A stretch of DNA of 64,000 bases, from assembly GCA_032718475.1 (NCBI GenBank), contig JAUCBJ010002686.1, positions 36,707-100,706 of the forward strand, in the 5' to 3' direction. A model generated the notes under the pieces. The model had not been told where the DNA came from, made no database searches, and worked only from the letters and a program-made list of their open reading frames with translations. Each line of letters begins with the position of its first letter. Within the stretch, counting starts at the first letter, position 1. Shown here piece by piece: positions 1 to 64,000 of the stretch. The position numbers were made by a program, and so were the translations under genes. The stretch is from Nemertoderma westbladi. Lineage: Eukaryota > Animalia > Xenacoelomorpha.

Positions 1-35
1 GAAAGCAACGTGTACCTGCGAATTGAGAGTTGAAG
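1..35 (+). CDS. TTN: Titin-like exon, 3' end only (Ig G-strand KATCTCELRVE)
   Basis: Ends GAAG|GTAAGA, phase 1, matching the next exon. Confidence 0.8.
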
Positions 36-503
36 GTAAGATGAAACAGGCATCAGGGTGGTGGGGGGCACACATACCGGCACAAACACCTAAGACAAAT
101 AATGACAGTATGATTATAAAGCTTGTCTAATTTTGTGGAAAATTTGTACATTTTCACAAAAATCAATAGCGGAAAACTGAAGGGTAATCATTGGGATTTT
201 CATCAATGAATAATTTATTCTGCCCTTAAGGGAATTTTTTCGATGTGGGTGTTGTGTTGTCTGCAGCAGATGGGAAAGGAGCAGGTTACAGTTACATGTT
301 ATTCTTACCAAAACAATAAATGAGAGTCAATAAGGACTGGGTAAATTGGTTACAGGTTAATTTTTACATCATTAGATTTTGCAGTGGAGAGCGATGAATT
401 TTTATTGTTTCAAGAGTCTCCCCTACATTCTTACCAAATATGACACCAGATTACTACAGTATGATCTATTTTTAGTGACACATTTTCGTTCATGTCCCTA
501 CAG

Positions 504-800
504 AATCAGTTGATGCACCTGAATTCCTCGACAAATTACTTAGCCAAACCCTGCAAGTAGGCGAGAGAGCTGTTCTAGAATGCGTGCTTCACCCTGGCAA
601 CCCTGATCCTGAGGTGCATTGGATGTGCGGTAATTCTCGACTGTTTCCCGGTCCGCGCGTTCACATCTCTGTCGGCGATGGGAATCGACGTCACAGCCTC
701 GTCATAGATGACGTCACAGCTGATGATGTGGCGACCTACCAGTGTATAGCGGAGAATCCTGTGGGAAGGGCGACCACTGGTTGCGAACTGAGGGTAGATG
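504..800 (+). CDS. TTN: Titin-like exon, 1 Ig domain
   Basis: ctacag|AATCAGTT ... GATG|gtgagt; 297 bp, phase 1-1; APEFLDKL...DVATYQCIAEN. Confidence 0.92.
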
Positions 801-1158
801 GTGAGTCCGTTGGGTTGTGGAAAGGTTGCATGGGTGGAGATTTCCATTACCAATACTTTAAGTATAAACAAATAGTATCCGGTAAGTCATTATACGGTCT
901 CGGTTTCCATAACTCCAGCTGGAGTGGAATTTCAAATCATTTACAAGGTGAGTCTTTCCGCGATACTAACAATGTTGATTTTTTCTCATTTCTGCTATTT
1001 TTCACTAACAAAAATACGTAATTTTCTGCATGAAAAGTAAATATTTATGCATGATGTGCGGTATGGTGATAGCCGAGAGTGGTCCAAATATCCCCCATCA
1101 CGGGTAAACAACGACACTAACAATAAGTACCTTCGGCATGAATTTATTAACCCCACAG

Positions 1159-2895
1159 ATATCAGAGGAGTGCCCCCGGAGTTTGTCGAGAAACTGGAGA
1201 AGAAACAATGCAAGGAAGACGAGAAGGTGGAGTTCAACTGTGAGATAATCGCGGACCCGGATCCCGAGGTCACGTGGTACATGAACAATCGGATCGTGAC
1301 CACCGGGCCGGGGTTCCTCGTCTCACGGGACGGGAACAAACACCAGCTGGTTGTGAAGAAAGCGGGAGCCCATCACGAAGGTCGATATTCGGTTGTGGCG
1401 AGCAACAAGTTCGGTCGGAGTTCATCCGAGGCGAGTCTAACGGTGAAACTCGAGGGAACAGCCCCGGCTGTTAACTTGCCTCTCCGGGATAAAGTTTGCA
1501 ACGAAGATGAGAAGGTACGGTTGGAGTGTAAGGTTGGCGGTGATCCGGAACCGTTGGTGGTGTGGACGCGCGACGGACGGCCCGTGCGGGAGACTCCGGA
1601 ATGCGTTGTAGGTCGGGAACAGGGGAACCACTTCCTGGACCTAGTGAAGGCCAAGGTGTCGGACGCCGGTCTGTACTCGATTAGCGCGCAGAATAAACTG
1701 GGTCGTACGACGACCTCCTGCCGACTTCGAGTCAACATGATCGGGTTGATTCCGACATTCGTTGGGAAGATCGCGGACCACATCTGCAACGAGGGCGATA
1801 AAGTCGCGTTCAACATCACGGTGAACGGCGATCCGGAACCGAGAGTCACGTGGTCCTTAAATCGGAGAACTCTAAGCAAAACCTCCGATATTGAAATTAA
1901 TCAGAACGGTAAACAACACACATTAACGCTGTTAAACACGAAAGTTAACGATTCGGGTTATTATTCTGTTACGGCTGAGAATAAAATAGGAAGAGTGAAC
2001 TCAGAGGGGAGATTAACCGTAAAACAGGTTGGAACTGCTCCAAAGTTTATTAAACGTTTAGTTTCCGATATAGTTGTTACCGAGGGCGATAAAGTCGTAC
2101 TTGAGAGCGTTGTGAATGCTGACCCCGATCCGGAAGTGAGCTGGTACTTTAATCAGAGACCACAACGAGAAAATAACGATATTGCCATCACTCGAGAAAA
2201 AGATAAGTACATTCTAACAATAAAACGTGCCAAGTTAAGCGACGGAGGTGGTTATTCATTTGAAGCGCAAAATAAGATCGGGAGAATTAACTCGAATTGT
2301 AGACTGACCGTGAAAGCCTTAGGCGTGGCTCCAGGGGTTGTGGGTCACGGTCTCACGGATCAGCACTGCGTCGAAGGGGACAGAGTTCGGTTCGAGTGCC
2401 AAGTCAGTGGCGATCCGGATCCGACGGTAACGTGGTTTACTAATAACAGACCGATTTCCCGAGGGCCGGAGTTCGATGTGGTAGTCGCCAGGGATCGTCA
2501 CACGTTGGTGTTAAAGGATGCGAAAATGAAACACGCGGGTTTCTATTCGCTAACGGCTGAAAATCCGCTGGGGCGCTCGAATAACGAGTGTCGGTTAACC
2601 GTGAAGGCGAGAGGGATTGCTCCGTCCTTCGTAGACAAGTTAGAGGATCGGGTTTGCCGAGAGGGGGATCTCGTTCAGTTCGATATCCAAGTTAAAGGTG
2701 ACCCGAAACCGGCGATATCGTGGACGTATAACAACCGTCCGATACCCCGGGGACCCGCCGTTACCATCGTAGAAGACGACGATCAACACGCATTGATTCT
2801 AAAGGCCGCGACGATGAAAGACATGGGCGGCTACGGCGTGGTTGCACAGAACTCCGAGGGGAAGGCGACATCCAACGCCAGACTTATCGTGGAAG
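1159..2895 (+). CDS. TTN: Titin-like exon, 6 tandem Ig domains
   Basis: ccacag|ATATC ... GGAAG|gtatgt; 1737 bp, phase 1-1; six EG(D/E)KV...DPDPEV-W units. Confidence 0.95.
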
Positions 2896-3176
2896 GTATG
2901 TCGTCTTATAAACAGAGAGACTCACGACTTACATTCTAAATGACAATACAATTGGGATACTTTTTTACAATCGATCGAGTAATAATTTTTGTGAGGTCGA
3001 GGTCATATTTTAAATACTAGTGATTTGAAATTAAAACAAAGTTTCTTCAAATAAATAGGTCGAAGAATAAATGTTTAGTATTCGGTGCGTTTTTTTAATA
3101 TGTTATAGGGCCTAGTTGGATAGATATACTAATACTAATGCACGTCTGCATGTGGTTCTTCTGATTTATTTTATAG

Positions 3177-3464
3177 CCATTACTGAACCTCCCCGATTCT
3201 TTGAAAAACTATCAAACAAATCGGTGATGGACGGAGAAAAATTGTACCTGGAATGCCGTGTGAAAGGAATCCCTGAGCCATCGGTATCCTGGCAACGGAA
3301 TAATGTGCCCTTGAGGAACTCAGCCGGAGTACAGATACAGACCGTCGGGGACCGTGCCAGTCTATCAGTTGCTAGGGCAACACAAGGAGATGGCGGGACC
3401 TACACAGCGATTGCTGAGAACAAGATTGGCCGCGACACAACTTCGTCTTTCGTCACTGTAGAAG
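3177..3464 (+). CDS. TTN: Titin-like exon, 1 Ig domain
   Basis: ttatag|CCATT ... GAAG|gtttgg; 288 bp, phase 1-1. Confidence 0.92.
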
Positions 3465-3566
3465 GTTTGGAAAGTATAGTTTATTTTATTATTAGATTTT
3501 TTAAGTATTATTTGAAGTTGTATAACATTTTCTTTGATTACCGGTTGTAATGTTGCTTGGTTACAG

Positions 3567-3857
3567 CAAAGAGAGAGGCCCCGCCAATATTTGTGAAGCC
3601 ACTGACTGACATGTCTGTAAAAGTTGGGGACAAGGTGCGGATGGAAGCCCGAGTCAAAGCGAGTCGTAGCCCCAGTGTTAAATGGTTTTATGAGTCTATC
3701 CCCCTTAAACACACTTTGGTAACTCAAATATCAGCCAACAAGGAAACACTTACCTTGTTCCTACCGAACGCAGGCACTAACCATTCAGGGAATTACACGT
3801 GTCTCGCCTCCAATTGGTTCGGTGATGCCAAAACCTCTTGTAAGCTGATGGTTCAAG
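3567..3857 (+). CDS. TTN: Titin-like exon, 1 Ig domain
   Basis: ttacag|CAAAG ... CAAG|gtatgc; 291 bp, phase 1-1. Confidence 0.92.
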
Positions 3858-4359
3858 GTATGCCCTTAGCCATTGCCATATTGGCAATAATCACATTCAC
3901 CATTCACCTAGAATGTTTGATTTCATACCGTCGTTGGTAAAAGTTTACACTTCTCACTATTTCAAACACCTTTAATTGATTTGGATTTCATTATTCAATT
4001 GGCCTATAGAATTCGGTATACCCCGACATATAGAAATGTATTTATTCTATAATAATAATATCTCCTGATTTTAATCAAATCTGATTTTCTCCTGATATTC
4101 ATCAATTAATTAGATTTTATTTCAGCAAACAAATAACACTAAATCGATAGTCTACATTTTCCAAAACTTATCTGCGGGCGATGTCATTTTCCTTTATAAT
4201 TTAGTTGTTTTATGTTGTCTTTCACCTCACTATTCCGCCGTATTACTTATATTTGACCACCGTTATAGGTTAATATGAAGGCAATAGCCTTGGGAAAACT
4301 CGAAACTAAAAAAACGGAGATAGTGGGGGGGGGGGGGGGGGGGGGAGTGGAACTGGACT

Positions 4360-4560
4360 CAAATCCCATCTCGGCGAATTAAAATCTCGGCTTGCTGTTA
4401 AATTATCAATTTAGGGAAAGGAACAAGTTACAGTGGCACGATATTCTAGCCAACACAATAAACAGGTCATAACAGGTTACAGTTTTATTTTTGAGTTTTA
4501 TCAGCTGTAAGTGCTTCATGTTTCCATTGGAGAGGGATGCATTTTAATTGCGTCGAAAGC
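4360..4560 (+). repeat. Dispersed repeat fragment, related copy at ~58964-59535
   Basis: Shared blocks CAAATCCCATCTC.GCGAATT, GTTACAGTGGCACG.TATTCTA, GGTTACAGTTTTATTTT and ATTGCGTC.AAAG in the same order. Confidence 0.7.
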
Positions 4561-4633
4561 CCCCCCACCCCATCTATCTATAGAAAAAATATAAATTCAA
4601 TATTTACCAAACAGCCCTTCTCCCTTTTTACAG

Positions 4634-4921
4634 AGATTTTGGATAAACCCCAGATATTAGACCCCCTTCGCGAACAAACCGTCGCAGATGGAAGTCGGGT
4701 TCGTTTCGAGACTCGAGTTAAAGGGACCCCGGATCCCAAAGTCACGTGGTTCGTAAACCGTCGGGAACTGCGCCCATCCAGGGGCGTGGTCATAGAGGCG
4801 ACCAGAGACCGGCATTCGGTTGCACTGGAGACCGTTCGGGTAGCAGACAGCGGTACGATCTCTCTGGAAGCTGTAAATAAAGCAGGCAGAGCCACCGCTG
4901 AATGCAAGCTTGTAGTGGAAG
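4634..4921 (+). CDS. TTN: Titin-like exon, 1 Ig domain
   Basis: ttacag|AGATT ... GAAG|gtatta; 288 bp, phase 1-1. Confidence 0.92.
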
Positions 4922-5303
4922 GTATTACAGACCCCATTCCTATTAGTGAGACCTGATTACTTTCTTGATAAGTTATCAAAAAGTCCTTCATATTTTGGAA
5001 AAATTACATATTCAAGCATTTGTTTTCGTAATAAATGAGAACGCTTAACTCGTATTAATTGTGCCAGTTGAACCTGAAATCGCAAACTTTGGTTGTTTTT
5101 TTAATTTTTGCGGTGTTAATACAATCACCATGTTTGCAATCCATGACGCTGAATGGCTGTAATAAACTCAGTAGTTTATTAACTTTCATTATTAATGTGT
5201 ACCGTAAGTTTACTGCATGTTTTTGCAAACTTATACCTAACAACTGTAGGGCCTACGTTTAGTAATAATTGCATGATATAGCATGTTAATGTTTTACTAA
5301 CAG

Positions 5304-5597
5304 AACCTACGGAAGCCCCCAAGTTCCTGGATTCACCGCGCTTAGCGCCAATCAAAGTCAGAGAATCTGAGACCGCGAAGTTTTCGTGCCGAGTTCGCGG
5401 CCTGCCGGAACCGGAAGTCCGTTGGTACCGGGACGACGCGGAGATCCGACGTCAGGGCCGGTTCCTTCCCTCTCAGGATCGCGATCTCCACACCCTGGAG
5501 ATCAGGAAGTGTTTCCTAACTGATAGCGGGAATTACCGGGTCGAGGCGGTCAATAAGGCGGGTCGCGCCCAGGGCGAGGCGAGCCTCACGGTGGAAG
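5304..5597 (+). CDS. TTN: Titin-like exon, 1 Ig domain (absent from ORF track)
   Basis: actaacag|AACCT ... GAAG|gtaagt; translates EAPKFLDS...FSCRVRGLPEPEVRWYRD...DSGNYRVEAVN. Confidence 0.92.
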
Positions 5598-6334
5598 GTA
5601 AGTTCGGTTATAGGAGAAGGATGGAAGAACTCTTGGAGGTGGTTATCTCGCCAACCTCAAGGTTTCGGTTATTATTATATAGTATTATTAGGCAGTGAGT
5701 GATAAAACTAGACTCCGCCTTGAACAGTTTGCTAAACTCAGGTTAGTATGTATTTGAAACAGATTTATTCATGCGTATATAATATATTATTTATTTATAT
5801 TATGAATTATAATGAATATTGTGTAGCCAAGGAGAACTAATCTACTAACTGTAGTAGAGTTGTCCTTGTGTGTAGCTGACGAACTATCGTTCCTGCCGTT
5901 GGCCTTTCAACGGTGTATCATGGCTTAATCAAACTACGTTAAACTCAACTGATTTGTTTAATTAAATATCATTTGTTATGGTTTTGTGTTCATCAACATA
6001 AACTTGTTCTCATATATTTAGATCCAAATTGGCGGGACTTCCGCCCGACACTCTCATTGACTTTTAAACAAAATTTCAGACAAGTTGTCGGTAATCATTT
6101 AATCAGGGGACGTGTGTATGATTGATAAAAATAATCGACGTTTTAGCTGAAACGAAAGAAAACAAACAAAATTATTACTAATATCACCCGACCGTAATTA
6201 TCACCTAACGTCTTAGACTTCGATCGCCCCAAATATTATTTATTCCCTCTCTAACATAGATATTACAATATATTTTCCAACCATACACCGCTTATTGCCA
6301 TCCTTAACCAGTTTATCCGCTGGTTGATTTCTAG

Positions 6335-6620
6335 ACATTTCTCGCCCACCGGCAATAGAAGGTCTACAGAACCAACGTGTAAGTCCCGGCGACCGTGCGA
6401 TCTTTGTTGCTAAGGTAACCGGTGTACCGGAGCCCAACGTCCAATGGTTGGTCGACGATCGACCCGTGGGCGGTGATTGCCTAGCAACCCGTCATGGCAA
6501 CGAACATACGTTGACGATTAACGAGGTTTTCCCCGATGACGACGCCTCTTACAAGATCGTCGCTCAAAACAAAGCCGGAAAGGCCCAGAAGAGCGCGCGA
6601 CTGGATGTAGAGAAACCGCG
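6335..6620 (+). CDS. TTN: Titin-like exon, 1 Ig domain (absent from ORF track)
   Basis: ttctag|ACATT ... CCGCG|gtaagt; phase 1-2; VTGVPEPNVQW...VFPDDDASYKIVAQN. Confidence 0.9.
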
Positions 6621-6854
6621 GTAAGTTATAATTACTTTATTCGGGGAAACCTGTAAAGTAAAAATTTATATGATTATTTTACTGTTATTCTGCTTTACTC
6701 TCTTTTTCCGCTAATTTTATGATATTAGAACTCGCCGTTACATAAATTTTACTTTGTCAGACAGAGAACTGGACAAACAGATTTTGTGTTTTATAGTTAC
6801 GCTTTTCCAAAGTATAGCACTCAACTAAAATATGTATATTTTTTTCATTTCTAG

Positions 6855-7226
6855 ACAACACACGATTTTAAGGAATCAAGAACCTAAATTTCTCAGCCAG
6901 GTCACGGTTCCTGATAACGGTGTCCGTGAAGGCACTCCTGTTACCATCAGCTGCACCGTAACCGGCCATCCTAAACCCTCGGTTCGCTGGGAGAAAGACG
7001 GCGCCCCTTGCGACGGTAATCGCAACATTAAATTGGAATACCGCGAAGCGAAACCGTTACCGGGGCTGCGGGATTCGCGAGCGGGGCAACCGCCCCTGTA
7101 CGAGGCGGTAGTCCACATTGCGAGGAGCCGATTGGACGACGCCGGGGAGTTCGCGTGCATAGCAACCAATAGCACTGGAGTGGCTCAGTCTAGGGGAATA
7201 CTGACGGTTCATCGCGACGAACAAAC
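6855..7226 (+). CDS. TTN: Titin-like exon, 1 Ig domain with an inserted loop
   Basis: ttctag|ACAAC ... CAAAC|gtgagt; phase 2-2. Confidence 0.9.
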
Positions 7227-7429
7227 GTGAGTCTCTATCCGGATAAAATATGTAATAGTTATTGGGGGTAAAAATTCAGCATAATTTGTATCTCAAATAG
7301 ACTTTATTCCAAAATTGTAACATTACTCAATGCCGTTAGTATGAACTATAATAGCGAGTTGGTATTTGGCACTTTACAACTTTTGAGGACATTACAGCAT
7401 TGTATTGGCCTGTACAATAAGTATTATAT

Positions 7430-9490
7430 TGGTGTATTATTATTATGTAATGTCCCGGCAGCGTGACTGTATTGCCACGCCGTTATGGTTACCACATAAA
7501 CAATAGGGTATTTATTATTAATTGCCTGACAGCCAGATACTACTAAGATCGGCATGCTGCATTGTAGCTCCATTTTTAAGAATGCTGTGCCGGCTTGTCG
7601 ACAAAATTGCGCCGCCACAATTTCCTATCACCCATGACATTTGCTAGATCAGCCGCATCTTCAAGGCCACTGTCCTTTAAGATGCGTCTCAAGAAAGTCC
7701 TGGGCTGTCCACCATGCTTATTCACTCCATGAGGCTGCCAAAGCACAAGATTATACACTGACTGGTCCTCACGGCGAAAGCAATGTCCTGCAAAGCGGAG
7801 GCGACTTTGTTCTAGTGTCAAGCTTGGGGGAACCAATGAGACACCTCCAATGTTATATAGTGTCGGGTTGGAGATGTGTGCATTGTACTTGACACAGTGA
7901 ACCCGGCGTAACATTCTCGTGAATGTGCCATCCAAAGATTTGGTGTCCTCAGCAATTAGAGCCCAGCATGGAATCCCATAGAGGAGTACTGGAACTACTG
8001 CTGCTCTAAATAATCGGACCTTAAGTTTCCGATTAATTCTCGGTGACTTACAAATCCTGGAAAGCCTATTCAAGGCTCCCCATACCTTATATCCCTTACG
8101 TATTCGAAGGTCCTCACCTGACTTCCGGATCCATGATCCCAGGTAACAGAAGTCGTCCAGATGCTCAAGCATACCATCCTTTGAGCTTTATGCTTATCCG
8201 GACAGAGACTTGCTGAGGACTTTCAAAGTTAACTGTCAAAATGTTGGTCTTTTTGGAGTTAATAAAAAGACCAACACTAGAAGCAGCCTGTTATAATGAG
8301 CTGAGGAGCCGTTGGGTTCCCTCTAGTGATTCTGAAAGTACTCCTAAGTCACCAGCAAAGTCTAGATCAGTTAGGTACTTGGTAGGATTTCCTCGACTTC
8401 TGGAGCCAGTAGGTGGAGTTATCATCACCCCATCATCATTATGATGATCTAAGGACATGCGTAGAACATAGTCAACCACAATTATGATCAAGAATGGTGC
8501 AAGTGTGCCTCCTTGGAGGACTCCCCATAATTCTTCAAATGGTTCTGTGTCACCATCAACAGTAGACACAAATATTGTCGAACCATCGTATACTAATCTG
8601 ATTGCTGCAATAATTTCATCAGGAATCCCATATAATGAAAGTATGCTGAACATACGTGAGCGAGAGACTGAATCAAAGGCCTTGAAGAAGTCAACAAAAT
8701 TAACAGCCGGGTAGGTGTCTGTCTTTCTTTTTTGATAACTCTTCAATTATCCTTCTAAGTGCCAAAATGGGCTCCATGGTCCCACGACCTTTACGGAACC
8801 CATTCTGATTTCCACGGAGCAGTCTGTCAATGGGATCGCTGATGCGATTTAATATAATTATATTGTATAGCTTTGCAGCAATCGAGATTCTCCGAAAAGA
8901 ACCATAGAGTGTTAGTTGCCCTTCTTGGGAACTGGCACGAACTTATTTGTTTTCATTTCTTGTGGGACTATTGTTGTTCTGTAGTACATGTCTACTATGA
9001 TGGGATAGATGACCTTTAAACATTCAGGTATTTTAAAGACCTCAGGGGGAACACCATCTACTCCACTGGCACGATTGGTCTTAATGCTCTTTGCAGCAGC
9101 CTTCACTTCTGCAAAGGAGATATCGCCAATGGGAATATCTGGGAGTACAGACTCAGACACTTTTACTTCTATAAAGTTATCAGGCAATACCATGTGATTA
9201 TTGAGGAGCTTTTCAAAGTGGGCCTTCCAAACCATTGAGGCGATCCGCTGGTGATTCTGCCTTAACCTTGAATGGTTGGTTGGCTTTTCCGCCCAGTAAA
9301 CAAGTTGATCGATTTCCATGCCTGGGATGATTGCCTGCTGTCGTCAGCATCATTGATGGCATCAACCTGTTGGTTTATTAGCTCCTGTAGATTAACAGAG
9401 TACTGCCTGTTCAGGGACCTAGATGCAGCCTTAACTGCATTCTTGGCCGCTGTTTTCTGTTTGAGTCGGGACTCTTTCTGCGCCTTATAG
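7430..9490 (-). mobile_element. Decayed, 5'-truncated non-LTR retrotransposon (RTE-like LINE), reverse transcriptase region, antisense in intron
   Basis: Frameshifted ORF pieces 9319-8912, 8746-8291 and 8172-7576 carry RT motifs ASGVDG, NQNGFRKGRGT, FVDFFKAFDSV, GVLQGGTLAP, LDFAGDL (degenerate YADD), FCYLGS and the RTE-type C-terminal RLRFAGH. There is a short (TAA)n-like tail near 7436-7445. Ends are approximate. Confidence 0.9.
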
Positions 9491-9734
9491 GGGTCATTTC
9501 GGCAGCCAGATAGGCCTACTGCATTACCTACCGGTAGGCGGGGTATAGCTATTAATAACCAGTAGGGCCTACTGTAGCTCTATGATTATAACATGGCTCC
9601 AAACGCCACCATAAATATAATCGAACTTATTTATAACATAATTTATGTCATTTGTACATTTATTTATTCAGCAATTAATACAATTTGTGCAGTTTCTACC
9701 AGTTATAATGTATATGTATAATCATTTCGTAATG

Positions 9735-9840
9735 TTACAATTTTGGAATTAAACTACACACGTTCTTGTTGCAAAGTACTTTACAGTGTTCTGATCCTCG
9801 TGGCTTTATTTTCACTCACTCACTAAACGTTCGTTCGTGT
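9735..9840. repeat. Dispersed repeat fragment, inverted copy at ~25888-26025
   Basis: AAAGTACTT.ACA.TGTTCTGATCCTCGT...TCACTCACTA...CGTTCGT matches the reverse complement of 25888-25952; TTACAATTTTGGAA is also shared. Confidence 0.7.
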
Positions 9841-10243
9841 AACAAAGCACTCGGATCATCACACTGAAAAGTGCTACTTTACACATAAGTATGTAAATAG
9901 TTATTACAAAGAGGAATTGATTTTGATATGGCTGAGAGGTTCTGTTAACAAATGCTGCGGCATTGTTGACTGTCTTGTTCTTTTATCCCATTCTGTGGAA
10001 AAAATTGAGGCGTCACTATGCGTCATGTGTTTGAACAAATCTTTTTTAAATTTCTGTCTGGTGGGATTGTTCAATAAATCATTAAAATGCAATTCATGGA
10101 AAATTGGCAAAGAAAAAAATATTCGCAAGAAACTCGTTGTTTTTTTACTCGCAATGATATATAGTTAAAAAAATTGCTTAGCATTTCTAAAATGGATTCG
10201 TCCCTTAATTCTCTATACCACCCCCCCCCCCCCCCCCCCGCAG

Positions 10244-10405
10244 TGCCACAGCTTCTCCTCCCGAGGTTGTAACTCACACTCGCCCCTGTAAGATGGTTGA
10301 TGGCGGTCACGCCTTATTCGAATGCCATTTATCTGGCTATCCTCGACCCCAAGTGGAATGGTTCAAAGGCCGAGAAGACAGACGATCTGTTCCAGACACT
10401 ATAAG
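10244..10405 (+). CDS. TTN: Titin-like exon, N-half of Ig domain (Z4-like)
   Basis: poly-C-gcag|TGCC ... ATAAG|gtaaat; phase 2-2; KMVDGGHALFECHLSGYPRPQVEWFK. Confidence 0.88.
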
Positions 10406-10855
10406 GTAAATAATTAATTAATATCGTATATTATAATTAAATTATTATTAGTAGTTAGTATAATATTTAATAATTATATAACATGATGATAATATTGCAT
10501 ATTCAACAATTTAATCTAATCTTTGTGATTCGGAAATTATTTGTAATTGCCTAGAAAATAAAATTAACATTTTATTAAAATATTTATTGTTTTAAGTTGA
10601 TAATCATTTCTAATGTGCTTCTTGATCAATGAAAACCATAGAACCCCAATATTGAATATGTAAATAGGATGGACAGAAGTATCTCGACCGGATACATACC
10701 CCCCAATCATTCCTATAACCCCCTCCCTAACATTCTTCGTTCGATAATGAATTCGCTATTTACGTTTCTCTCTCTACATTTTACTGTATGTATCGCTATA
10801 TAATTATTTACGCATCTGCTATATGATACATTCAATGACACAGTAATTGATTGTT

Positions 10856-12085
10856 TCAATCATATAAGTAAACTTCGCTCCAATCTTCGTTGCCTCTCTC
10901 GATGTATTCAACATATTCATTGCCAGTCCCCTTTGCGCGACCAAATCTGGGGCCTTTCTTCGTTTTTACCAAACCTTTACTCAAATAGTATTTGCAAGTA
11001 ATTTCGCTCTTTTCCGGCCATTGTATATAGTTTTCCTTAGTTGGTCCTTCTATTCTGAGGATGGATTTATTTGTTGGTTCTTCTTCGTCGTTATCATTAT
11101 AACTTATATCAGAATCGACTGCTGGACGAGTACTACTCTCTTTTAGAATGCGAATAACTCCATTGCCATAGGAAATATCGTAATTCCGTTTTATTCCCAA
11201 CCTTTTTATCTCCGGTGTGTTGCTGTTCCTCAGGAACAAAGTCTTGTCCGTATGAAGTAACTCCATCCCTTTGGTATCGAACTCAATGAAGAACTTTTTA
11301 TTTCCACTTCTCGTTGTAAATTTTAATGTAATCGATTTGATCCCGTTGGCATAGTAATCGTTTCCGCAGAGAAGTGCTAATTTGAGGTTGTCGTCGATAC
11401 GAGAAACTCCTTGACGTTTTCTGTCTATCAATATAATAATTAGAAATAAGAGCACCAGTCCGGCTATGAAACATACAAATGGCCAGTGAAAAAAACCAAT
11501 GTGTGCGCAGTCGAGGAAGTTGATGCTAATAAAACTGGGCTGTTTGCTTGTTGGTTTCTCTTGGAATTCATCTTTTGTAGTATCAACAAGTTGACATGAG
11601 TAGTTTCCAGCCTGTTTGCGGGAACAGCCAATGAATACAAAGTCGACATAATATGGCTGAAGTTTGGAATGTTCTGGAATAAGTTCTGGGTAGGGTTTGT
11701 CTGGTTGGTTGTAGAAGGCAGCACTTACACATTCGCACGCCGCTATTCCCTTCTCTAAGACCATCGCATTGGATGTGTCGGAACTGTTGGGGTGAGCTGT
11801 GGCAACTACCTCCTGTTTTGGACTTCCTTCTCTAGTTACCACCAGCCGTGTTTTCCTGCTTGCGGGGTTTCTATTTTTGTCGTACGACACGCAGTAAATA
11901 CTCCAGTCCACTTGGTACTCACAATAGTTTACACGTGATCCAGTTTCCACGCTAACATTAAGAGGATTCTGCGGCACAAACATTGTAAAAATACCGTTAT
12001 TACTAATTTCTGCTGCTGTGACTTCTTTTGAAGAAAACACAAATAGTAAATAAATAATAAGAGATAACCAGTATTTCGGTTCCAT
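10856..12085 (-). CDS. Nested intronless antisense gene: predicted type I membrane protein (signal peptide, one Ig-like ectodomain, TM helix, ~185-aa cytoplasmic tail)
   Basis: 409-aa uninterrupted ORF in AT-rich intron. Hydrophobic N-terminus (WLSLIIYLLFVFSS), Ig-like C...W spacing and AGNYSCQL motif, TM FVCFIAGLVLLFLIIILID followed by RKR. TATA-like element near 12283 and AATAAA on the - strand near 10571-10588. Confidence 0.75.
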   Translation of the reverse strand: MEPKYWLSLIIYLLFVFSSKEVTAAEISNNGIFTMFVPQNPLNVSVETGSRVNYCEYQVDWSIYCVSYDKNRNPASRKTRLVVTREGSPKQEVVATAHPNSSDTSNAMVLEKGIAACECVSAAFYNQPDKPYPELIPEHSKLQPYYVDFVFIGCSRKQAGNYSCQLVDTTKDEFQEKPTSKQPSFISINFLDCAHIGFFHWPFVCFIAGLVLLFLIIILIDRKRQGVSRIDDNLKLALLCGNDYYANGIKSITLKFTTRSGNKKFFIEFDTKGMELLHTDKTLFLRNSNTPEIKRLGIKRNYDISYGNGVIRILKESSTRPAVDSDISYNDNDEEEPTNKSILRIEGPTKENYIQWPEKSEITCKYYLSKGLVKTKKGPRFGRAKGTGNEYVEYIERGNEDWSEVYLYD

Positions 12086-12636
12086 TTTAGAAATTCACAA
12101 GTTAACTTTATAAAAATTGGGACTCTAAGTTAAAAACATAAAAACATACAAGACAAAATTAAAGATATTGTATAGAATAACGATGAATTTTACTAATAAT
12201 TCATCTATATATAATAATTCAAACGTGCTAATAATATCAGCTATTATAGTCCTCGTGGTGCAAAGTATAATGCTAAGGTTTCCTATATAAGGATGACGGT
12301 TATGATAAGAAAGGCTATATGAAGGAAAATTATTAATATTATAACCTTATGTTTGCTTTCAATCATTGTCAATCTTATTCTTATTTATCTTTGCGGTTCT
12401 ATGCATTATTTCACAGATATTATATTGTTTGGTGAAATATTTCATGAGATAAATGAGATAAATCAGTTACGTCTGAAATAATTTATCTTTGCAAATGTCA
12501 ACAGATCTGATTAAAGTTCAATTGGACCTTTTCCATCTTATCTTTTTCTACCTTCATATAATTTCCATGTTAGTCATTCCAGCAGTCTTTTCTAATAAAT
12601 ATCTGTCCTATAATAATTTAATGATCTCCATCTCAG

Positions 12637-13066
12637 GTACAAACAGATGTACGACGAACCGACGGGATACTGCGGTCTGTCAATCTCGATGCTGAATCGG
12701 GACGACGTTGATACCTACACCTGTCGGGCGTCCAACCCACTCGGACAGATCGAATCCTCAGCCCAACTGCTGGAATCCGACGCCTACGAACAGTGGCTCG
12801 TCAAGGAACAACAGCAATCATTCAAGGCGGAGTTGGACAACAAGGTTCGCAGCGGGCGGCCCTCCCGTCCCGAGAACAGCCAGTTCTACACGGCCAAGTA
12901 CGAGAGGTACCTGCAGCACAGTTCGGAGAAGCGAATGTCCGAGTACGATTACGCGAGTTCGGTTACCAGCGGAGGTTCCGATCTCCGATCCATGCAAACC
13001 TTCGAGGAACGCTTACTGTACGAGATCAGTTACCGTGAGGAACTGCTAAGGACTGTCGACGCCCAA
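12637..13066 (+). CDS. TTN: Titin-like exon, C-half of Ig domain plus conserved linker
   Basis: tctcag|GTACAAA ... GCCCAA|gtaagg; phase 2-0; SAQLLESDAYE and TFEERLLYEISYR motifs. Confidence 0.92.
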
Positions 13067-13555
13067 GTAAGGAGCGGTGTTAATAAGCTATTTAGTATAA
13101 ATATTTGCCACATTAGAGACACAACGTAATATATTAGAACAGTTGATAATTGTTTTTAGTGAGTACTAATAATTGCAAATGGGAATAAGTTAATCACATA
13201 AAACATTTTCTACCAGTAAAAATTAATACAAAAATGTATACTGTGAAGTTCGCGGAAAGACAACAATCAATAATCAATAATAACTAACATATATTCGTTA
13301 AAAGTTCGATTAGTGTGAAACTGAAAGTATTTATTATACTGAATTTTTTGAAACATTTTTAATTCGCATAATCTATTACAGAGAAATTTAAATTTCAAAA
13401 TATATAAATTATTTTTAGATTAATTATTTGTTTATAATATATTTAATTGTTATTAATAAAAAATATGTTTAATTAATTGTAATTTGGTTAATATTTAAAT
13501 AATTTACAAACTATAAACTTGATTATATCTAATTTTCTTTATCGTACGATTTCAG

Positions 13556-13950
13556 ATCGACGAAGAATTTGGGGAAGAACCGTCGATCCCAGACCACCAA
13601 GTCGTCGCCCCAACGTTCAAGAGTAAACCCCGGGACGTTCAGCTGTTGGAGGGAACCACCATCACGATCGAGTGCCATGTATCCGGGACCCCGCATCCCA
13701 AGGTCACCTGGTTCAAAGACGGACACCCTCTCCAATCCCGGCCCCCTAGGATACGGACAACCTACCGCAACGGTCTGGCCACCCTCACGCTGCAGCCGGC
13801 TCTAGGCGACGACGCTGGCTTCTACACCCTCCTAGCAACCAATCAGGGCGGACCCGTTGCTAGTTCCGCTTGGCTTCTGGTCGATAACATGGACTTTAAA
13901 GGAGAACATCCCAGTCATATGCGCGGCACGCTGAAGGAAATGGTACTTCG
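13556..13950 (+). CDS. TTN: Titin-like exon, 1 Ig domain (Z5-like)
   Basis: tttcag|ATCGAC ... CTTCG|gtgagt; phase 0-2. Confidence 0.92.
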
Positions 13951-14278
13951 GTGAGTCGGGTAAACAAAATAATAAATAAATCAAAATAATATAAATATAA
14001 AATAATAAATATATTTACATAAAAATTTGTCTGCGGGGTAAATCGTGGCTGTGTATATTATGGACCTTTAGTATTCCACATTGAGTTTTAAAAGTTTGTA
14101 TAAAATAATATTGTGATAACAACATATTATAAGGGTATTACACAATATAACATATAAAATTGTCAGTTTAACATTTTCTGTAAAAATGTATTGTTTTCTT
14201 TATTGGTTCTATTTTTCTATTAACATGTAATATTTCTCTAATATTTCTTACTAACACTCAACCGCCCTTCCGTACCAG

Positions 14279-14462
14279 TGATTCACGCGCGCAACGTCGT
14301 TCTACTTCCGGTGAGAGCGGAGTTATGGAGAAACATTTCACTCCCCACTTTACCTCCAAACCCAATCCCCTCGCTGTGAAAGAAGGCAAACTCGCTAGGT
14401 TCGACTGCAGAGTGACCGGGAGACCGATACCGGATCTAACTTGGTACCTCGGAGATCGAAAA
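14279..14462 (+). CDS. TTN: Titin-like exon, N-half of Ig domain (Z6-like)
   Basis: taccag|TGATT ... CGAAAA|gtaagt; phase 2-0; KEGKLARFDCRVTGRPIPDLTWY. Confidence 0.9.
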
Positions 14463-14839
14463 GTAAGTTAATTCTATCATATCGTACTACCTATAGATAA
14501 TAACAATCGTAAAGAGGCTGAGTTATAATCAGTTTATTATCTTTAGTTTTCAATTTATTGTTTAAAAGGAACAGGTTTCATTCTCACCAAAGTAGAGATA
14601 ACTAAACAATTAAATAAGATAAGATAAAAATTTAATATAAATTACAATTTTTTTTGAGTTAAGTGCCCCCCACCCGCCCTTCCCCACACCATATATTATT
14701 ACGTATATGATTCGTAGGTATATTACACACACCCTTCCCATTGTTCGTAAAAGTTTGGATACTAACTGACCCCTTCCCATTCCGAATAGGACACCCCTAA
14801 AACTATAATATTTTATATGGTTTGTAACATTATCCTTAG

Positions 14840-14996
14840 GTAAATCCTGATGCTTTCCATAAAGTTATTGTCAAGGAAGACGGTACTCATTCCCTACTTG
14901 TAACACAAACAACTCCCAAAGACGCCGGAGTTTATACTTGTGTGGCGAAAAATAAAGCTGGCGAGAATAAGTTTACTGTTGAGCTGAATGTTGAAG
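14840..14996 (+). CDS. TTN: Titin-like exon, C-half of Ig domain
   Basis: ccttag|GTAAAT ... GAAG|gtgagt; phase 0-1; HKVIVKEDGTHSLL. Confidence 0.9.
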
Positions 14997-15131
14997 GTGA
15001 GTCTAATAAAGTTGTAGTCTCATTACTATGGTTACCTAAGTTTCCTGCATCTCATGAAATTATGCGAATTAATTTCCAATTTCATTTTTCTATTACATTA
15101 TTTTTAATTTTTCTTAATATTTTTTTAATAG

Positions 15132-15327
15132 CAAAGGGAGTTTCCGTGCGGCCGCAATTTGGTGTGAAACCTTCTAATGTTCGAGTGAAGGAGGGGGAAG
15201 GATTTGTTCTAGAATGCTCTGCTACTGGGCAACCGGCACCGACTATTACTTGGTTGAAAGATAATAAGAGGTCGTTACCTCCATCTGCGAAGACAATACA
15301 AGACCGGGAAAAGGGCATCTTTAAATT
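15132..15327 (+). CDS. TTN: Titin-like exon, N-half of Ig domain (Z7-like)
   Basis: taatag|CAAAG ... AAATT|gttaga; phase 1-2 (donor chosen by phase match). Confidence 0.85.
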
Positions 15328-15435
15328 GTTAGAAAAACCTTAGTATTACAATAATAACGTATATGACAGTTACATTTTTTGCTTTGTTATAGCATATTTA
15401 GTTAATTAATTAATTGACTAATTGTTATGCTGCAG

Positions 15436-15600
15436 AGTTGTCGATAAAGCAAAGAGAAACAATTCAGGGTGGTACACTGTTAGCATTCAGAATGATGCTG
15501 GGGTAGACAGTGCTAGTGTAAAGGTTGTTGTCGACAATGTTCAGGAGTCCATGCCCGTCATGGATGCTTACCCAATAAACGTACCCAAACGGGTCTCAAC
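15436..15600 (+). CDS. TTN: Titin-like exon, C-half of Ig domain plus linker
   Basis: ctgcag|AGTTG ... TCAAC|gttagt; phase 2-2; SGWYTVSIQNDAG. Confidence 0.87.
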
Positions 15601-16394
15601 GTTAGTCCATTCATTTAATTACATCCAATTAATCTTGAAACTATTTTATTCTAGAATTTAGAAATTTGTTGTCTGCTTTCAACATTATTGGCTCATAATA
15701 TCTAACTTTATATTACTACTTACTAAATAATTTAATATAGATAACTTTTGGTGCCAAACAAACAACAAATTTATCATCTTCCTAACTGATATTTTTAGCC
15801 TTGGAAATCATGTGAAATCAAATACAGTAAGCCTACTTCCATGGTGAGAAATTCTATAGACAAAGTGCTGTATATCACTCTATGAACTAAATAATTCAAT
15901 AACGACATATTTATACGTATTTTATTACTGTATAACTCTATACCGTATGACGTGGTTGAGATTTACGTTACATGCGTTCTATTTTTTTCAGGTGAAACAT
16001 CAAAGCATTGGATACCTTTCTTTACTAATTATTGTTTTTGAAAATATTTTATATTTGCTAACATTTCTTTGAGCTTTATTGTTTCTTGTCTTTATTTTCT
16101 CTTCTGAATAAACCATATTCAAAAACTGAGAGTGGACTTTAATTTTAATTTGTTAATCCTTATTGCTATTGAGCTGAATTGACTGATAGTTATTACGGAG
16201 ATGGATGAAACATTGTGATACACAATTTATTGTGTTTAATATAAATTGAATCCTTTTTATAGACAATGGTTTCTTCTCAACGGAGTTATAACAAAGTCGA
16301 GTTAAATATATTATAACATAACCTATAATATGATAATTTATATTTACAATTAATACAAGATAAACATTTGTATTTTTACCAAACTACTCGTCAG

Positions 16395-16636
16395 GTCGTC
16401 GGTGTCGTATCGCTCCGCTTCCGGGCCACCGACCCCTAGCGGCCGAGACGAAACCGATTACTCGATTACCGACGTGGACACGGACTCACAGCAACCGCCG
16501 TCCTTTAAGAAACATTTACGAGTTCCGGAGGCCAAACAGGAGGGCGAGAACGTTCAACTCGAGTGTTTCGTATGTCCCATTGGCGACCCAACAATGGTTG
16601 TTGATTGGTACAGGAATAATAGACCTCTCCCTCAGA
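16395..16636 (+). CDS. TTN: Titin-like exon, N-half of Ig domain (Z8/kettin-type)
   Basis: cgtcag|GTCG ... CAGA|gtgagt; phase 2-1; PIGDPTMVVDW signature. Confidence 0.92.
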
Positions 16637-16759
16637 GTGAGTCATTTGCTTTATATTTATTTAGAGGTGCTTATTTCTGTTTTGTCTGCCCCCCCCCCCC
16701 CCCCCCCCCCTCCCTCTCTGTTATGACGATATAATTTTATTGATTAATTGATATTTTAG

Positions 16760-16903
16760 GTTCGCGAATCAAGGCGGTTTACGAATTCGGGGTTTGTTCG
16801 TTAGATATTGTTGATGTGAAGACAGAAGATTCTGGAGTTTATAGCTGCACCGCCGCGAATAAGTTTGGCGAAGCGACTTCTACCGTCACAGTGAAAGTCT
16901 ATC
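16760..16903 (+). CDS. TTN: Titin-like exon, C-half of Ig domain
   Basis: ttttag|GTTCG ... TATC|gtaagt; phase 1-1; YEFGVCSLDI...DSGVYSC. Confidence 0.92.
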
Positions 16904-17149
16904 GTAAGTAGAATAATTTGTGATGGTATTTTTCGACCCGAGTCCGTTTTTTCAAAGACTTAAAGATTATGATGTTAGTTTTAACTGCCCATTATTATTA
17001 CTGGCTCTCTAAATGATTTAATACAATTTCATATCCAATATTTTATACATCACGTTTTGAGGATTTAAATTTAATTTCCTACTAATTTTTATATGTGTGA
17101 ATAATTTTATTTGATATTCGTACTGATTTTATTGTTTTTGTAAGATAAT

Positions 17150-17880
17150 CTCTAACTAACTCCCCCTTTCTCTTCCCACTAACTCTCACTTTTCTCCCCA
17201 CTAACTCCCCCTTTCTCTTCCCACTAACTCCCCCCTTTATCTCCCCAATAACTCCCCTTTTCCTCTCCCCAATAACTCCCCCCTTCTCTCACCACTATCT
17301 CCCACCTTTCTTCCCAATAACTCCCCCTTTCTCTCCCCTGTAACTCCCCCTTTCTCTCCCCAAAAACTCCCCCTTTCAGTCCCCACGAACTCCCCCTTTC
17401 TATCCCCACGAACTCCCCCTTTATCTCCCCAATAACTCCCCCTTTTCTCTCCCCACTAACTCCCTCTTTCTCTCCCCACTAACTCCGACCTTTCTGTCCC
17501 CACGAACTCCCCCTTTCTCCTCTCCCCACTAACTCCCCCTTTCTCTTCCCACTAACTCCCCCCTTTATCTCCCCAATAACTCCCCTTTTCCTCTCCCCAA
17601 TAACTCCCCCCTTCTCTCACCACTATCTCCCACCTTTCTTCCCAATAACTCCCCCTTTCTCTCCCCTGTAACTCCCCCTTTCTCTCCCCAAAAACTCCCC
17701 CTTTCAGTCCCCACGAACTCCCCCTTTCTGTCCCCACGAACTCCCCCTTTCTCCTCTCCCCACTAACTCCCCCTTTCTCTCCTCACGATCTCCCCATTTA
17801 TCTCCCCAATAATTCCCCCTTTTCTCTCCCCACGAACTCCCACCCTTCTCTCCCCACTAACTCCCCTCGTTTCCCCCATT
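17150..17880 (+). repeat. Degenerate ~21-bp minisatellite (CTAACTCCCCCTTTCTCTCCCCA-like) with a 328-bp internal duplication, abutting the acceptor at 17884
   Basis: Direct reading; near-identical ORF-track peptides at 17224 and 17552 give the 328-bp offset. Confidence 0.9.
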
Positions 17881-17884
17881 ACAG

Positions 17885-18144
17885 CCGGTCGACGACTCAT
17901 CGAGGAATCCCAACTCCCGGACTCTCGTGGAATCTCCGACTTCCTCTCCCACGAGCAGCTGGTAGGGACCGGTCGCCTGGAGGACACGGTAGACGCCAAC
18001 GAGCCGCTCCGTCGACCAGAGTTCCTCTCGCGTCCGGAGAACGTGGATGCGGCGGAAGGGGAAACCGCGAAGTTTACCGCTAGAATATCGGGAAATCCGT
18101 TGCCAAGGGTAACGTGGTATAAGGACAACCAAGTAATTCAAACG
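17885..18144 (+). CDS. TTN: Titin-like exon, linker plus N-half of Ig domain (Z9-like)
   Basis: ttacag|CCGGT ... AACG|gtaaga; phase 1-0; LIEESQLPDSRG, EGETAKFTARISGNP. Confidence 0.92.
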
Positions 18145-18521
18145 GTAAGATTATAATCAATTGACATACATATATACTGGTTTTCATGTAATATTAATAA
18201 ATATAATTTGTTACAATGTTTATGAACACCCTGTTTGGAATATTTGAGTTTATTATTATATGATAATAATTGAAATTGCACAATTCTATTATCACAATTT
18301 TTTACAATTTTTATTAAATCAAATTTTTTGATTTTAAGATTATTTCATGTTTAACTTTTATTTATAAGTTACACCCTTTTACCTCACTTTTACCTCACGT
18401 ACTTTTCAATCACTACATCTAGGCATCACTGCCTATGAGCACAGTGCTTTAAATGCGCAGCCTAGCGCAATCCAGGCTTTCATCCTTGACTATTCGATAA
18501 ATGGGAACTAAGGTAACTTGA

Positions 18522-19390
18522 AAAACAGAGTGGAAGGGTTTGCTGTTAAAGATCACCCATGGTGGTGAACAGGCATTCTATTAGGAAACAGAGTGAAAGG
18601 GTTTACAGTGGAAGATCACCCATGGTGGTGAACAGGCATTCCTTTAGGAATCAGAGTGGAAGGGTTTACTGTGGAGGATCACCCATGGTGGTGAACAGGC
18701 ATTCCTTTATGAAACAGAGTGGAAGGGTTTACTGTGGAGGATCACCCATGGTGGTGAACAGGCATTCCTTTATGAAACAGAGTGGAAGGGTTTACTGTGG
18801 AAGATCACCCATGGTGGTGAACAGGCATTCCTTTAGGAAACAGAATGGAAGGGTTTACTGTGGAAGATCACCCATGGTGGTGAACAGGCATTTATTTCTT
18901 TTGGAAACAGAGTGTAAGGGTTTACTGTGGAAGATCACCCATGGTGGTGAACAGGCATTCCTTTAGGGAACAGAATGGAAGGGTTTACTGTGGAAGATTA
19001 CCCATGGTGGTGAACAGGCATTCCTTTAAGAAACAGAGAGGAAGGGTTTACTGTGGAAGATCACCCATGGTGGTGAACAGGATTCCTTTAGGGAACAGAA
19101 TGGAAGGGTTTACTGTGGAAGATCACCCATGGTGGTGAACAGGCATTCCTTTAGTAAACAGAGTGGAAGGGTTTACTGTGGAAGAGCATCCATGGTGGTA
19201 AACAGGCATTCCTTCAGGAAACGGAGTGGAAGGGTTTACTGTGGAAGATCACCCATGGTGGTAAACAGGCATTCCTTTAGGAAACAGTGGAAAGGTTTAC
19301 TGTGGAAGCGCTGAACATGCATTCCTTTGAGAAAGAGAACGTGAGGATTTACTGTGGAAGATCACCCATGGTGGTGAACGGGCATTCCTT
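18522..19390. repeat. 63-bp minisatellite, about 13-14 copies
   Basis: Unit GGAAGGGTTTACTGTGGAAGATCACCCATGGTGGTGAACAGGCATTCCTTTAGGAAACAGAGT. Confidence 0.95.
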
Positions 19391-19702
19391 GTCTTAATCA
19401 GCCTAAAATATTCTTAAATTTAAAATTTTAAATAATCTAAAATAATCTAAAATTTTGCACTTTTTTACTAAGTGGGGAATGTGAGTATTCACCTAAACTA
19501 AATGCCGCCAGATAGAAAGCCTTAATAAACATTATTCTTAGTAAAGTCTGTCAGTAAATTATGGCAAAGATATCGAGTTGCATACGCTGTAGTCATACAC
19601 CATCCATTATCCCACCCCCATTGTTACTCGTATCTTTGTTCACCTCAGTCTGCTTCGTTCTATTATTTCAACTTAATTACGTATATTTATCACTTTATTT
19701 AG

Positions 19703-19886
19703 ACCAATCGGTTCAAGGTGACGTATGATGGGATACACCACCTAGAGATTCAGAAAGTTCGTCCGAGCGATGCAGGAACTTACCGCGTGGTGGCGACCAG
19801 TTCCCAGGGAGAAACAAATCTGCAAACACAACTCATAGTTCATCCCAAAGATCTTTTCGGAATGAAACTTCGAAACACAAACAAAA
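19703..19886 (+). CDS. TTN: Titin-like exon, C-half of Ig domain
   Basis: atttag|ACCAAT ... CAAAA|gtgagt; phase 0-1; RFKVTYDGIHHLEI. Confidence 0.92.
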
Positions 19887-20140
19887 GTGAGTTTGCGGTT
19901 ATTGACTGCGTTCATAGCGTTGTAAACTCTTGAAAAGTACAAGTATAACCAGCTTTTTTTATAATTTTGCTACGACAAATTAATTTTTCTTTAAATTAAA
20001 ATAATTATTGACGTCTCATAAAGCTCATCAGTTTTGAATTATTTTATCCATTTTATTTATGTCTTGGAATTTACCAAAAATAGGCATAAGGATCTTAAAC
20101 TAAATTACCCGGATAATTTTAATATGAAATTGGCTACTTT

Positions 20141-21424
<1,284 letters not shown>

Positions 21425-22361
21425 GGTAATTGGCTATAAAACTGTAGCCACTTCTTGCACTGTTTTATATTAATTATTCCGATACAAAACTCTGTTGTAT
21501 CATCAATATTAATTAAATTACAATATTATTGTCCTTCCATTTACTTGTTATTCCACAATATCGTCAAACTGCGATAAATTAATTCGTTCGAAATTTTCGA
21601 TATCTCAAGCTCTTGTCCCTTACATTGAGTGGCGCAAGCGAAACCCCATTCAGTGTAGGAATATCCGAATAACCGAACAAACTGTTTTGAGTGGCGGTTA
21701 ATCGATGGTTTGTGGGTTAGAGTCACAGCCTGCACTGGGTACTAAGTAATTATCTCGCCGATAACCACTCAGAAAATTAAGTCATTACCGCAGAATCGCT
21801 CATCTAGCCACGATCCTACTCCATCAAATTATAACCGTTTACAAATGACAGGAAATACGTGATTATCTTCAGTTGAGGTGCCGGTTCCATTAATCCGACT
21901 TAATTATTGATTTTATCAGTCGGAGGTCATCAGCCCATCATGTGTTGCGATGAAGGAAGAATTCCAGATTAGAAGGATTGAGTTGAATGTTCAAGAATCT
22001 AACAGTAATGAAGTCAAAAAAATAGTTTTTCTTATGGTTTTAATTAATCTGTTTCCGATCCCGTATCCTTATCAGTTGCGGCGATATTCTATAATTTTAT
22101 GTTTCTATGGTATCTACTAGATGCTGCTGGGAGAAAATTAATAATGAGAAGAAATAAATAGAAATAAGAATTCCTAAGTAATTATATAAAATAAGTAAAA
22201 AGGCATCAACCTTAAGAGTGGCGCTCTGTTTTACAGGTAACAGCCAAGAGATAGGAATCTTCGCAATGTACACGACACGAGATATAAGCTCCCTGTTAAT
22301 CAGAGATTGCCAACCCATACTCGGGTTTCATAATAATTTAAATGTTGGTTATTTTCTCAAG

Positions 22362-22478
22362 GTTTCGCCACGGGAGATCTCCGCCATATAGAACAATCTC
22401 AAGAACTCCAGGAAGCCTTTAGGAAGAGTAAAGTCTCGTCTATTGAAGTCACCAGACCAACTAGGGAACATGGAGGTG
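22362..22478 (+). CDS. TTN: Titin-like linker exon
   Basis: ctcaag|GTTTC ... GGTG|gtgagt; 117 bp, phase 1-1; IEQSQELQEAFRK resembles titin EESEELRSKFKR. Confidence 0.8.
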
Positions 22479-23255
22479 GTGAGTGTGTAGTCTAATAATA
22501 TTTAGTATGTTAATATCGATTATTTATATTAACAAAGTTATTTATTCAATTTCATGTAGTAAAATCCAAATTATAGTAAACAGTTGTTAGGAGGCGTACA
22601 GCAAATAGATTAAAAATAGTTGCAGATCCAATTATTTATTAACAATTGAATCTTTTGAAGGAAACAGTGGTTGACACCATGTTTACAATATAGAATATTA
22701 TACAGGCGATACAATTATTTTGAAATATTCTACAGTTAACTGAAATGGATATTTTAGAATCTCATCTTCACTTTTTATTACTAATTAATTATTTACAATA
22801 TCAACCTCGGACCAAATGCATGGTAACTTTTGTTAAAGTAACTTGCATCCTAAGTTAACAGGGTTGAGAATGTTACTCAATATAATTCATTATTAACAGC
22901 ATGATTCGATATATAATTGTACTAATTTACAACGTTAATGAAAAAAATAAGTTATGTCTATGCATGGCCTCCTAATATGGACATAAGGGCTATTTTTCAG
23001 CAATATTGATTGTAAAGTTGGAACATAAGTAATTCAAAATAACACTATTGATGAAAAGTGATTCGTATTTTTGTTACAAATTATCTTGTGTAGTGTTTGT
23101 ATACTTCACATAGCATCATACACAACCTGGGAGGTAATATGGGTAGCTAAAAAATTTGGAGGAGGGCGAGTAATCATGGTGGCTAAGGGTGGTAGCTATA
23201 CTCGTTGTAATATAGGATCCGTTAAACTCATTTTGGATAATATTTTGAATCGCAG

Positions 23256-23692
23256 TTTTGTCGAACAGCGGCAGGAGTTCTCCAATGTTTGGCAGTGGGA
23301 GCGACCGTTTCCATGGCACCTCGCCCACCTTCGTACAGCACCTCAGCAACGTGGAGTGCCAGGAGGGTGCGCGCGCCCGGTTCATGGTGATCGTGTCCGG
23401 AACCCCGGCACCGGACGTCGTGTGGTACCGGAACCGCGAACCCCTGAAGACGTCCCGCAAGGTCGACGTCCGTAGGGACGGCTACCGCCACACCCTGGAG
23501 GTACTGAACGCGTTCAAGGTCGAGGATTCCGGCCACTACGCGGCCGAGGCGATCAACTGCCACGGACGCGCGGAGTCAACCGCGACCCTCATTGTTCTAG
23601 GACCATCCCGCCCGTTGTCCCCAAAGGCACAGCCACTCAGACAAACTGTGTTCAGCCAGAGGAGAACCTCGAAGAATGTCGTGCTTTCTTGA
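23256..23692 (+). CDS. TTN: Titin-like exon with 1 Ig domain ending in a stop; probable alternative terminal exon
   Basis: tcgcag|TTTTG, phase 1; complete Ig domain, then ~30 aa tail to TGA at 23690-23692; no good donor after the domain; AATAAA near 24124. Confidence 0.82.
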
Positions 23693-26473
23693 GTCTCACC
23701 TTCAGACTGGATTAGTAGTCAGACGATGGTTTTATAGACTATCAGTTATTAATAGAGATTCGCTTAGTAACACAACTAAATGCATACTCACATCATCACA
23801 TTGCACACTTTCTCTATTGCTTATAACTTAGCTCTTTTCTCTCTATACGCTATTATTGTGCTCTCGTGTGTTGATGTGCTGTATGTATTTCCGTATGTGC
23901 TTGCTTTTGCTTTCTCTGCACTGACTACTTTATTCTCTACTGGCCAAGCTATTGCAAGATTTCTTCTCTAATTCGGCAACCGAACACAGCCTGCAGCAGC
24001 AATTTGAAGCATTTCACAGCAAATTCAATTTTCCTGCTTTATTTTTCGCTTAAAAGTTCCAGATTTTTCCATCGTAACACAATAACATCTGGCAGTTTTC
24101 GCATTCAATGACGATATCCTTTAAATAAAATTTATTATATATTTTAGGTTGTATCTCTCTATAGTTTAACAATTATTAAACGTATCAGTAAGTAGCGTTT
24201 GACTATTTTCGTAACTTACTCGAGTTTTTAGCTATGTTATGTTTGGAACGTGTTTCTAGTTTTTGTAAAACTCCTCGTTCAAATTATTAAGTGTTCTTTT
24301 TATTTATATATTTTGTAAATCTTACTTTTTCACCATAGCAATTAATGTTTAACACATTAGAATTAATTAGAAATCCCTTTTAACTTCGTCACTCGGCTTC
24401 TTATTTCACGCGCGAAGCAAGAGGGAGTGAAAAAAAGTGTTAAACTACTTATAAGCTATTATTTTTTGTAAATTTTCTATATTATAACTTTATATGATGT
24501 AACATGTACTATATTTTCTACTAGTTATTTCAGTTGTTGGATTTGTCGTATAGTTTGGACGAACAGGATTCAATTCAAATCGGTACCCCTTGTTGTATTT
24601 ACGTGTTTTATTTATGTTTTATTTGACGAATATAACGAAATAATTAATTTATCCCCTTTATTTATATTTTATTCTCACATATGAACTCCATAATCATTTT
24701 TCGTTCAACGAATCGAAGTCGACCCGCACTAAATCCCGTAGTAATGAGTCGGACTCAGACAACCGATAAAACCCCAGTTTTTACTCGATCTGAAACTCAC
24801 CCAAGTTTGATGGCTGATTTAGACCATTTATTATCTGTCTCATCGGACGCATGTTGTACGGCGCCTGCAGACGCTGTTCAGATACAGACCTTGAAATCTG
24901 ATGCCTCTGACACAAACAGGTGGTTTATACTCGAATACGCCATTGTTTCAGATTATATTATTCTAGAACACAGAATTTTTAACCAATTCTATCCGCATTC
25001 GATATTTACTAAAATTGAATTAGCGTCTGATGTCAGACGCAAAAAAAGGTTAGCCAGAGTGGTGGGACGTTGCAGAAGTAGCATCCTTGGAAAGTCATCT
25101 TTAGATATAATGAATATATTATTATGAATATGAATATAATTATTATGAATAGCTAGCTAAAATGCAGCTTGTTCAATATTGATAATTGATGGAGCGGTCA
25201 TTTTTTTCAACAGCAACAAATTTTGTTGTTATAATATTATAACAAGTTTAAAAGGCGTTGCAAATCTGATTTACTGCCTCCGTAAATTAATGCAGCAAAA
25301 CTTGTTTTAATTTTTTATACAAATTTACGATCCTACATTCCCAGACATGGTTTAAAGCGGATTTTAATCCCCATATCAATTTGTGGATATTTATTATAAC
25401 GCCAGCTGTACTATTTATCTTATTTTGAAATTTGCTGAACAGAACATTATTAGGCGTATCTGTAGTAAGGATTCGTTTGGAAATCTTTCACGGGTATCTT
25501 GTCATTCCTTAACAACTGATGCAGACACTGTGCAATTGAGCATGCATTGCACAATGCTCACCGTCTTCAGACTCCCGTCCCATCCATCAAACACCAATTA
25601 CTATTACTAAATGACCGACTGGAAGATATTTTCTTTCCCCACATGAATCAATCTTTTCTGACGTTTATTTATTAGCACAGATGCTTCCGGCTTCCGTGCT
25701 CCATTCGTAATTTTCTCAGTATGTTCCCATGGAATAGTTGAATGATTATGATTGAAAGTATTCAACCAAATTATAAAATGATGTCGTTTATAATAACGAG
25801 ATGGGTTTTAATAAAAAACTACCTACTATTATGTTATGCCTGTGTTTAAAGTTGCACTAAATAGATTGCTCTTCCGAGAATTGTAAGACGAACGAGCGTA
25901 GTGAGTGATTGTAAATAAATATACGAGGATCAGAACATTGTGAAGTACTTTTATACTATATCTTATAATGCGCTGGTACATCTACGTAATCTATGTAGAA
26001 AAAAATTTGTTCCAAAATTGTAATATGTAAAAGTGAAATATATGGTTGGAATTTATTCAAATTAATCAGAATAAATAGAGCTTCAGAATAGAAAACATAT
26101 AATTATGAAATATCCAACCATTTAGGACATTTAAGTCGGTCGTTTTAGGGTAGTGATCTCCTACTACCGGGATGTCCGTCTCAGAGAATTTGGGAATAAC
26201 TTAAATAAATTTCCCGTTACAAATTGTTATGGTTATATACTTATATATTTTTTGACTAAATATTAATACAAACAAATATCTTAAATAGAAGATAATAAAA
26301 TCAAAGCAATACGTATGAGTCAATAGGATACAATAAGGTAAAGATACAAAAACATTGGAATAATTTATTTGTAGAAGTCGGTCTTTTGGGTTTTTGACGA
26401 CATAATTCAGTATTAAGTGTCGCTTTACCACATTATCGGCCCAATTTACCGCACAGACAGCACACATTCCCAC

Positions 26474-29400
26474 ACGACCCACTTTCCTACACTAACGCAC
26501 CACTCATCACGCTATTGACCCACTTACCCACACAAACGACCCACTTTCCTACACTAACGCACCACTCATCACGCTATTGGCCCACTTACCCACACAAACG
26601 ACCCACTTTCCTACACTAACGTATCACTCATCACGCTATTGGCCCACTTACCCACACAAACGACCCACTTTCCTACACTAACGTATCACTCATCACGCTA
26701 TTGACCCACTTACCCACACAAACGACCCACTTTCCTACACTAACGCACCACTCATCACGCTATTGACCCACTTACCCACACAAACGACCCTCTTTCCTAC
26801 ACTAACGTACCACTCATCACGCTATTGGCCCACTTACCCACACAAACGACCCACTTTCCTACACTAACGCACCACTCATCACGCTATTGACCCACTTACC
26901 CACACAAACGACCCACTTTCCTACACTAACGCACCACTCATCACGCTATTGGCCCACTTACCCACACAAACGACCCACTTTCCTACACTAACGCACCACT
27001 CATTACGCTATTGACCCACTTACCCACACAAACGACCCACTTTCCTACACTAACGCACCACTCATCACGCTATTGACCCAGTTACCCACACAAACGACCC
27101 ACTTTCCTACACTAACGCACCACTCATCACGCTATTGACCCACTTACCCACACAAACGACCCACTTTCCTACACTAACGCACCACTCATCACGCTATTGA
27201 CCCAGTTACCCACACAAACGACCCACTTTCCTACACTAACGCACCACTCATCACGCTATTGACCCACTTACCCACACCTACGACCCACTTTCCTACACTA
27301 ACGCACCACTCATCACGCTATTGACCCAGTTACCCACACCTACGACCCACTTTCCTACACTAACGCACCACTCATCACGCTATTGACCCACTTACCCACA
27401 CCTACGACCCACTTTCCTACACTAACGCACCACTCATCACGCTATTGACCCACTTACCCACACCTACGACCCACTTTCCTACACTAACGCACCACTCATC
27501 ACGCTATTGACCCAGTTACCCACACAAACGACCCACTTTCCTACACTAACGCACCACTCATCACGCTATTGACCCACTTACCCACACCTACGACCCACTT
27601 TCCTACACTAACGCACCACTCATCACGCTATTGACCCACTTACCCACACCTACGACCCACTTTCCTACACTAACGCACCACTCATCACGCTATTGACCCA
27701 GTTACCCACACCTACGACCCACTTTCCTACACTAACGCACCACTCATCACGCTATTGACCCACTTACCCACACCTACGACCCACTTTCCTACACTAACGC
27801 ACCACTCATCACGCTATTGACCCAGTTACCCACACCTACGACCCACTTTCCTACACTAACGCACCACTCATCACGCTATTGACCCACTTACCCACACCTA
27901 CGACCCACTTTCCTACACTAACGCACCACTCATCACGCTATTGACCCAGTTACCCACACCTACGACCCACTTTCCTACACTAACGCACCACTCATCACGC
28001 TATTGACCCACTTACCCACACAAACGACCCACTTTCCTACACTAACGCACCACTCATCACGCTATTGACCCAGTTACCCACACAAACGACCCACTTTCCT
28101 ACACTAACGCACCACTCATCACGCTATTGACCCACTTACCCACACAAACGACCCACTTTCCTACACTAACGCACCACTCATCACGCTATTGACCTACTTA
28201 CCCACACAAACGACCCACTTTCCTACACTAACGCACCACTCATCACGCTATTGACCTACTTACCCACACAAACGACCCACTTTCCTACACTAACGCACCA
28301 CTCATCACGCTATTGACCCACTTACCCACACAAACGACCCACTTTCCTACACTAACGCACCACTCATCACGCTATTGACCCAGTTACCCACACAAACGAC
28401 CCACTTTCCTACACTAACGCACCACTCATCACGCTATTGACCCACGTACCCACACAAACGACCCACTTTCCTACACTAACGCACCACTCATCACGCTATT
28501 GACCCACTTACCCACACAAACGGCCCACTTTCCTACACTAACGCACCACTCATCACGCTATTGACCCACTTACCCACACAAACGACCCACTTTCCTACAC
28601 TAACGCACCACTCATCACGCTATTGACCCACTTACCCACACAAACGACCCACTTTCCTACACTAACGCACCACTCATCACGCTATTGACCCACTTACCCA
28701 CACAAACGGCCCACTTTCCTACACTAACGCACCACTCATCACGCTATTGACCCACTTACCCACACAAACGACCCACTTTACTACACTAACGCACCACCCA
28801 TCACGCTATTGACCCACTTACCCACACAAACGACCCACTTTCCTACACTAACGCACCACTCATCACGCTATTGACCCACTTACCCACACAAACGACCCAC
28901 TTTACTACACTAACGCACCACCCATCACGCTATTGACCCACTTACCCACACAAACGGCCCACTTTCCTACACTAACGCACCACCCATCACGCTATTGACC
29001 CACTTACCCACACAAACGACCCACTTTACTACACTAACGCACCACCCATCACGCTATTGACCCACTTACCCACACAAACGACCCACTTTCCTACACTAAC
29101 GCACCACTCATCACGCTATTGACCCACTTACCCACACAAACGGCCCACTTTCCTACACTAACGCACCACTCATCACGCTATTGACCCACTTACCCACACA
29201 AACGACCCACTTTACTACACTAACGCACCACCCATCACGCTATTGACCCACTTACCCACACAAACGACCCACTTTACTACACTAACGCACCACCCATCAC
29301 GCTATTGACCCACTTACCCACACAAACGACCCACTTTCCTACACTAACGCACCACTCCATCAGGCTATTGACCCACTTACCCACACAAACGGCCCACTTT

Positions 29401-29782
29401 CCTACACTAACGCACCACTCATCACGCTATTGACCCACTTACCCACACAAACGACCCACTTTCCTACACTAACGCACCACTCATCACGCTATTGACCCAC
29501 TTACCCACACAAACGACCCACTTTCCTACACTAACGCACCACTCATCACGCTATTGACCCACTTACCCACACAAACGACCCACTTTCCTACACTAACGCA
29601 CCACTCATCACGCTATTGACCCACTTACCCACACAAACGACCCACTTTCCTACACTAACGCACCACTCATCACGCTATTGACCCACTTACCCACACAAAC
29701 GACCCACTTTCCTACACTAACGCACCACTCATCACGCTATTAACCCACTTACCCACACAAACGGCCTACTTTCCTACACTAA
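26474..29782 (+). repeat. 62-bp minisatellite, ~53 copies, ending just upstream of the acceptor at 29843
   Basis: Unit ACGACCCACTTTCCTACACTAACGCACCACTCATCACGCTATTGACCCACTTACCCACACAA. Confidence 0.97.
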
Positions 29783-29843
29783 AGGCTTACTTTTCTACCC
29801 GAATGTTCCACTTCACACACTAACGGCCCACTTCCCCACCCAG

Positions 29844-30179
29844 TAGAACACGAAGTCGATACAAACGCATCGCCACGGATGAATCGACGACCCACATTCC
29901 ACGAGATTATCACGGATCGACACTCCCGTATTGGTGACGTCACTCAGTTCGAGTGCGAGATCGTGGGAGAGCAGCCGATGTCGGTGGGTTGGTACCACAA
30001 CGGAGTCTACATCGACCCGGATGGGACGGGACCGGTTACCGTCGTCGAGGACGGCATCATGCACGCGCTCATTATCGGCGCGGTGACTCGGGAACTGGCC
30101 GGTAAATACCAGGTTATTGCCGAGAACGAAATGGGGAGGGCGATATCCCAGGCGAAATTAGTGTTACTCGACGAGGAGG
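29844..30179 (+). CDS. TTN: Titin-like exon, 1 Ig domain
   Basis: acccag|TAGAA (NAGNAG alternative at 29847) ... GAGG|gtaggt; phase 1-1. Confidence 0.9.
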
Positions 30180-30711
30180 GTAGGTCGTGGTTATGGTAAC
30201 AGACGGACAATCTTTATTGCGGTTTCGGTTTATTCTCTTTATGGATCCGGTTGCTATAACCCTTCTATATTTCTTTCATCTGAATCTATTTAAACGCCAA
30301 TCCGTAATTAACTTCTTCAACTCCTTTGCTATAATGTATCTGTCTTCTAATTTGTTTCAACATTTTACTAAACTCTTTTGCTCTTTTGGCGGACAGGTGT
30401 AACCCTTTGCTTCACACATTTCTTGCGTTGAATCGCATTCTCTTTTGTTTAATTATAACAGTTTTAATTTGATTTATACATAATATCTATATTATATTTA
30501 TTGCAATAATTATGATGAACTGTTGAGTTATTGACTATAGCTATTCGAATTATCGATGGATTTTATGTTACCGGCCATAAATTAATTAGATTATTAGAGT
30601 TAATTGATGTATAATTAATAATGGATTACATGATGTATAATAATTGTCGAGACTTGGTCTACCTACTGTAAGGTAGGCAACGCACACAGACATTGTTTGT
30701 TTATCTTCTAG

Positions 30712-31170
30712 CTTCGAGTGTTTCCATGGCACCATCTCGTCCGAACCTCTCTATAAAAACGAATAAACCAATCGTTGTGAGACATTTAGATAACAAACAT
30801 TGCGCAGTCGGTGATTGGGTGCAATTCGAAACTGAAATACGTAACCTTGGCAACGACGGCCGCGTTACGTGGCTGTTCAGTGGAAAACCATTGGAGGTTT
30901 CGGATAATGTTACCATAATAACCGATGGTAACAACCACGCCCTCATACTGAAAGGTGTAGAACTCCACCAATACGGAGTGTACACAGTAAAAGGCGTTAA
31001 TGAGTACGGAAGTAGTAGCTCAGACGCGTCGCTAAGGGTTACGGGGCAAACAATAGGGACTGCGCATGATCGGAGTTCTGTGACGTCATATAAGTCGAGC
31101 GTAATTGAAGAAATTACGGAGGAAATTATTAGGACCAGTAGAACCAGCATGCTACCTAATACTACTAATG
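30712..31170 (+). CDS. TTN: Titin-like exon, 1 Ig domain plus linker
   Basis: ttctag|CTTCG ... AATG|gtaaga; phase 1-1. Confidence 0.9.
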
Positions 31171-31356
31171 GTAAGACTAAATAACTATATATCCCCTATG
31201 CCTTAGTGTCTCTTTGACTAAAATATATTTTGCATGACTATTCTGACTTATGAAGCATGTTGGAAACTGAAATCATTTTTTAAATATTTTATAAACTCTA
31301 TAATTTGCCACATCAGTGCTATTTAAACTATTTAATTAATTAATTTTTATTTTTAG

Positions 31357-31546
31357 ATGATAATGTTTTCCAAGACTGTGCTCTTGAATCTTCTAAATCG
31401 ATTGTTCTAGAATCTCAACCTATAGCGGGCCAATTAGAATTAACCCCCCCTCGCGTAACTCGCAGATTTGAAGATCACGTGACCACGGAAGGCAATCGTG
31501 TTGTCTTGGAATGCATGGCAACGGGTAACCCACCTCCAACCGCTAC
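31357..31546 (+). CDS. TTN: Titin-like exon, N-half of Ig domain
   Basis: ttttag|ATGAT ... GCTAC|gtaagt; phase 1-2; EGNRVVLECMATGNPPP. Confidence 0.88.
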
Positions 31547-32346
31547 GTAAGTCACTTAAATACCACATTTTATATATTGTGCAGGTTAACTTTCAACATA
31601 AAAGATACTTATCTGTCTTATTTGACTAAATGTGATTCATTATATTTCGTAATCTCACACGGCTGCGTTTAGGTGTCGTTAAGACATTGGCTCGATCCTC
31701 CAGTCCCTGTTTACTATTATGAAACTCATTTATCACAAATCGTAACCCATTGAATTCCTTTACACACGAATTAACAATAAAGAACTTTGGTGAAAAAATA
31801 TCGACTGTAACGATAAATTCCGTAGCAACACATAAAACTGCCGGCGTAATGGTTTCTTAAATCGTCCCCCAGGGCGGTAGCTATTTGCTTATTGTCAATA
31901 AACTGAATTTCCAGACAAACTAATCGAAATATCGACGAAATCGTGGCCGCTTGGTCGAGACTTCTATGAGGCACTTACCGACGCACTCCGGAGGTGTACA
32001 TCTTCAATTGATATTTTTTAATATCACAATTCTGATAATTTTACATTAAAGGTGGAATATTCCCGCTCCCCAACACCGCCTTCTTTTATTAACCTGCTCA
32101 ACAATTTGAAACTAATTTAAATTAAATAATTATAGTAAATTTTAATATAAATAATTGATTAAAATATAAAAATAGTAAATTAAATAATGTTTGTCCTATT
32201 TCATTTATTATATATAATAAATGTTTAAAGGTTTTTACAGGTATCATATTTTTCCATTGTCACTGTGCATTTAAACTTCTATTAAGTGAAGATAATAAAT
32301 CAATAATTTTACATTGGTTTTTGTTATTATATTCGTCTCATTGCAG

Positions 32347-32525
32347 GTGGTCAACCTCTGGTAAGCTGGTGAAGCCAGGAGATCGCGGGTACTCAACGAC
32401 TCATATTGGCGACAGATGTTGTCTGACCATAGAGAGCGCGGCGTTAAGCGATAGCGGCAGAGTGGCCTGTAGTCTTAGTAACAGCCAGGGCACATCGCAA
32501 TGCGCAGCTAATCTTATAGTTAAAG
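32347..32525 (+). CDS. TTN: Titin-like exon, C-half of Ig domain
   Basis: ttgcag|GTGG ... TAAAG|gtaggc; phase 2-1. Confidence 0.88.
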
Positions 32526-32833
32526 GTAGGCGGGTCAACAGCCTCCATGGCAGACTATATTTATTATAACAGAATCACATCATTTTATGATAACCCATGA
32601 TACCACCAATATTTTTTGACGATTTGGTGTGGAGAATGGTAACTACAGTGAGTTTTGAAAAAAATTATTTTGATTGTTTCCATGATAACGTATTTAAATT
32701 GTAAGAAAAAGTTAAAAATTCCATTGTTGAAAATGTTTTGACAGTAAAAGAGAAAATCTTCCTAAACTCTATTCCCGACTTTTAGTATTTTTTTACATCG
32801 CTAAATGTATTTTTTTCTTGTTTTACTTTTCAG

Positions 32834-33099
32834 CCTCACAGGAGCAAATTATTGGTAAACCCGAGATCATAAAAGTAGATCGCCGTATTGACCTAGTTGT
32901 CGGAGAGCCTCTGGTTCTGTCGTGTCGGTTGCGTTCTCGCGAGCCCCCCATGGTGACGTGGATGAAAGACGGCTTCCCATTGGACGGCAGTCGATACTCC
33001 GTCAATGTGGATGACGCCAGCGGCATCTACACGCTGTCTGGGGGCCCGTCCACTGTAGACGACAGCGGCCGATACTTATGTCGTGTCACTAATGGACAG
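32834..33099 (+). CDS. TTN: Titin-like exon, most of an Ig domain
   Basis: tttcag|CCTCA ... GACAG|gtttgt; phase 1-0. Confidence 0.9.
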
Positions 33100-33213
33100 G
33101 TTTGTATTTATTTTTCTTAAAATATATATTTATTTATTTATTTACTTTTGATGGTTTGTTCATTGGGGTTCCGTTTATTTTGATTCAAAGTTTCTGTTTT
33201 TATTCTCCTTTAG

Positions 33214-33369
33214 GGTGCAGTTCAGGCCTTTACAGACGTTGTCGTTTCCGATTATGTATCCGGGACCCTCGACCCTCCTAAATTTATCCAGCCAATCAGA
33301 AGCGTTGAAACTACGGAGGGCAACGAAGTCCGGTTTGAAGTAAGAGTGGCTGGATTTCCTTTACCACAG
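33214..33369 (+). CDS. TTN: Titin-like exon, Ig G-strand plus N-part of next Ig domain
   Basis: ctttag|GGTGC ... CCACAG|gttggt; phase 0-0; PPKFIQP...EGNEVRFEVRVAGFPLPQ. Confidence 0.9.
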
Positions 33370-34127
33370 GTTGGTTCCCTTGGTAACGCTGTTGCTAATG
33401 TAGATGTTTATGGCGGCGAGTAATGGTGCTATTATTACCATTAAGTAATATTATTATTATTTACAATGAAAATAATGATTTTCTTTTTGCTACGTGATTT
33501 ACACACCGTCAGAGTGTAACCTTCTCATTTCCCTTAATTTCGAATGCTAGTTGCTACAGATACGGGCATCAGCTCAACAGGCTCGGTGTCGGCCTCGGTA
33601 GAATATGATTACACACATTTACTTTATTTTGAATAATCCTCCAAAACAGAATAGCTAATCTTGAGTGCTCTTGATATTAAAAATATTTGTTGTAAGTCAC
33701 TTTTTTTATTTGACTAAAAAATAACACTTATTTGTCAACAAAAAAGTAATGTTAGTAATAATATTGCATTTAGATAGATAGCGCTGATGGTATCCACGGG
33801 TTATTTAATATTCTAGAATATTATAATATCATAAAAGGATAGAGAATATTATTATACTATCATCTTGCCTATTTTGCTATTTCGCTATCTGAAATAGCCG
33901 TAGATAAAAGTGAGAAGACTCACAACAAATAAAACGACGTAAGTGGTGGCAAAAAGTAACATTTTTTGTCTTCTTCTTTCTTATTTGTCTCGCTATACTC
34001 TCGCCAATTACAGTAATATAGCTCGACAAAAAATTCTACTATTTTTTTCCACCACTTAAATAGTTATAGTTCTCCATGTAGAGACTTCATAAATAACTCT
34101 CGTTGGTTGTCTATATTTCCTAAAATA

Positions 34128-37100
34128 CTGTGACTAACTCCCCTGACTTCTCTTTGTTGTCTAGGTTTCCTGACATCCTGTGACTAACTCCCCCGACTTC
34201 CCTATGACTAACTCCCCCGACTTCCCTATGACTAACTCCCCCGACTTCCCTATGACTATCTCCCCCAACTTCCCTGTGACTAACTCCTCCAACTTATCTT
34301 TAACGTCTAGGTTTCTTGGTTCCGAGAAGGACATCCTGTGACTAACTCCCCCGACTTCCCTATGACTAACTCCCCCAACTTTTCTTTAACGTCTAGGTTT
34401 CTTGGTTCCGAGAAGGACATCCTGTGACTAACTCCCCCGAGTTCCCTATGACTAACTTCCCCCTACTTCCCTTTGACTAACTCTCCCAACTTTTATTTAA
34501 CGTCTAGGTTTCTTGGTTCCGAGAAGGACATCCTATGACTAACTCCCCCAACTTCACTGTGACTAACTCCCCCAACTTATCTTTAACGTCTAGGTTTCCT
34601 TACATCCCGTGACTAACTCCCCCAACTTATCTTTATCATCTAGGTTTCTTGGTTCCGAGAGGGACATCCTGTGACTTCCCTCTAGTTCCCTATGACTAAC
34701 TCCCCCAACTTTTATTTAACGTCTAGGTTTCTTGGTTCCGAGAAGGACATCCTATGACTAACTCCCCCAACTTCCCTGTGACTAACTCCTCCAACTTATC
34801 TTTAACGTCTAGGTTTCTTGGTTCCGAGAAGGACATCCTGTGACTAACTCCCCCGAGTTCCCTATGACTAACTTCCCCCTACTTCCCTATGACTAACTCC
34901 CCCAACTTTTATTTAACGTCTAGGTTTCTTGGTTCCGAGAAGGACATCCTGTGACTTCCCCCTACTTCCCTATGACTAACTCCCCCAACTTTTCTTTAAC
35001 GTCTAGGTTTCTTGGTTCCGAGAAGGACATCCTATGACTAACTCCCCCAACTTCCCTGTGACTAACTCCCCCAACTTATCTTTAACGTCTAGGTTTCCTT
35101 ACATCCCGTGACTAACTCCCCCAACTTATCTTTATCATCTAGGTTTCTTGGTTCCGTGAGGGACATCCTTTGACTTCCCCCTACTTCCCTATGACTAACT
35201 CCCCCAACTTTTCTTTAACGTCTAGGTTTCTTGGTTCCGAGAAGGACATCCTGTGACTAACTCCCCCGACTTCCCTTTGACTAACTCCCCCAACTTATCT
35301 TTAACGTCTAGGTTTCCTGACATCCTGTGACTAACTCCCCCAACTTATCTTTATCATCTAGGTTTCTTGGTTCCGTGAGGGACATCCTGTGACTTCCCGC
35401 TACTTCCCTATGACTAACTCCCCCAACTTTTCTTTAACGTCTAGGTTTCTTGGTTCCGAGAAGGACATCCTGTGACTTCCCCCTACTTCCCTATGACTAA
35501 CTCCCCCAACTTTTCTTTAACGTCTAGGTTTCTTGGTTCCGAGAAGGACATCCTGTGACTAACTCCCCCGACTTCCCCGTGACTAACTCCCCCAACTTTT
35601 CTTTAACGTCTAGGTTTCTTGGTTCCGAGAAGGACATCCTGTGACTAACTCCCCCGACTTCCCTTTGACTAACTCCCCCAACTTATCTTTAACGACTAGG
35701 TTTCCTTACATCCCGTGACTAACTCCCCCAACTTATCTTTATCATCTAGGTTTCTTGGTTCCGTGAGGGACATCCTGTGACTTCCCCCTACTTCCCTATG
35801 ACTAACTCCCCCAACTTTTCTTTAACGTCTAGGTTTCTTGGTTCCGAGAAAGACATCCTGTGACTAACTCCCCCGACTTCCCTGTGACTAACTCCCCCGA
35901 CTTCCCTGTGACTATCTCCCCCAACTTCCTTGTGACTAACTCCCCCAACTTCCTTGTGACTAACTCCCCCAACTTATCTTTAACGTTTAGGTTTCTTGGT
36001 TCCGTGAGGGATATCCTGTGACTTCCCCCTACTTCCCTATGACTAACTCCCCCAACTTTTCTTTAACGTCTAGGTTTCTTGGTTCCGAGAAGGACATCCT
36101 GTGACTAACTCCCCCGACTTCCCTGTGACTAACTCCCCCAACTTATCTTTAACGTCTAGGTTTCTTGGTTCCGAGAAGGACATCCTGTGACTAACTCCCC
36201 CGACTTCCCTGTGACTAACTCCCCCGACTTCCCTGTGACTATCTCCCCCAACTTCCTTGTGACTAACTCCCCCAACTTATCTTTAACGTTTAGGTTTCTT
36301 GGTTCCGTGAGGGATATCCTGTGACTTCCCCCTACTTCCCTATGACTAACTCCCCCAACTTTTCTTTACGTCTAGGTTTCTTGGTTCCGAGAAGGACATC
36401 CTGTGACTAACTCCCCCGACTTCCCCGTGACTAACTCCCCCAACTTTTCTTTAACGTCTAGGTTTCTTGGTTCCGAGAAGGACATCCTGTGACTAACTCC
36501 CCCGACTTCCCCGTGACTAACTCCCCCAACTTTTCTTTAACGTCTAGGTTTCTTGGTTCCGAGAAGGACATCCTGTGACTAACTCCCCCGACTTCCCTGT
36601 GACTAACTCCCCCGACTTCCCTGTGACTATCTCCCCCAACTTCCTTGTGACTAACTCCCCCAACTTATCTTTAACGTTTAGGTTTCTTGGTTCCGTGAGG
36701 GATATCCTGTGACTTCCCCCTACTTCCCTATGACTAACTCCCCCAACTTTTCTTTAACGTCTAGGTTTCTTGGTTCCGAGAAGGACATCCTGTGACTAAC
36801 TCCCCCGACTTCCCTGTGACTAACTCCCCCAACTTATCTTTAACGTCTAGGTTTCTTGGTTCCGAGAAGGACATCCTGTGACTAACTCCCCCAACTTCCC
36901 TATGACTAACTCCCCCAACTTTTCTTTAACGTCTAGGTTTCTTGGTTCCGAGAAGGACATCCTATGACTAACTCCCCCGACATCCCTGTGACTAACTCCC
37001 CCAACTTATCTTGAACGTCTAGGTTTCTTGGTTCCGAGAAGGACATCCTGTGACTAACTCCCCCGACTTCCCTATGACTAACTCCCTCAACTTATCTTTA

Positions 37101-40100
37101 ACGTCTAGGTTTCTTGGTTCAGAGAGGGACATCCTGTGACTAACTCCCCCAACTGATCTTTATCGTCTAGGTTTACTGACATCTTTTGACTAACTCCCTC
37201 GACTTCCCTGTGACTAACTCCCCCAACTTATCTTTAACTTCTAGGTTTCTTGATTCCGAGAGGGACATCCCGTGACTAACTCCCCCAACTTCTCCTTGTT
37301 GTCTTGGTTTCCTTACATCCTGTGACTAACTCCCCCAACTTATATTTGTTGTCTAGGTTTCCTTACATCCCGTGACTAACTCCTCCCAACTTCTCCTTGT
37401 TGTCTAGGTTTCCTTACATCCCGTGACTAAATCCCCCCAACTTCTCCTTGTTGTCTAGGTTTCCTTACATCCCGTGACTAACTCCCCCAACTCCTCCTTG
37501 TTTTCTAGGTTTCCTGACATCCTGTGACTAACTCCCCCAACTTCTCCTTGTTGTCTAGGTTTCCTTACATCCCGTGACTAACTCCCCCAACTTATATTTG
37601 TTCTCTAGGTTTCCTTACATCCCGTGACTAACTCCCCCAACTTATATTTGTTCTCTAGGTTTCCTTACATCCCGTGACTAACTCCCCCAACTTCTCCTTG
37701 TTGTCTAGGTTTCCTGACATCCTGTGACAAACTCCCCCCAACTTATCTTTGTTGTATAGGTTTCCTTACATCCTGTGACAAACTCCCCCCAACTTATCTT
37801 TGTTGTCTAGGTTTCCTTACATCCCGTGACTAACTCCCCCAACTTCTCCTTGTTGTCTAGGTTTCCTTACATCCCGTGACTAACTCCCCCCAACTTCTCC
37901 TTGTTGTGTAGGTTTCCTTACATCACGTGACTAACTCCCCCAACTTCTCCTTGTTGTCTAGGTTTCCTTACATCCCGTGACTAACTCCCCCAACTTCACT
38001 GTGACTAACTCCTCCCAACTTCTCCTTGTTGTCTAGGTTTCCTTACATCCCGTGACTAACTCCCCCCAACTTCTCCTTGTTGTCTAGGTTTCCTTACATC
38101 CCGTGACTAACTCCCCCCAACTTCTCCTTGTTGTCTAGGTTTCCTTACATCCCGTGACTAACTCCCCCAACTTCTCCTTGTTGTCTAGGTTTCCTTACAT
38201 CCCGTGACTAACTCCCCCCAACTTCTCCTTGTTGTCTAGGTTTCCTTACATCCCGTGACTAACTCCCCCAACTTCTCCTTGTTGTCTAGGTTTCCTTACA
38301 TCCCGTGACTAACTCCCCCAACTTCTCTTTGTTGTCTAGGTTTCCTTACATCCCGTGACTAACTCCCCCAACTTCTCCTTGTTGTCTAGGTTTCCTTACA
38401 TCCCGTGACTAACTCCCCCAACTTCTCCTTGTTGTCTAGGTTTCCTTACATCCCGTGACTAACTCCCCCAACTTCTCCTTGTTGTCTAGGTTTCCTTACA
38501 TCCCGTGACTAACTCCCCCAACTTATCTTTGTTGTCTAGGTTTCCTTACATCCCGTGACTAACTCCCCCAACTTATCTTTGTTGTCTAGGTTTCCTTACA
38601 TCCCGTGACTAACTCCCCCCAACTTCTCCTTGTTGTCTAGGTTTCCTGACATCCTGTGACTAACTCCCCCAACTTCTCCTTGTTGTCTAGGTTTCCTTAC
38701 ATCCCGTGACTAACTCCCCCAACATCACTGTGACTAACTCCTCCCAACTTCTCCTTGTTGTCTAGGTTTCCTTACATCCCGTGACTAACTCCCCCCAACT
38801 TCTCCTTGTTGTCTAGGTTTCCTGACATCCTGTGACTAACTCCCCCAACTTCTCCTTGTTGTCTAGGTTTCCTTACATCCCGTGACTAACTCCCCCCAAC
38901 TTCTCCTTGTTGTCTAGGTTTCCTTACATCCCGTGACTAACTCCCCCAACTTCTCCTTGTTGTCTAGGTTTCTTACATCCTGTGACAAACTCCCCCAACT
39001 TATCTTTGTTGTCTAGGTTTCCTTACATCCCGTGACTAACTCCCCCCAACTTCTCCTTGTTGTCTAGGTTTCCTGACATCCTGTGACTAACTCCCCCAAC
39101 TTATCTTTGTTGTCTAGGTTTCTTTACATCCCGTGACTAACTCCCCCAACTTTTATTTGTTGTCTAGGTTTCTTACATCCCGTGACTAACTCCCCCAACT
39201 CCTCCTTGTTTTCTAGGTTTCCTGACATCCTGTGACTAACTCCCCCAACTTCTCCTTGTTGTCTAGGTTTCCTTACATCCCGTGACTAACTCCCCCAACT
39301 TATATTTGTTCTCTAGGTTTCCTTACATCCCGTGACTAACTCCCCCAACTTATATTTGTTCTCTAGGTTTCCTTACATCCCGTGACTAACTCCCCCAACT
39401 TCTCCTTGTTGTCTAGGTTTCCTGACATCCTGTGACAAACTCCCCCCAACTTATCTTTGTTGTATAGGTTTCCTTACATCCTGTGACAAACTCCCCCAAC
39501 TTATCTTTGTTGTCTAGGTTTCCTTAAATCCCGTGACTAACTCCCCCCAACTTCTCCTTGTTGTCTAGGTTTCCTGACATCCTGTGACTAACTCCCCCCA
39601 ACTTATCTTTGTTGTCTAGGTTTCTTGGTTCCGAGAGGGACATCCTGTGACTAACTCCCCCAACTTATCTTTGTTGTCTAGGTTTCCTGACATCCTGTGA
39701 CTAACTCCCCCCAACTTCTCCTTGTTGTCTAGGTTTCCTGACATCCTGTGACTAACTCCCCCCAACTTATCTTTGTTGTCTAGGTTTCTTGGTTCCGAGA
39801 GGGACATCCTGTGACTAACTCCCCCAACTTATCTTTGTTGTCTAGGTTTCCTTACATCCCGTGACTAACTCCCCCAACTTATCTTTGTTGTCTAGGTTTC
39901 CTTACATCCCGTGACTAACTCCCCCCAACTTCTCCTTGTTGTCTAGGTTTCCTGACATCCTGTGACTAACTCCCCCCAACTTATCTTTGTTGTCTAGGTT
40001 TCTTGGTTCCGAGAGGGACATCCTGTGACTAACTCCCCCAACTTATCTTTGTTGTCTAGGTTTCCTGACATCCTGTGACTAACTCCCCCAACTTATCTTT

Positions 40101-43100
40101 GTTGTCTAGGTTTCTTTACATCCCGTGACTAACTCCCCCAACTTTTATTTGTTGTCTAGGTTTCTTACATCCCGTGACTAACTCCCCCAACTCCTCCTTG
40201 TTTTCTAGGTTTCCTGACATCCTGTGACTAACTCCCCCAACTTCTCCTTGTTGTCTAGGTTTCCTTACATCCCGTGACTAACTCCCCCAACTTATATTTG
40301 TTCTCTAGGTTTCCTTACATCCCGTGACTAACTCCCCCAACTTATATTTGTTCTCTAGGTTTCCTTACATCCCGTGACTAACTCCCCCCAACTTCTCCTT
40401 GTTGTCTAGGTTTCCTGACATCCTGTGACTAACTCCCCCCAACTTATCTTTGTTGTCTAGGTTTCTTGGTTCCGAGAGGGACATCCTGTGACTAACTCCC
40501 CCAACTTATCTTTATCGTCTAGGTTTCTTGGTTCCGAGAGGGACATCCTGTGACTAACTCCCCCAACTTATCTTTGTTGTCTAGGTTTCCTTACATCCCG
40601 TGACTAACTCCCCCCAACTTCTCCTTGTTGTCTAGGTTTCCTTACATCCCGTGACTAACTCCCCCAACTTCTCCTTGTTGTCTAGGTTTCTTACATCCCG
40701 CGACTAACTCCCCCCAACTTCTCCTTGTTGTCTAGGTTTCCTGACATCCTGTGACTAACTCCCCCAACTTCTCCTTGTTGTCTAGGTTTCCTTACATCCC
40801 GTGACTAACTCCCCCCAACTTCTCCTTGTTGTCTAGGTTTCCTTACATCCCGTGACTAACTCCCCCAACTTCTCCTTGTTGTCTAGGTTTCTTACATCCT
40901 GTGACAAACTCCCCCAACTTATCTTTGTTGTCTAGGTTTCCTTACATCCCGTGACTAACTCCCCCCAACTTCTCCTTGTTGTCTAGGTTTCCTGACATCC
41001 TGTGACTAACTCCCCCAACTTATCTTTGTTGTCTAGGTTTCTTTACATCCCGTGACTAACTCCCCCAACTTTTATTTGTTGTCTAGGTTTCTTACATCCC
41101 GTGACTAACTCCCCCAACTCCTCCTTGTTTTCTAGGTTTCCTGACATCCTGTGACTAACTCCCCCAACTTCTCCTTGTTGTCTAGGTTTCCTTACATCCC
41201 GTGACTAACTCCCCCAACTTATATTTGTTCTCTAGGTTTCCTTACATCCCGTGACTAACTCCCCCAACTTATATTTGTTCTCTAGGTTTCCTTACATCCC
41301 GTGACTAACTCCCCCAACTTCTCCTTGTTGTCTAGGTTTCCTGACATCCTGTGACAAACTCCCCCCAACTTATCTTTGTTGTATAGGTTTCCTTACATCC
41401 TGTGACAAACTCCCCCAACTTATCTTTGTTGTCTAGGTTTCCTTACATCCCGTGACTAACTCCCCCCAACTTCTCCTTGTTGTCTAGGTTTCCTGACATC
41501 CTGTGACTAACTCCCCCCAACTTATCTTTGTTGTCTAGGTTTCTTGGTTCCGAGAGGGACATCCTGTGACTAACTCCCCCAACTTATCTTTGTTGTCTAG
41601 GTTTCCTGACATCCTGTGACTAACTCCCCCCAACTTCTCCTTGTTGTCTAGGTTTCCTGACATCCTGTGACTAACTCCCCCCAACTTATCTTTGTTGTCT
41701 AGGTTTCTTGGTTCCGAGAGGGACATCCTGTGACTAACTCCCCCAACTTATCTTTGTTGTCTAGGTTTCCTTACATCCCGTGACTAACTCCCCCAACTTA
41801 TCTTTGTTGTCTAGGTTTCCTTACATCCCGTGACTAACTCCCCCCAACTTCTCCTTGTTGTCTAGGTTTCCTGACATCCTGTGACTAACTCCCCCCAACT
41901 TATCTTTGTTGTCTAGGTTTCTTGGTTCCGAGAGGGACATCCTGTGACTAACTCCCCCAACTTATCTTTGTTGTCTAGGTTTCCTGACATCCTGTGACTA
42001 ACTCCCCCAACTTATCTTTGTTGTCTAGGTTTCTTTACATCCCGTGACTAACTCCCCCAACTTTTATTTGTTGTCTAGGTTTCTTACATCCCGTGACTAA
42101 CTCCCCCAACTCCTCCTTGTTTTCTAGGTTTCCTGACATCCTGTGACTAACTCCCCCAACTTCTCCTTGTTGTCTAGGTTTCCTTACATCCCGTGACTAA
42201 CTCCCCCAACTTATATTTGTTCTCTAGGTTTCCTTACATCCCGTGACTAACTCCCCCAACTTATATTTGTTCTCTAGGTTTCCTTACATCCCGTGACTAA
42301 CTCCCCCCAACTTCTCCTTGTTGTCTAGATTTCCTGACATCCTGTGACTAACTCCCCCCAACTTATCTTTGTTGTCTAGGTTTCTTGGTTCCGAGAGGGA
42401 CATCCTGTGACTAACTCCCCCAACTTATCTTTATCGTCTAGGTTTCTTGGTTCCGAGAGGGACATCCTGTGACTAACTCCCCCAACTTATCTTTGTTGTC
42501 TAGGTTTCCTTACATCCCGTGACTAACTCCCCCCAACTTCTCCTTGTTGTCTAGGTTTCCTTACATCCCGTGACTAACTCCCCCAACTTCTCCTTGTTGT
42601 CTAGGTTTCTTACATCCCGCGACTAACTCCCCCCAACTTCTCCTTGTTGTCTAGGTTTCCTTACATCCCGTGACTATTTCCCCCAACTTCTCCTTGTTGT
42701 CTAGGTTTCCTTACATCCCGTGACTAACTCCCCCCAACTTCTCCTTGTTGTCTAGGTTTCCTGACATCCTGTGACTAACTCCCCAAACTTATCTTTGTTG
42801 TCTAGGTTTCCTGACATCCTGTGACTAACTCCCCCAACTTATCTTTGTTGTATAGGTTTCCTTACATCCCGTGACTAACTCCCCCCAACTTCTCCTTGTT
42901 GTCTAGGTTTCCTGACATCCTGTGACTAACTCCCCCAACTTCTCCTTGTTGTCTAGGTTTCCTGACATCCTGTGACTAACTCCCCCAACTTATCTTTGTT
43001 GTATAGGTTTCCTTACATCCTGTGACTAACTCCCCCCAACTTCTCCTTGTTGTCTAGGTTTCCTGACATCCTGTGACTAACTTCCCCAACTTATCTTTGT

Positions 43101-43428
43101 TGTCTAGGTTTCCTTACATCCCGTGACTAACTCCCCCAACTTATCTTTGTTGTCTAGGTTTCCTTACATCCCGTGACTAACTCCCCCCAACTTCTCCTTG
43201 TTGTCTAGGTTTCCTGACATCCTGTGACTAACTCCCCCCAACTTATCTTTGTTGTCTAGGTTTCCTTACATCCCGTGACTAACTCCCCCCAACTTCTCCT
43301 TGTTGTCTAGGTTTCTTCCCTATGACTAACTCCCCCGACTTCCTTGCGACTAACTCCCCCAACTTATCTTTAACGTCTAGGTTTCTTGGTTCCGAGAAGG
43401 ACATCCTGTGACTAACTCCCCCGACTTC
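34128..43428 (+). repeat. ~9.3-kb compound tandem array (~19-, 50- and 59-80-bp units) derived from the acceptor and 5' end of exon 43381; ~1.9-kb higher-order period
   Basis: Units GTGACTAACTCCCCCAACTTCTCCTTGTTGTCTAGGTTTCCTTACATCCC and ...TTAACGTCTAGGTTTCTTGGTTCCGAGAAGGACATCCT. Identical ORF-track peptides at 39616 and 41535 give a 1919-bp offset. Confidence 0.97.
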
Positions 43429-43561
43429 CGTTTGTTGTCTCACGGCGACTCCCACGCACTGGTTATACGAGAGGCCTACCCTGAAGATTCTGGCAAAATA
43501 TCCTGTGTCATTTCCAACGCAGCCGGGGAATCTTCCTGTGTCGGCCAACTAATAGTTAAAG
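43381..43561 (+). CDS. TTN: Titin-like exon, C-part of Ig domain
   Basis: gtctag|GTTTCTTGG ... AAAG|gtaatc; phase 0-1; VSWFREGHPVTNSPDFRLL...AYPEDSGKISC completes the domain begun at 33214. Confidence 0.9.
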
Positions 43562-43747
43562 GTAATCGAACTTCAATAAAACATTACTGCGAGTTGTAGC
43601 TGTTGTGGTAATTAATTCATTTGCACAACGTCTACAGACTTGGGATATACTTTTTGGTTAAAATTTGGTATTTTTTAGTAAAATATTGGAACTTTTCCGC
43701 AATGAAGTAAATATTAATTGTGGATCATGTTAAGCGAAATCTTAACA

Positions 43748-44200
43748 TGTCTGTGTTTGCTTGTCTGTTATTGGATTGTCTCTGTTTGTTCGTCTTTCTG
43801 TCTCTGTGTGTTTGCTTGTCTGTTGTCTCTGTTTGTTTGTCTTTCTGTCTCTGTGTGTTTGCTTGTCTGTTGTCTCTGTTTGTTTGTCTTTCTGTCTCTG
43901 TGTGTTTGCTTGTCTGTTGTCTCTTTTTGTTTGTCTTTCTGTCTCTGTGTGTTTGCTTGTCTGTTGTCTCTGTTTGTTTGTCTTTCTGTTTCTGTGTGTT
44001 TGCTTGTCTGTTGTCTCTGTTTGTTTGTCTTTCTGTCTCTGTGTGTTTGCTTGTCTGTTGTCTCTGTTTGTTTGTCTTTCTGTCTCTGTGTGTTTGCTTG
44101 TCTGTTGTCTCTGTTTGTTTGTCTTTCTGTCTCTGTGTGTTTGCTTGTCTGTTGTCTCTGTTTGTTTGTCTTTCTGTCTCTGTGTGTTTCTCTGTCTGTC
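43748..44200 (+). repeat. 47-bp UG/UC-rich minisatellite with an adenine-free unit, ~9 copies
   Basis: Unit GTCTCTGTTTGTTTGTCTTTCTGTCTCTGTGTGTTTGCTTGTCTGTT. Confidence 0.93.
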
Positions 44201-44287
44201 TATTTCATTTATTTTATTCTATTCGGCCCGGTCGGCCAATCGGCCGTACTCTACATTATTTTATATTTAACTATTTTCGATACATAG

Positions 44288-44485
44288 ATAGCGGCGCTAT
44301 TAGTGGTACCGAAGCCCCGCCCGAAGCCCCCACAATAACCCAGTCGTTAATGGATATCCATCGATCACCCGGCGCCAACGTTCGATTAGTATGTGGCTGT
44401 AAAGGTTCTCCGAAACCGCAAGTCGCCTGGTTCAAAAACCACAATAAATTAAAACACGGAACCAAATTTAAAATATACGAAGAAG
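44288..44485 (+). CDS. TTN: Titin-like exon, N-half of Ig domain
   Basis: acatag|ATAGC ... AGAAG|gttagt; phase 1-1. Confidence 0.88.
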
Positions 44486-44706
44486 GTTAGTATTATGAGG
44501 CACATAAGTAATATATTGTGTAATAATAATTATATTTATACAGACCTATCAAAGTATCTAAAAGCTTATTTTTGGCAGGTAATTGTTTCTATCCCATATT
44601 CCATAGTTTACATGACTTAGCTGAGATATTGTATTTTATATTTTCACTTAGTTTGTATGTAGCGAAGAGATTCCGAACGATTGATTTGTAATTATTATAT
44701 TTTCAG

Positions 44707-44826
44707 GCAAACAGCACGTCTTAATGGTAAATAACTCAAGCATCGCCGATAGTGGGGAATTTATGGCGCGATTCACAAATCCATTAGGTCAAGATGAAAC
44801 TCAGTGTTCACTTATAGTAGATGAAA
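44707..44826 (+). CDS. TTN: Titin-like exon, C-half of Ig domain
   Basis: tttcag|GCAAA ... GAAA|gttagt; phase 1-1; HVLMVNNSSIADSGEFMARFTN. Confidence 0.85.
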
Positions 44827-45109
44827 GTTAGTTCGCATGTCCAATCGTTTAATATTTAATATTGTTGATATTTATCTCTTGTCAGAAAGAAATATAATAG
44901 AAAGAAATTAATTATTTATATTAATAGATTAAACATCTTTTTTCCAGCTCCTATAAGGATATTTTAGCGTTCATAATATATTATTATAGTGCTTAGTGTA
45001 AGTGCATGGTGTCTGGGCTGTATATTTGGTGCGCATCTGATATCGGAAGAGCCTACTGGCCGTGATCTCAAATCATCCTAATTTATTTTCTACATTTATA
45101 ATTTTCCAG

Positions 45110-45232
45110 GCAATGTGACGGCAGTTAGTGACTCATCTAGTCAGCCACCAGTAGCAGTCCAACCACTTTCCGATGTCTCTGTTATGGAGGGAAAACCGGC
45201 AACCTTTTCATGTTTAATACAAGGCAGACCAG
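45110..45232 (+). CDS. TTN: Titin-like exon, N-part of Ig domain
   Basis: ttccag|GCAAT ... ACCAG|gtaaat; phase 1-1; PLSDVSVMEGKPATFSCLIQGRP. Confidence 0.88.
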
Positions 45233-46722
45233 GTAAATTGTAACACTTTGGATACACGGCAGACCAGGTAAATTGTAACACTTTGGATACAAGGCAGACA
45301 AGGTAAGTTATAACACTTTGGAAACAAGGCAGACCAGGTAAGTTGTAACACTTTGGATATAAGGCAGACTAGGTAAGTTGCGACACTTTGGATATAAGGC
45401 AGACAAGGTAAGTTGTAACACTTTGGATACAAGGCAGACAAGGTAAGTTGTAACACTTTGGATACAAGGCAGACAAGGTAAGTTGTAACACTTTGGATAT
45501 AAGGCAGACAAGGTAAGTTGTAACACTTTGGATATAAGGCAGACAAGGTAAGTTGTAACACTTTGGATATAAGGCAGACAAGGTAAGTTGTAACACTTTG
45601 GATACAAGGCAGACAAGGTAAGTTGTAACACTTTGGATATAAGGCAGACAAGGTAAGTTGTAACACTTTGGATACAAGGCAGACAAGGTAAGTTGTAACA
45701 CTTTGGATATAAGGCAGACAAGGTAAGTTGTAACACTTTGGATATAAGGCAGACAAGGTAAGTTGTAACACTTTGGATACAAGGCAGACAAGGTAAGTTG
45801 TAACACTTTGGATACAAGGCAGACAAGGTAAGTTGTAACACTTTGGATACAAGGCAGACAAGGTAAGTTGTAACACTTTGGATATAAGGCAGACTAGGTA
45901 AGTTGTAACACTTTGGATACAAGGCAGACAAGGTAAGTTGTAACACTTTGGATACAAGGCAGACAAGGTAAGTTGTAACACTTTGGATACAAGGCAGACA
46001 AGGTAAGTTGTAACACTTTGGATACAAGGCAGACAAGGTAAGTTGTAACACTTTGGATACAAGGCAGACAAGGTAAGTTGTAACACTTTGGATACAAGGC
46101 AGACAAGGTAAGTTGTAACACTTTGGATATAAGGCAGACAAGGTAAGTTGTAACACTTTGGATACAAGGCAGACAAGGTAAGTTGTAACACTTTGGATAC
46201 AAGGCAGACAAGGTAAGTTATAACACTTTGGAAACAAGGCAGACCAGGTAAGTTGTAACACTTTGGATATAAGGCAGACTAGGTAAGTTGCAACACTTTG
46301 GATACAAGGCAGACAAGGTAAGTTATAACACTTTGGAAACAAGGCATACAAGGTAAGTTGTAACACTTTGGATACAAGGCAGACAAGGTAAGTTGTAACA
46401 CGTTGGATATAAGGCAGACCAGGTAAGTTGTAACACTTTGGATACAAGGCAGACAAGGTAAGTTGTAACACTTTGGATATAAGGCAGACAAGGTAAGTTG
46501 TAACACTTTGGATACAAGGCAGACAAGGTAAGTTGTAACACTTTGGATATAAGGCAGACTAGGTAAGTTGCAACACTTTGGATACACGGCAGACAAGGTA
46601 AGTTATAACACTTTGGAAACAAGGCAGACCAGGTAAGTTGTAACACTTTGGATACAAGGCAGACAAGGTAAGTTGTAACACTTTGGGTATAAGGCAGACA
46701 AGGTAAGTTGTAACACTTTGGA
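45217..46722 (+). repeat. 35-bp tandem array (~43 copies) duplicating the exon 3' end and splice donor
   Basis: Unit CAAGGCAGACAAG|GTAAGTTGTAACACTTTGGATA; the first unit overlaps the coding exon end. Confidence 0.97.
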
Positions 46723-47500
46723 TTGTAACGCTTATTTTTGAAATTGATACATTTCATAAATTAGACCGACAGGCTGACTTACAGGTTATATTTATAACAA
46801 TTTGTTCTGGTTCCGGACACTAATTGACACGCTCCACATTATATTTCCCAACCAAACTTACCTACTTTCCAACCAACAGGCAACGGATGAGTGTATTTTA
46901 TTTATTACTATGCATTAGAGCGATGTAATTATCCTTATTATATGCGATACCGGTCGCCGTTTGTAAAGTTAACGAGAAACTCATCTTCGCCGCATCCTGC
47001 AACCTTCCTGTTTAGCTGTCGGGGGCTGGCTGGGTCGATAACAATGATTAACTCTTATTATTTGCTTTCCTAAAATTATATTTGTAAAGAAATTCAATTT
47101 ATTTTCACCATTTATATTTCATGATTGTAATTTATTATGCCTTGGAAATGCCATTTCAAGTTCGAAGGTTGATTGTCATATGAACTATGAGGGTTTGGTT
47201 TGTTTGTAGTTGAATCTACTCCAAACATAACAGAACCCTGAATAAATTCCAAAATTATAAAAGCCCGAAAGCCACTTATTAAGATGGACATTTTCAAGTT
47301 TTAAAAACGATTCCTGCGGTTTCCAATTAAATTAATGGAATTAATCATGTTTGAGAGAAGCTTTTCTGTCTGCTTACTACCTTTGGCTTAGCCCAGGTTA
47401 TATTGAAACTGAAATCCGCTTTAGACAAACTGACAGACAGGCAGCCTGTCAATAACAATTGTTTAATAATTAATTAATTAAATATTTCGTTGTGTTGCAG

Positions 47501-47692
47501 AACCGGAAATTATTTGGACTGTTAACGGTAACCGGATCCGACCTTCGAAGTATTTCCGGATTAACCGGACACCGGACGGGACGTGTCGGCTTCATCTGTC
47601 GGAATGTTTCCCGGAAGACTCCGGACAGTATGTATGCGAGGCGCGGAATACCGCCGGAGTTGCCAGTACTGCTGGTTTCCTAACAGTGGAAG
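47501..47692 (+). CDS. TTN: Titin-like exon, C-part of Ig domain (frame stays open to 47895)
   Basis: ttgcag|AACCG ... GGAAG|gtacga; phase 1-1; IRPSKYFRI...CFPEDSGQYVCEARN. Confidence 0.88.
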
Positions 47693-48091
47693 GTACGAAG
47701 GTTAACCCTAGTCGCGGAAACTTTGCGAAGCGACCAGCCAATACCGTAGCAGTTGGGTCACGTAGGGAGGTTAATGTTGTCTGTAGTGTGCAGCATTCAG
47801 AGAGTACCGGTAGGGTCGAGTCGAGCAGTACTAGTGTGAGGAAGTTTAGTTTATCTGGAGGGAAACTGAAAGAGAAACCAGTAAGTAGCAGTTAAGTATA
47901 ATCGTGTTGGCTATCTGAGATGGACGACTTTAATGCAATATTGCATCCGGGGCATCCGGCAATCTGTAATAACTGGAACTGCTGCTTCTGGTGTTTGTGT
48001 TAGCTCATGGACTTCTAGAACATTAATTAATACCTGGATTATAAACATTTCTTAATAATATACAATGTAAATGTTTAGAGACATCCCTCTT

Positions 48092-48420
48092 TACGGAGCC
48101 CCAAATAAGACATGAAATCCTATTTTTTTCACTTTTAGTATGCATGTCCGATATCTCAATAAATTGAGGTCGAGAGTGTCGGATGAAAGACCCTTCTGCG
48201 TTGGCTGATTGCGGTCGATTATTTCCATTTTTTCAATCACCCAGGTGAAAAACATTTATCACCCGGGTGAAAAACATAAAAAAATGGAAATAATTGGCCG
48301 CAATCAGCCAACGTAGAAGTGTCTTACATCCGACACTCTCGACCTCAATATATTGAGATATCGGACATGCATACTAAAGTGAAAAAAAATAGGATTTCAG
48401 GTCTTATTTTGGGCTCCGTA
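48092..48420. mobile_element. MITE / non-autonomous DNA transposon with ~140-bp terminal inverted repeats and flanking TA
   Basis: TACGGAGCCCCAAATAAGACATGAAATCC... is mirrored by ...GGATTTCAGGTCTTATTTTGGGCTCCGTA; the centre has a 20-bp direct duplication. Confidence 0.88.
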
Positions 48421-51032
48421 GCCCCCCCCCCCCCCCCCCCCCCCTTCCCCTTACAGAACAAGTTGAGCTCTACCATCCACACCTCACCACTAAATTTAGC
48501 TTTACCTTCAAATATGTAGGCCTAAATATCCGTGAGGATTTTGTGGCCAACTGTAATGTTTACTTGAGGAACAGCAACCACTTGTGCCAAAACGAGAAAG
48601 TCAGTAATTAATGAATTATTATTGCAGGACGTTTTCGGTATTTATTAATTAAATGTCTTCCCTTCACTCTTCACTGCACAAATAAAACCTCTCCGTAGTA
48701 AATAGGTAGCAGAAACTCCTTAACGAACCCGCTACATCGCCCCGGTAAACATGTTTTTAATATTTTCTTTGATTCGTTACGGTTCGGTAGCGGGAATTTA
48801 CGAAACCCCGTTGTGCCCTGTATGCAGCTGACCGCCTTCACTTGTTTTCCATCGTAAAGACTAATACTTTTGTGCTCTCATGAAAACCCGGTACAACCAT
48901 GTTTTTATAATAAATACGTTCTGGAAATGATATGGGATAGGTACCCCCTCATATAGGCGAAGAATTATTTAAAACAAAGACAATCATGTAATCCTGTATC
49001 CGTGATCCTTCCTGTATTATTTTAATAGTTACTTTCGTACTCAGCATTGCTCATAAAGTACCACTTTATAGATTTCCGGTACGAGATGACGATACGAGGC
49101 AGTGCTAGTAATGACTGAACTGTATTGTATTGTTTTATTTACTTTGTACCCGCATATAAAATAATTCCGAGAACAGATAATATTTATTAAGCAGAGTTAC
49201 CAATACAACTTAACGAGCTTTCCAGATAATTATTATTATATTAAACTGCTGGTTCAATGCACACGCAGTTTGTTGTTAAATCTTTGACCATGTGGATATA
49301 CGTAGCTGCAAAACAATTAAACAATTATTTATTCTTATGCCATATGATAGATAAACTAATGAAAAGTTTACAATCCTAGGATGATTAAAATTCTATAAAT
49401 CCATGAACTCGCTACATACAGTACGTGTAGCGTATTGGTAAACTGTGATTGTTCGAAATACTACTGAAACTAGGCCTAGTGCAGTTTATTAGTTGATGTT
49501 TTTAGTAACCGTTTATGTAACCATGGTAAATGTATTGTCTTTTATTATGTATTTGAGTAGAATTAGGCAGCTACCCCAGCTTAATTAATATTTATTATTT
49601 ATAATTATAATATGATTGGCTAATTGGTTTTTAATGTTTATGCAACTTAGACCTCGTGTAATTTCGTAACAGCACTGATATGTGCATAGGTTCTACCATT
49701 TTTTTGTTGTTGTAATAATAATTACCGTTCATATTATTGGGGCTAACGCTATGTTGTGGACTGTGTATTTATATTTTAGTTAGTTGTCTACGTTATTGAC
49801 GGAGTTTTTATGTTTTTTGGACAGTTAACCGGTATAACTGTTGGAACAATATAAATATTTCATTCGGTGCATTAATCGAATTTCGTAAACTTATTTGCCC
49901 ACTGTAACGCCACACATCATCACTAATGACTATCTGTCAGTCATTCTGCTGAGTGTTAATGTGTCACAATATTATATCAATTGGATATTTTGTAGCAGGT
50001 GTTGTAGTGCTTTTGAATTTCTATTTTGACATGCAATATATACAAGGAATATCCTACGCTCCAAATTTTATTATTCGGTTCATGTTTCTGTTACAAAGGC
50101 GAGTGATAAGATATCTGCTGAAAGGGGTGTGGGTTGGTTTAATTTATTAGCTGGTCTGGGAGGAGGTGATAATTCTAATGACTATCAAATATTATCTGTG
50201 TCTTTCAGCTGGTGAGCCGTGCTTATGATTCATTAACTTACATCTATCTGATATCGTGTGCCTTCTTGCCTTTACCAGTTTGGAGCCTAGTTTCAATCCT
50301 ATCCAATAGCGAGTGGGGCAGTGCAGCCGATACCCCAGAGGTGATTCAACTGTTATACGATATAAGTGACCCCTGACCTGACCAGAGAGAGCAGGGGAGA
50401 ATACCCTTTCTGCGATTCTGGACAATATAATACCCTATTAATTGGAATTGAGACGTTACGAGATCTATTTGGCACCATAAAAGATGTTCTGGCAAGATAA
50501 ACACACAAACTTTATTTCGCTTAAGGGTCTTCCCTTGGTCACTCCTTGACAAAAAGTTTAAAAATTACCCATCATGCATTGCAAGTAAACAAGAAGCTTT
50601 CGTATTGGTGGAAGTACAACTTACGGGTTGAGTTTACTAGGAGGGGAGTCCAATTATTTTGGTGTTAAAACATGATTTTGAGACGTTGATTTAAGTCACC
50701 AGGAGGGAAGCATGCAAACTGGTGGTGGTTGACCGACAGATTATATTCGTCTGTCTCCACGTTTTTACTTTGCCCCAGTCAGGCAGTGCAGGCCTGTAGT
50801 CTGTTTCCTATAATTACGCCCTGCTGACTCTAGCCTAGTGTTGGGTTGGTAGGCCTACAACACTGTGTATAATATGAAACCAACCCATCCTAACAGATTC
50901 ACTTTTGTATGACCACTGTAGTTTAGTTCAGTTATAAATATATTTCGATAAAATAATATGTTATAGATATCCCCCCCCCCCCCCCCCCCCGGGGTGTTCT
51001 CGATGTATAACTACATATTATGTACATTTCAG

Positions 51033-51202
51033 CTGCGGACCGCGGCGCCGGTGATAAACCATTCTTTGTACGAAGTCTCCGTAAATGCGAAGTGATGGAA
51101 GGCGAACCGGCCCAGTTTGAGGTTCAGGTGTCTGGCCAACCAGAGCCGGAAATACAGTGGCTAAGGAATAATGTGCAACTTTATCACTCACATGATATAG
51201 AG
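51033..51202 (+). CDS. TTN: Titin-like exon, N-half of Ig domain
   Basis: tttcag|CTGCG ... TAGAG|gtaaat; phase 1-0. Confidence 0.9.
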
Positions 51203-51309
51203 GTAAATTATACAATATTGTATTTATCTAAAATTTAGCATGGATATTACTAAATGATTATAATCAACTACAGGATTTTATCACTATCAGACAGTTTATT
51301 TTGTTTCAG

Positions 51310-51439
51310 ATATCCCGCCAGGGTGATATTTACAGACTAGTGGTTCCGGAGGCCTACCCAGACGATGCTGGTAAAATAGTCTGTGTAGCTAAAAATATTG
51401 CCGGACAGGCCCAGTGCAGTGCGCCGTTAATAGTACGAG
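51310..51439 (+). CDS. TTN: Titin-like exon, C-half of Ig domain
   Basis: tttcag|ATATC ... CGAG|gttagt; phase 0-1; YRLVVPEAYPDDAGKIVC. Confidence 0.9.
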
Positions 51440-53154
51440 GTTAGTGAGTCTGTTTAGCCAATCAATTCAATCAATGTAATGCTCGGAATTTCTCAGCATG
51501 GTAAGATTGCATCTTGTGCACACCATTTCAGACGGGAAATAAAGTACACGATATTCTTATTTTTTATATAAGAAATTATTACGCTATACATTTTGAATAA
51601 ATAGTTCTTATACAGCATGGATTCGACTCGAATTATAACAGGTGATAGATGTTATTTCAACCGAAACCATAAACAAGAGTTTATTGCTTTAAACAATGAA
51701 CTGTTTAAATTTTGTGGAAAAAAGAGAATCAATAATGTAATGTATTCATTCATGTAAGAGTTAAGGTTAAAATTTTCACAACCTGTTGTGCTAATAGTTT
51801 GTTGTAACATGTAATTAATTGAATTCTCTCATTTAACTAACATGTACAATGTGTTGATTATTAATTGGTAATTATTAATCGATATTGGCATGTTATATTC
51901 GTGTTCGAGTGACCTATTTTGTTGATCTTATATAATCACTAATCAATGATTTTGTTGTCATGTAAAATATTAACTTAATGAAATCCTTAACACTAATGGA
52001 ATGCCCGCGGGCATTACCAGTACCTGCAATATTAGCCTGGAATATCCTGGAAGTGGCTACTGAAGCGGACTTCATCAATATGGAGTATGGACAACTAATT
52101 AACTGCGGGAAAGACGGAACGGTTGCTTATTCGCGACTAAAACGCTTATAAAACAGCATGTGTTGTGATGCGTTGATGACAAACATTCGCTCTATTTGAA
52201 TCTTTGAATGTGCATGACCATCAACCTAACTGATACTGAAATTGTATCACATTGACAGGTGAGAGCACGTTATTAATTGCTACATACTAACTGACATTTT
52301 ATTGATAACGATTTTGACAGTTCAGCAATAAATAATTGCTGTTTTAGGTATTTCTATGGGGCCACAGTCGCTGTTATTTACCCAGTCAATTTTCCATTCA
52401 TTAGTGTTGGAAAATATGTCTTGCATATATAAAAATAATAATATTAGACAATTTTAGGCAATATTCTGTCTGACATCCTCTGTGTAATGAGTCGTAAATT
52501 TATTAATGACCTTCTTTGTGTTAGTTTGCTTCACACAGACTCCAATATAATCTTTTGTGCCTCCATCATACTGTCTAACATTATTACAATGAGTTGCATT
52601 TTATTTGTTATAGATTGTTATTTTAAATAATCGATGAGACCCCATTGGGGGCTTTTCAAAGGAAATCATTCCTGGGTGACATATTTTTTTGCTCAGTTTG
52701 CAATCACTCAACCTGGTGGGAGGCCTACTGCAATTATTAAACTAGAATGTTTCCTATACAGAATTGAAATTAATTGAAACCGCATGAAACAAACATTATA
52801 AAATCAAATTAAACAATTAATTCCTTTTTATTAATTCAGACTTTAAAATATCACATTTCGAGATATTCCTTAACAACTAAACATTAAAAACATTACATAT
52901 GTTCATATGTATCTACTTTATTATTACATTTGTTTATTGTGGTTCTGTAGTTGCATTTAGCTACAACAGTATACAGATGGGGCAGCTGCTTCTAGTACCT
53001 AGGTAGCCCACCCTGTCGTATTAATTATCATGGAATCTTTACTTTATTATATGAAATACTTTTAGACCTACGGAGTTTCTTAACATTTTGAATGAATTAT
53101 AATTTATAGTGCTGTTGACAATCATGTTCTCGCTTACTGACTTCCGTCGGTAAG

Positions 53155-53760
53155 CTCACCTGACTTCCGGATCATAGATCCGGAAGTCAGGTGAGGTAAG
53201 GAACTTACGTAAGGGAAAGGCATGGGCAGCATTGAATAGGCTTTCAGGATTTGGAAGTCGCACAGAATTCATCGGAAACTTAAGGTCCGATTATTTAGAG
53301 CAGCAGTAGTTCCAGTACTCCTCTACGGGAGTCCATGCTGGGCTCTAACTGCTGAGGACACCAAATCTCTGGATGGCACATTCACAAGAATGCTACGCCA
53401 GGTTCGCTGTTTCAAGTACAAAGCACACATCTCCAGCCAGACACTATATAACATTGGAGGTGTCTTATTGGTTCCCCCAAGCTTGACACTAGAACAAAGC
53501 CGCCTCCGCTTTGCAGGACATTGTTTTCGCCGTAAGGACCAACATGTGCACAATCTTGTGCTTTGGCAGCCCCATGGAGTGAATAAGCATGGTGGACAGC
53601 CCATGACTTTCGTGAGACGCCTCTTAAAGGACACTATGGCCTTGAAGATGTGGATAATCTCGCGAAAGTCATGTGAATTATGGAGTTGTGGCGGTGCAAC
53701 TTTGTTAAGCCGACATAGCATCTAAATGTGGAGTTTCAATGCAGCAGACCGATTATTTAT
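53155..53760 (+). mobile_element. 3' fragment of the same RTE-like LINE family as 7430-9490, opposite orientation, heavily 5'-truncated
   Basis: Peptide TLYNIGGV.LVPPSLTLEQSRLRFAGHCFRR.DQ.V.NLVLWQPHGVNKHGGQP is almost identical to the 7576-8172 ORF. Confidence 0.9.
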
Positions 53761-53901
53761 AGTAGTAAGTAGCGCTATGTTCTCGGTTCTCTCTACGTAT
53801 TATAGAAAATTAACAAACTATTATAGGCCTGTTAATGGAAAAAATCAGGCCTACCTAAACTAAATAATGTCAATTTTAATCCCGCGATGTGTTATTTTTA
53901 G

Positions 53902-54074
53902 ACTCAAGACATTCTGGACGACCTAGTCAGCCGTTCAACGCACTCACAATGCCTCCTACCGTATCCAGACCGAACGTTACCGGCCAATTGGTGTATGGTG
54001 GTAACGTGTGCATATCTCTGTTGATAGGGGGCGTACCCCGACCTTCAGTCTCCTGGTATAAAGACGGTGAATCG
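53902..54074 (+). CDS. TTN: Titin-like exon, N-half of Ig domain
   Basis: ttttag|ACTCA ... AATCG|gtaaga; phase 1-0. Confidence 0.88.
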
Positions 54075-54311
54075 GTAAGATAATATATTTTATTCCAATA
54101 GTAAAATTATAAACCCTGACAACAAACATTCATGCTTGTGTTCCACGTCGTATATCATAAGTCAAAATAATTTATGGAACACATTGTGGCTTCAATGGGA
54201 ACGTCTACAGTGGTAAGTCGTAGTTATAACCAGTGATTATGTCCCATCTTTTGCATTTTATGAACATCGAACGTAGTAAATTTAAATCCATTAAGCACAT
54301 TTTTAAAGGAC

Positions 54312-54797
54312 ATGTTATTATATGTCTAATACCTAATGTATTATGTTATTATATGTCTAATATCTAATGTATTATGTTATTATATGTCTAATATCTAATG
54401 TATTATGTTATTATGTCTAATGTATTATGTTATTATATGTCTAATATCTAATGTATTATGTTATTATATGTCTAATATCTAATGTATTATGTTATTATGT
54501 CTAATGTATTATGTTATTATATGTCTAATATCTAATGTATTATGTTATTATATGTCTAATATCTAATGTATTATGTTATTATGTCTAATGTATTATGTTA
54601 TTATATGTCTAATACCTAATGTATTATGTTATTATATGTCTAATATCTAATGTATTATGTTATTATGTCTAATGTATTATGTTATTATATGTCTAATATC
54701 TAATGTATTATGTTATTATATGTCTAATATCTAATGTATTATGTTATTATATGTCTAATATCTAATGTATTATGTTATTATGTCTAATGTCTAATAT
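54312..54797. repeat. AT-rich 31/22-bp minisatellite
   Basis: Unit ATGTTATTATATGTCTAATATCTAATGTATT with shorter variants. Confidence 0.93.
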
Positions 54798-55294
54798 ATT
54801 ATTTTTGTTCTTTACTTGATTATTTAAATTACCATTTAATACGTTATTTTTATTTTCCTGCTTTCTGTAGGCCTATGTTTTTATCAGCCCTCTGTACACT
54901 ATTGATTTTTCAATTACCAGTGGATGTACTGTATATTTTAATTAGATGCATTGGTCACTTTTTTTCTGATAATTCCGTTTGGTGTCTGTTTTTATTTTCT
55001 TCTGTGTCCGCTTAGCAACTGTGAGTGTTTTTACTAGGTAAGTGTACCTAGTTGTTTTTCTCCGGTGACAATTTAAATTCATTTTTTTTATCAAAACAAT
55101 AAACGGTTGTCTATAAATTATTGTAACTCGTGGTTATACTTCGCCTAATTTATGTTATCATTGCTGTTGTAGTACATTAATATCGGATTCATTTCTAAAC
55201 AAACTTTTATGCCACGAGCTAAAGGTTCAAATACATTTAAGCGGCAGAGTAATAATTATTGTGCATCACTAACTAATTATTATCTTACGCCCAG

Positions 55295-55488
55295 ATGCCT
55301 CCTGACAGTCGGGTCTCTGTTGACGTCACACCTAACGGCGAGTACAAACTGCTCATCGACAACCTCGGCAAACATGACGAAGGTGTTTATACGTTCATCG
55401 CGAACAACGATTCTGGGGAGGCGACTTGTAATGTAAAACTCTACGGAATCAGTTTACCGGCACCGGGGTCCTATCAACCAACTACCAG
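55295..55488 (+). CDS. TTN: Titin-like exon, C-half of Ig domain
   Basis: gcccag|ATGCC ... ACCAG|gttggt; phase 0-2; DEGVYTFIANN. Confidence 0.88.
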
Positions 55489-56149
55489 GTTGGTGAGACT
55501 CCCTTTATATTGTAGCAAAATGTAGTGAAAACATTAATAAATCAATGGCGTTGGAGAGAATAGAGAGAACATCATGCATCAACCGGAATTACGACATTAT
55601 CATAATATCTAACTTTAGGAGTTATGCTTATTCTTGCTGACAGCAAATGCCCACTGGTAAATGGTAATTAATTGCATTAATTTATTTCCCCAATATGATT
55701 TAGTATTTACAGTACAGACCGGCACCGGACATTGACTATTATAGTAAAATGCAGATTTGTCCTAATGGTGATAACAAAAGGCATAATCTCTTCAAAGTTA
55801 GTTGATTAGCTGCGGTAAAATTACCCATGGATGGGATCTGGCTGTGGGATGCCATGATGAGGGTTATTCCAAAGACAGTGTGCCATTTACATAGAGGTAG
55901 AACAAAAGAAAGATCCACTGAATTCCTAAACTTTGAATCGTCCACGGGTGTAATAAATCAACCTGTGCAAACTTAAAATCATGTTAATGATAAGCCATTT
56001 GTATCGATTACCATGCCTAACTTAAGATTCCGAATCATAATAAGTTATAGGCCCTAGGCAATATTTTAAAAACTGTGCTATATTACTTACTCCTCTCGCC
56101 TCTAGTGTGAGATACCGCGCTCAATCCTCGCTCGAACCAGTTGCAACAT

Positions 56150-57633
56150 TGTAATTACAGCTGGGAGGACGTGGATGCAGCTGTAATTACATCTGCATCC
56201 ACGTCCACCCAGCTGTAATTACATCTGCATCCACGTCCACCCAGTTGTAATTACAGCTGCATCCACGTCCACCCAGCTGTAATTACATCTGCATCCACGT
56301 CCACCCAGCTGTAATTACATCTGCATCCACGTCCACCCAGCTGTAATTACATCTGCATCCACGTCCACCCAGTTGTAATTACAGCTGCATCCACGTCCAC
56401 CCAGCTGTAATAACAGCTGCATCCACGTCCACCCAGCTGTAATAACAGCTGCATCCACGTCCACCCAGCTGTAATTACAGCTCTGCATCCACGTCCACCC
56501 AGCTGTAATTACAGCTCTGCATCCACGTCCACCCACCTGTAATTACAGCTGCATCCACGTCCACCCAGTTGTAATAACAGCTGCATCCACGTCCACCCAG
56601 CTGTAATAACAGCTGCATCCACGTCCACCCAGCTGTAATAACAGCTGCATCCACGTCCACCCAGCTGTAATAACAGCTGCATCCACGTCCACCCAGCTGT
56701 AATTACATCTGCATCCACGTCCACCCAGCTGTAATTACAGCTGCATCCACGTCCACCCAGCTGTAATTACAGCTGCATCCACGTCCACCCAGCTGTAATT
56801 ACAGCTCTGCATCCACGTCCACCCAGCTGTAATTACAGCTCTGCATCCACGTCCACCCAGCTGTAATTACAGCTCTGCATCCACGTCCACCCAGCTGTAA
56901 TTACACTCTGCATCCACGTCCACCCAGCTGTAATTACAGCCTGCATCCACGTCCACCCAGCTGTAATAACAACTCTGCATCCACGTCCACCCAGCTGTAA
57001 TAACAGCTGCATCCACGTCCACCCAGCTGTAATTACAGCTCTGCCTCCACGTCCACCCAGCTGTAATTACAGCTCTGCATCCACGTCCACCCAGCTGTAA
57101 TTACATCAGCATCCACGACCACCCAGCTGTAATAACAGCTGCATCCACGTCCACCCAGCTGTAATAACAGCTGCATCCACGTCCACCCAGCTGTAATTAC
57201 AGCTCTGCATCCACGTCCACCCAGCTGTAATTACAGCTCTGCATCCACGTCCACCCAGCTGTAATTACAGCTGCATCCACGTCCACCCAGCTGTAATTAC
57301 AGCTCTGCATCCACGTCCACCCAGCTGTAATTACAGCTCTGCCTCCACGTCCACCCAGCTGTAATTACAGCTCTGCATCCACGTCCACCCAGCTGTAATT
57401 ACAGCTGCATCCACGTCCACCCGGCTGTAATTACAGCTCTGCATCCACGTCCACCCAGCTGTAATTACAGCTCTGCAACCACGTCCACCCAGCTGTAATT
57501 ACAGCTGCATCCACGTCCACCCAGCTGTAATTACAGCTCTGCATCCACGCCCACCCAGCTGTAATTGCAACTGCATCCACGTCCATCCAGCTGTAATTAC
57601 AGCTCTGCATCCACGTCCACCCAGCTGTAATTA
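56150..57633. repeat. 32/34-bp minisatellite (~45 copies) with palindromic core and an inverted first unit
   Basis: Unit GCATCCACGTCCACCCAGCTGTAATTACAGCT(CT); AGCTGTAATTACAGCT is a perfect palindrome. Confidence 0.95.
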
Positions 57634-57983
57634 ATTAGTTCAACCTTGACTCGACTCCTTCGTCTGACAGCTATAAGTAACAGCCAAGAGAGAAGAGACT
57701 TAAGGGTTGACGCTGGTGTTGTGTGTGCCGAAAACTTTTTTTACATTTTTAAGCAAAACGTATCTGGCATATAGATAATCAATATGGATGGAATATGCAA
57801 AGCGTATTCTGCCATTGATCAGCCTTTGTTCCCTACAAACCTTCATTTTATAATCTAAGAACAATTATTAAGCGAATTTTGCGCTTTTTGTAAGTGAATA
57901 ACAATTGTAGGATACTCATTATCATTTATATAATACAATATTGAAGAAGAATTGAATTTACGATGAGTTCGTTTAATTTCCAG

Positions 57984-58424
57984 ATTCCGGTCGCAGAGTT
58001 CGTTCGAACCGGCGTACGGACGGCGATCTCCCGGTCGGAGTTCCACCCAATCGCAACCGCGTCGTGACCGGTACAGACCGTCCAGTACTAGCCTGCCCAG
58101 GGCTGAGGTCAAGCGAGTCTCCAGTTCCAGCTTACCCAGACCGGAAGTCAAGCGCGTTTCCAGTACCAGTCTACCCCGACCCGAACTGGCGCGGTCCTGG
58201 AGTAGCAGTCTACCCCGACCGGAAGTGGCGCGGTCCTGGAGCAGCAGTCTACCCAGACCGGAAGTGGCGCGGTCCTGGAGTAGCAGTCTACCCAGACCGG
58301 AAGTGGCACGGGTCCCCAGTCGGCCATCGAGTCGGCCAACCAGCAGACCTTCAAGTCGTCCGCCGAGCCGGGCCTCGGTCGAACGATGTCCCGTCACGTT
58401 CCTGGGTGTCCGCGATAAGAGAAG
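57984..58424 (+). CDS. TTN: Titin-like exon, Ser/Arg/Pro-rich low-complexity linker with 13-aa repeats
   Basis: ttccag|ATTCC ... AGAAG|gtaagt; phase 2-2 matches both neighbours; repeats SSSSLPRPEVKRV / WSSSLPRPEVARS. Confidence 0.85.
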
Positions 58425-60552
58425 GTAAGTCGCAGGTTCATTATTACCTCAGTATTTTCCTCACCTTCCGGGGCTGGTAGGATTACGCGCAGGGTAGCTT
58501 ATAATATATATAATATAATAGCATAGCATTATCACATGTTATACATATTTGAAGGACAACCTTGTCATCAGCTGACACTATTTCAGTTTTATTTGATGGA
58601 CATGATATAAATGCCATCTTTCAACGAATTCCTATCTGAAGGTTGCTCTTTTAAGTAAATGACATTCGTGCATTCCAATAACCTTCAAGAAACTTTTAAG
58701 AATTCAGACTGTCTCAAGAAGTCATTAATAACCTAATCGAGTGACGTTCATAACCGGTTATATTGCGCTGTAAAGATTCGCATCACGTTGGAGGTGTTGG
58801 AGGCCATTAACTGTCAAATACACTTTGATAAAGTTACTTACTAATGATTTGACGTTGTAAATAATGGTGGACAATCCACAACAAGGAGATATTACTTTAA
58901 TTTAATTTTTTTTTTAATTTTTTAAATTTAAATTATTTAGTATTTGATAAACGTCTACTGACGCAAATCCCATCTCAGCGAATTCATATCATGTCTCGTA
59001 TGTATTCTGTAATATGTGCGGGCGTGGGGGGTGGGATGGGGTGTATGTGTGTGAATTGATTACAAGACGTAACTTATTTAATCAAGTGCGATGACAAATT
59101 CCCCTTATCAGTTTTGGGCTTTGACAGAAAGGCACTTTCCACGACATTTTCCCATTTGTGTTATTGAGACATCTATAAGTTGTCTTGTTTGTCTCAATAG
59201 GCGCACACTCTCCGCGGCAAGATACAATACATTACCATATTCTATTTGATATATTTTGGTTATAAACCTCTTCATTCGTGCGATATTATGCAATGTAATA
59301 CATAATCCTAATAATACCAAAAAAAAATATAATATCTCACCTCAATGTTAAATTATCAACTAACGACTTGCTAATTAAGGGAATGGAGCAGTTGTTACAG
59401 TGGCACGTTATTCTAACAAAAACAATAAACGAAAGTCATTATAACAACCGGTTACAGTTTTATTTTGGGGAGTAATCAGCTGTTATTTGCGTCGATTTTC
59501 CCCTGGAGAGGAATTAATTTACATTGCGTCTAAAGTCCTATCAGAATTAATGAATTTACCCAGTTGCTAATTAATATCTTATTATTTATCTCATCTTTCT
59601 ACATTTATACAAAATATAGTAACCCAGTAGTAACCTTTGTATACTATTAATAATATTTACCGGTCCAACAGCACCCCCCCCCCCCCCCCCCCTTCAGTTC
59701 AATTCATAGCCCAAGGTTATAATGCTATCCATCACCTAATCTGTGGTTATCTTTCAATATACTTTATCTATATCCTCATACACGTGACGGTAACTAAATG
59801 AGCCAATACCAATTAACATTCAATGTATGTAATCGAACACAAAGGCCACTGATTAAATCTTGTGTCCGGCTTCTATCGCAGGACTTCGGTGAGGTTCAGT
59901 CAGTATGTCATTAGATTAGCAACGCTGTCTCCTGTGGCTTCTATTCTACTGAATCTCCGTTCAGTAAAACCTTTCCACACACACCTCTAGCACCGTCTCG
60001 GCTACAACTATTTTTTGTGCATAATACGTGTGATGGTTTTTGATTAGAATGACTAAATACAGGAATTTCTCATTAAAAATTTATAACAGATTTTATGTTG
60101 CGTTCCCTGATGCTAATCACATCACGGAGAATTAACAATGTTAATTATCAATTAGGAAAGATCCTGGTTATAGTGGCAGGCCATTTTTAAAAAATAACCG
60201 GGGTCATTAGCACATTATCGTGTGTTTGCGTAGATTATCCCTTTGTGTGGGAGTCTTCCCTTCCCCTTTATCTGATAATGGTACATCCAATTATACATCA
60301 ATAACGCATCAGTTGATTTATTGATGTCTGTTTGTTCGGAATGGCTCGATAAATATGTGTCAAATTAATTATTCTATTTAATAAGTAACGATTACATTGA
60401 AAATTAAATTTATTTATTATTTGGTTTATTGGTTATATTGATAAATAAACTAGATTAAATCGAAATTTAATAAATTATATCGAATTAATTAACAATACTG
60501 AAAATCAATATAGATTATCTTTTATTGATTCAGTTAATTTAACTTTTTTTAG

Positions 60553-60935
60553 TTGCAAGCCCACCATAACGGCCCCGGTGGTGTACGGGGATCTGGTTGT
60601 CGGGGGAACCGTAACCATAGAGATCCACGTGCAGGGCTCCCCAACCGCTGACGTCACGTGGACCAAGGACGGCCGACCTTGCGTCCCGAGCGAGCGAGTC
60701 GGGTTAGACCACAGCCCCGATTACGATACCCATCTACTCACCATCCGGGATGTGACACCGTTCGACGCCGGAGAGTACCGACTGCGTGCGTGGAACCCAG
60801 TCGGACAGACGGATTGTCGCGTCCGATTGGTGGACATCCGACCGCGTCATCACTCGCAACTGGCGAGGATTCAGGCGCCGGCCCCTCCGGAGTTTATATC
60901 GGAACCGGTAGTCTACGGCGAGACGGTCCCTGGAG
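60553..60935 (+). CDS. TTN: Titin-like exon, 1 Ig domain plus start of next
   Basis: ttttag|TTGCA ... TGGAG|gttagt; phase 2-1. Confidence 0.9.
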
Positions 60936-61297
60936 GTTAGTTCTACCGTAAATATATTTCAAAATTAAATTAAATCGATAGTGAAACATAAAAATTACAT
61001 TCGTTGATACAATAATTTATTGCAGATATTTTTAGTTATAAGTTATTGATTAGTAAATACACCGTTGTTGAAACGAAACTGAAAGTATAATGTAGGCCTA
61101 AATTGCAGTACCGGTAGATAAACAGGACAACACTTTGGCTCAAAGCTATGGCCATAATAGTTTCAGTTTCAGTATTTATTACAGCAAATTAATGTTGGGT
61201 ATTTATTTTTTTCGACAATTTATTGTATTTATTGAGTAGTAATGAAATGGAAATTTTATTTGCCTGACTTGTAATAACCCTTTTCTTATATTTTTAG

Positions 61298-63628
61298 GAA
61301 CTATTCGAATTGAGTTCGGAATTTATTCCTCCCCTCCACCGAAGATTTACATTGATAAGGACGGGATTGTCATTAATTTCAACGATAGAATTGTTCTAGA
61401 ACGCGCCGGCGATTCAAACTACGCGGTTGAATTGGAACGAATAACCCCGGAAGACGTCGGATGCTACTCCTTCCGGGCCATGAACCCACACGGAAGCTCG
61501 TTGTGCAACGTGCCGATTAGCGGGATCGAACCCGCGACCTTCAGACCGCGTCATCGACGCCACTCCAGTCAGGTAATCGTAAAGGAAGTGAACCTCGAAC
61601 CTGCGAGCGACCCTCATCCCCCGATATTTACAGACCCGCAAATCTCCGGAGATTTAGTCATCGGGGGTTCCATTAACATCGATTTCGACTTGATGGGAAA
61701 CCCGAATCCCCATCTGCGATGGTACAAAGACGAGCGAGAAATCCTCCTCGGCAAACGTCTCCTATTAACGCAGCAATACGACGACCACTACACCGTTAGT
61801 CTGCCCCACATAGAGCCCGAAGATCAAGGGGAATACCGAATACAAGCTACCAACGCGATGGGTGAAGCAACTTGTATAATCCGTATCAACGAGGTGGAAC
61901 CGCGTTCTCGACAGAGTCCGACACCTTCGGAAGGTTCGCGGATCGGAGCGCCACCCCGGATGTCGACGACTAAGATCATCCCGATACAGAGCCGCACCTC
62001 CCGCGCCGTGGCGGCCGAGTTCCAGGAGCCGCCGACCTTCACTAAACCGACGGTAATCGGCGATATGGTAGTGGGAGGGACGGTGCAGGTTAACTTCCGT
62101 ATTAAGGGGACCCCGAGACCGCAGGTCACCTTCATGAAGGGGCAATCCCCTCTGGAGTTTTCCTACAGGGTGTTCGTGGATCGCGGGCCAGACAACGCGT
62201 ACACGCTGACTATTCGAGGGATTACAGATGCGGATGAAGCCGATTACCTTATCGTAGCGACGAACCCAGTCGGGGAAGCGAAATGCACAATCAGTCTGAG
62301 TATCGAGAGAGTTAAAGTGAAGAAGAGATCGAGTACTAAGTCGATGGTTCATTCCGGGGTGAGTCCACCCAAGTTTACTAAACCTATAAACCCCGTGGTT
62401 TTAGGTAGACGAGCCGTGCTGAACGGGCGGGTTGAGGGGAACCCCCGGCCGGCAGTTCGGTGGTTCAGAGGCGAAGTCGAGATAAACAACGCAGATTGCG
62501 ATTACATCATGGGTGAGTCACCAGATGGTGGAGTTTGTTTGGAAGTCGTCGACGTTGGGCGCTGCGGCGACAGTGAGTTTACCTGCAAGGCGTTTAACAG
62601 CGCGGGTGTGGCGGCGTGTACGGTGCAGCTGACGCAGCGGAACGAGTCGGCCACTGGTGATCAGGCGCCGCGCTTTGATAGACCCATTATGCCGGTTGTG
62701 GAGGCGGATACGGCATTCCTAGACTGCCAAGTGTCTGGAGTTCCGAGACCGCAGGTTCAATGGTTCCGAGACGGAATTCCGATTTACAGCGATAGTAATT
62801 TTACCCTTTCGGAAGATGATCACGGGAATTGTTCCCTCAACATTCGAAATTTTAAGTCGGTTGGCGATTCCGAATACGTTTGTATGGCGCAGAACCGGGC
62901 CGGAGTGGCGAGCTGCTCTCTGAAACTAATCATAGAGAGGAAATCGTTGACGTTGTCGCCCGTTGACGGTTTGGCGCCGAGATTCTCGCGACATATAACC
63001 CCGAAGATCCTGGGGAATTCCGCGGAGTTTACCTGCGAGATCGAGGGGCAACCCGCGCCGGATGTGGCCTGGTTCATGGACGGGGAGCCGCTGGCGGATG
63101 GTGGCAACTTCCGGTTGCAGTCCCGGGCGGATGGAACGCTCGTTCTAACCGTCTGCGACGTGGAACGGATAGGGAACGTCGAGTTTATGTGCCGCGGGGA
63201 GAACGCCTACGGAGTTGCTACGTCTACGGTGGAGTTCGTATCGATGGGAGGTGGAGGGGCGCCCCCCAAGTTTACACGCCACATGACGCCTCGTATAGAG
63301 GGGAACCGAGCGGAGTTTAGTTGTCGGGTAGAAGGCCAGCCGCAACCGCGGATTAGGTGGTATATGAACGGGGGAGAGATGGTGGATGGCGGCGACTTCT
63401 ATGTGGATATCGACGAGCGGGGGAACTGTTTGCTGGTCATCGACAATGTGACGGAGCACGGCGACGCCGAGTACAGTTGCCGGGCAACCAACCCGCACGG
63501 ATCCGCTTCCAGCACTGTGGAGTTACGCCTCCAGCGGGTACCAGCGCAAGGCGAACCGCCAGAGTTCTGCGAACCGATGGTTCCAAGGATAGAGGGAAGT
63601 TCCGCGCGGTTCAGCTGCAGAGTCGTAG
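61298..63628 (+). CDS. TTN: Titin-like large exon, ~7 Ig domains plus start of next
   Basis: ttttag|GAACT ... GTAG|gtgagt; phase 1-1; 2331 bp open. Confidence 0.94.
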
Positions 63629-64000
63629 GTGAGTAGAAGTTCTAGAATATTATGTGTAGAACATTCAAAACATCGGAATGCTTGTGTTTTTTACCAAGCG
63701 ATTCTTACAAAATTTTGTGAAAATATGGCTGTTTCTAATATCAGTTGTCTACTAATGTTTTAATTTAAAGCTATATAATTAGAAATTTAAGAGATAATTG
63801 TTTTAATATCCCATTTGGATCGTTTGGTGTTAGAATTCCGAGCGAAGTGAGCAACCATAACCCACTGTGTACAGAGCGCGTCGAAAAATATCAATTTTGA
63901 TGGCGTTCCCCAATCTGGTGCGGCTCGGTGAGGTATGATGACATAGTCAAAGTACTAATAAATCGTCATACCGCTACCACATCATCTTATTATCAGATAT

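What the first reader, a model, noticed from the sequence alone, without database searches (positions are those of the whole stretch)
34128..43561. 9-kb array of complete 3' splice sites (branch point, pyrimidine tract, AG|GT) copied from the downstream exon junction; possible recursive-splicing ladder
Seen: the intron between 33369 and 43381 is filled with tandem copies of its own acceptor and exon start. Nearly every unit reads TGACTAAC (consensus branch point), then a pyrimidine tract, then TCTAG|GTTTC, roughly 150-170 times by manual estimate. Some copies (e.g. AG at 34309-34310) match the true junction exactly from -20 to +49. Only the last copy continues into the Ig domain (VSWFREGHPVTNSPDFRLL); the 34310 copy, which I translated, reaches a stop within ~40 codons. 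The true acceptor's branch point (GACTAAC, ~43348) matches the exon codons GTG-ACT-AAC. Established: YAG|GT junctions are the signature of recursive (zero-length exon) splicing, and tandem duplication of AGGT is a proposed route to intron gain. Inference: splicing exon 33369 (ending CAG) to any copy regenerates CAG|GTTTC, similar to the weak GTTTG/GTTGG donors this gene already uses. The intron may therefore be removed stepwise, or only the last site may be chosen through exon definition. Either way it is an extreme natural test of 3' splice-site choice.
Basis: partly seen in the sequence, partly recalled or inferred. Interest (0 to 1): 0.88.

Follow-up and report, generated by a model that had tools for sequence, protein, structure and literature searches.

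The report
Giant splice-acceptor "mirage" in titin-like gene
An intron of an animal titin-like muscle gene holds about 150 tandem copies of the next exon's start, each with a splice-acceptor signal built from the exon's own codons; the cell likely splices only at the last copy and ignores the rest, which makes this an unusually large example of a repeat type already described in lancelets rather than a stepwise-splicing ladder.

Summary
The array is real: 152 acceptor-like TAG copies plus the true one in intron 33370-43380 of a titin-like gene (36-exon model, 3,331 codons, no stop). 143 of the 153 have a CTAAC branch point 27-29 nt upstream with no AG between. The basic unit is AG plus the first 60 nt of the next exon, so the branch point and pyrimidine tract, including those of the working acceptor, come from conserved Ig-domain codons (V-T-N-S-P-D-F-R). 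The recursive-ladder reading is poorly supported. The regenerated donors (CAG|GTTTCT/C) lack both +3A and +5G, which 0 of this gene's 36 donors do. The array holds no strong donor, and every copy read as an acceptor stops within 62 codons. The class is known: 'mirage' minisatellites of amphioxus, with human parallels (F7, CBS 844ins68), where the site next to the intact exon is used. The same gene has a 43-copy donor array. No RNA run was listed, so splicing is untested. A 1,919-nt near-perfect internal duplication leaves the exact length uncertain. Distinctive points: size, and an acceptor made from coding DNA. There is a weak hint that the intron itself arose by duplication.

The parts
33214..33369 (+). 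Upstream exon (156 nt), ends CAG; the intron after it is phase 0
   Evidence: In the stop-free 36-exon model
33370..34097 (+). Donor GTTGGT and the AT-rich, non-repeat 5' part of the intron. Its first bases share an 8-nt word (TTGGTTCC) with the head of the downstream exon; significance is borderline
34098..34127 (+). Decayed left-edge unit; the AG|G position reads AT|A
   Evidence: Local score 46 against at most 37 in 500 windows of the non-repeat intron; TRF row 34098-34200
34128..37264 (+). 5' domain of the array: AG-to-AG segments of 50-158 nt built from 62-, 50-, 24- and 21-nt pieces. It holds all four copies that best match the true junction (34310, 34812, 36159, 36850)
37265..43342 (+). 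3' domain of the array: about 119 units of mostly 49-51 nt, some of 62 nt, each with branch point, pyrimidine tract and TAG|GTTT
   Evidence: TRF period 50, 118.6 copies, score 6177
38783..42661 (+). Higher-order duplication with period 1,919 nt and 2 mismatches: a very recent duplication or an assembly over-expansion
43323..43380 (+). Inferred working 3' splice site: two CTAAC branch-point words (branch A at about -52 and -28), pyrimidine tract, TAG. Homologous to exon nt +28 to +60
   Evidence: 25 of 33 ungapped matches at offset 62; AG-free zone of 68 nt; sequence
43379..43440 (+). Source of the 62-nt unit: AG plus the first 60 nt of the exon (V-S-W-F-R-E-G-H-P-V-T-N-S-P-D-F-R-L-L-S)
   Evidence: S and D-F are the commonest residues at those columns in 40 homologous Ig domains
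43381..43561 (+). Downstream exon (181 nt): C-terminal two thirds of an I-set Ig domain like residues 135-193 of solved titin Z1Z2 chains; donor AAG|GTAATC
   Evidence: Pfam I-set E 1.2e-11; PDB 2a38 domain E 1e-8
45217..46723 (+). Sister array in the same gene: 43 copies of a 35-nt unit across the donor at 45232/45233. 41 copies carry the fuller consensus GTAAGT; the in-frame first site is GTAAAT
17155..17866 (+). Array of branch-point-plus-pyrimidine units (23 nt; 10 CTAAC, 2 AG) ending 19 nt before the acceptor at 17885
26474..29782 (+). 62-nt array with one CTAAC per unit (53), ending 62 nt before the acceptor at 29844

Best explanation
This is a very large splice-junction ('mirage') minisatellite whose unit is the acceptor AG plus the first 60 nt of the next exon, and the cell likely uses only the last AG and removes the other 152 copies with the intron in one step. 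Shown: the unit anatomy; that the tail of each unit (exon codons V-T-N-S-P-D-F-R-L-L-S) supplies a branch point and pyrimidine tract for the AG of the next unit; that the working acceptor is built this way too; that only the last AG keeps the frame open. Inferred: one 62-nt tandem duplication created a ready-made acceptor from coding DNA, which made the duplication tolerable. Slippage or unequal exchange then amplified it and threw off 50-, 24- and 21-nt deletion variants and kb-scale blocks. Inferred: the last AG wins because it alone is followed by the intact exon and the real donor 181 nt away, while the array offers no strong donor to pair with the other copies. Predicted: a small leak to the nearest copies (exons of 251, 302, 353 nt) gives stop codons and is cleared by nonsense-mediated decay. 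The array likely has no selected function.
For: Unit classes and counts. Exon origin: 25 of 33 ungapped at offset 62; the commonest units match the exon at 14 of the last 17 positions; the codons are ancestral, since S and D-F are the commonest residues there in 40 homologous domains (S 35, D 31, F 27 of 40) and titin has the same motif. Only 33369-43381 gives the stop-free frame; all 152 copies stop within 62 codons. No strong donor in the array. Copies are as good as the true site in sequence: 54 of 152 score at least as high, so position has to decide. Precedent: amphioxus mirages do not disturb splicing (PMC3087553, passages; PMC3902484, one passage). The distal copy is favoured in the 68-bp CBS intron 7/exon 8 duplication (PMC2630376, passage). 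The exon-adjacent site is used in the F7 VNTR even against stronger copies (PMC1557585, abstract and passages). The same gene has a donor array and other arrays near splice sites: 5 of 9 large arrays lie within 100 nt of a site. Signs of minisatellite turnover: 61 segment types among 152, two regional domains, a decayed edge.
Against: No transcript was examined, so use of the last AG rests on the reading frame and on precedent. Published arrays that I saw are far smaller (3-6 units in BflGb6, up to 25 pseudo-sites in human 6-16), so silence at 150 copies is an extrapolation. In human 6-16 and CBS intron 13 the two nearest pseudo-sites are used. The nearest copies here would give exon sizes within this gene's range of 117-459 nt, plus one of 1,737, so exon definition alone does not exclude them. 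Counting matches to the recalled U1 consensus from -3 to +8, the regenerated donors reach 5-7, inside the real range of 5-9. The closeness of arrays to splice sites is weak statistically: P=0.03 with this array, 0.08 without. The matrices rest on 34-36 hand-annotated sites.
Confidence: 0.72

Rival explanations
1. Recursive ladder: exon 33369 is spliced to an internal copy, CAG|GTTTC is rebuilt as a donor, and the intron is removed in steps.
For: 151 of 152 copies are AG|GT. The upstream exon ends in CAG, the best exonic donor context. The intron is 10,011 nt, at the size where recursive splicing is described (>10 kb, PMC8758631, passages). In Drosophila kuz even poor ratchet donors were used at a minor level (PMC8605326 section 7), so occasional rescue by re-splicing is possible.
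Against: Regenerated donors score 2.1 and -0.3 bits against 4.2 or more for 35 of 36 real donors, and 0 of 36 real donors lack both +3A and +5G. The commoner type, GTTTCC (97 of 152), is the weaker one, so the array shows no drift towards a better donor. There is no strong downstream donor to define an RS-exon. Known introns carry 1-7 sites kilobases apart, not 152 sites mostly about 50 nt apart. The GT is simply the first codon of the exon (Val), and 7 of 37 acceptors here are AG|GT.
Confidence: 0.06
2. Dose control: the copies act as regulated poison acceptors or as a sink for branch-point and pyrimidine-tract binding factors, so that copy number tunes the amount of the long titin-like isoform.
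For: Every copy leads to a stop; 142 of 152 have textbook branch-point spacing; three arrays in this gene are rich in CTAAC. A possible terminal exon at 23269-23692 would give isoforms without this region.
Against: No conservation data. Splice signals are no better kept than neighbouring bases: most columns of the unit are near-invariant, as homogenisation alone would give. In the amphioxus cases no aberrant mRNA was reported.
Confidence: 0.1
3. Origin variant, compatible with the best reading for present-day splicing: there was no older intron here. Duplication of the exonic AG|GT plus 60 nt created the intron in one step (Rogers model); the donor was then improved to GTTGGT and AT-rich DNA accumulated.
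For: The unit holds no recognisable intron-derived base beyond AG, which the upstream exon's last codon (CAG) could supply. A 62-nt unit just exceeds the ~60-nt minimum quoted for such introns, and a duplication that brings its own branch point and tract is shown for ATP2A1 (PMC3265369, passages). The intron start shares TTGGTTCC with the exon head and ranks 1-3 of 35 introns in 16 of 20 settings. No clear older acceptor was found at the array's left edge: the nearest TAG candidate scores -1.1 bits.
Against: The similarity is post hoc and fragile: p 0.003-0.63 against mismatched intron-exon pairs and 0.03-0.68 against shuffles. GTTGGT is also the donor at 55488. 728 nt of unrelated intron lie between the donor and the array, with three AGs that score 4.6-6.5 bits as acceptors (33559, 33816, 34081), any of which could be an older site. 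The first intron would have had the weak GTTTCT donor. Orthologous gene structures could not be read.
Confidence: 0.2
4. Assembly artefact: the array is wholly or largely an over-expanded repeat.
For: A 1,919-nt block is repeated with only 2 differences; no reads or second assembly could be checked.
Against: 61 distinct segment types in ordered domains, point variants, a decayed edge, no N in the window, and other arrays of the same style in the gene. Removing the 1,919-nt block would still leave about 7.4 kb. I put the chance that the length is overstated at about 0.25, and that the feature is false at about 0.03.
Confidence: 0.03

Closest known systems
Amphioxus 'mirage' minisatellites (Adh3, globins BflGb6/BflGb9, troponin C, PGBD5). 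PMC3087553: passages of abstract, section 16 and references. PMC3902484: one passage. The original Adh3 paper (Canestro 2002, PMC117041) was seen only as a reference.
   Same: Tandem repeats across an exon-intron boundary that multiply splice signals; both 5' and 3' boundaries affected; unit lengths overlap (10-72 bp at Adh3); cluster edges escape homogenisation, as here, where the true acceptor resembles the far 5' domain rather than its neighbours.
   Different: About 150 copies against 3-6 in BflGb6. The BflGb6 unit carries the 3' end of the old intron; here only AG precedes the exon part, and branch point and tract are exon-made. Length instability and clean splicing were tested there, not here.
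Human CBS 844ins68 (PMC2630376, passage of the introduction)
   Same: A 68-bp duplication of an intron/exon junction, nearly the size of this 62-nt unit; the distal site is strongly favoured and normal mRNA results.
   Different: Two copies only.
Human F7 intron 7 VNTR, and the 6-16, CBS intron 13, lamin B2 and PDGF VNTRs (PMC1557585, abstract and passages)
   Same: Minisatellites that repeat a splice site; the site next to the exon is used, even against stronger copies in F7. A direct parallel of the donor array at 45217-46723.
   Different: Described there as repeated donors, 5-25 copies; some leak to the two nearest copies in 6-16 and CBS.
Intron gain by tandem duplication (Rogers model): ATP2A1 (PMC3265369, passages); potato RdRp (PMC4974935, first fifth of the text)
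   Same: Coding sequence supplies AG|GT, a pyrimidine tract and a YTNAY branch point after duplication.
   Different: There the gain is shown by orthologues without the intron; here it is untested, and 728 nt of unrelated intron lie upstream.
Recursive splice sites / ratchet points (PMC8605326, passages and section 7; PMC8758631, passages)
   Same: AG|GT after a pyrimidine tract inside an intron of about 10 kb.
   Different: Known sites have strong regenerated donors, a cryptic RS-exon donor, conservation and kb spacing; none of these is seen here.

Membership tests
Mirage minisatellite | Head-to-tail tandem repeat of minisatellite size | tested here: met
   Periods 24, 50, 62, 83-86 nt
Mirage minisatellite | Unit spans an exon-intron boundary | tested here: met
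   62-nt unit equals 43379-43440; copies match the junction up to 33 nt upstream and 49 nt downstream
Mirage minisatellite | Splice signals are multiplied | tested here: met
   152 extra TAGs; 143 of 153 with a spaced branch point; 54 of 152 score at least as high as the true acceptor
Mirage minisatellite | Concerted turnover with edges excluded | tested here: met
   Two domains, 61 segment types, a 1,919-nt block, decayed left edge; the best matches to the true acceptor all lie in the 5' domain
Mirage minisatellite | Length differs between alleles or cells | not testable with these tools
Mirage minisatellite | Normal mRNA is made; copies are not used | not testable with these tools
   No RNA holder was listed
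Recursive splice site | Strong acceptor directly followed by GT | tested here: met
   151 of 152 copies are TAG|GT; acceptor scores 3.7-9.2 bits, median 6.3
Recursive splice site | Strong regenerated donor | tested here: not met
   2.1 and -0.3 bits; neither +3A nor +5G, a state seen in 0 of 36 real donors
Recursive splice site | Cryptic RS-exon with a downstream donor | tested here: not met
   Best internal GT is CC|GTGAGG, 6 copies, 2.6 bits, which would give 13-nt exons
Recursive splice site | Junction reads, saw-tooth coverage, recursive lariats; conservation | not testable with these tools
   No RNA holder listed; no related genome at hand
Intron gain by tandem duplication (Rogers model) | Acceptor side derives from flanking coding sequence | tested here: met
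Intron gain by tandem duplication (Rogers model) | Donor side derives from the same duplicated unit | tested here: inconclusive
   8-nt shared word; p 0.003-0.68 by setting and null
Intron gain by tandem duplication (Rogers model) | Orthologues lack the intron | not testable with these tools
   Homologues were returned as proteins only

The most novel reading that the evidence does not exclude
The whole 10-kb intron was born when a 62-nt coding segment that happened to hold AG|GT, a perfect branch point and a pyrimidine tract was duplicated. The same segment then ran away to about 150 complete acceptors, and the weak rebuilt donors rescue a share of mis-spliced molecules by re-splicing. This would be intron birth with its source still legible, and a natural 150-step test of acceptor choice. 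The probability given is for the birth-by-duplication part; rescue by re-splicing at a level that matters I put near 0.1.
Probability: 0.2. Interest if true: 0.6.

Novelty: new member of a known kind. Interest (0 to 1): 0.3.

Why it matters
If only the last of 153 near-equal acceptors is used, the locus shows how strongly exon context overrides local splice-site sequence, and it gives a natural minigene series for 3' splice-site choice, where the best-studied published case that I read (F7) concerns donors. It also shows a working acceptor that was assembled from Ig-domain codons, which bears on how introns and their boundaries arise. Against this, the class has been named since 2002, and unchecked notes of this scan report it in at least 11 other genomes, so the gain is one of degree.

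Tried and rejected
No whole genome is held for this window, so I could not count such arrays genome-wide. RNA: no RNA holder listed for 29790-33400; this is no evidence either way, and no reads could be laid. A word-based homologue search with exon 12617-13072 found nothing among proteins of 267-2000 aa; the HMMER search did. A PDB search with 16454-16636 gave only two weak antibody hits. A 20-nt array word in metagenome contigs gave 1 match, in a locus with no tandem repeat; I took it as chance. Earlier findings by place and by sequence: nothing. Search for an older acceptor at the array's left edge: the stretch 34056-34098 aligns to the exon head no better than 5.7% of 5,301 intron windows, and the TAG at 34061-34063 scores -1.1 bits; inconclusive. 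My 17-nt left-edge comparison was out of register and is not used. RNA folding of 101-nt windows gave similar energies (-11 to -13 kcal/mol) for the true site and 5 copies, so structure does not single out the true site. G-quadruplex potential on the minus strand is modest in this array (17% of windows past the threshold) and high in 17155-17866 (87%); not followed up. Selection on splice signals inside the array cannot be told from homogenisation. Paper searches for larger arrays or exon-made branch points in mirages listed none by title or abstract start; the library lacks most subscription journals, so this is weak. No supplementary files were read; Additional file 4 of PMC3087553 (the BflGb6 alignment) could bear on how much intron its unit carries.

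Full report
Gene context. I annotated exons by hand from the sequence. Thirty-six exons from 504 to 58424 join into one frame of 3,331 codons without a stop. The protein is an Ig-repeat titin-like protein. A HMMER search with one exon ranked Saccoglossus kowalevskii titin-like XP_006823021.1 first. That protein was also the best hit in 9 of 12 windows of the model among the 166 proteins fetched, at 31-44% identity; the set is biased, since it came from that one search. The organism was not identified. The exon after the array matches the second Ig domain of solved titin Z1Z2 chains and Pfam I-set. The intron in question, 33370-43380, is 10,011 nt, phase 0, and the longest of 35.

The intron contains 153 acceptor-like TAGs, 152 copies and the true one. 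143 of them have a CTAAC with the branch A at -27 to -29 and no AG in between. The copy at 34310 matches the junction for 22 nt upstream and 49 nt downstream and stops after 38 codons. All 152 copies stop within 62 codons when read in the frame of the upstream exon. The array has a decayed left edge near 34098, a 5' domain of composite units and a 3' domain of about 119 units of mostly 50 nt. A 1,919-nt block is repeated with 2 differences, so the exact length is open; 61 segment types among 152 argue against a pure artefact.

What the unit is. The 62-nt unit equals the AG plus the first 60 nt of the downstream exon; the 50-, 24- and 21-nt pieces appear to be deletion variants of it. The 33 nt before the true AG match exon nt +28 to +60 at 25 positions without gaps, against at most 20 in 9,051 other exon windows. 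The commonest units match the exon at 14 of the last 17 positions. The direction is exon to intron: in the 40 best homologous domains the columns for S, D and F hold those residues 35, 31 and 27 times. So the codons for V-T-N read as a branch point and those for S-P-D-F-R-L-L-S as a pyrimidine tract once an AG follows them. The exon's own copy is followed by CA, not AG. The working acceptor is therefore made from coding DNA. That this made the first duplication tolerable is inference.

Recursive splicing. With a matrix from the gene's 36 donors, the rebuilt donors score 2.1 (GTTTCT, 53 copies) and -0.3 bits (GTTTCC, 97 copies). Real donors score 4.2-14.0 in 35 of 36 cases and 1.55 in one. None of the 36 lacks both +3A and +5G; the rebuilt ones lack both. 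AG|GT occurs at 7 of 37 annotated acceptors. Drosophila ratchet points tend to have strong donors and need a cryptic exon with a downstream donor (PMC8605326); the array's best internal GT scores 2.6 bits. Known recursive introns have 1-7 sites kilobases apart (PMC8758631). Two results point the other way. A plain count of matches to the recalled U1 consensus puts the rebuilt donors at 5-7, within the real range of 5-9, because of the exonic CAG. And poor ratchet donors were used at a minor level in kuz mutants. A ladder as the main route is unlikely; occasional rescue is not excluded.

How it most likely works. The copies are as good as the true site in sequence: 54 of 152 score at least as high, and folding does not single out the true site. 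Position must decide. Only the last AG is followed by the intact exon and a real donor 181 nt away. I infer selection of that AG through exon definition, with the array removed as intron. The nearest copies would give exons of 251, 302 and 353 nt, normal sizes for this gene, so some leak to stop-containing products is expected. The same logic applies 1.7 kb further on, where 43 copies of a donor follow the exon ending at 45232. There 41 copies have the fuller consensus GTAAGT and the in-frame first site is GTAAAT. Five of nine large intronic arrays in this gene lie within 100 nt of a splice site (P=0.03; 0.08 without this array).

Comparison with what is known. Tandem repeats across exon-intron boundaries are named mirages in amphioxus, and the RNA tests reported there found regular splicing (PMC3087553; PMC3902484). 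In human CBS a 68-bp duplication of an intron/exon junction is resolved by use of the distal site (PMC2630376). In F7 the exon-adjacent donor wins over stronger copies, while 6-16 and CBS intron 13 leak to the two nearest copies (PMC1557585). A duplication of coding DNA that brings its own tract and branch point is shown for ATP2A1 (PMC3265369). I reached the mirage reading before opening the scan's earlier notes. Those notes, unchecked, list 77 such findings in at least 11 genomes. This array meets every mirage criterion that I could test. It differs in size, about 150 copies against at most 25 in the papers I saw, and in its exon-made acceptor. Searches listed no larger case, which is weak evidence.

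Origin of the intron. The intron's first bases share an 8-nt word with the head of the downstream exon. The pair ranks 1-3 of 35 in 16 of 20 settings, but p ranges from 0.003 to 0.63 against mismatched pairs and from 0.03 to 0.68 against shuffles. No clear older acceptor was found at the array's left edge, though three AGs in the non-repeat part score 4.6-6.5 bits. Birth of the intron by duplication is possible (about 0.2) and needs orthologous gene structures.

Limits and verdict. The feature is real, is a new and extreme member of a known class, and is most likely passive. Interest 0.3.

Noticed in passing
window 45217-46723: 43-copy donor array (35-nt unit) across the exon end at 45232: 33 AAG|GTAAGT, 4 CAG|GTAAGT, 4 TAG|GTAAGT, 2 CAG|GTAAAT. 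The in-frame first site is the weaker type.
   Followed up: partly
window 17155-17866 and 26474-29782: C-rich arrays with CTAAC words that end 19 and 62 nt before acceptors. The first resembles the main array (ACTAAC then a C run) and has high G-quadruplex potential on the minus strand.
   Followed up: partly
window 43776-44199: 47-nt AG-free array ending 89 nt before the acceptor at 44288, within a 551-nt AG-free zone, the longest in the gene.
   Followed up: no
window 18523-19390, 20135-21424, 54312-54802, 56178-57633: Four more large intronic arrays, more than 200 nt from any annotated splice site.
   Followed up: no
window 10856-12094, minus strand: Intronless 412-codon frame nested in an intron of the titin-like gene, with a signal-peptide-like start and a hydrophobic stretch by eye; no Pfam match.
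   Followed up: partly
window 7576-9343 (minus) and 53240-53725 (plus): Broken frames that look by eye like two related non-LTR retrotransposon reverse-transcriptase remnants.
   Followed up: no
window 23269-23692 and 47501-47895: Frames that run on to a stop: a possible alternative last exon before the array, and a read-through ending past the donor at 47692.
   Followed up: no
window 58081-58311: 39-nt coding repeat that gives Ser/Arg/Pro-rich peptide repeats in the last modelled exon.
   Followed up: no
window about 48095-48420: Long inverted repeat seen by eye, possibly a MITE; not run through a repeat finder.
   Followed up: no
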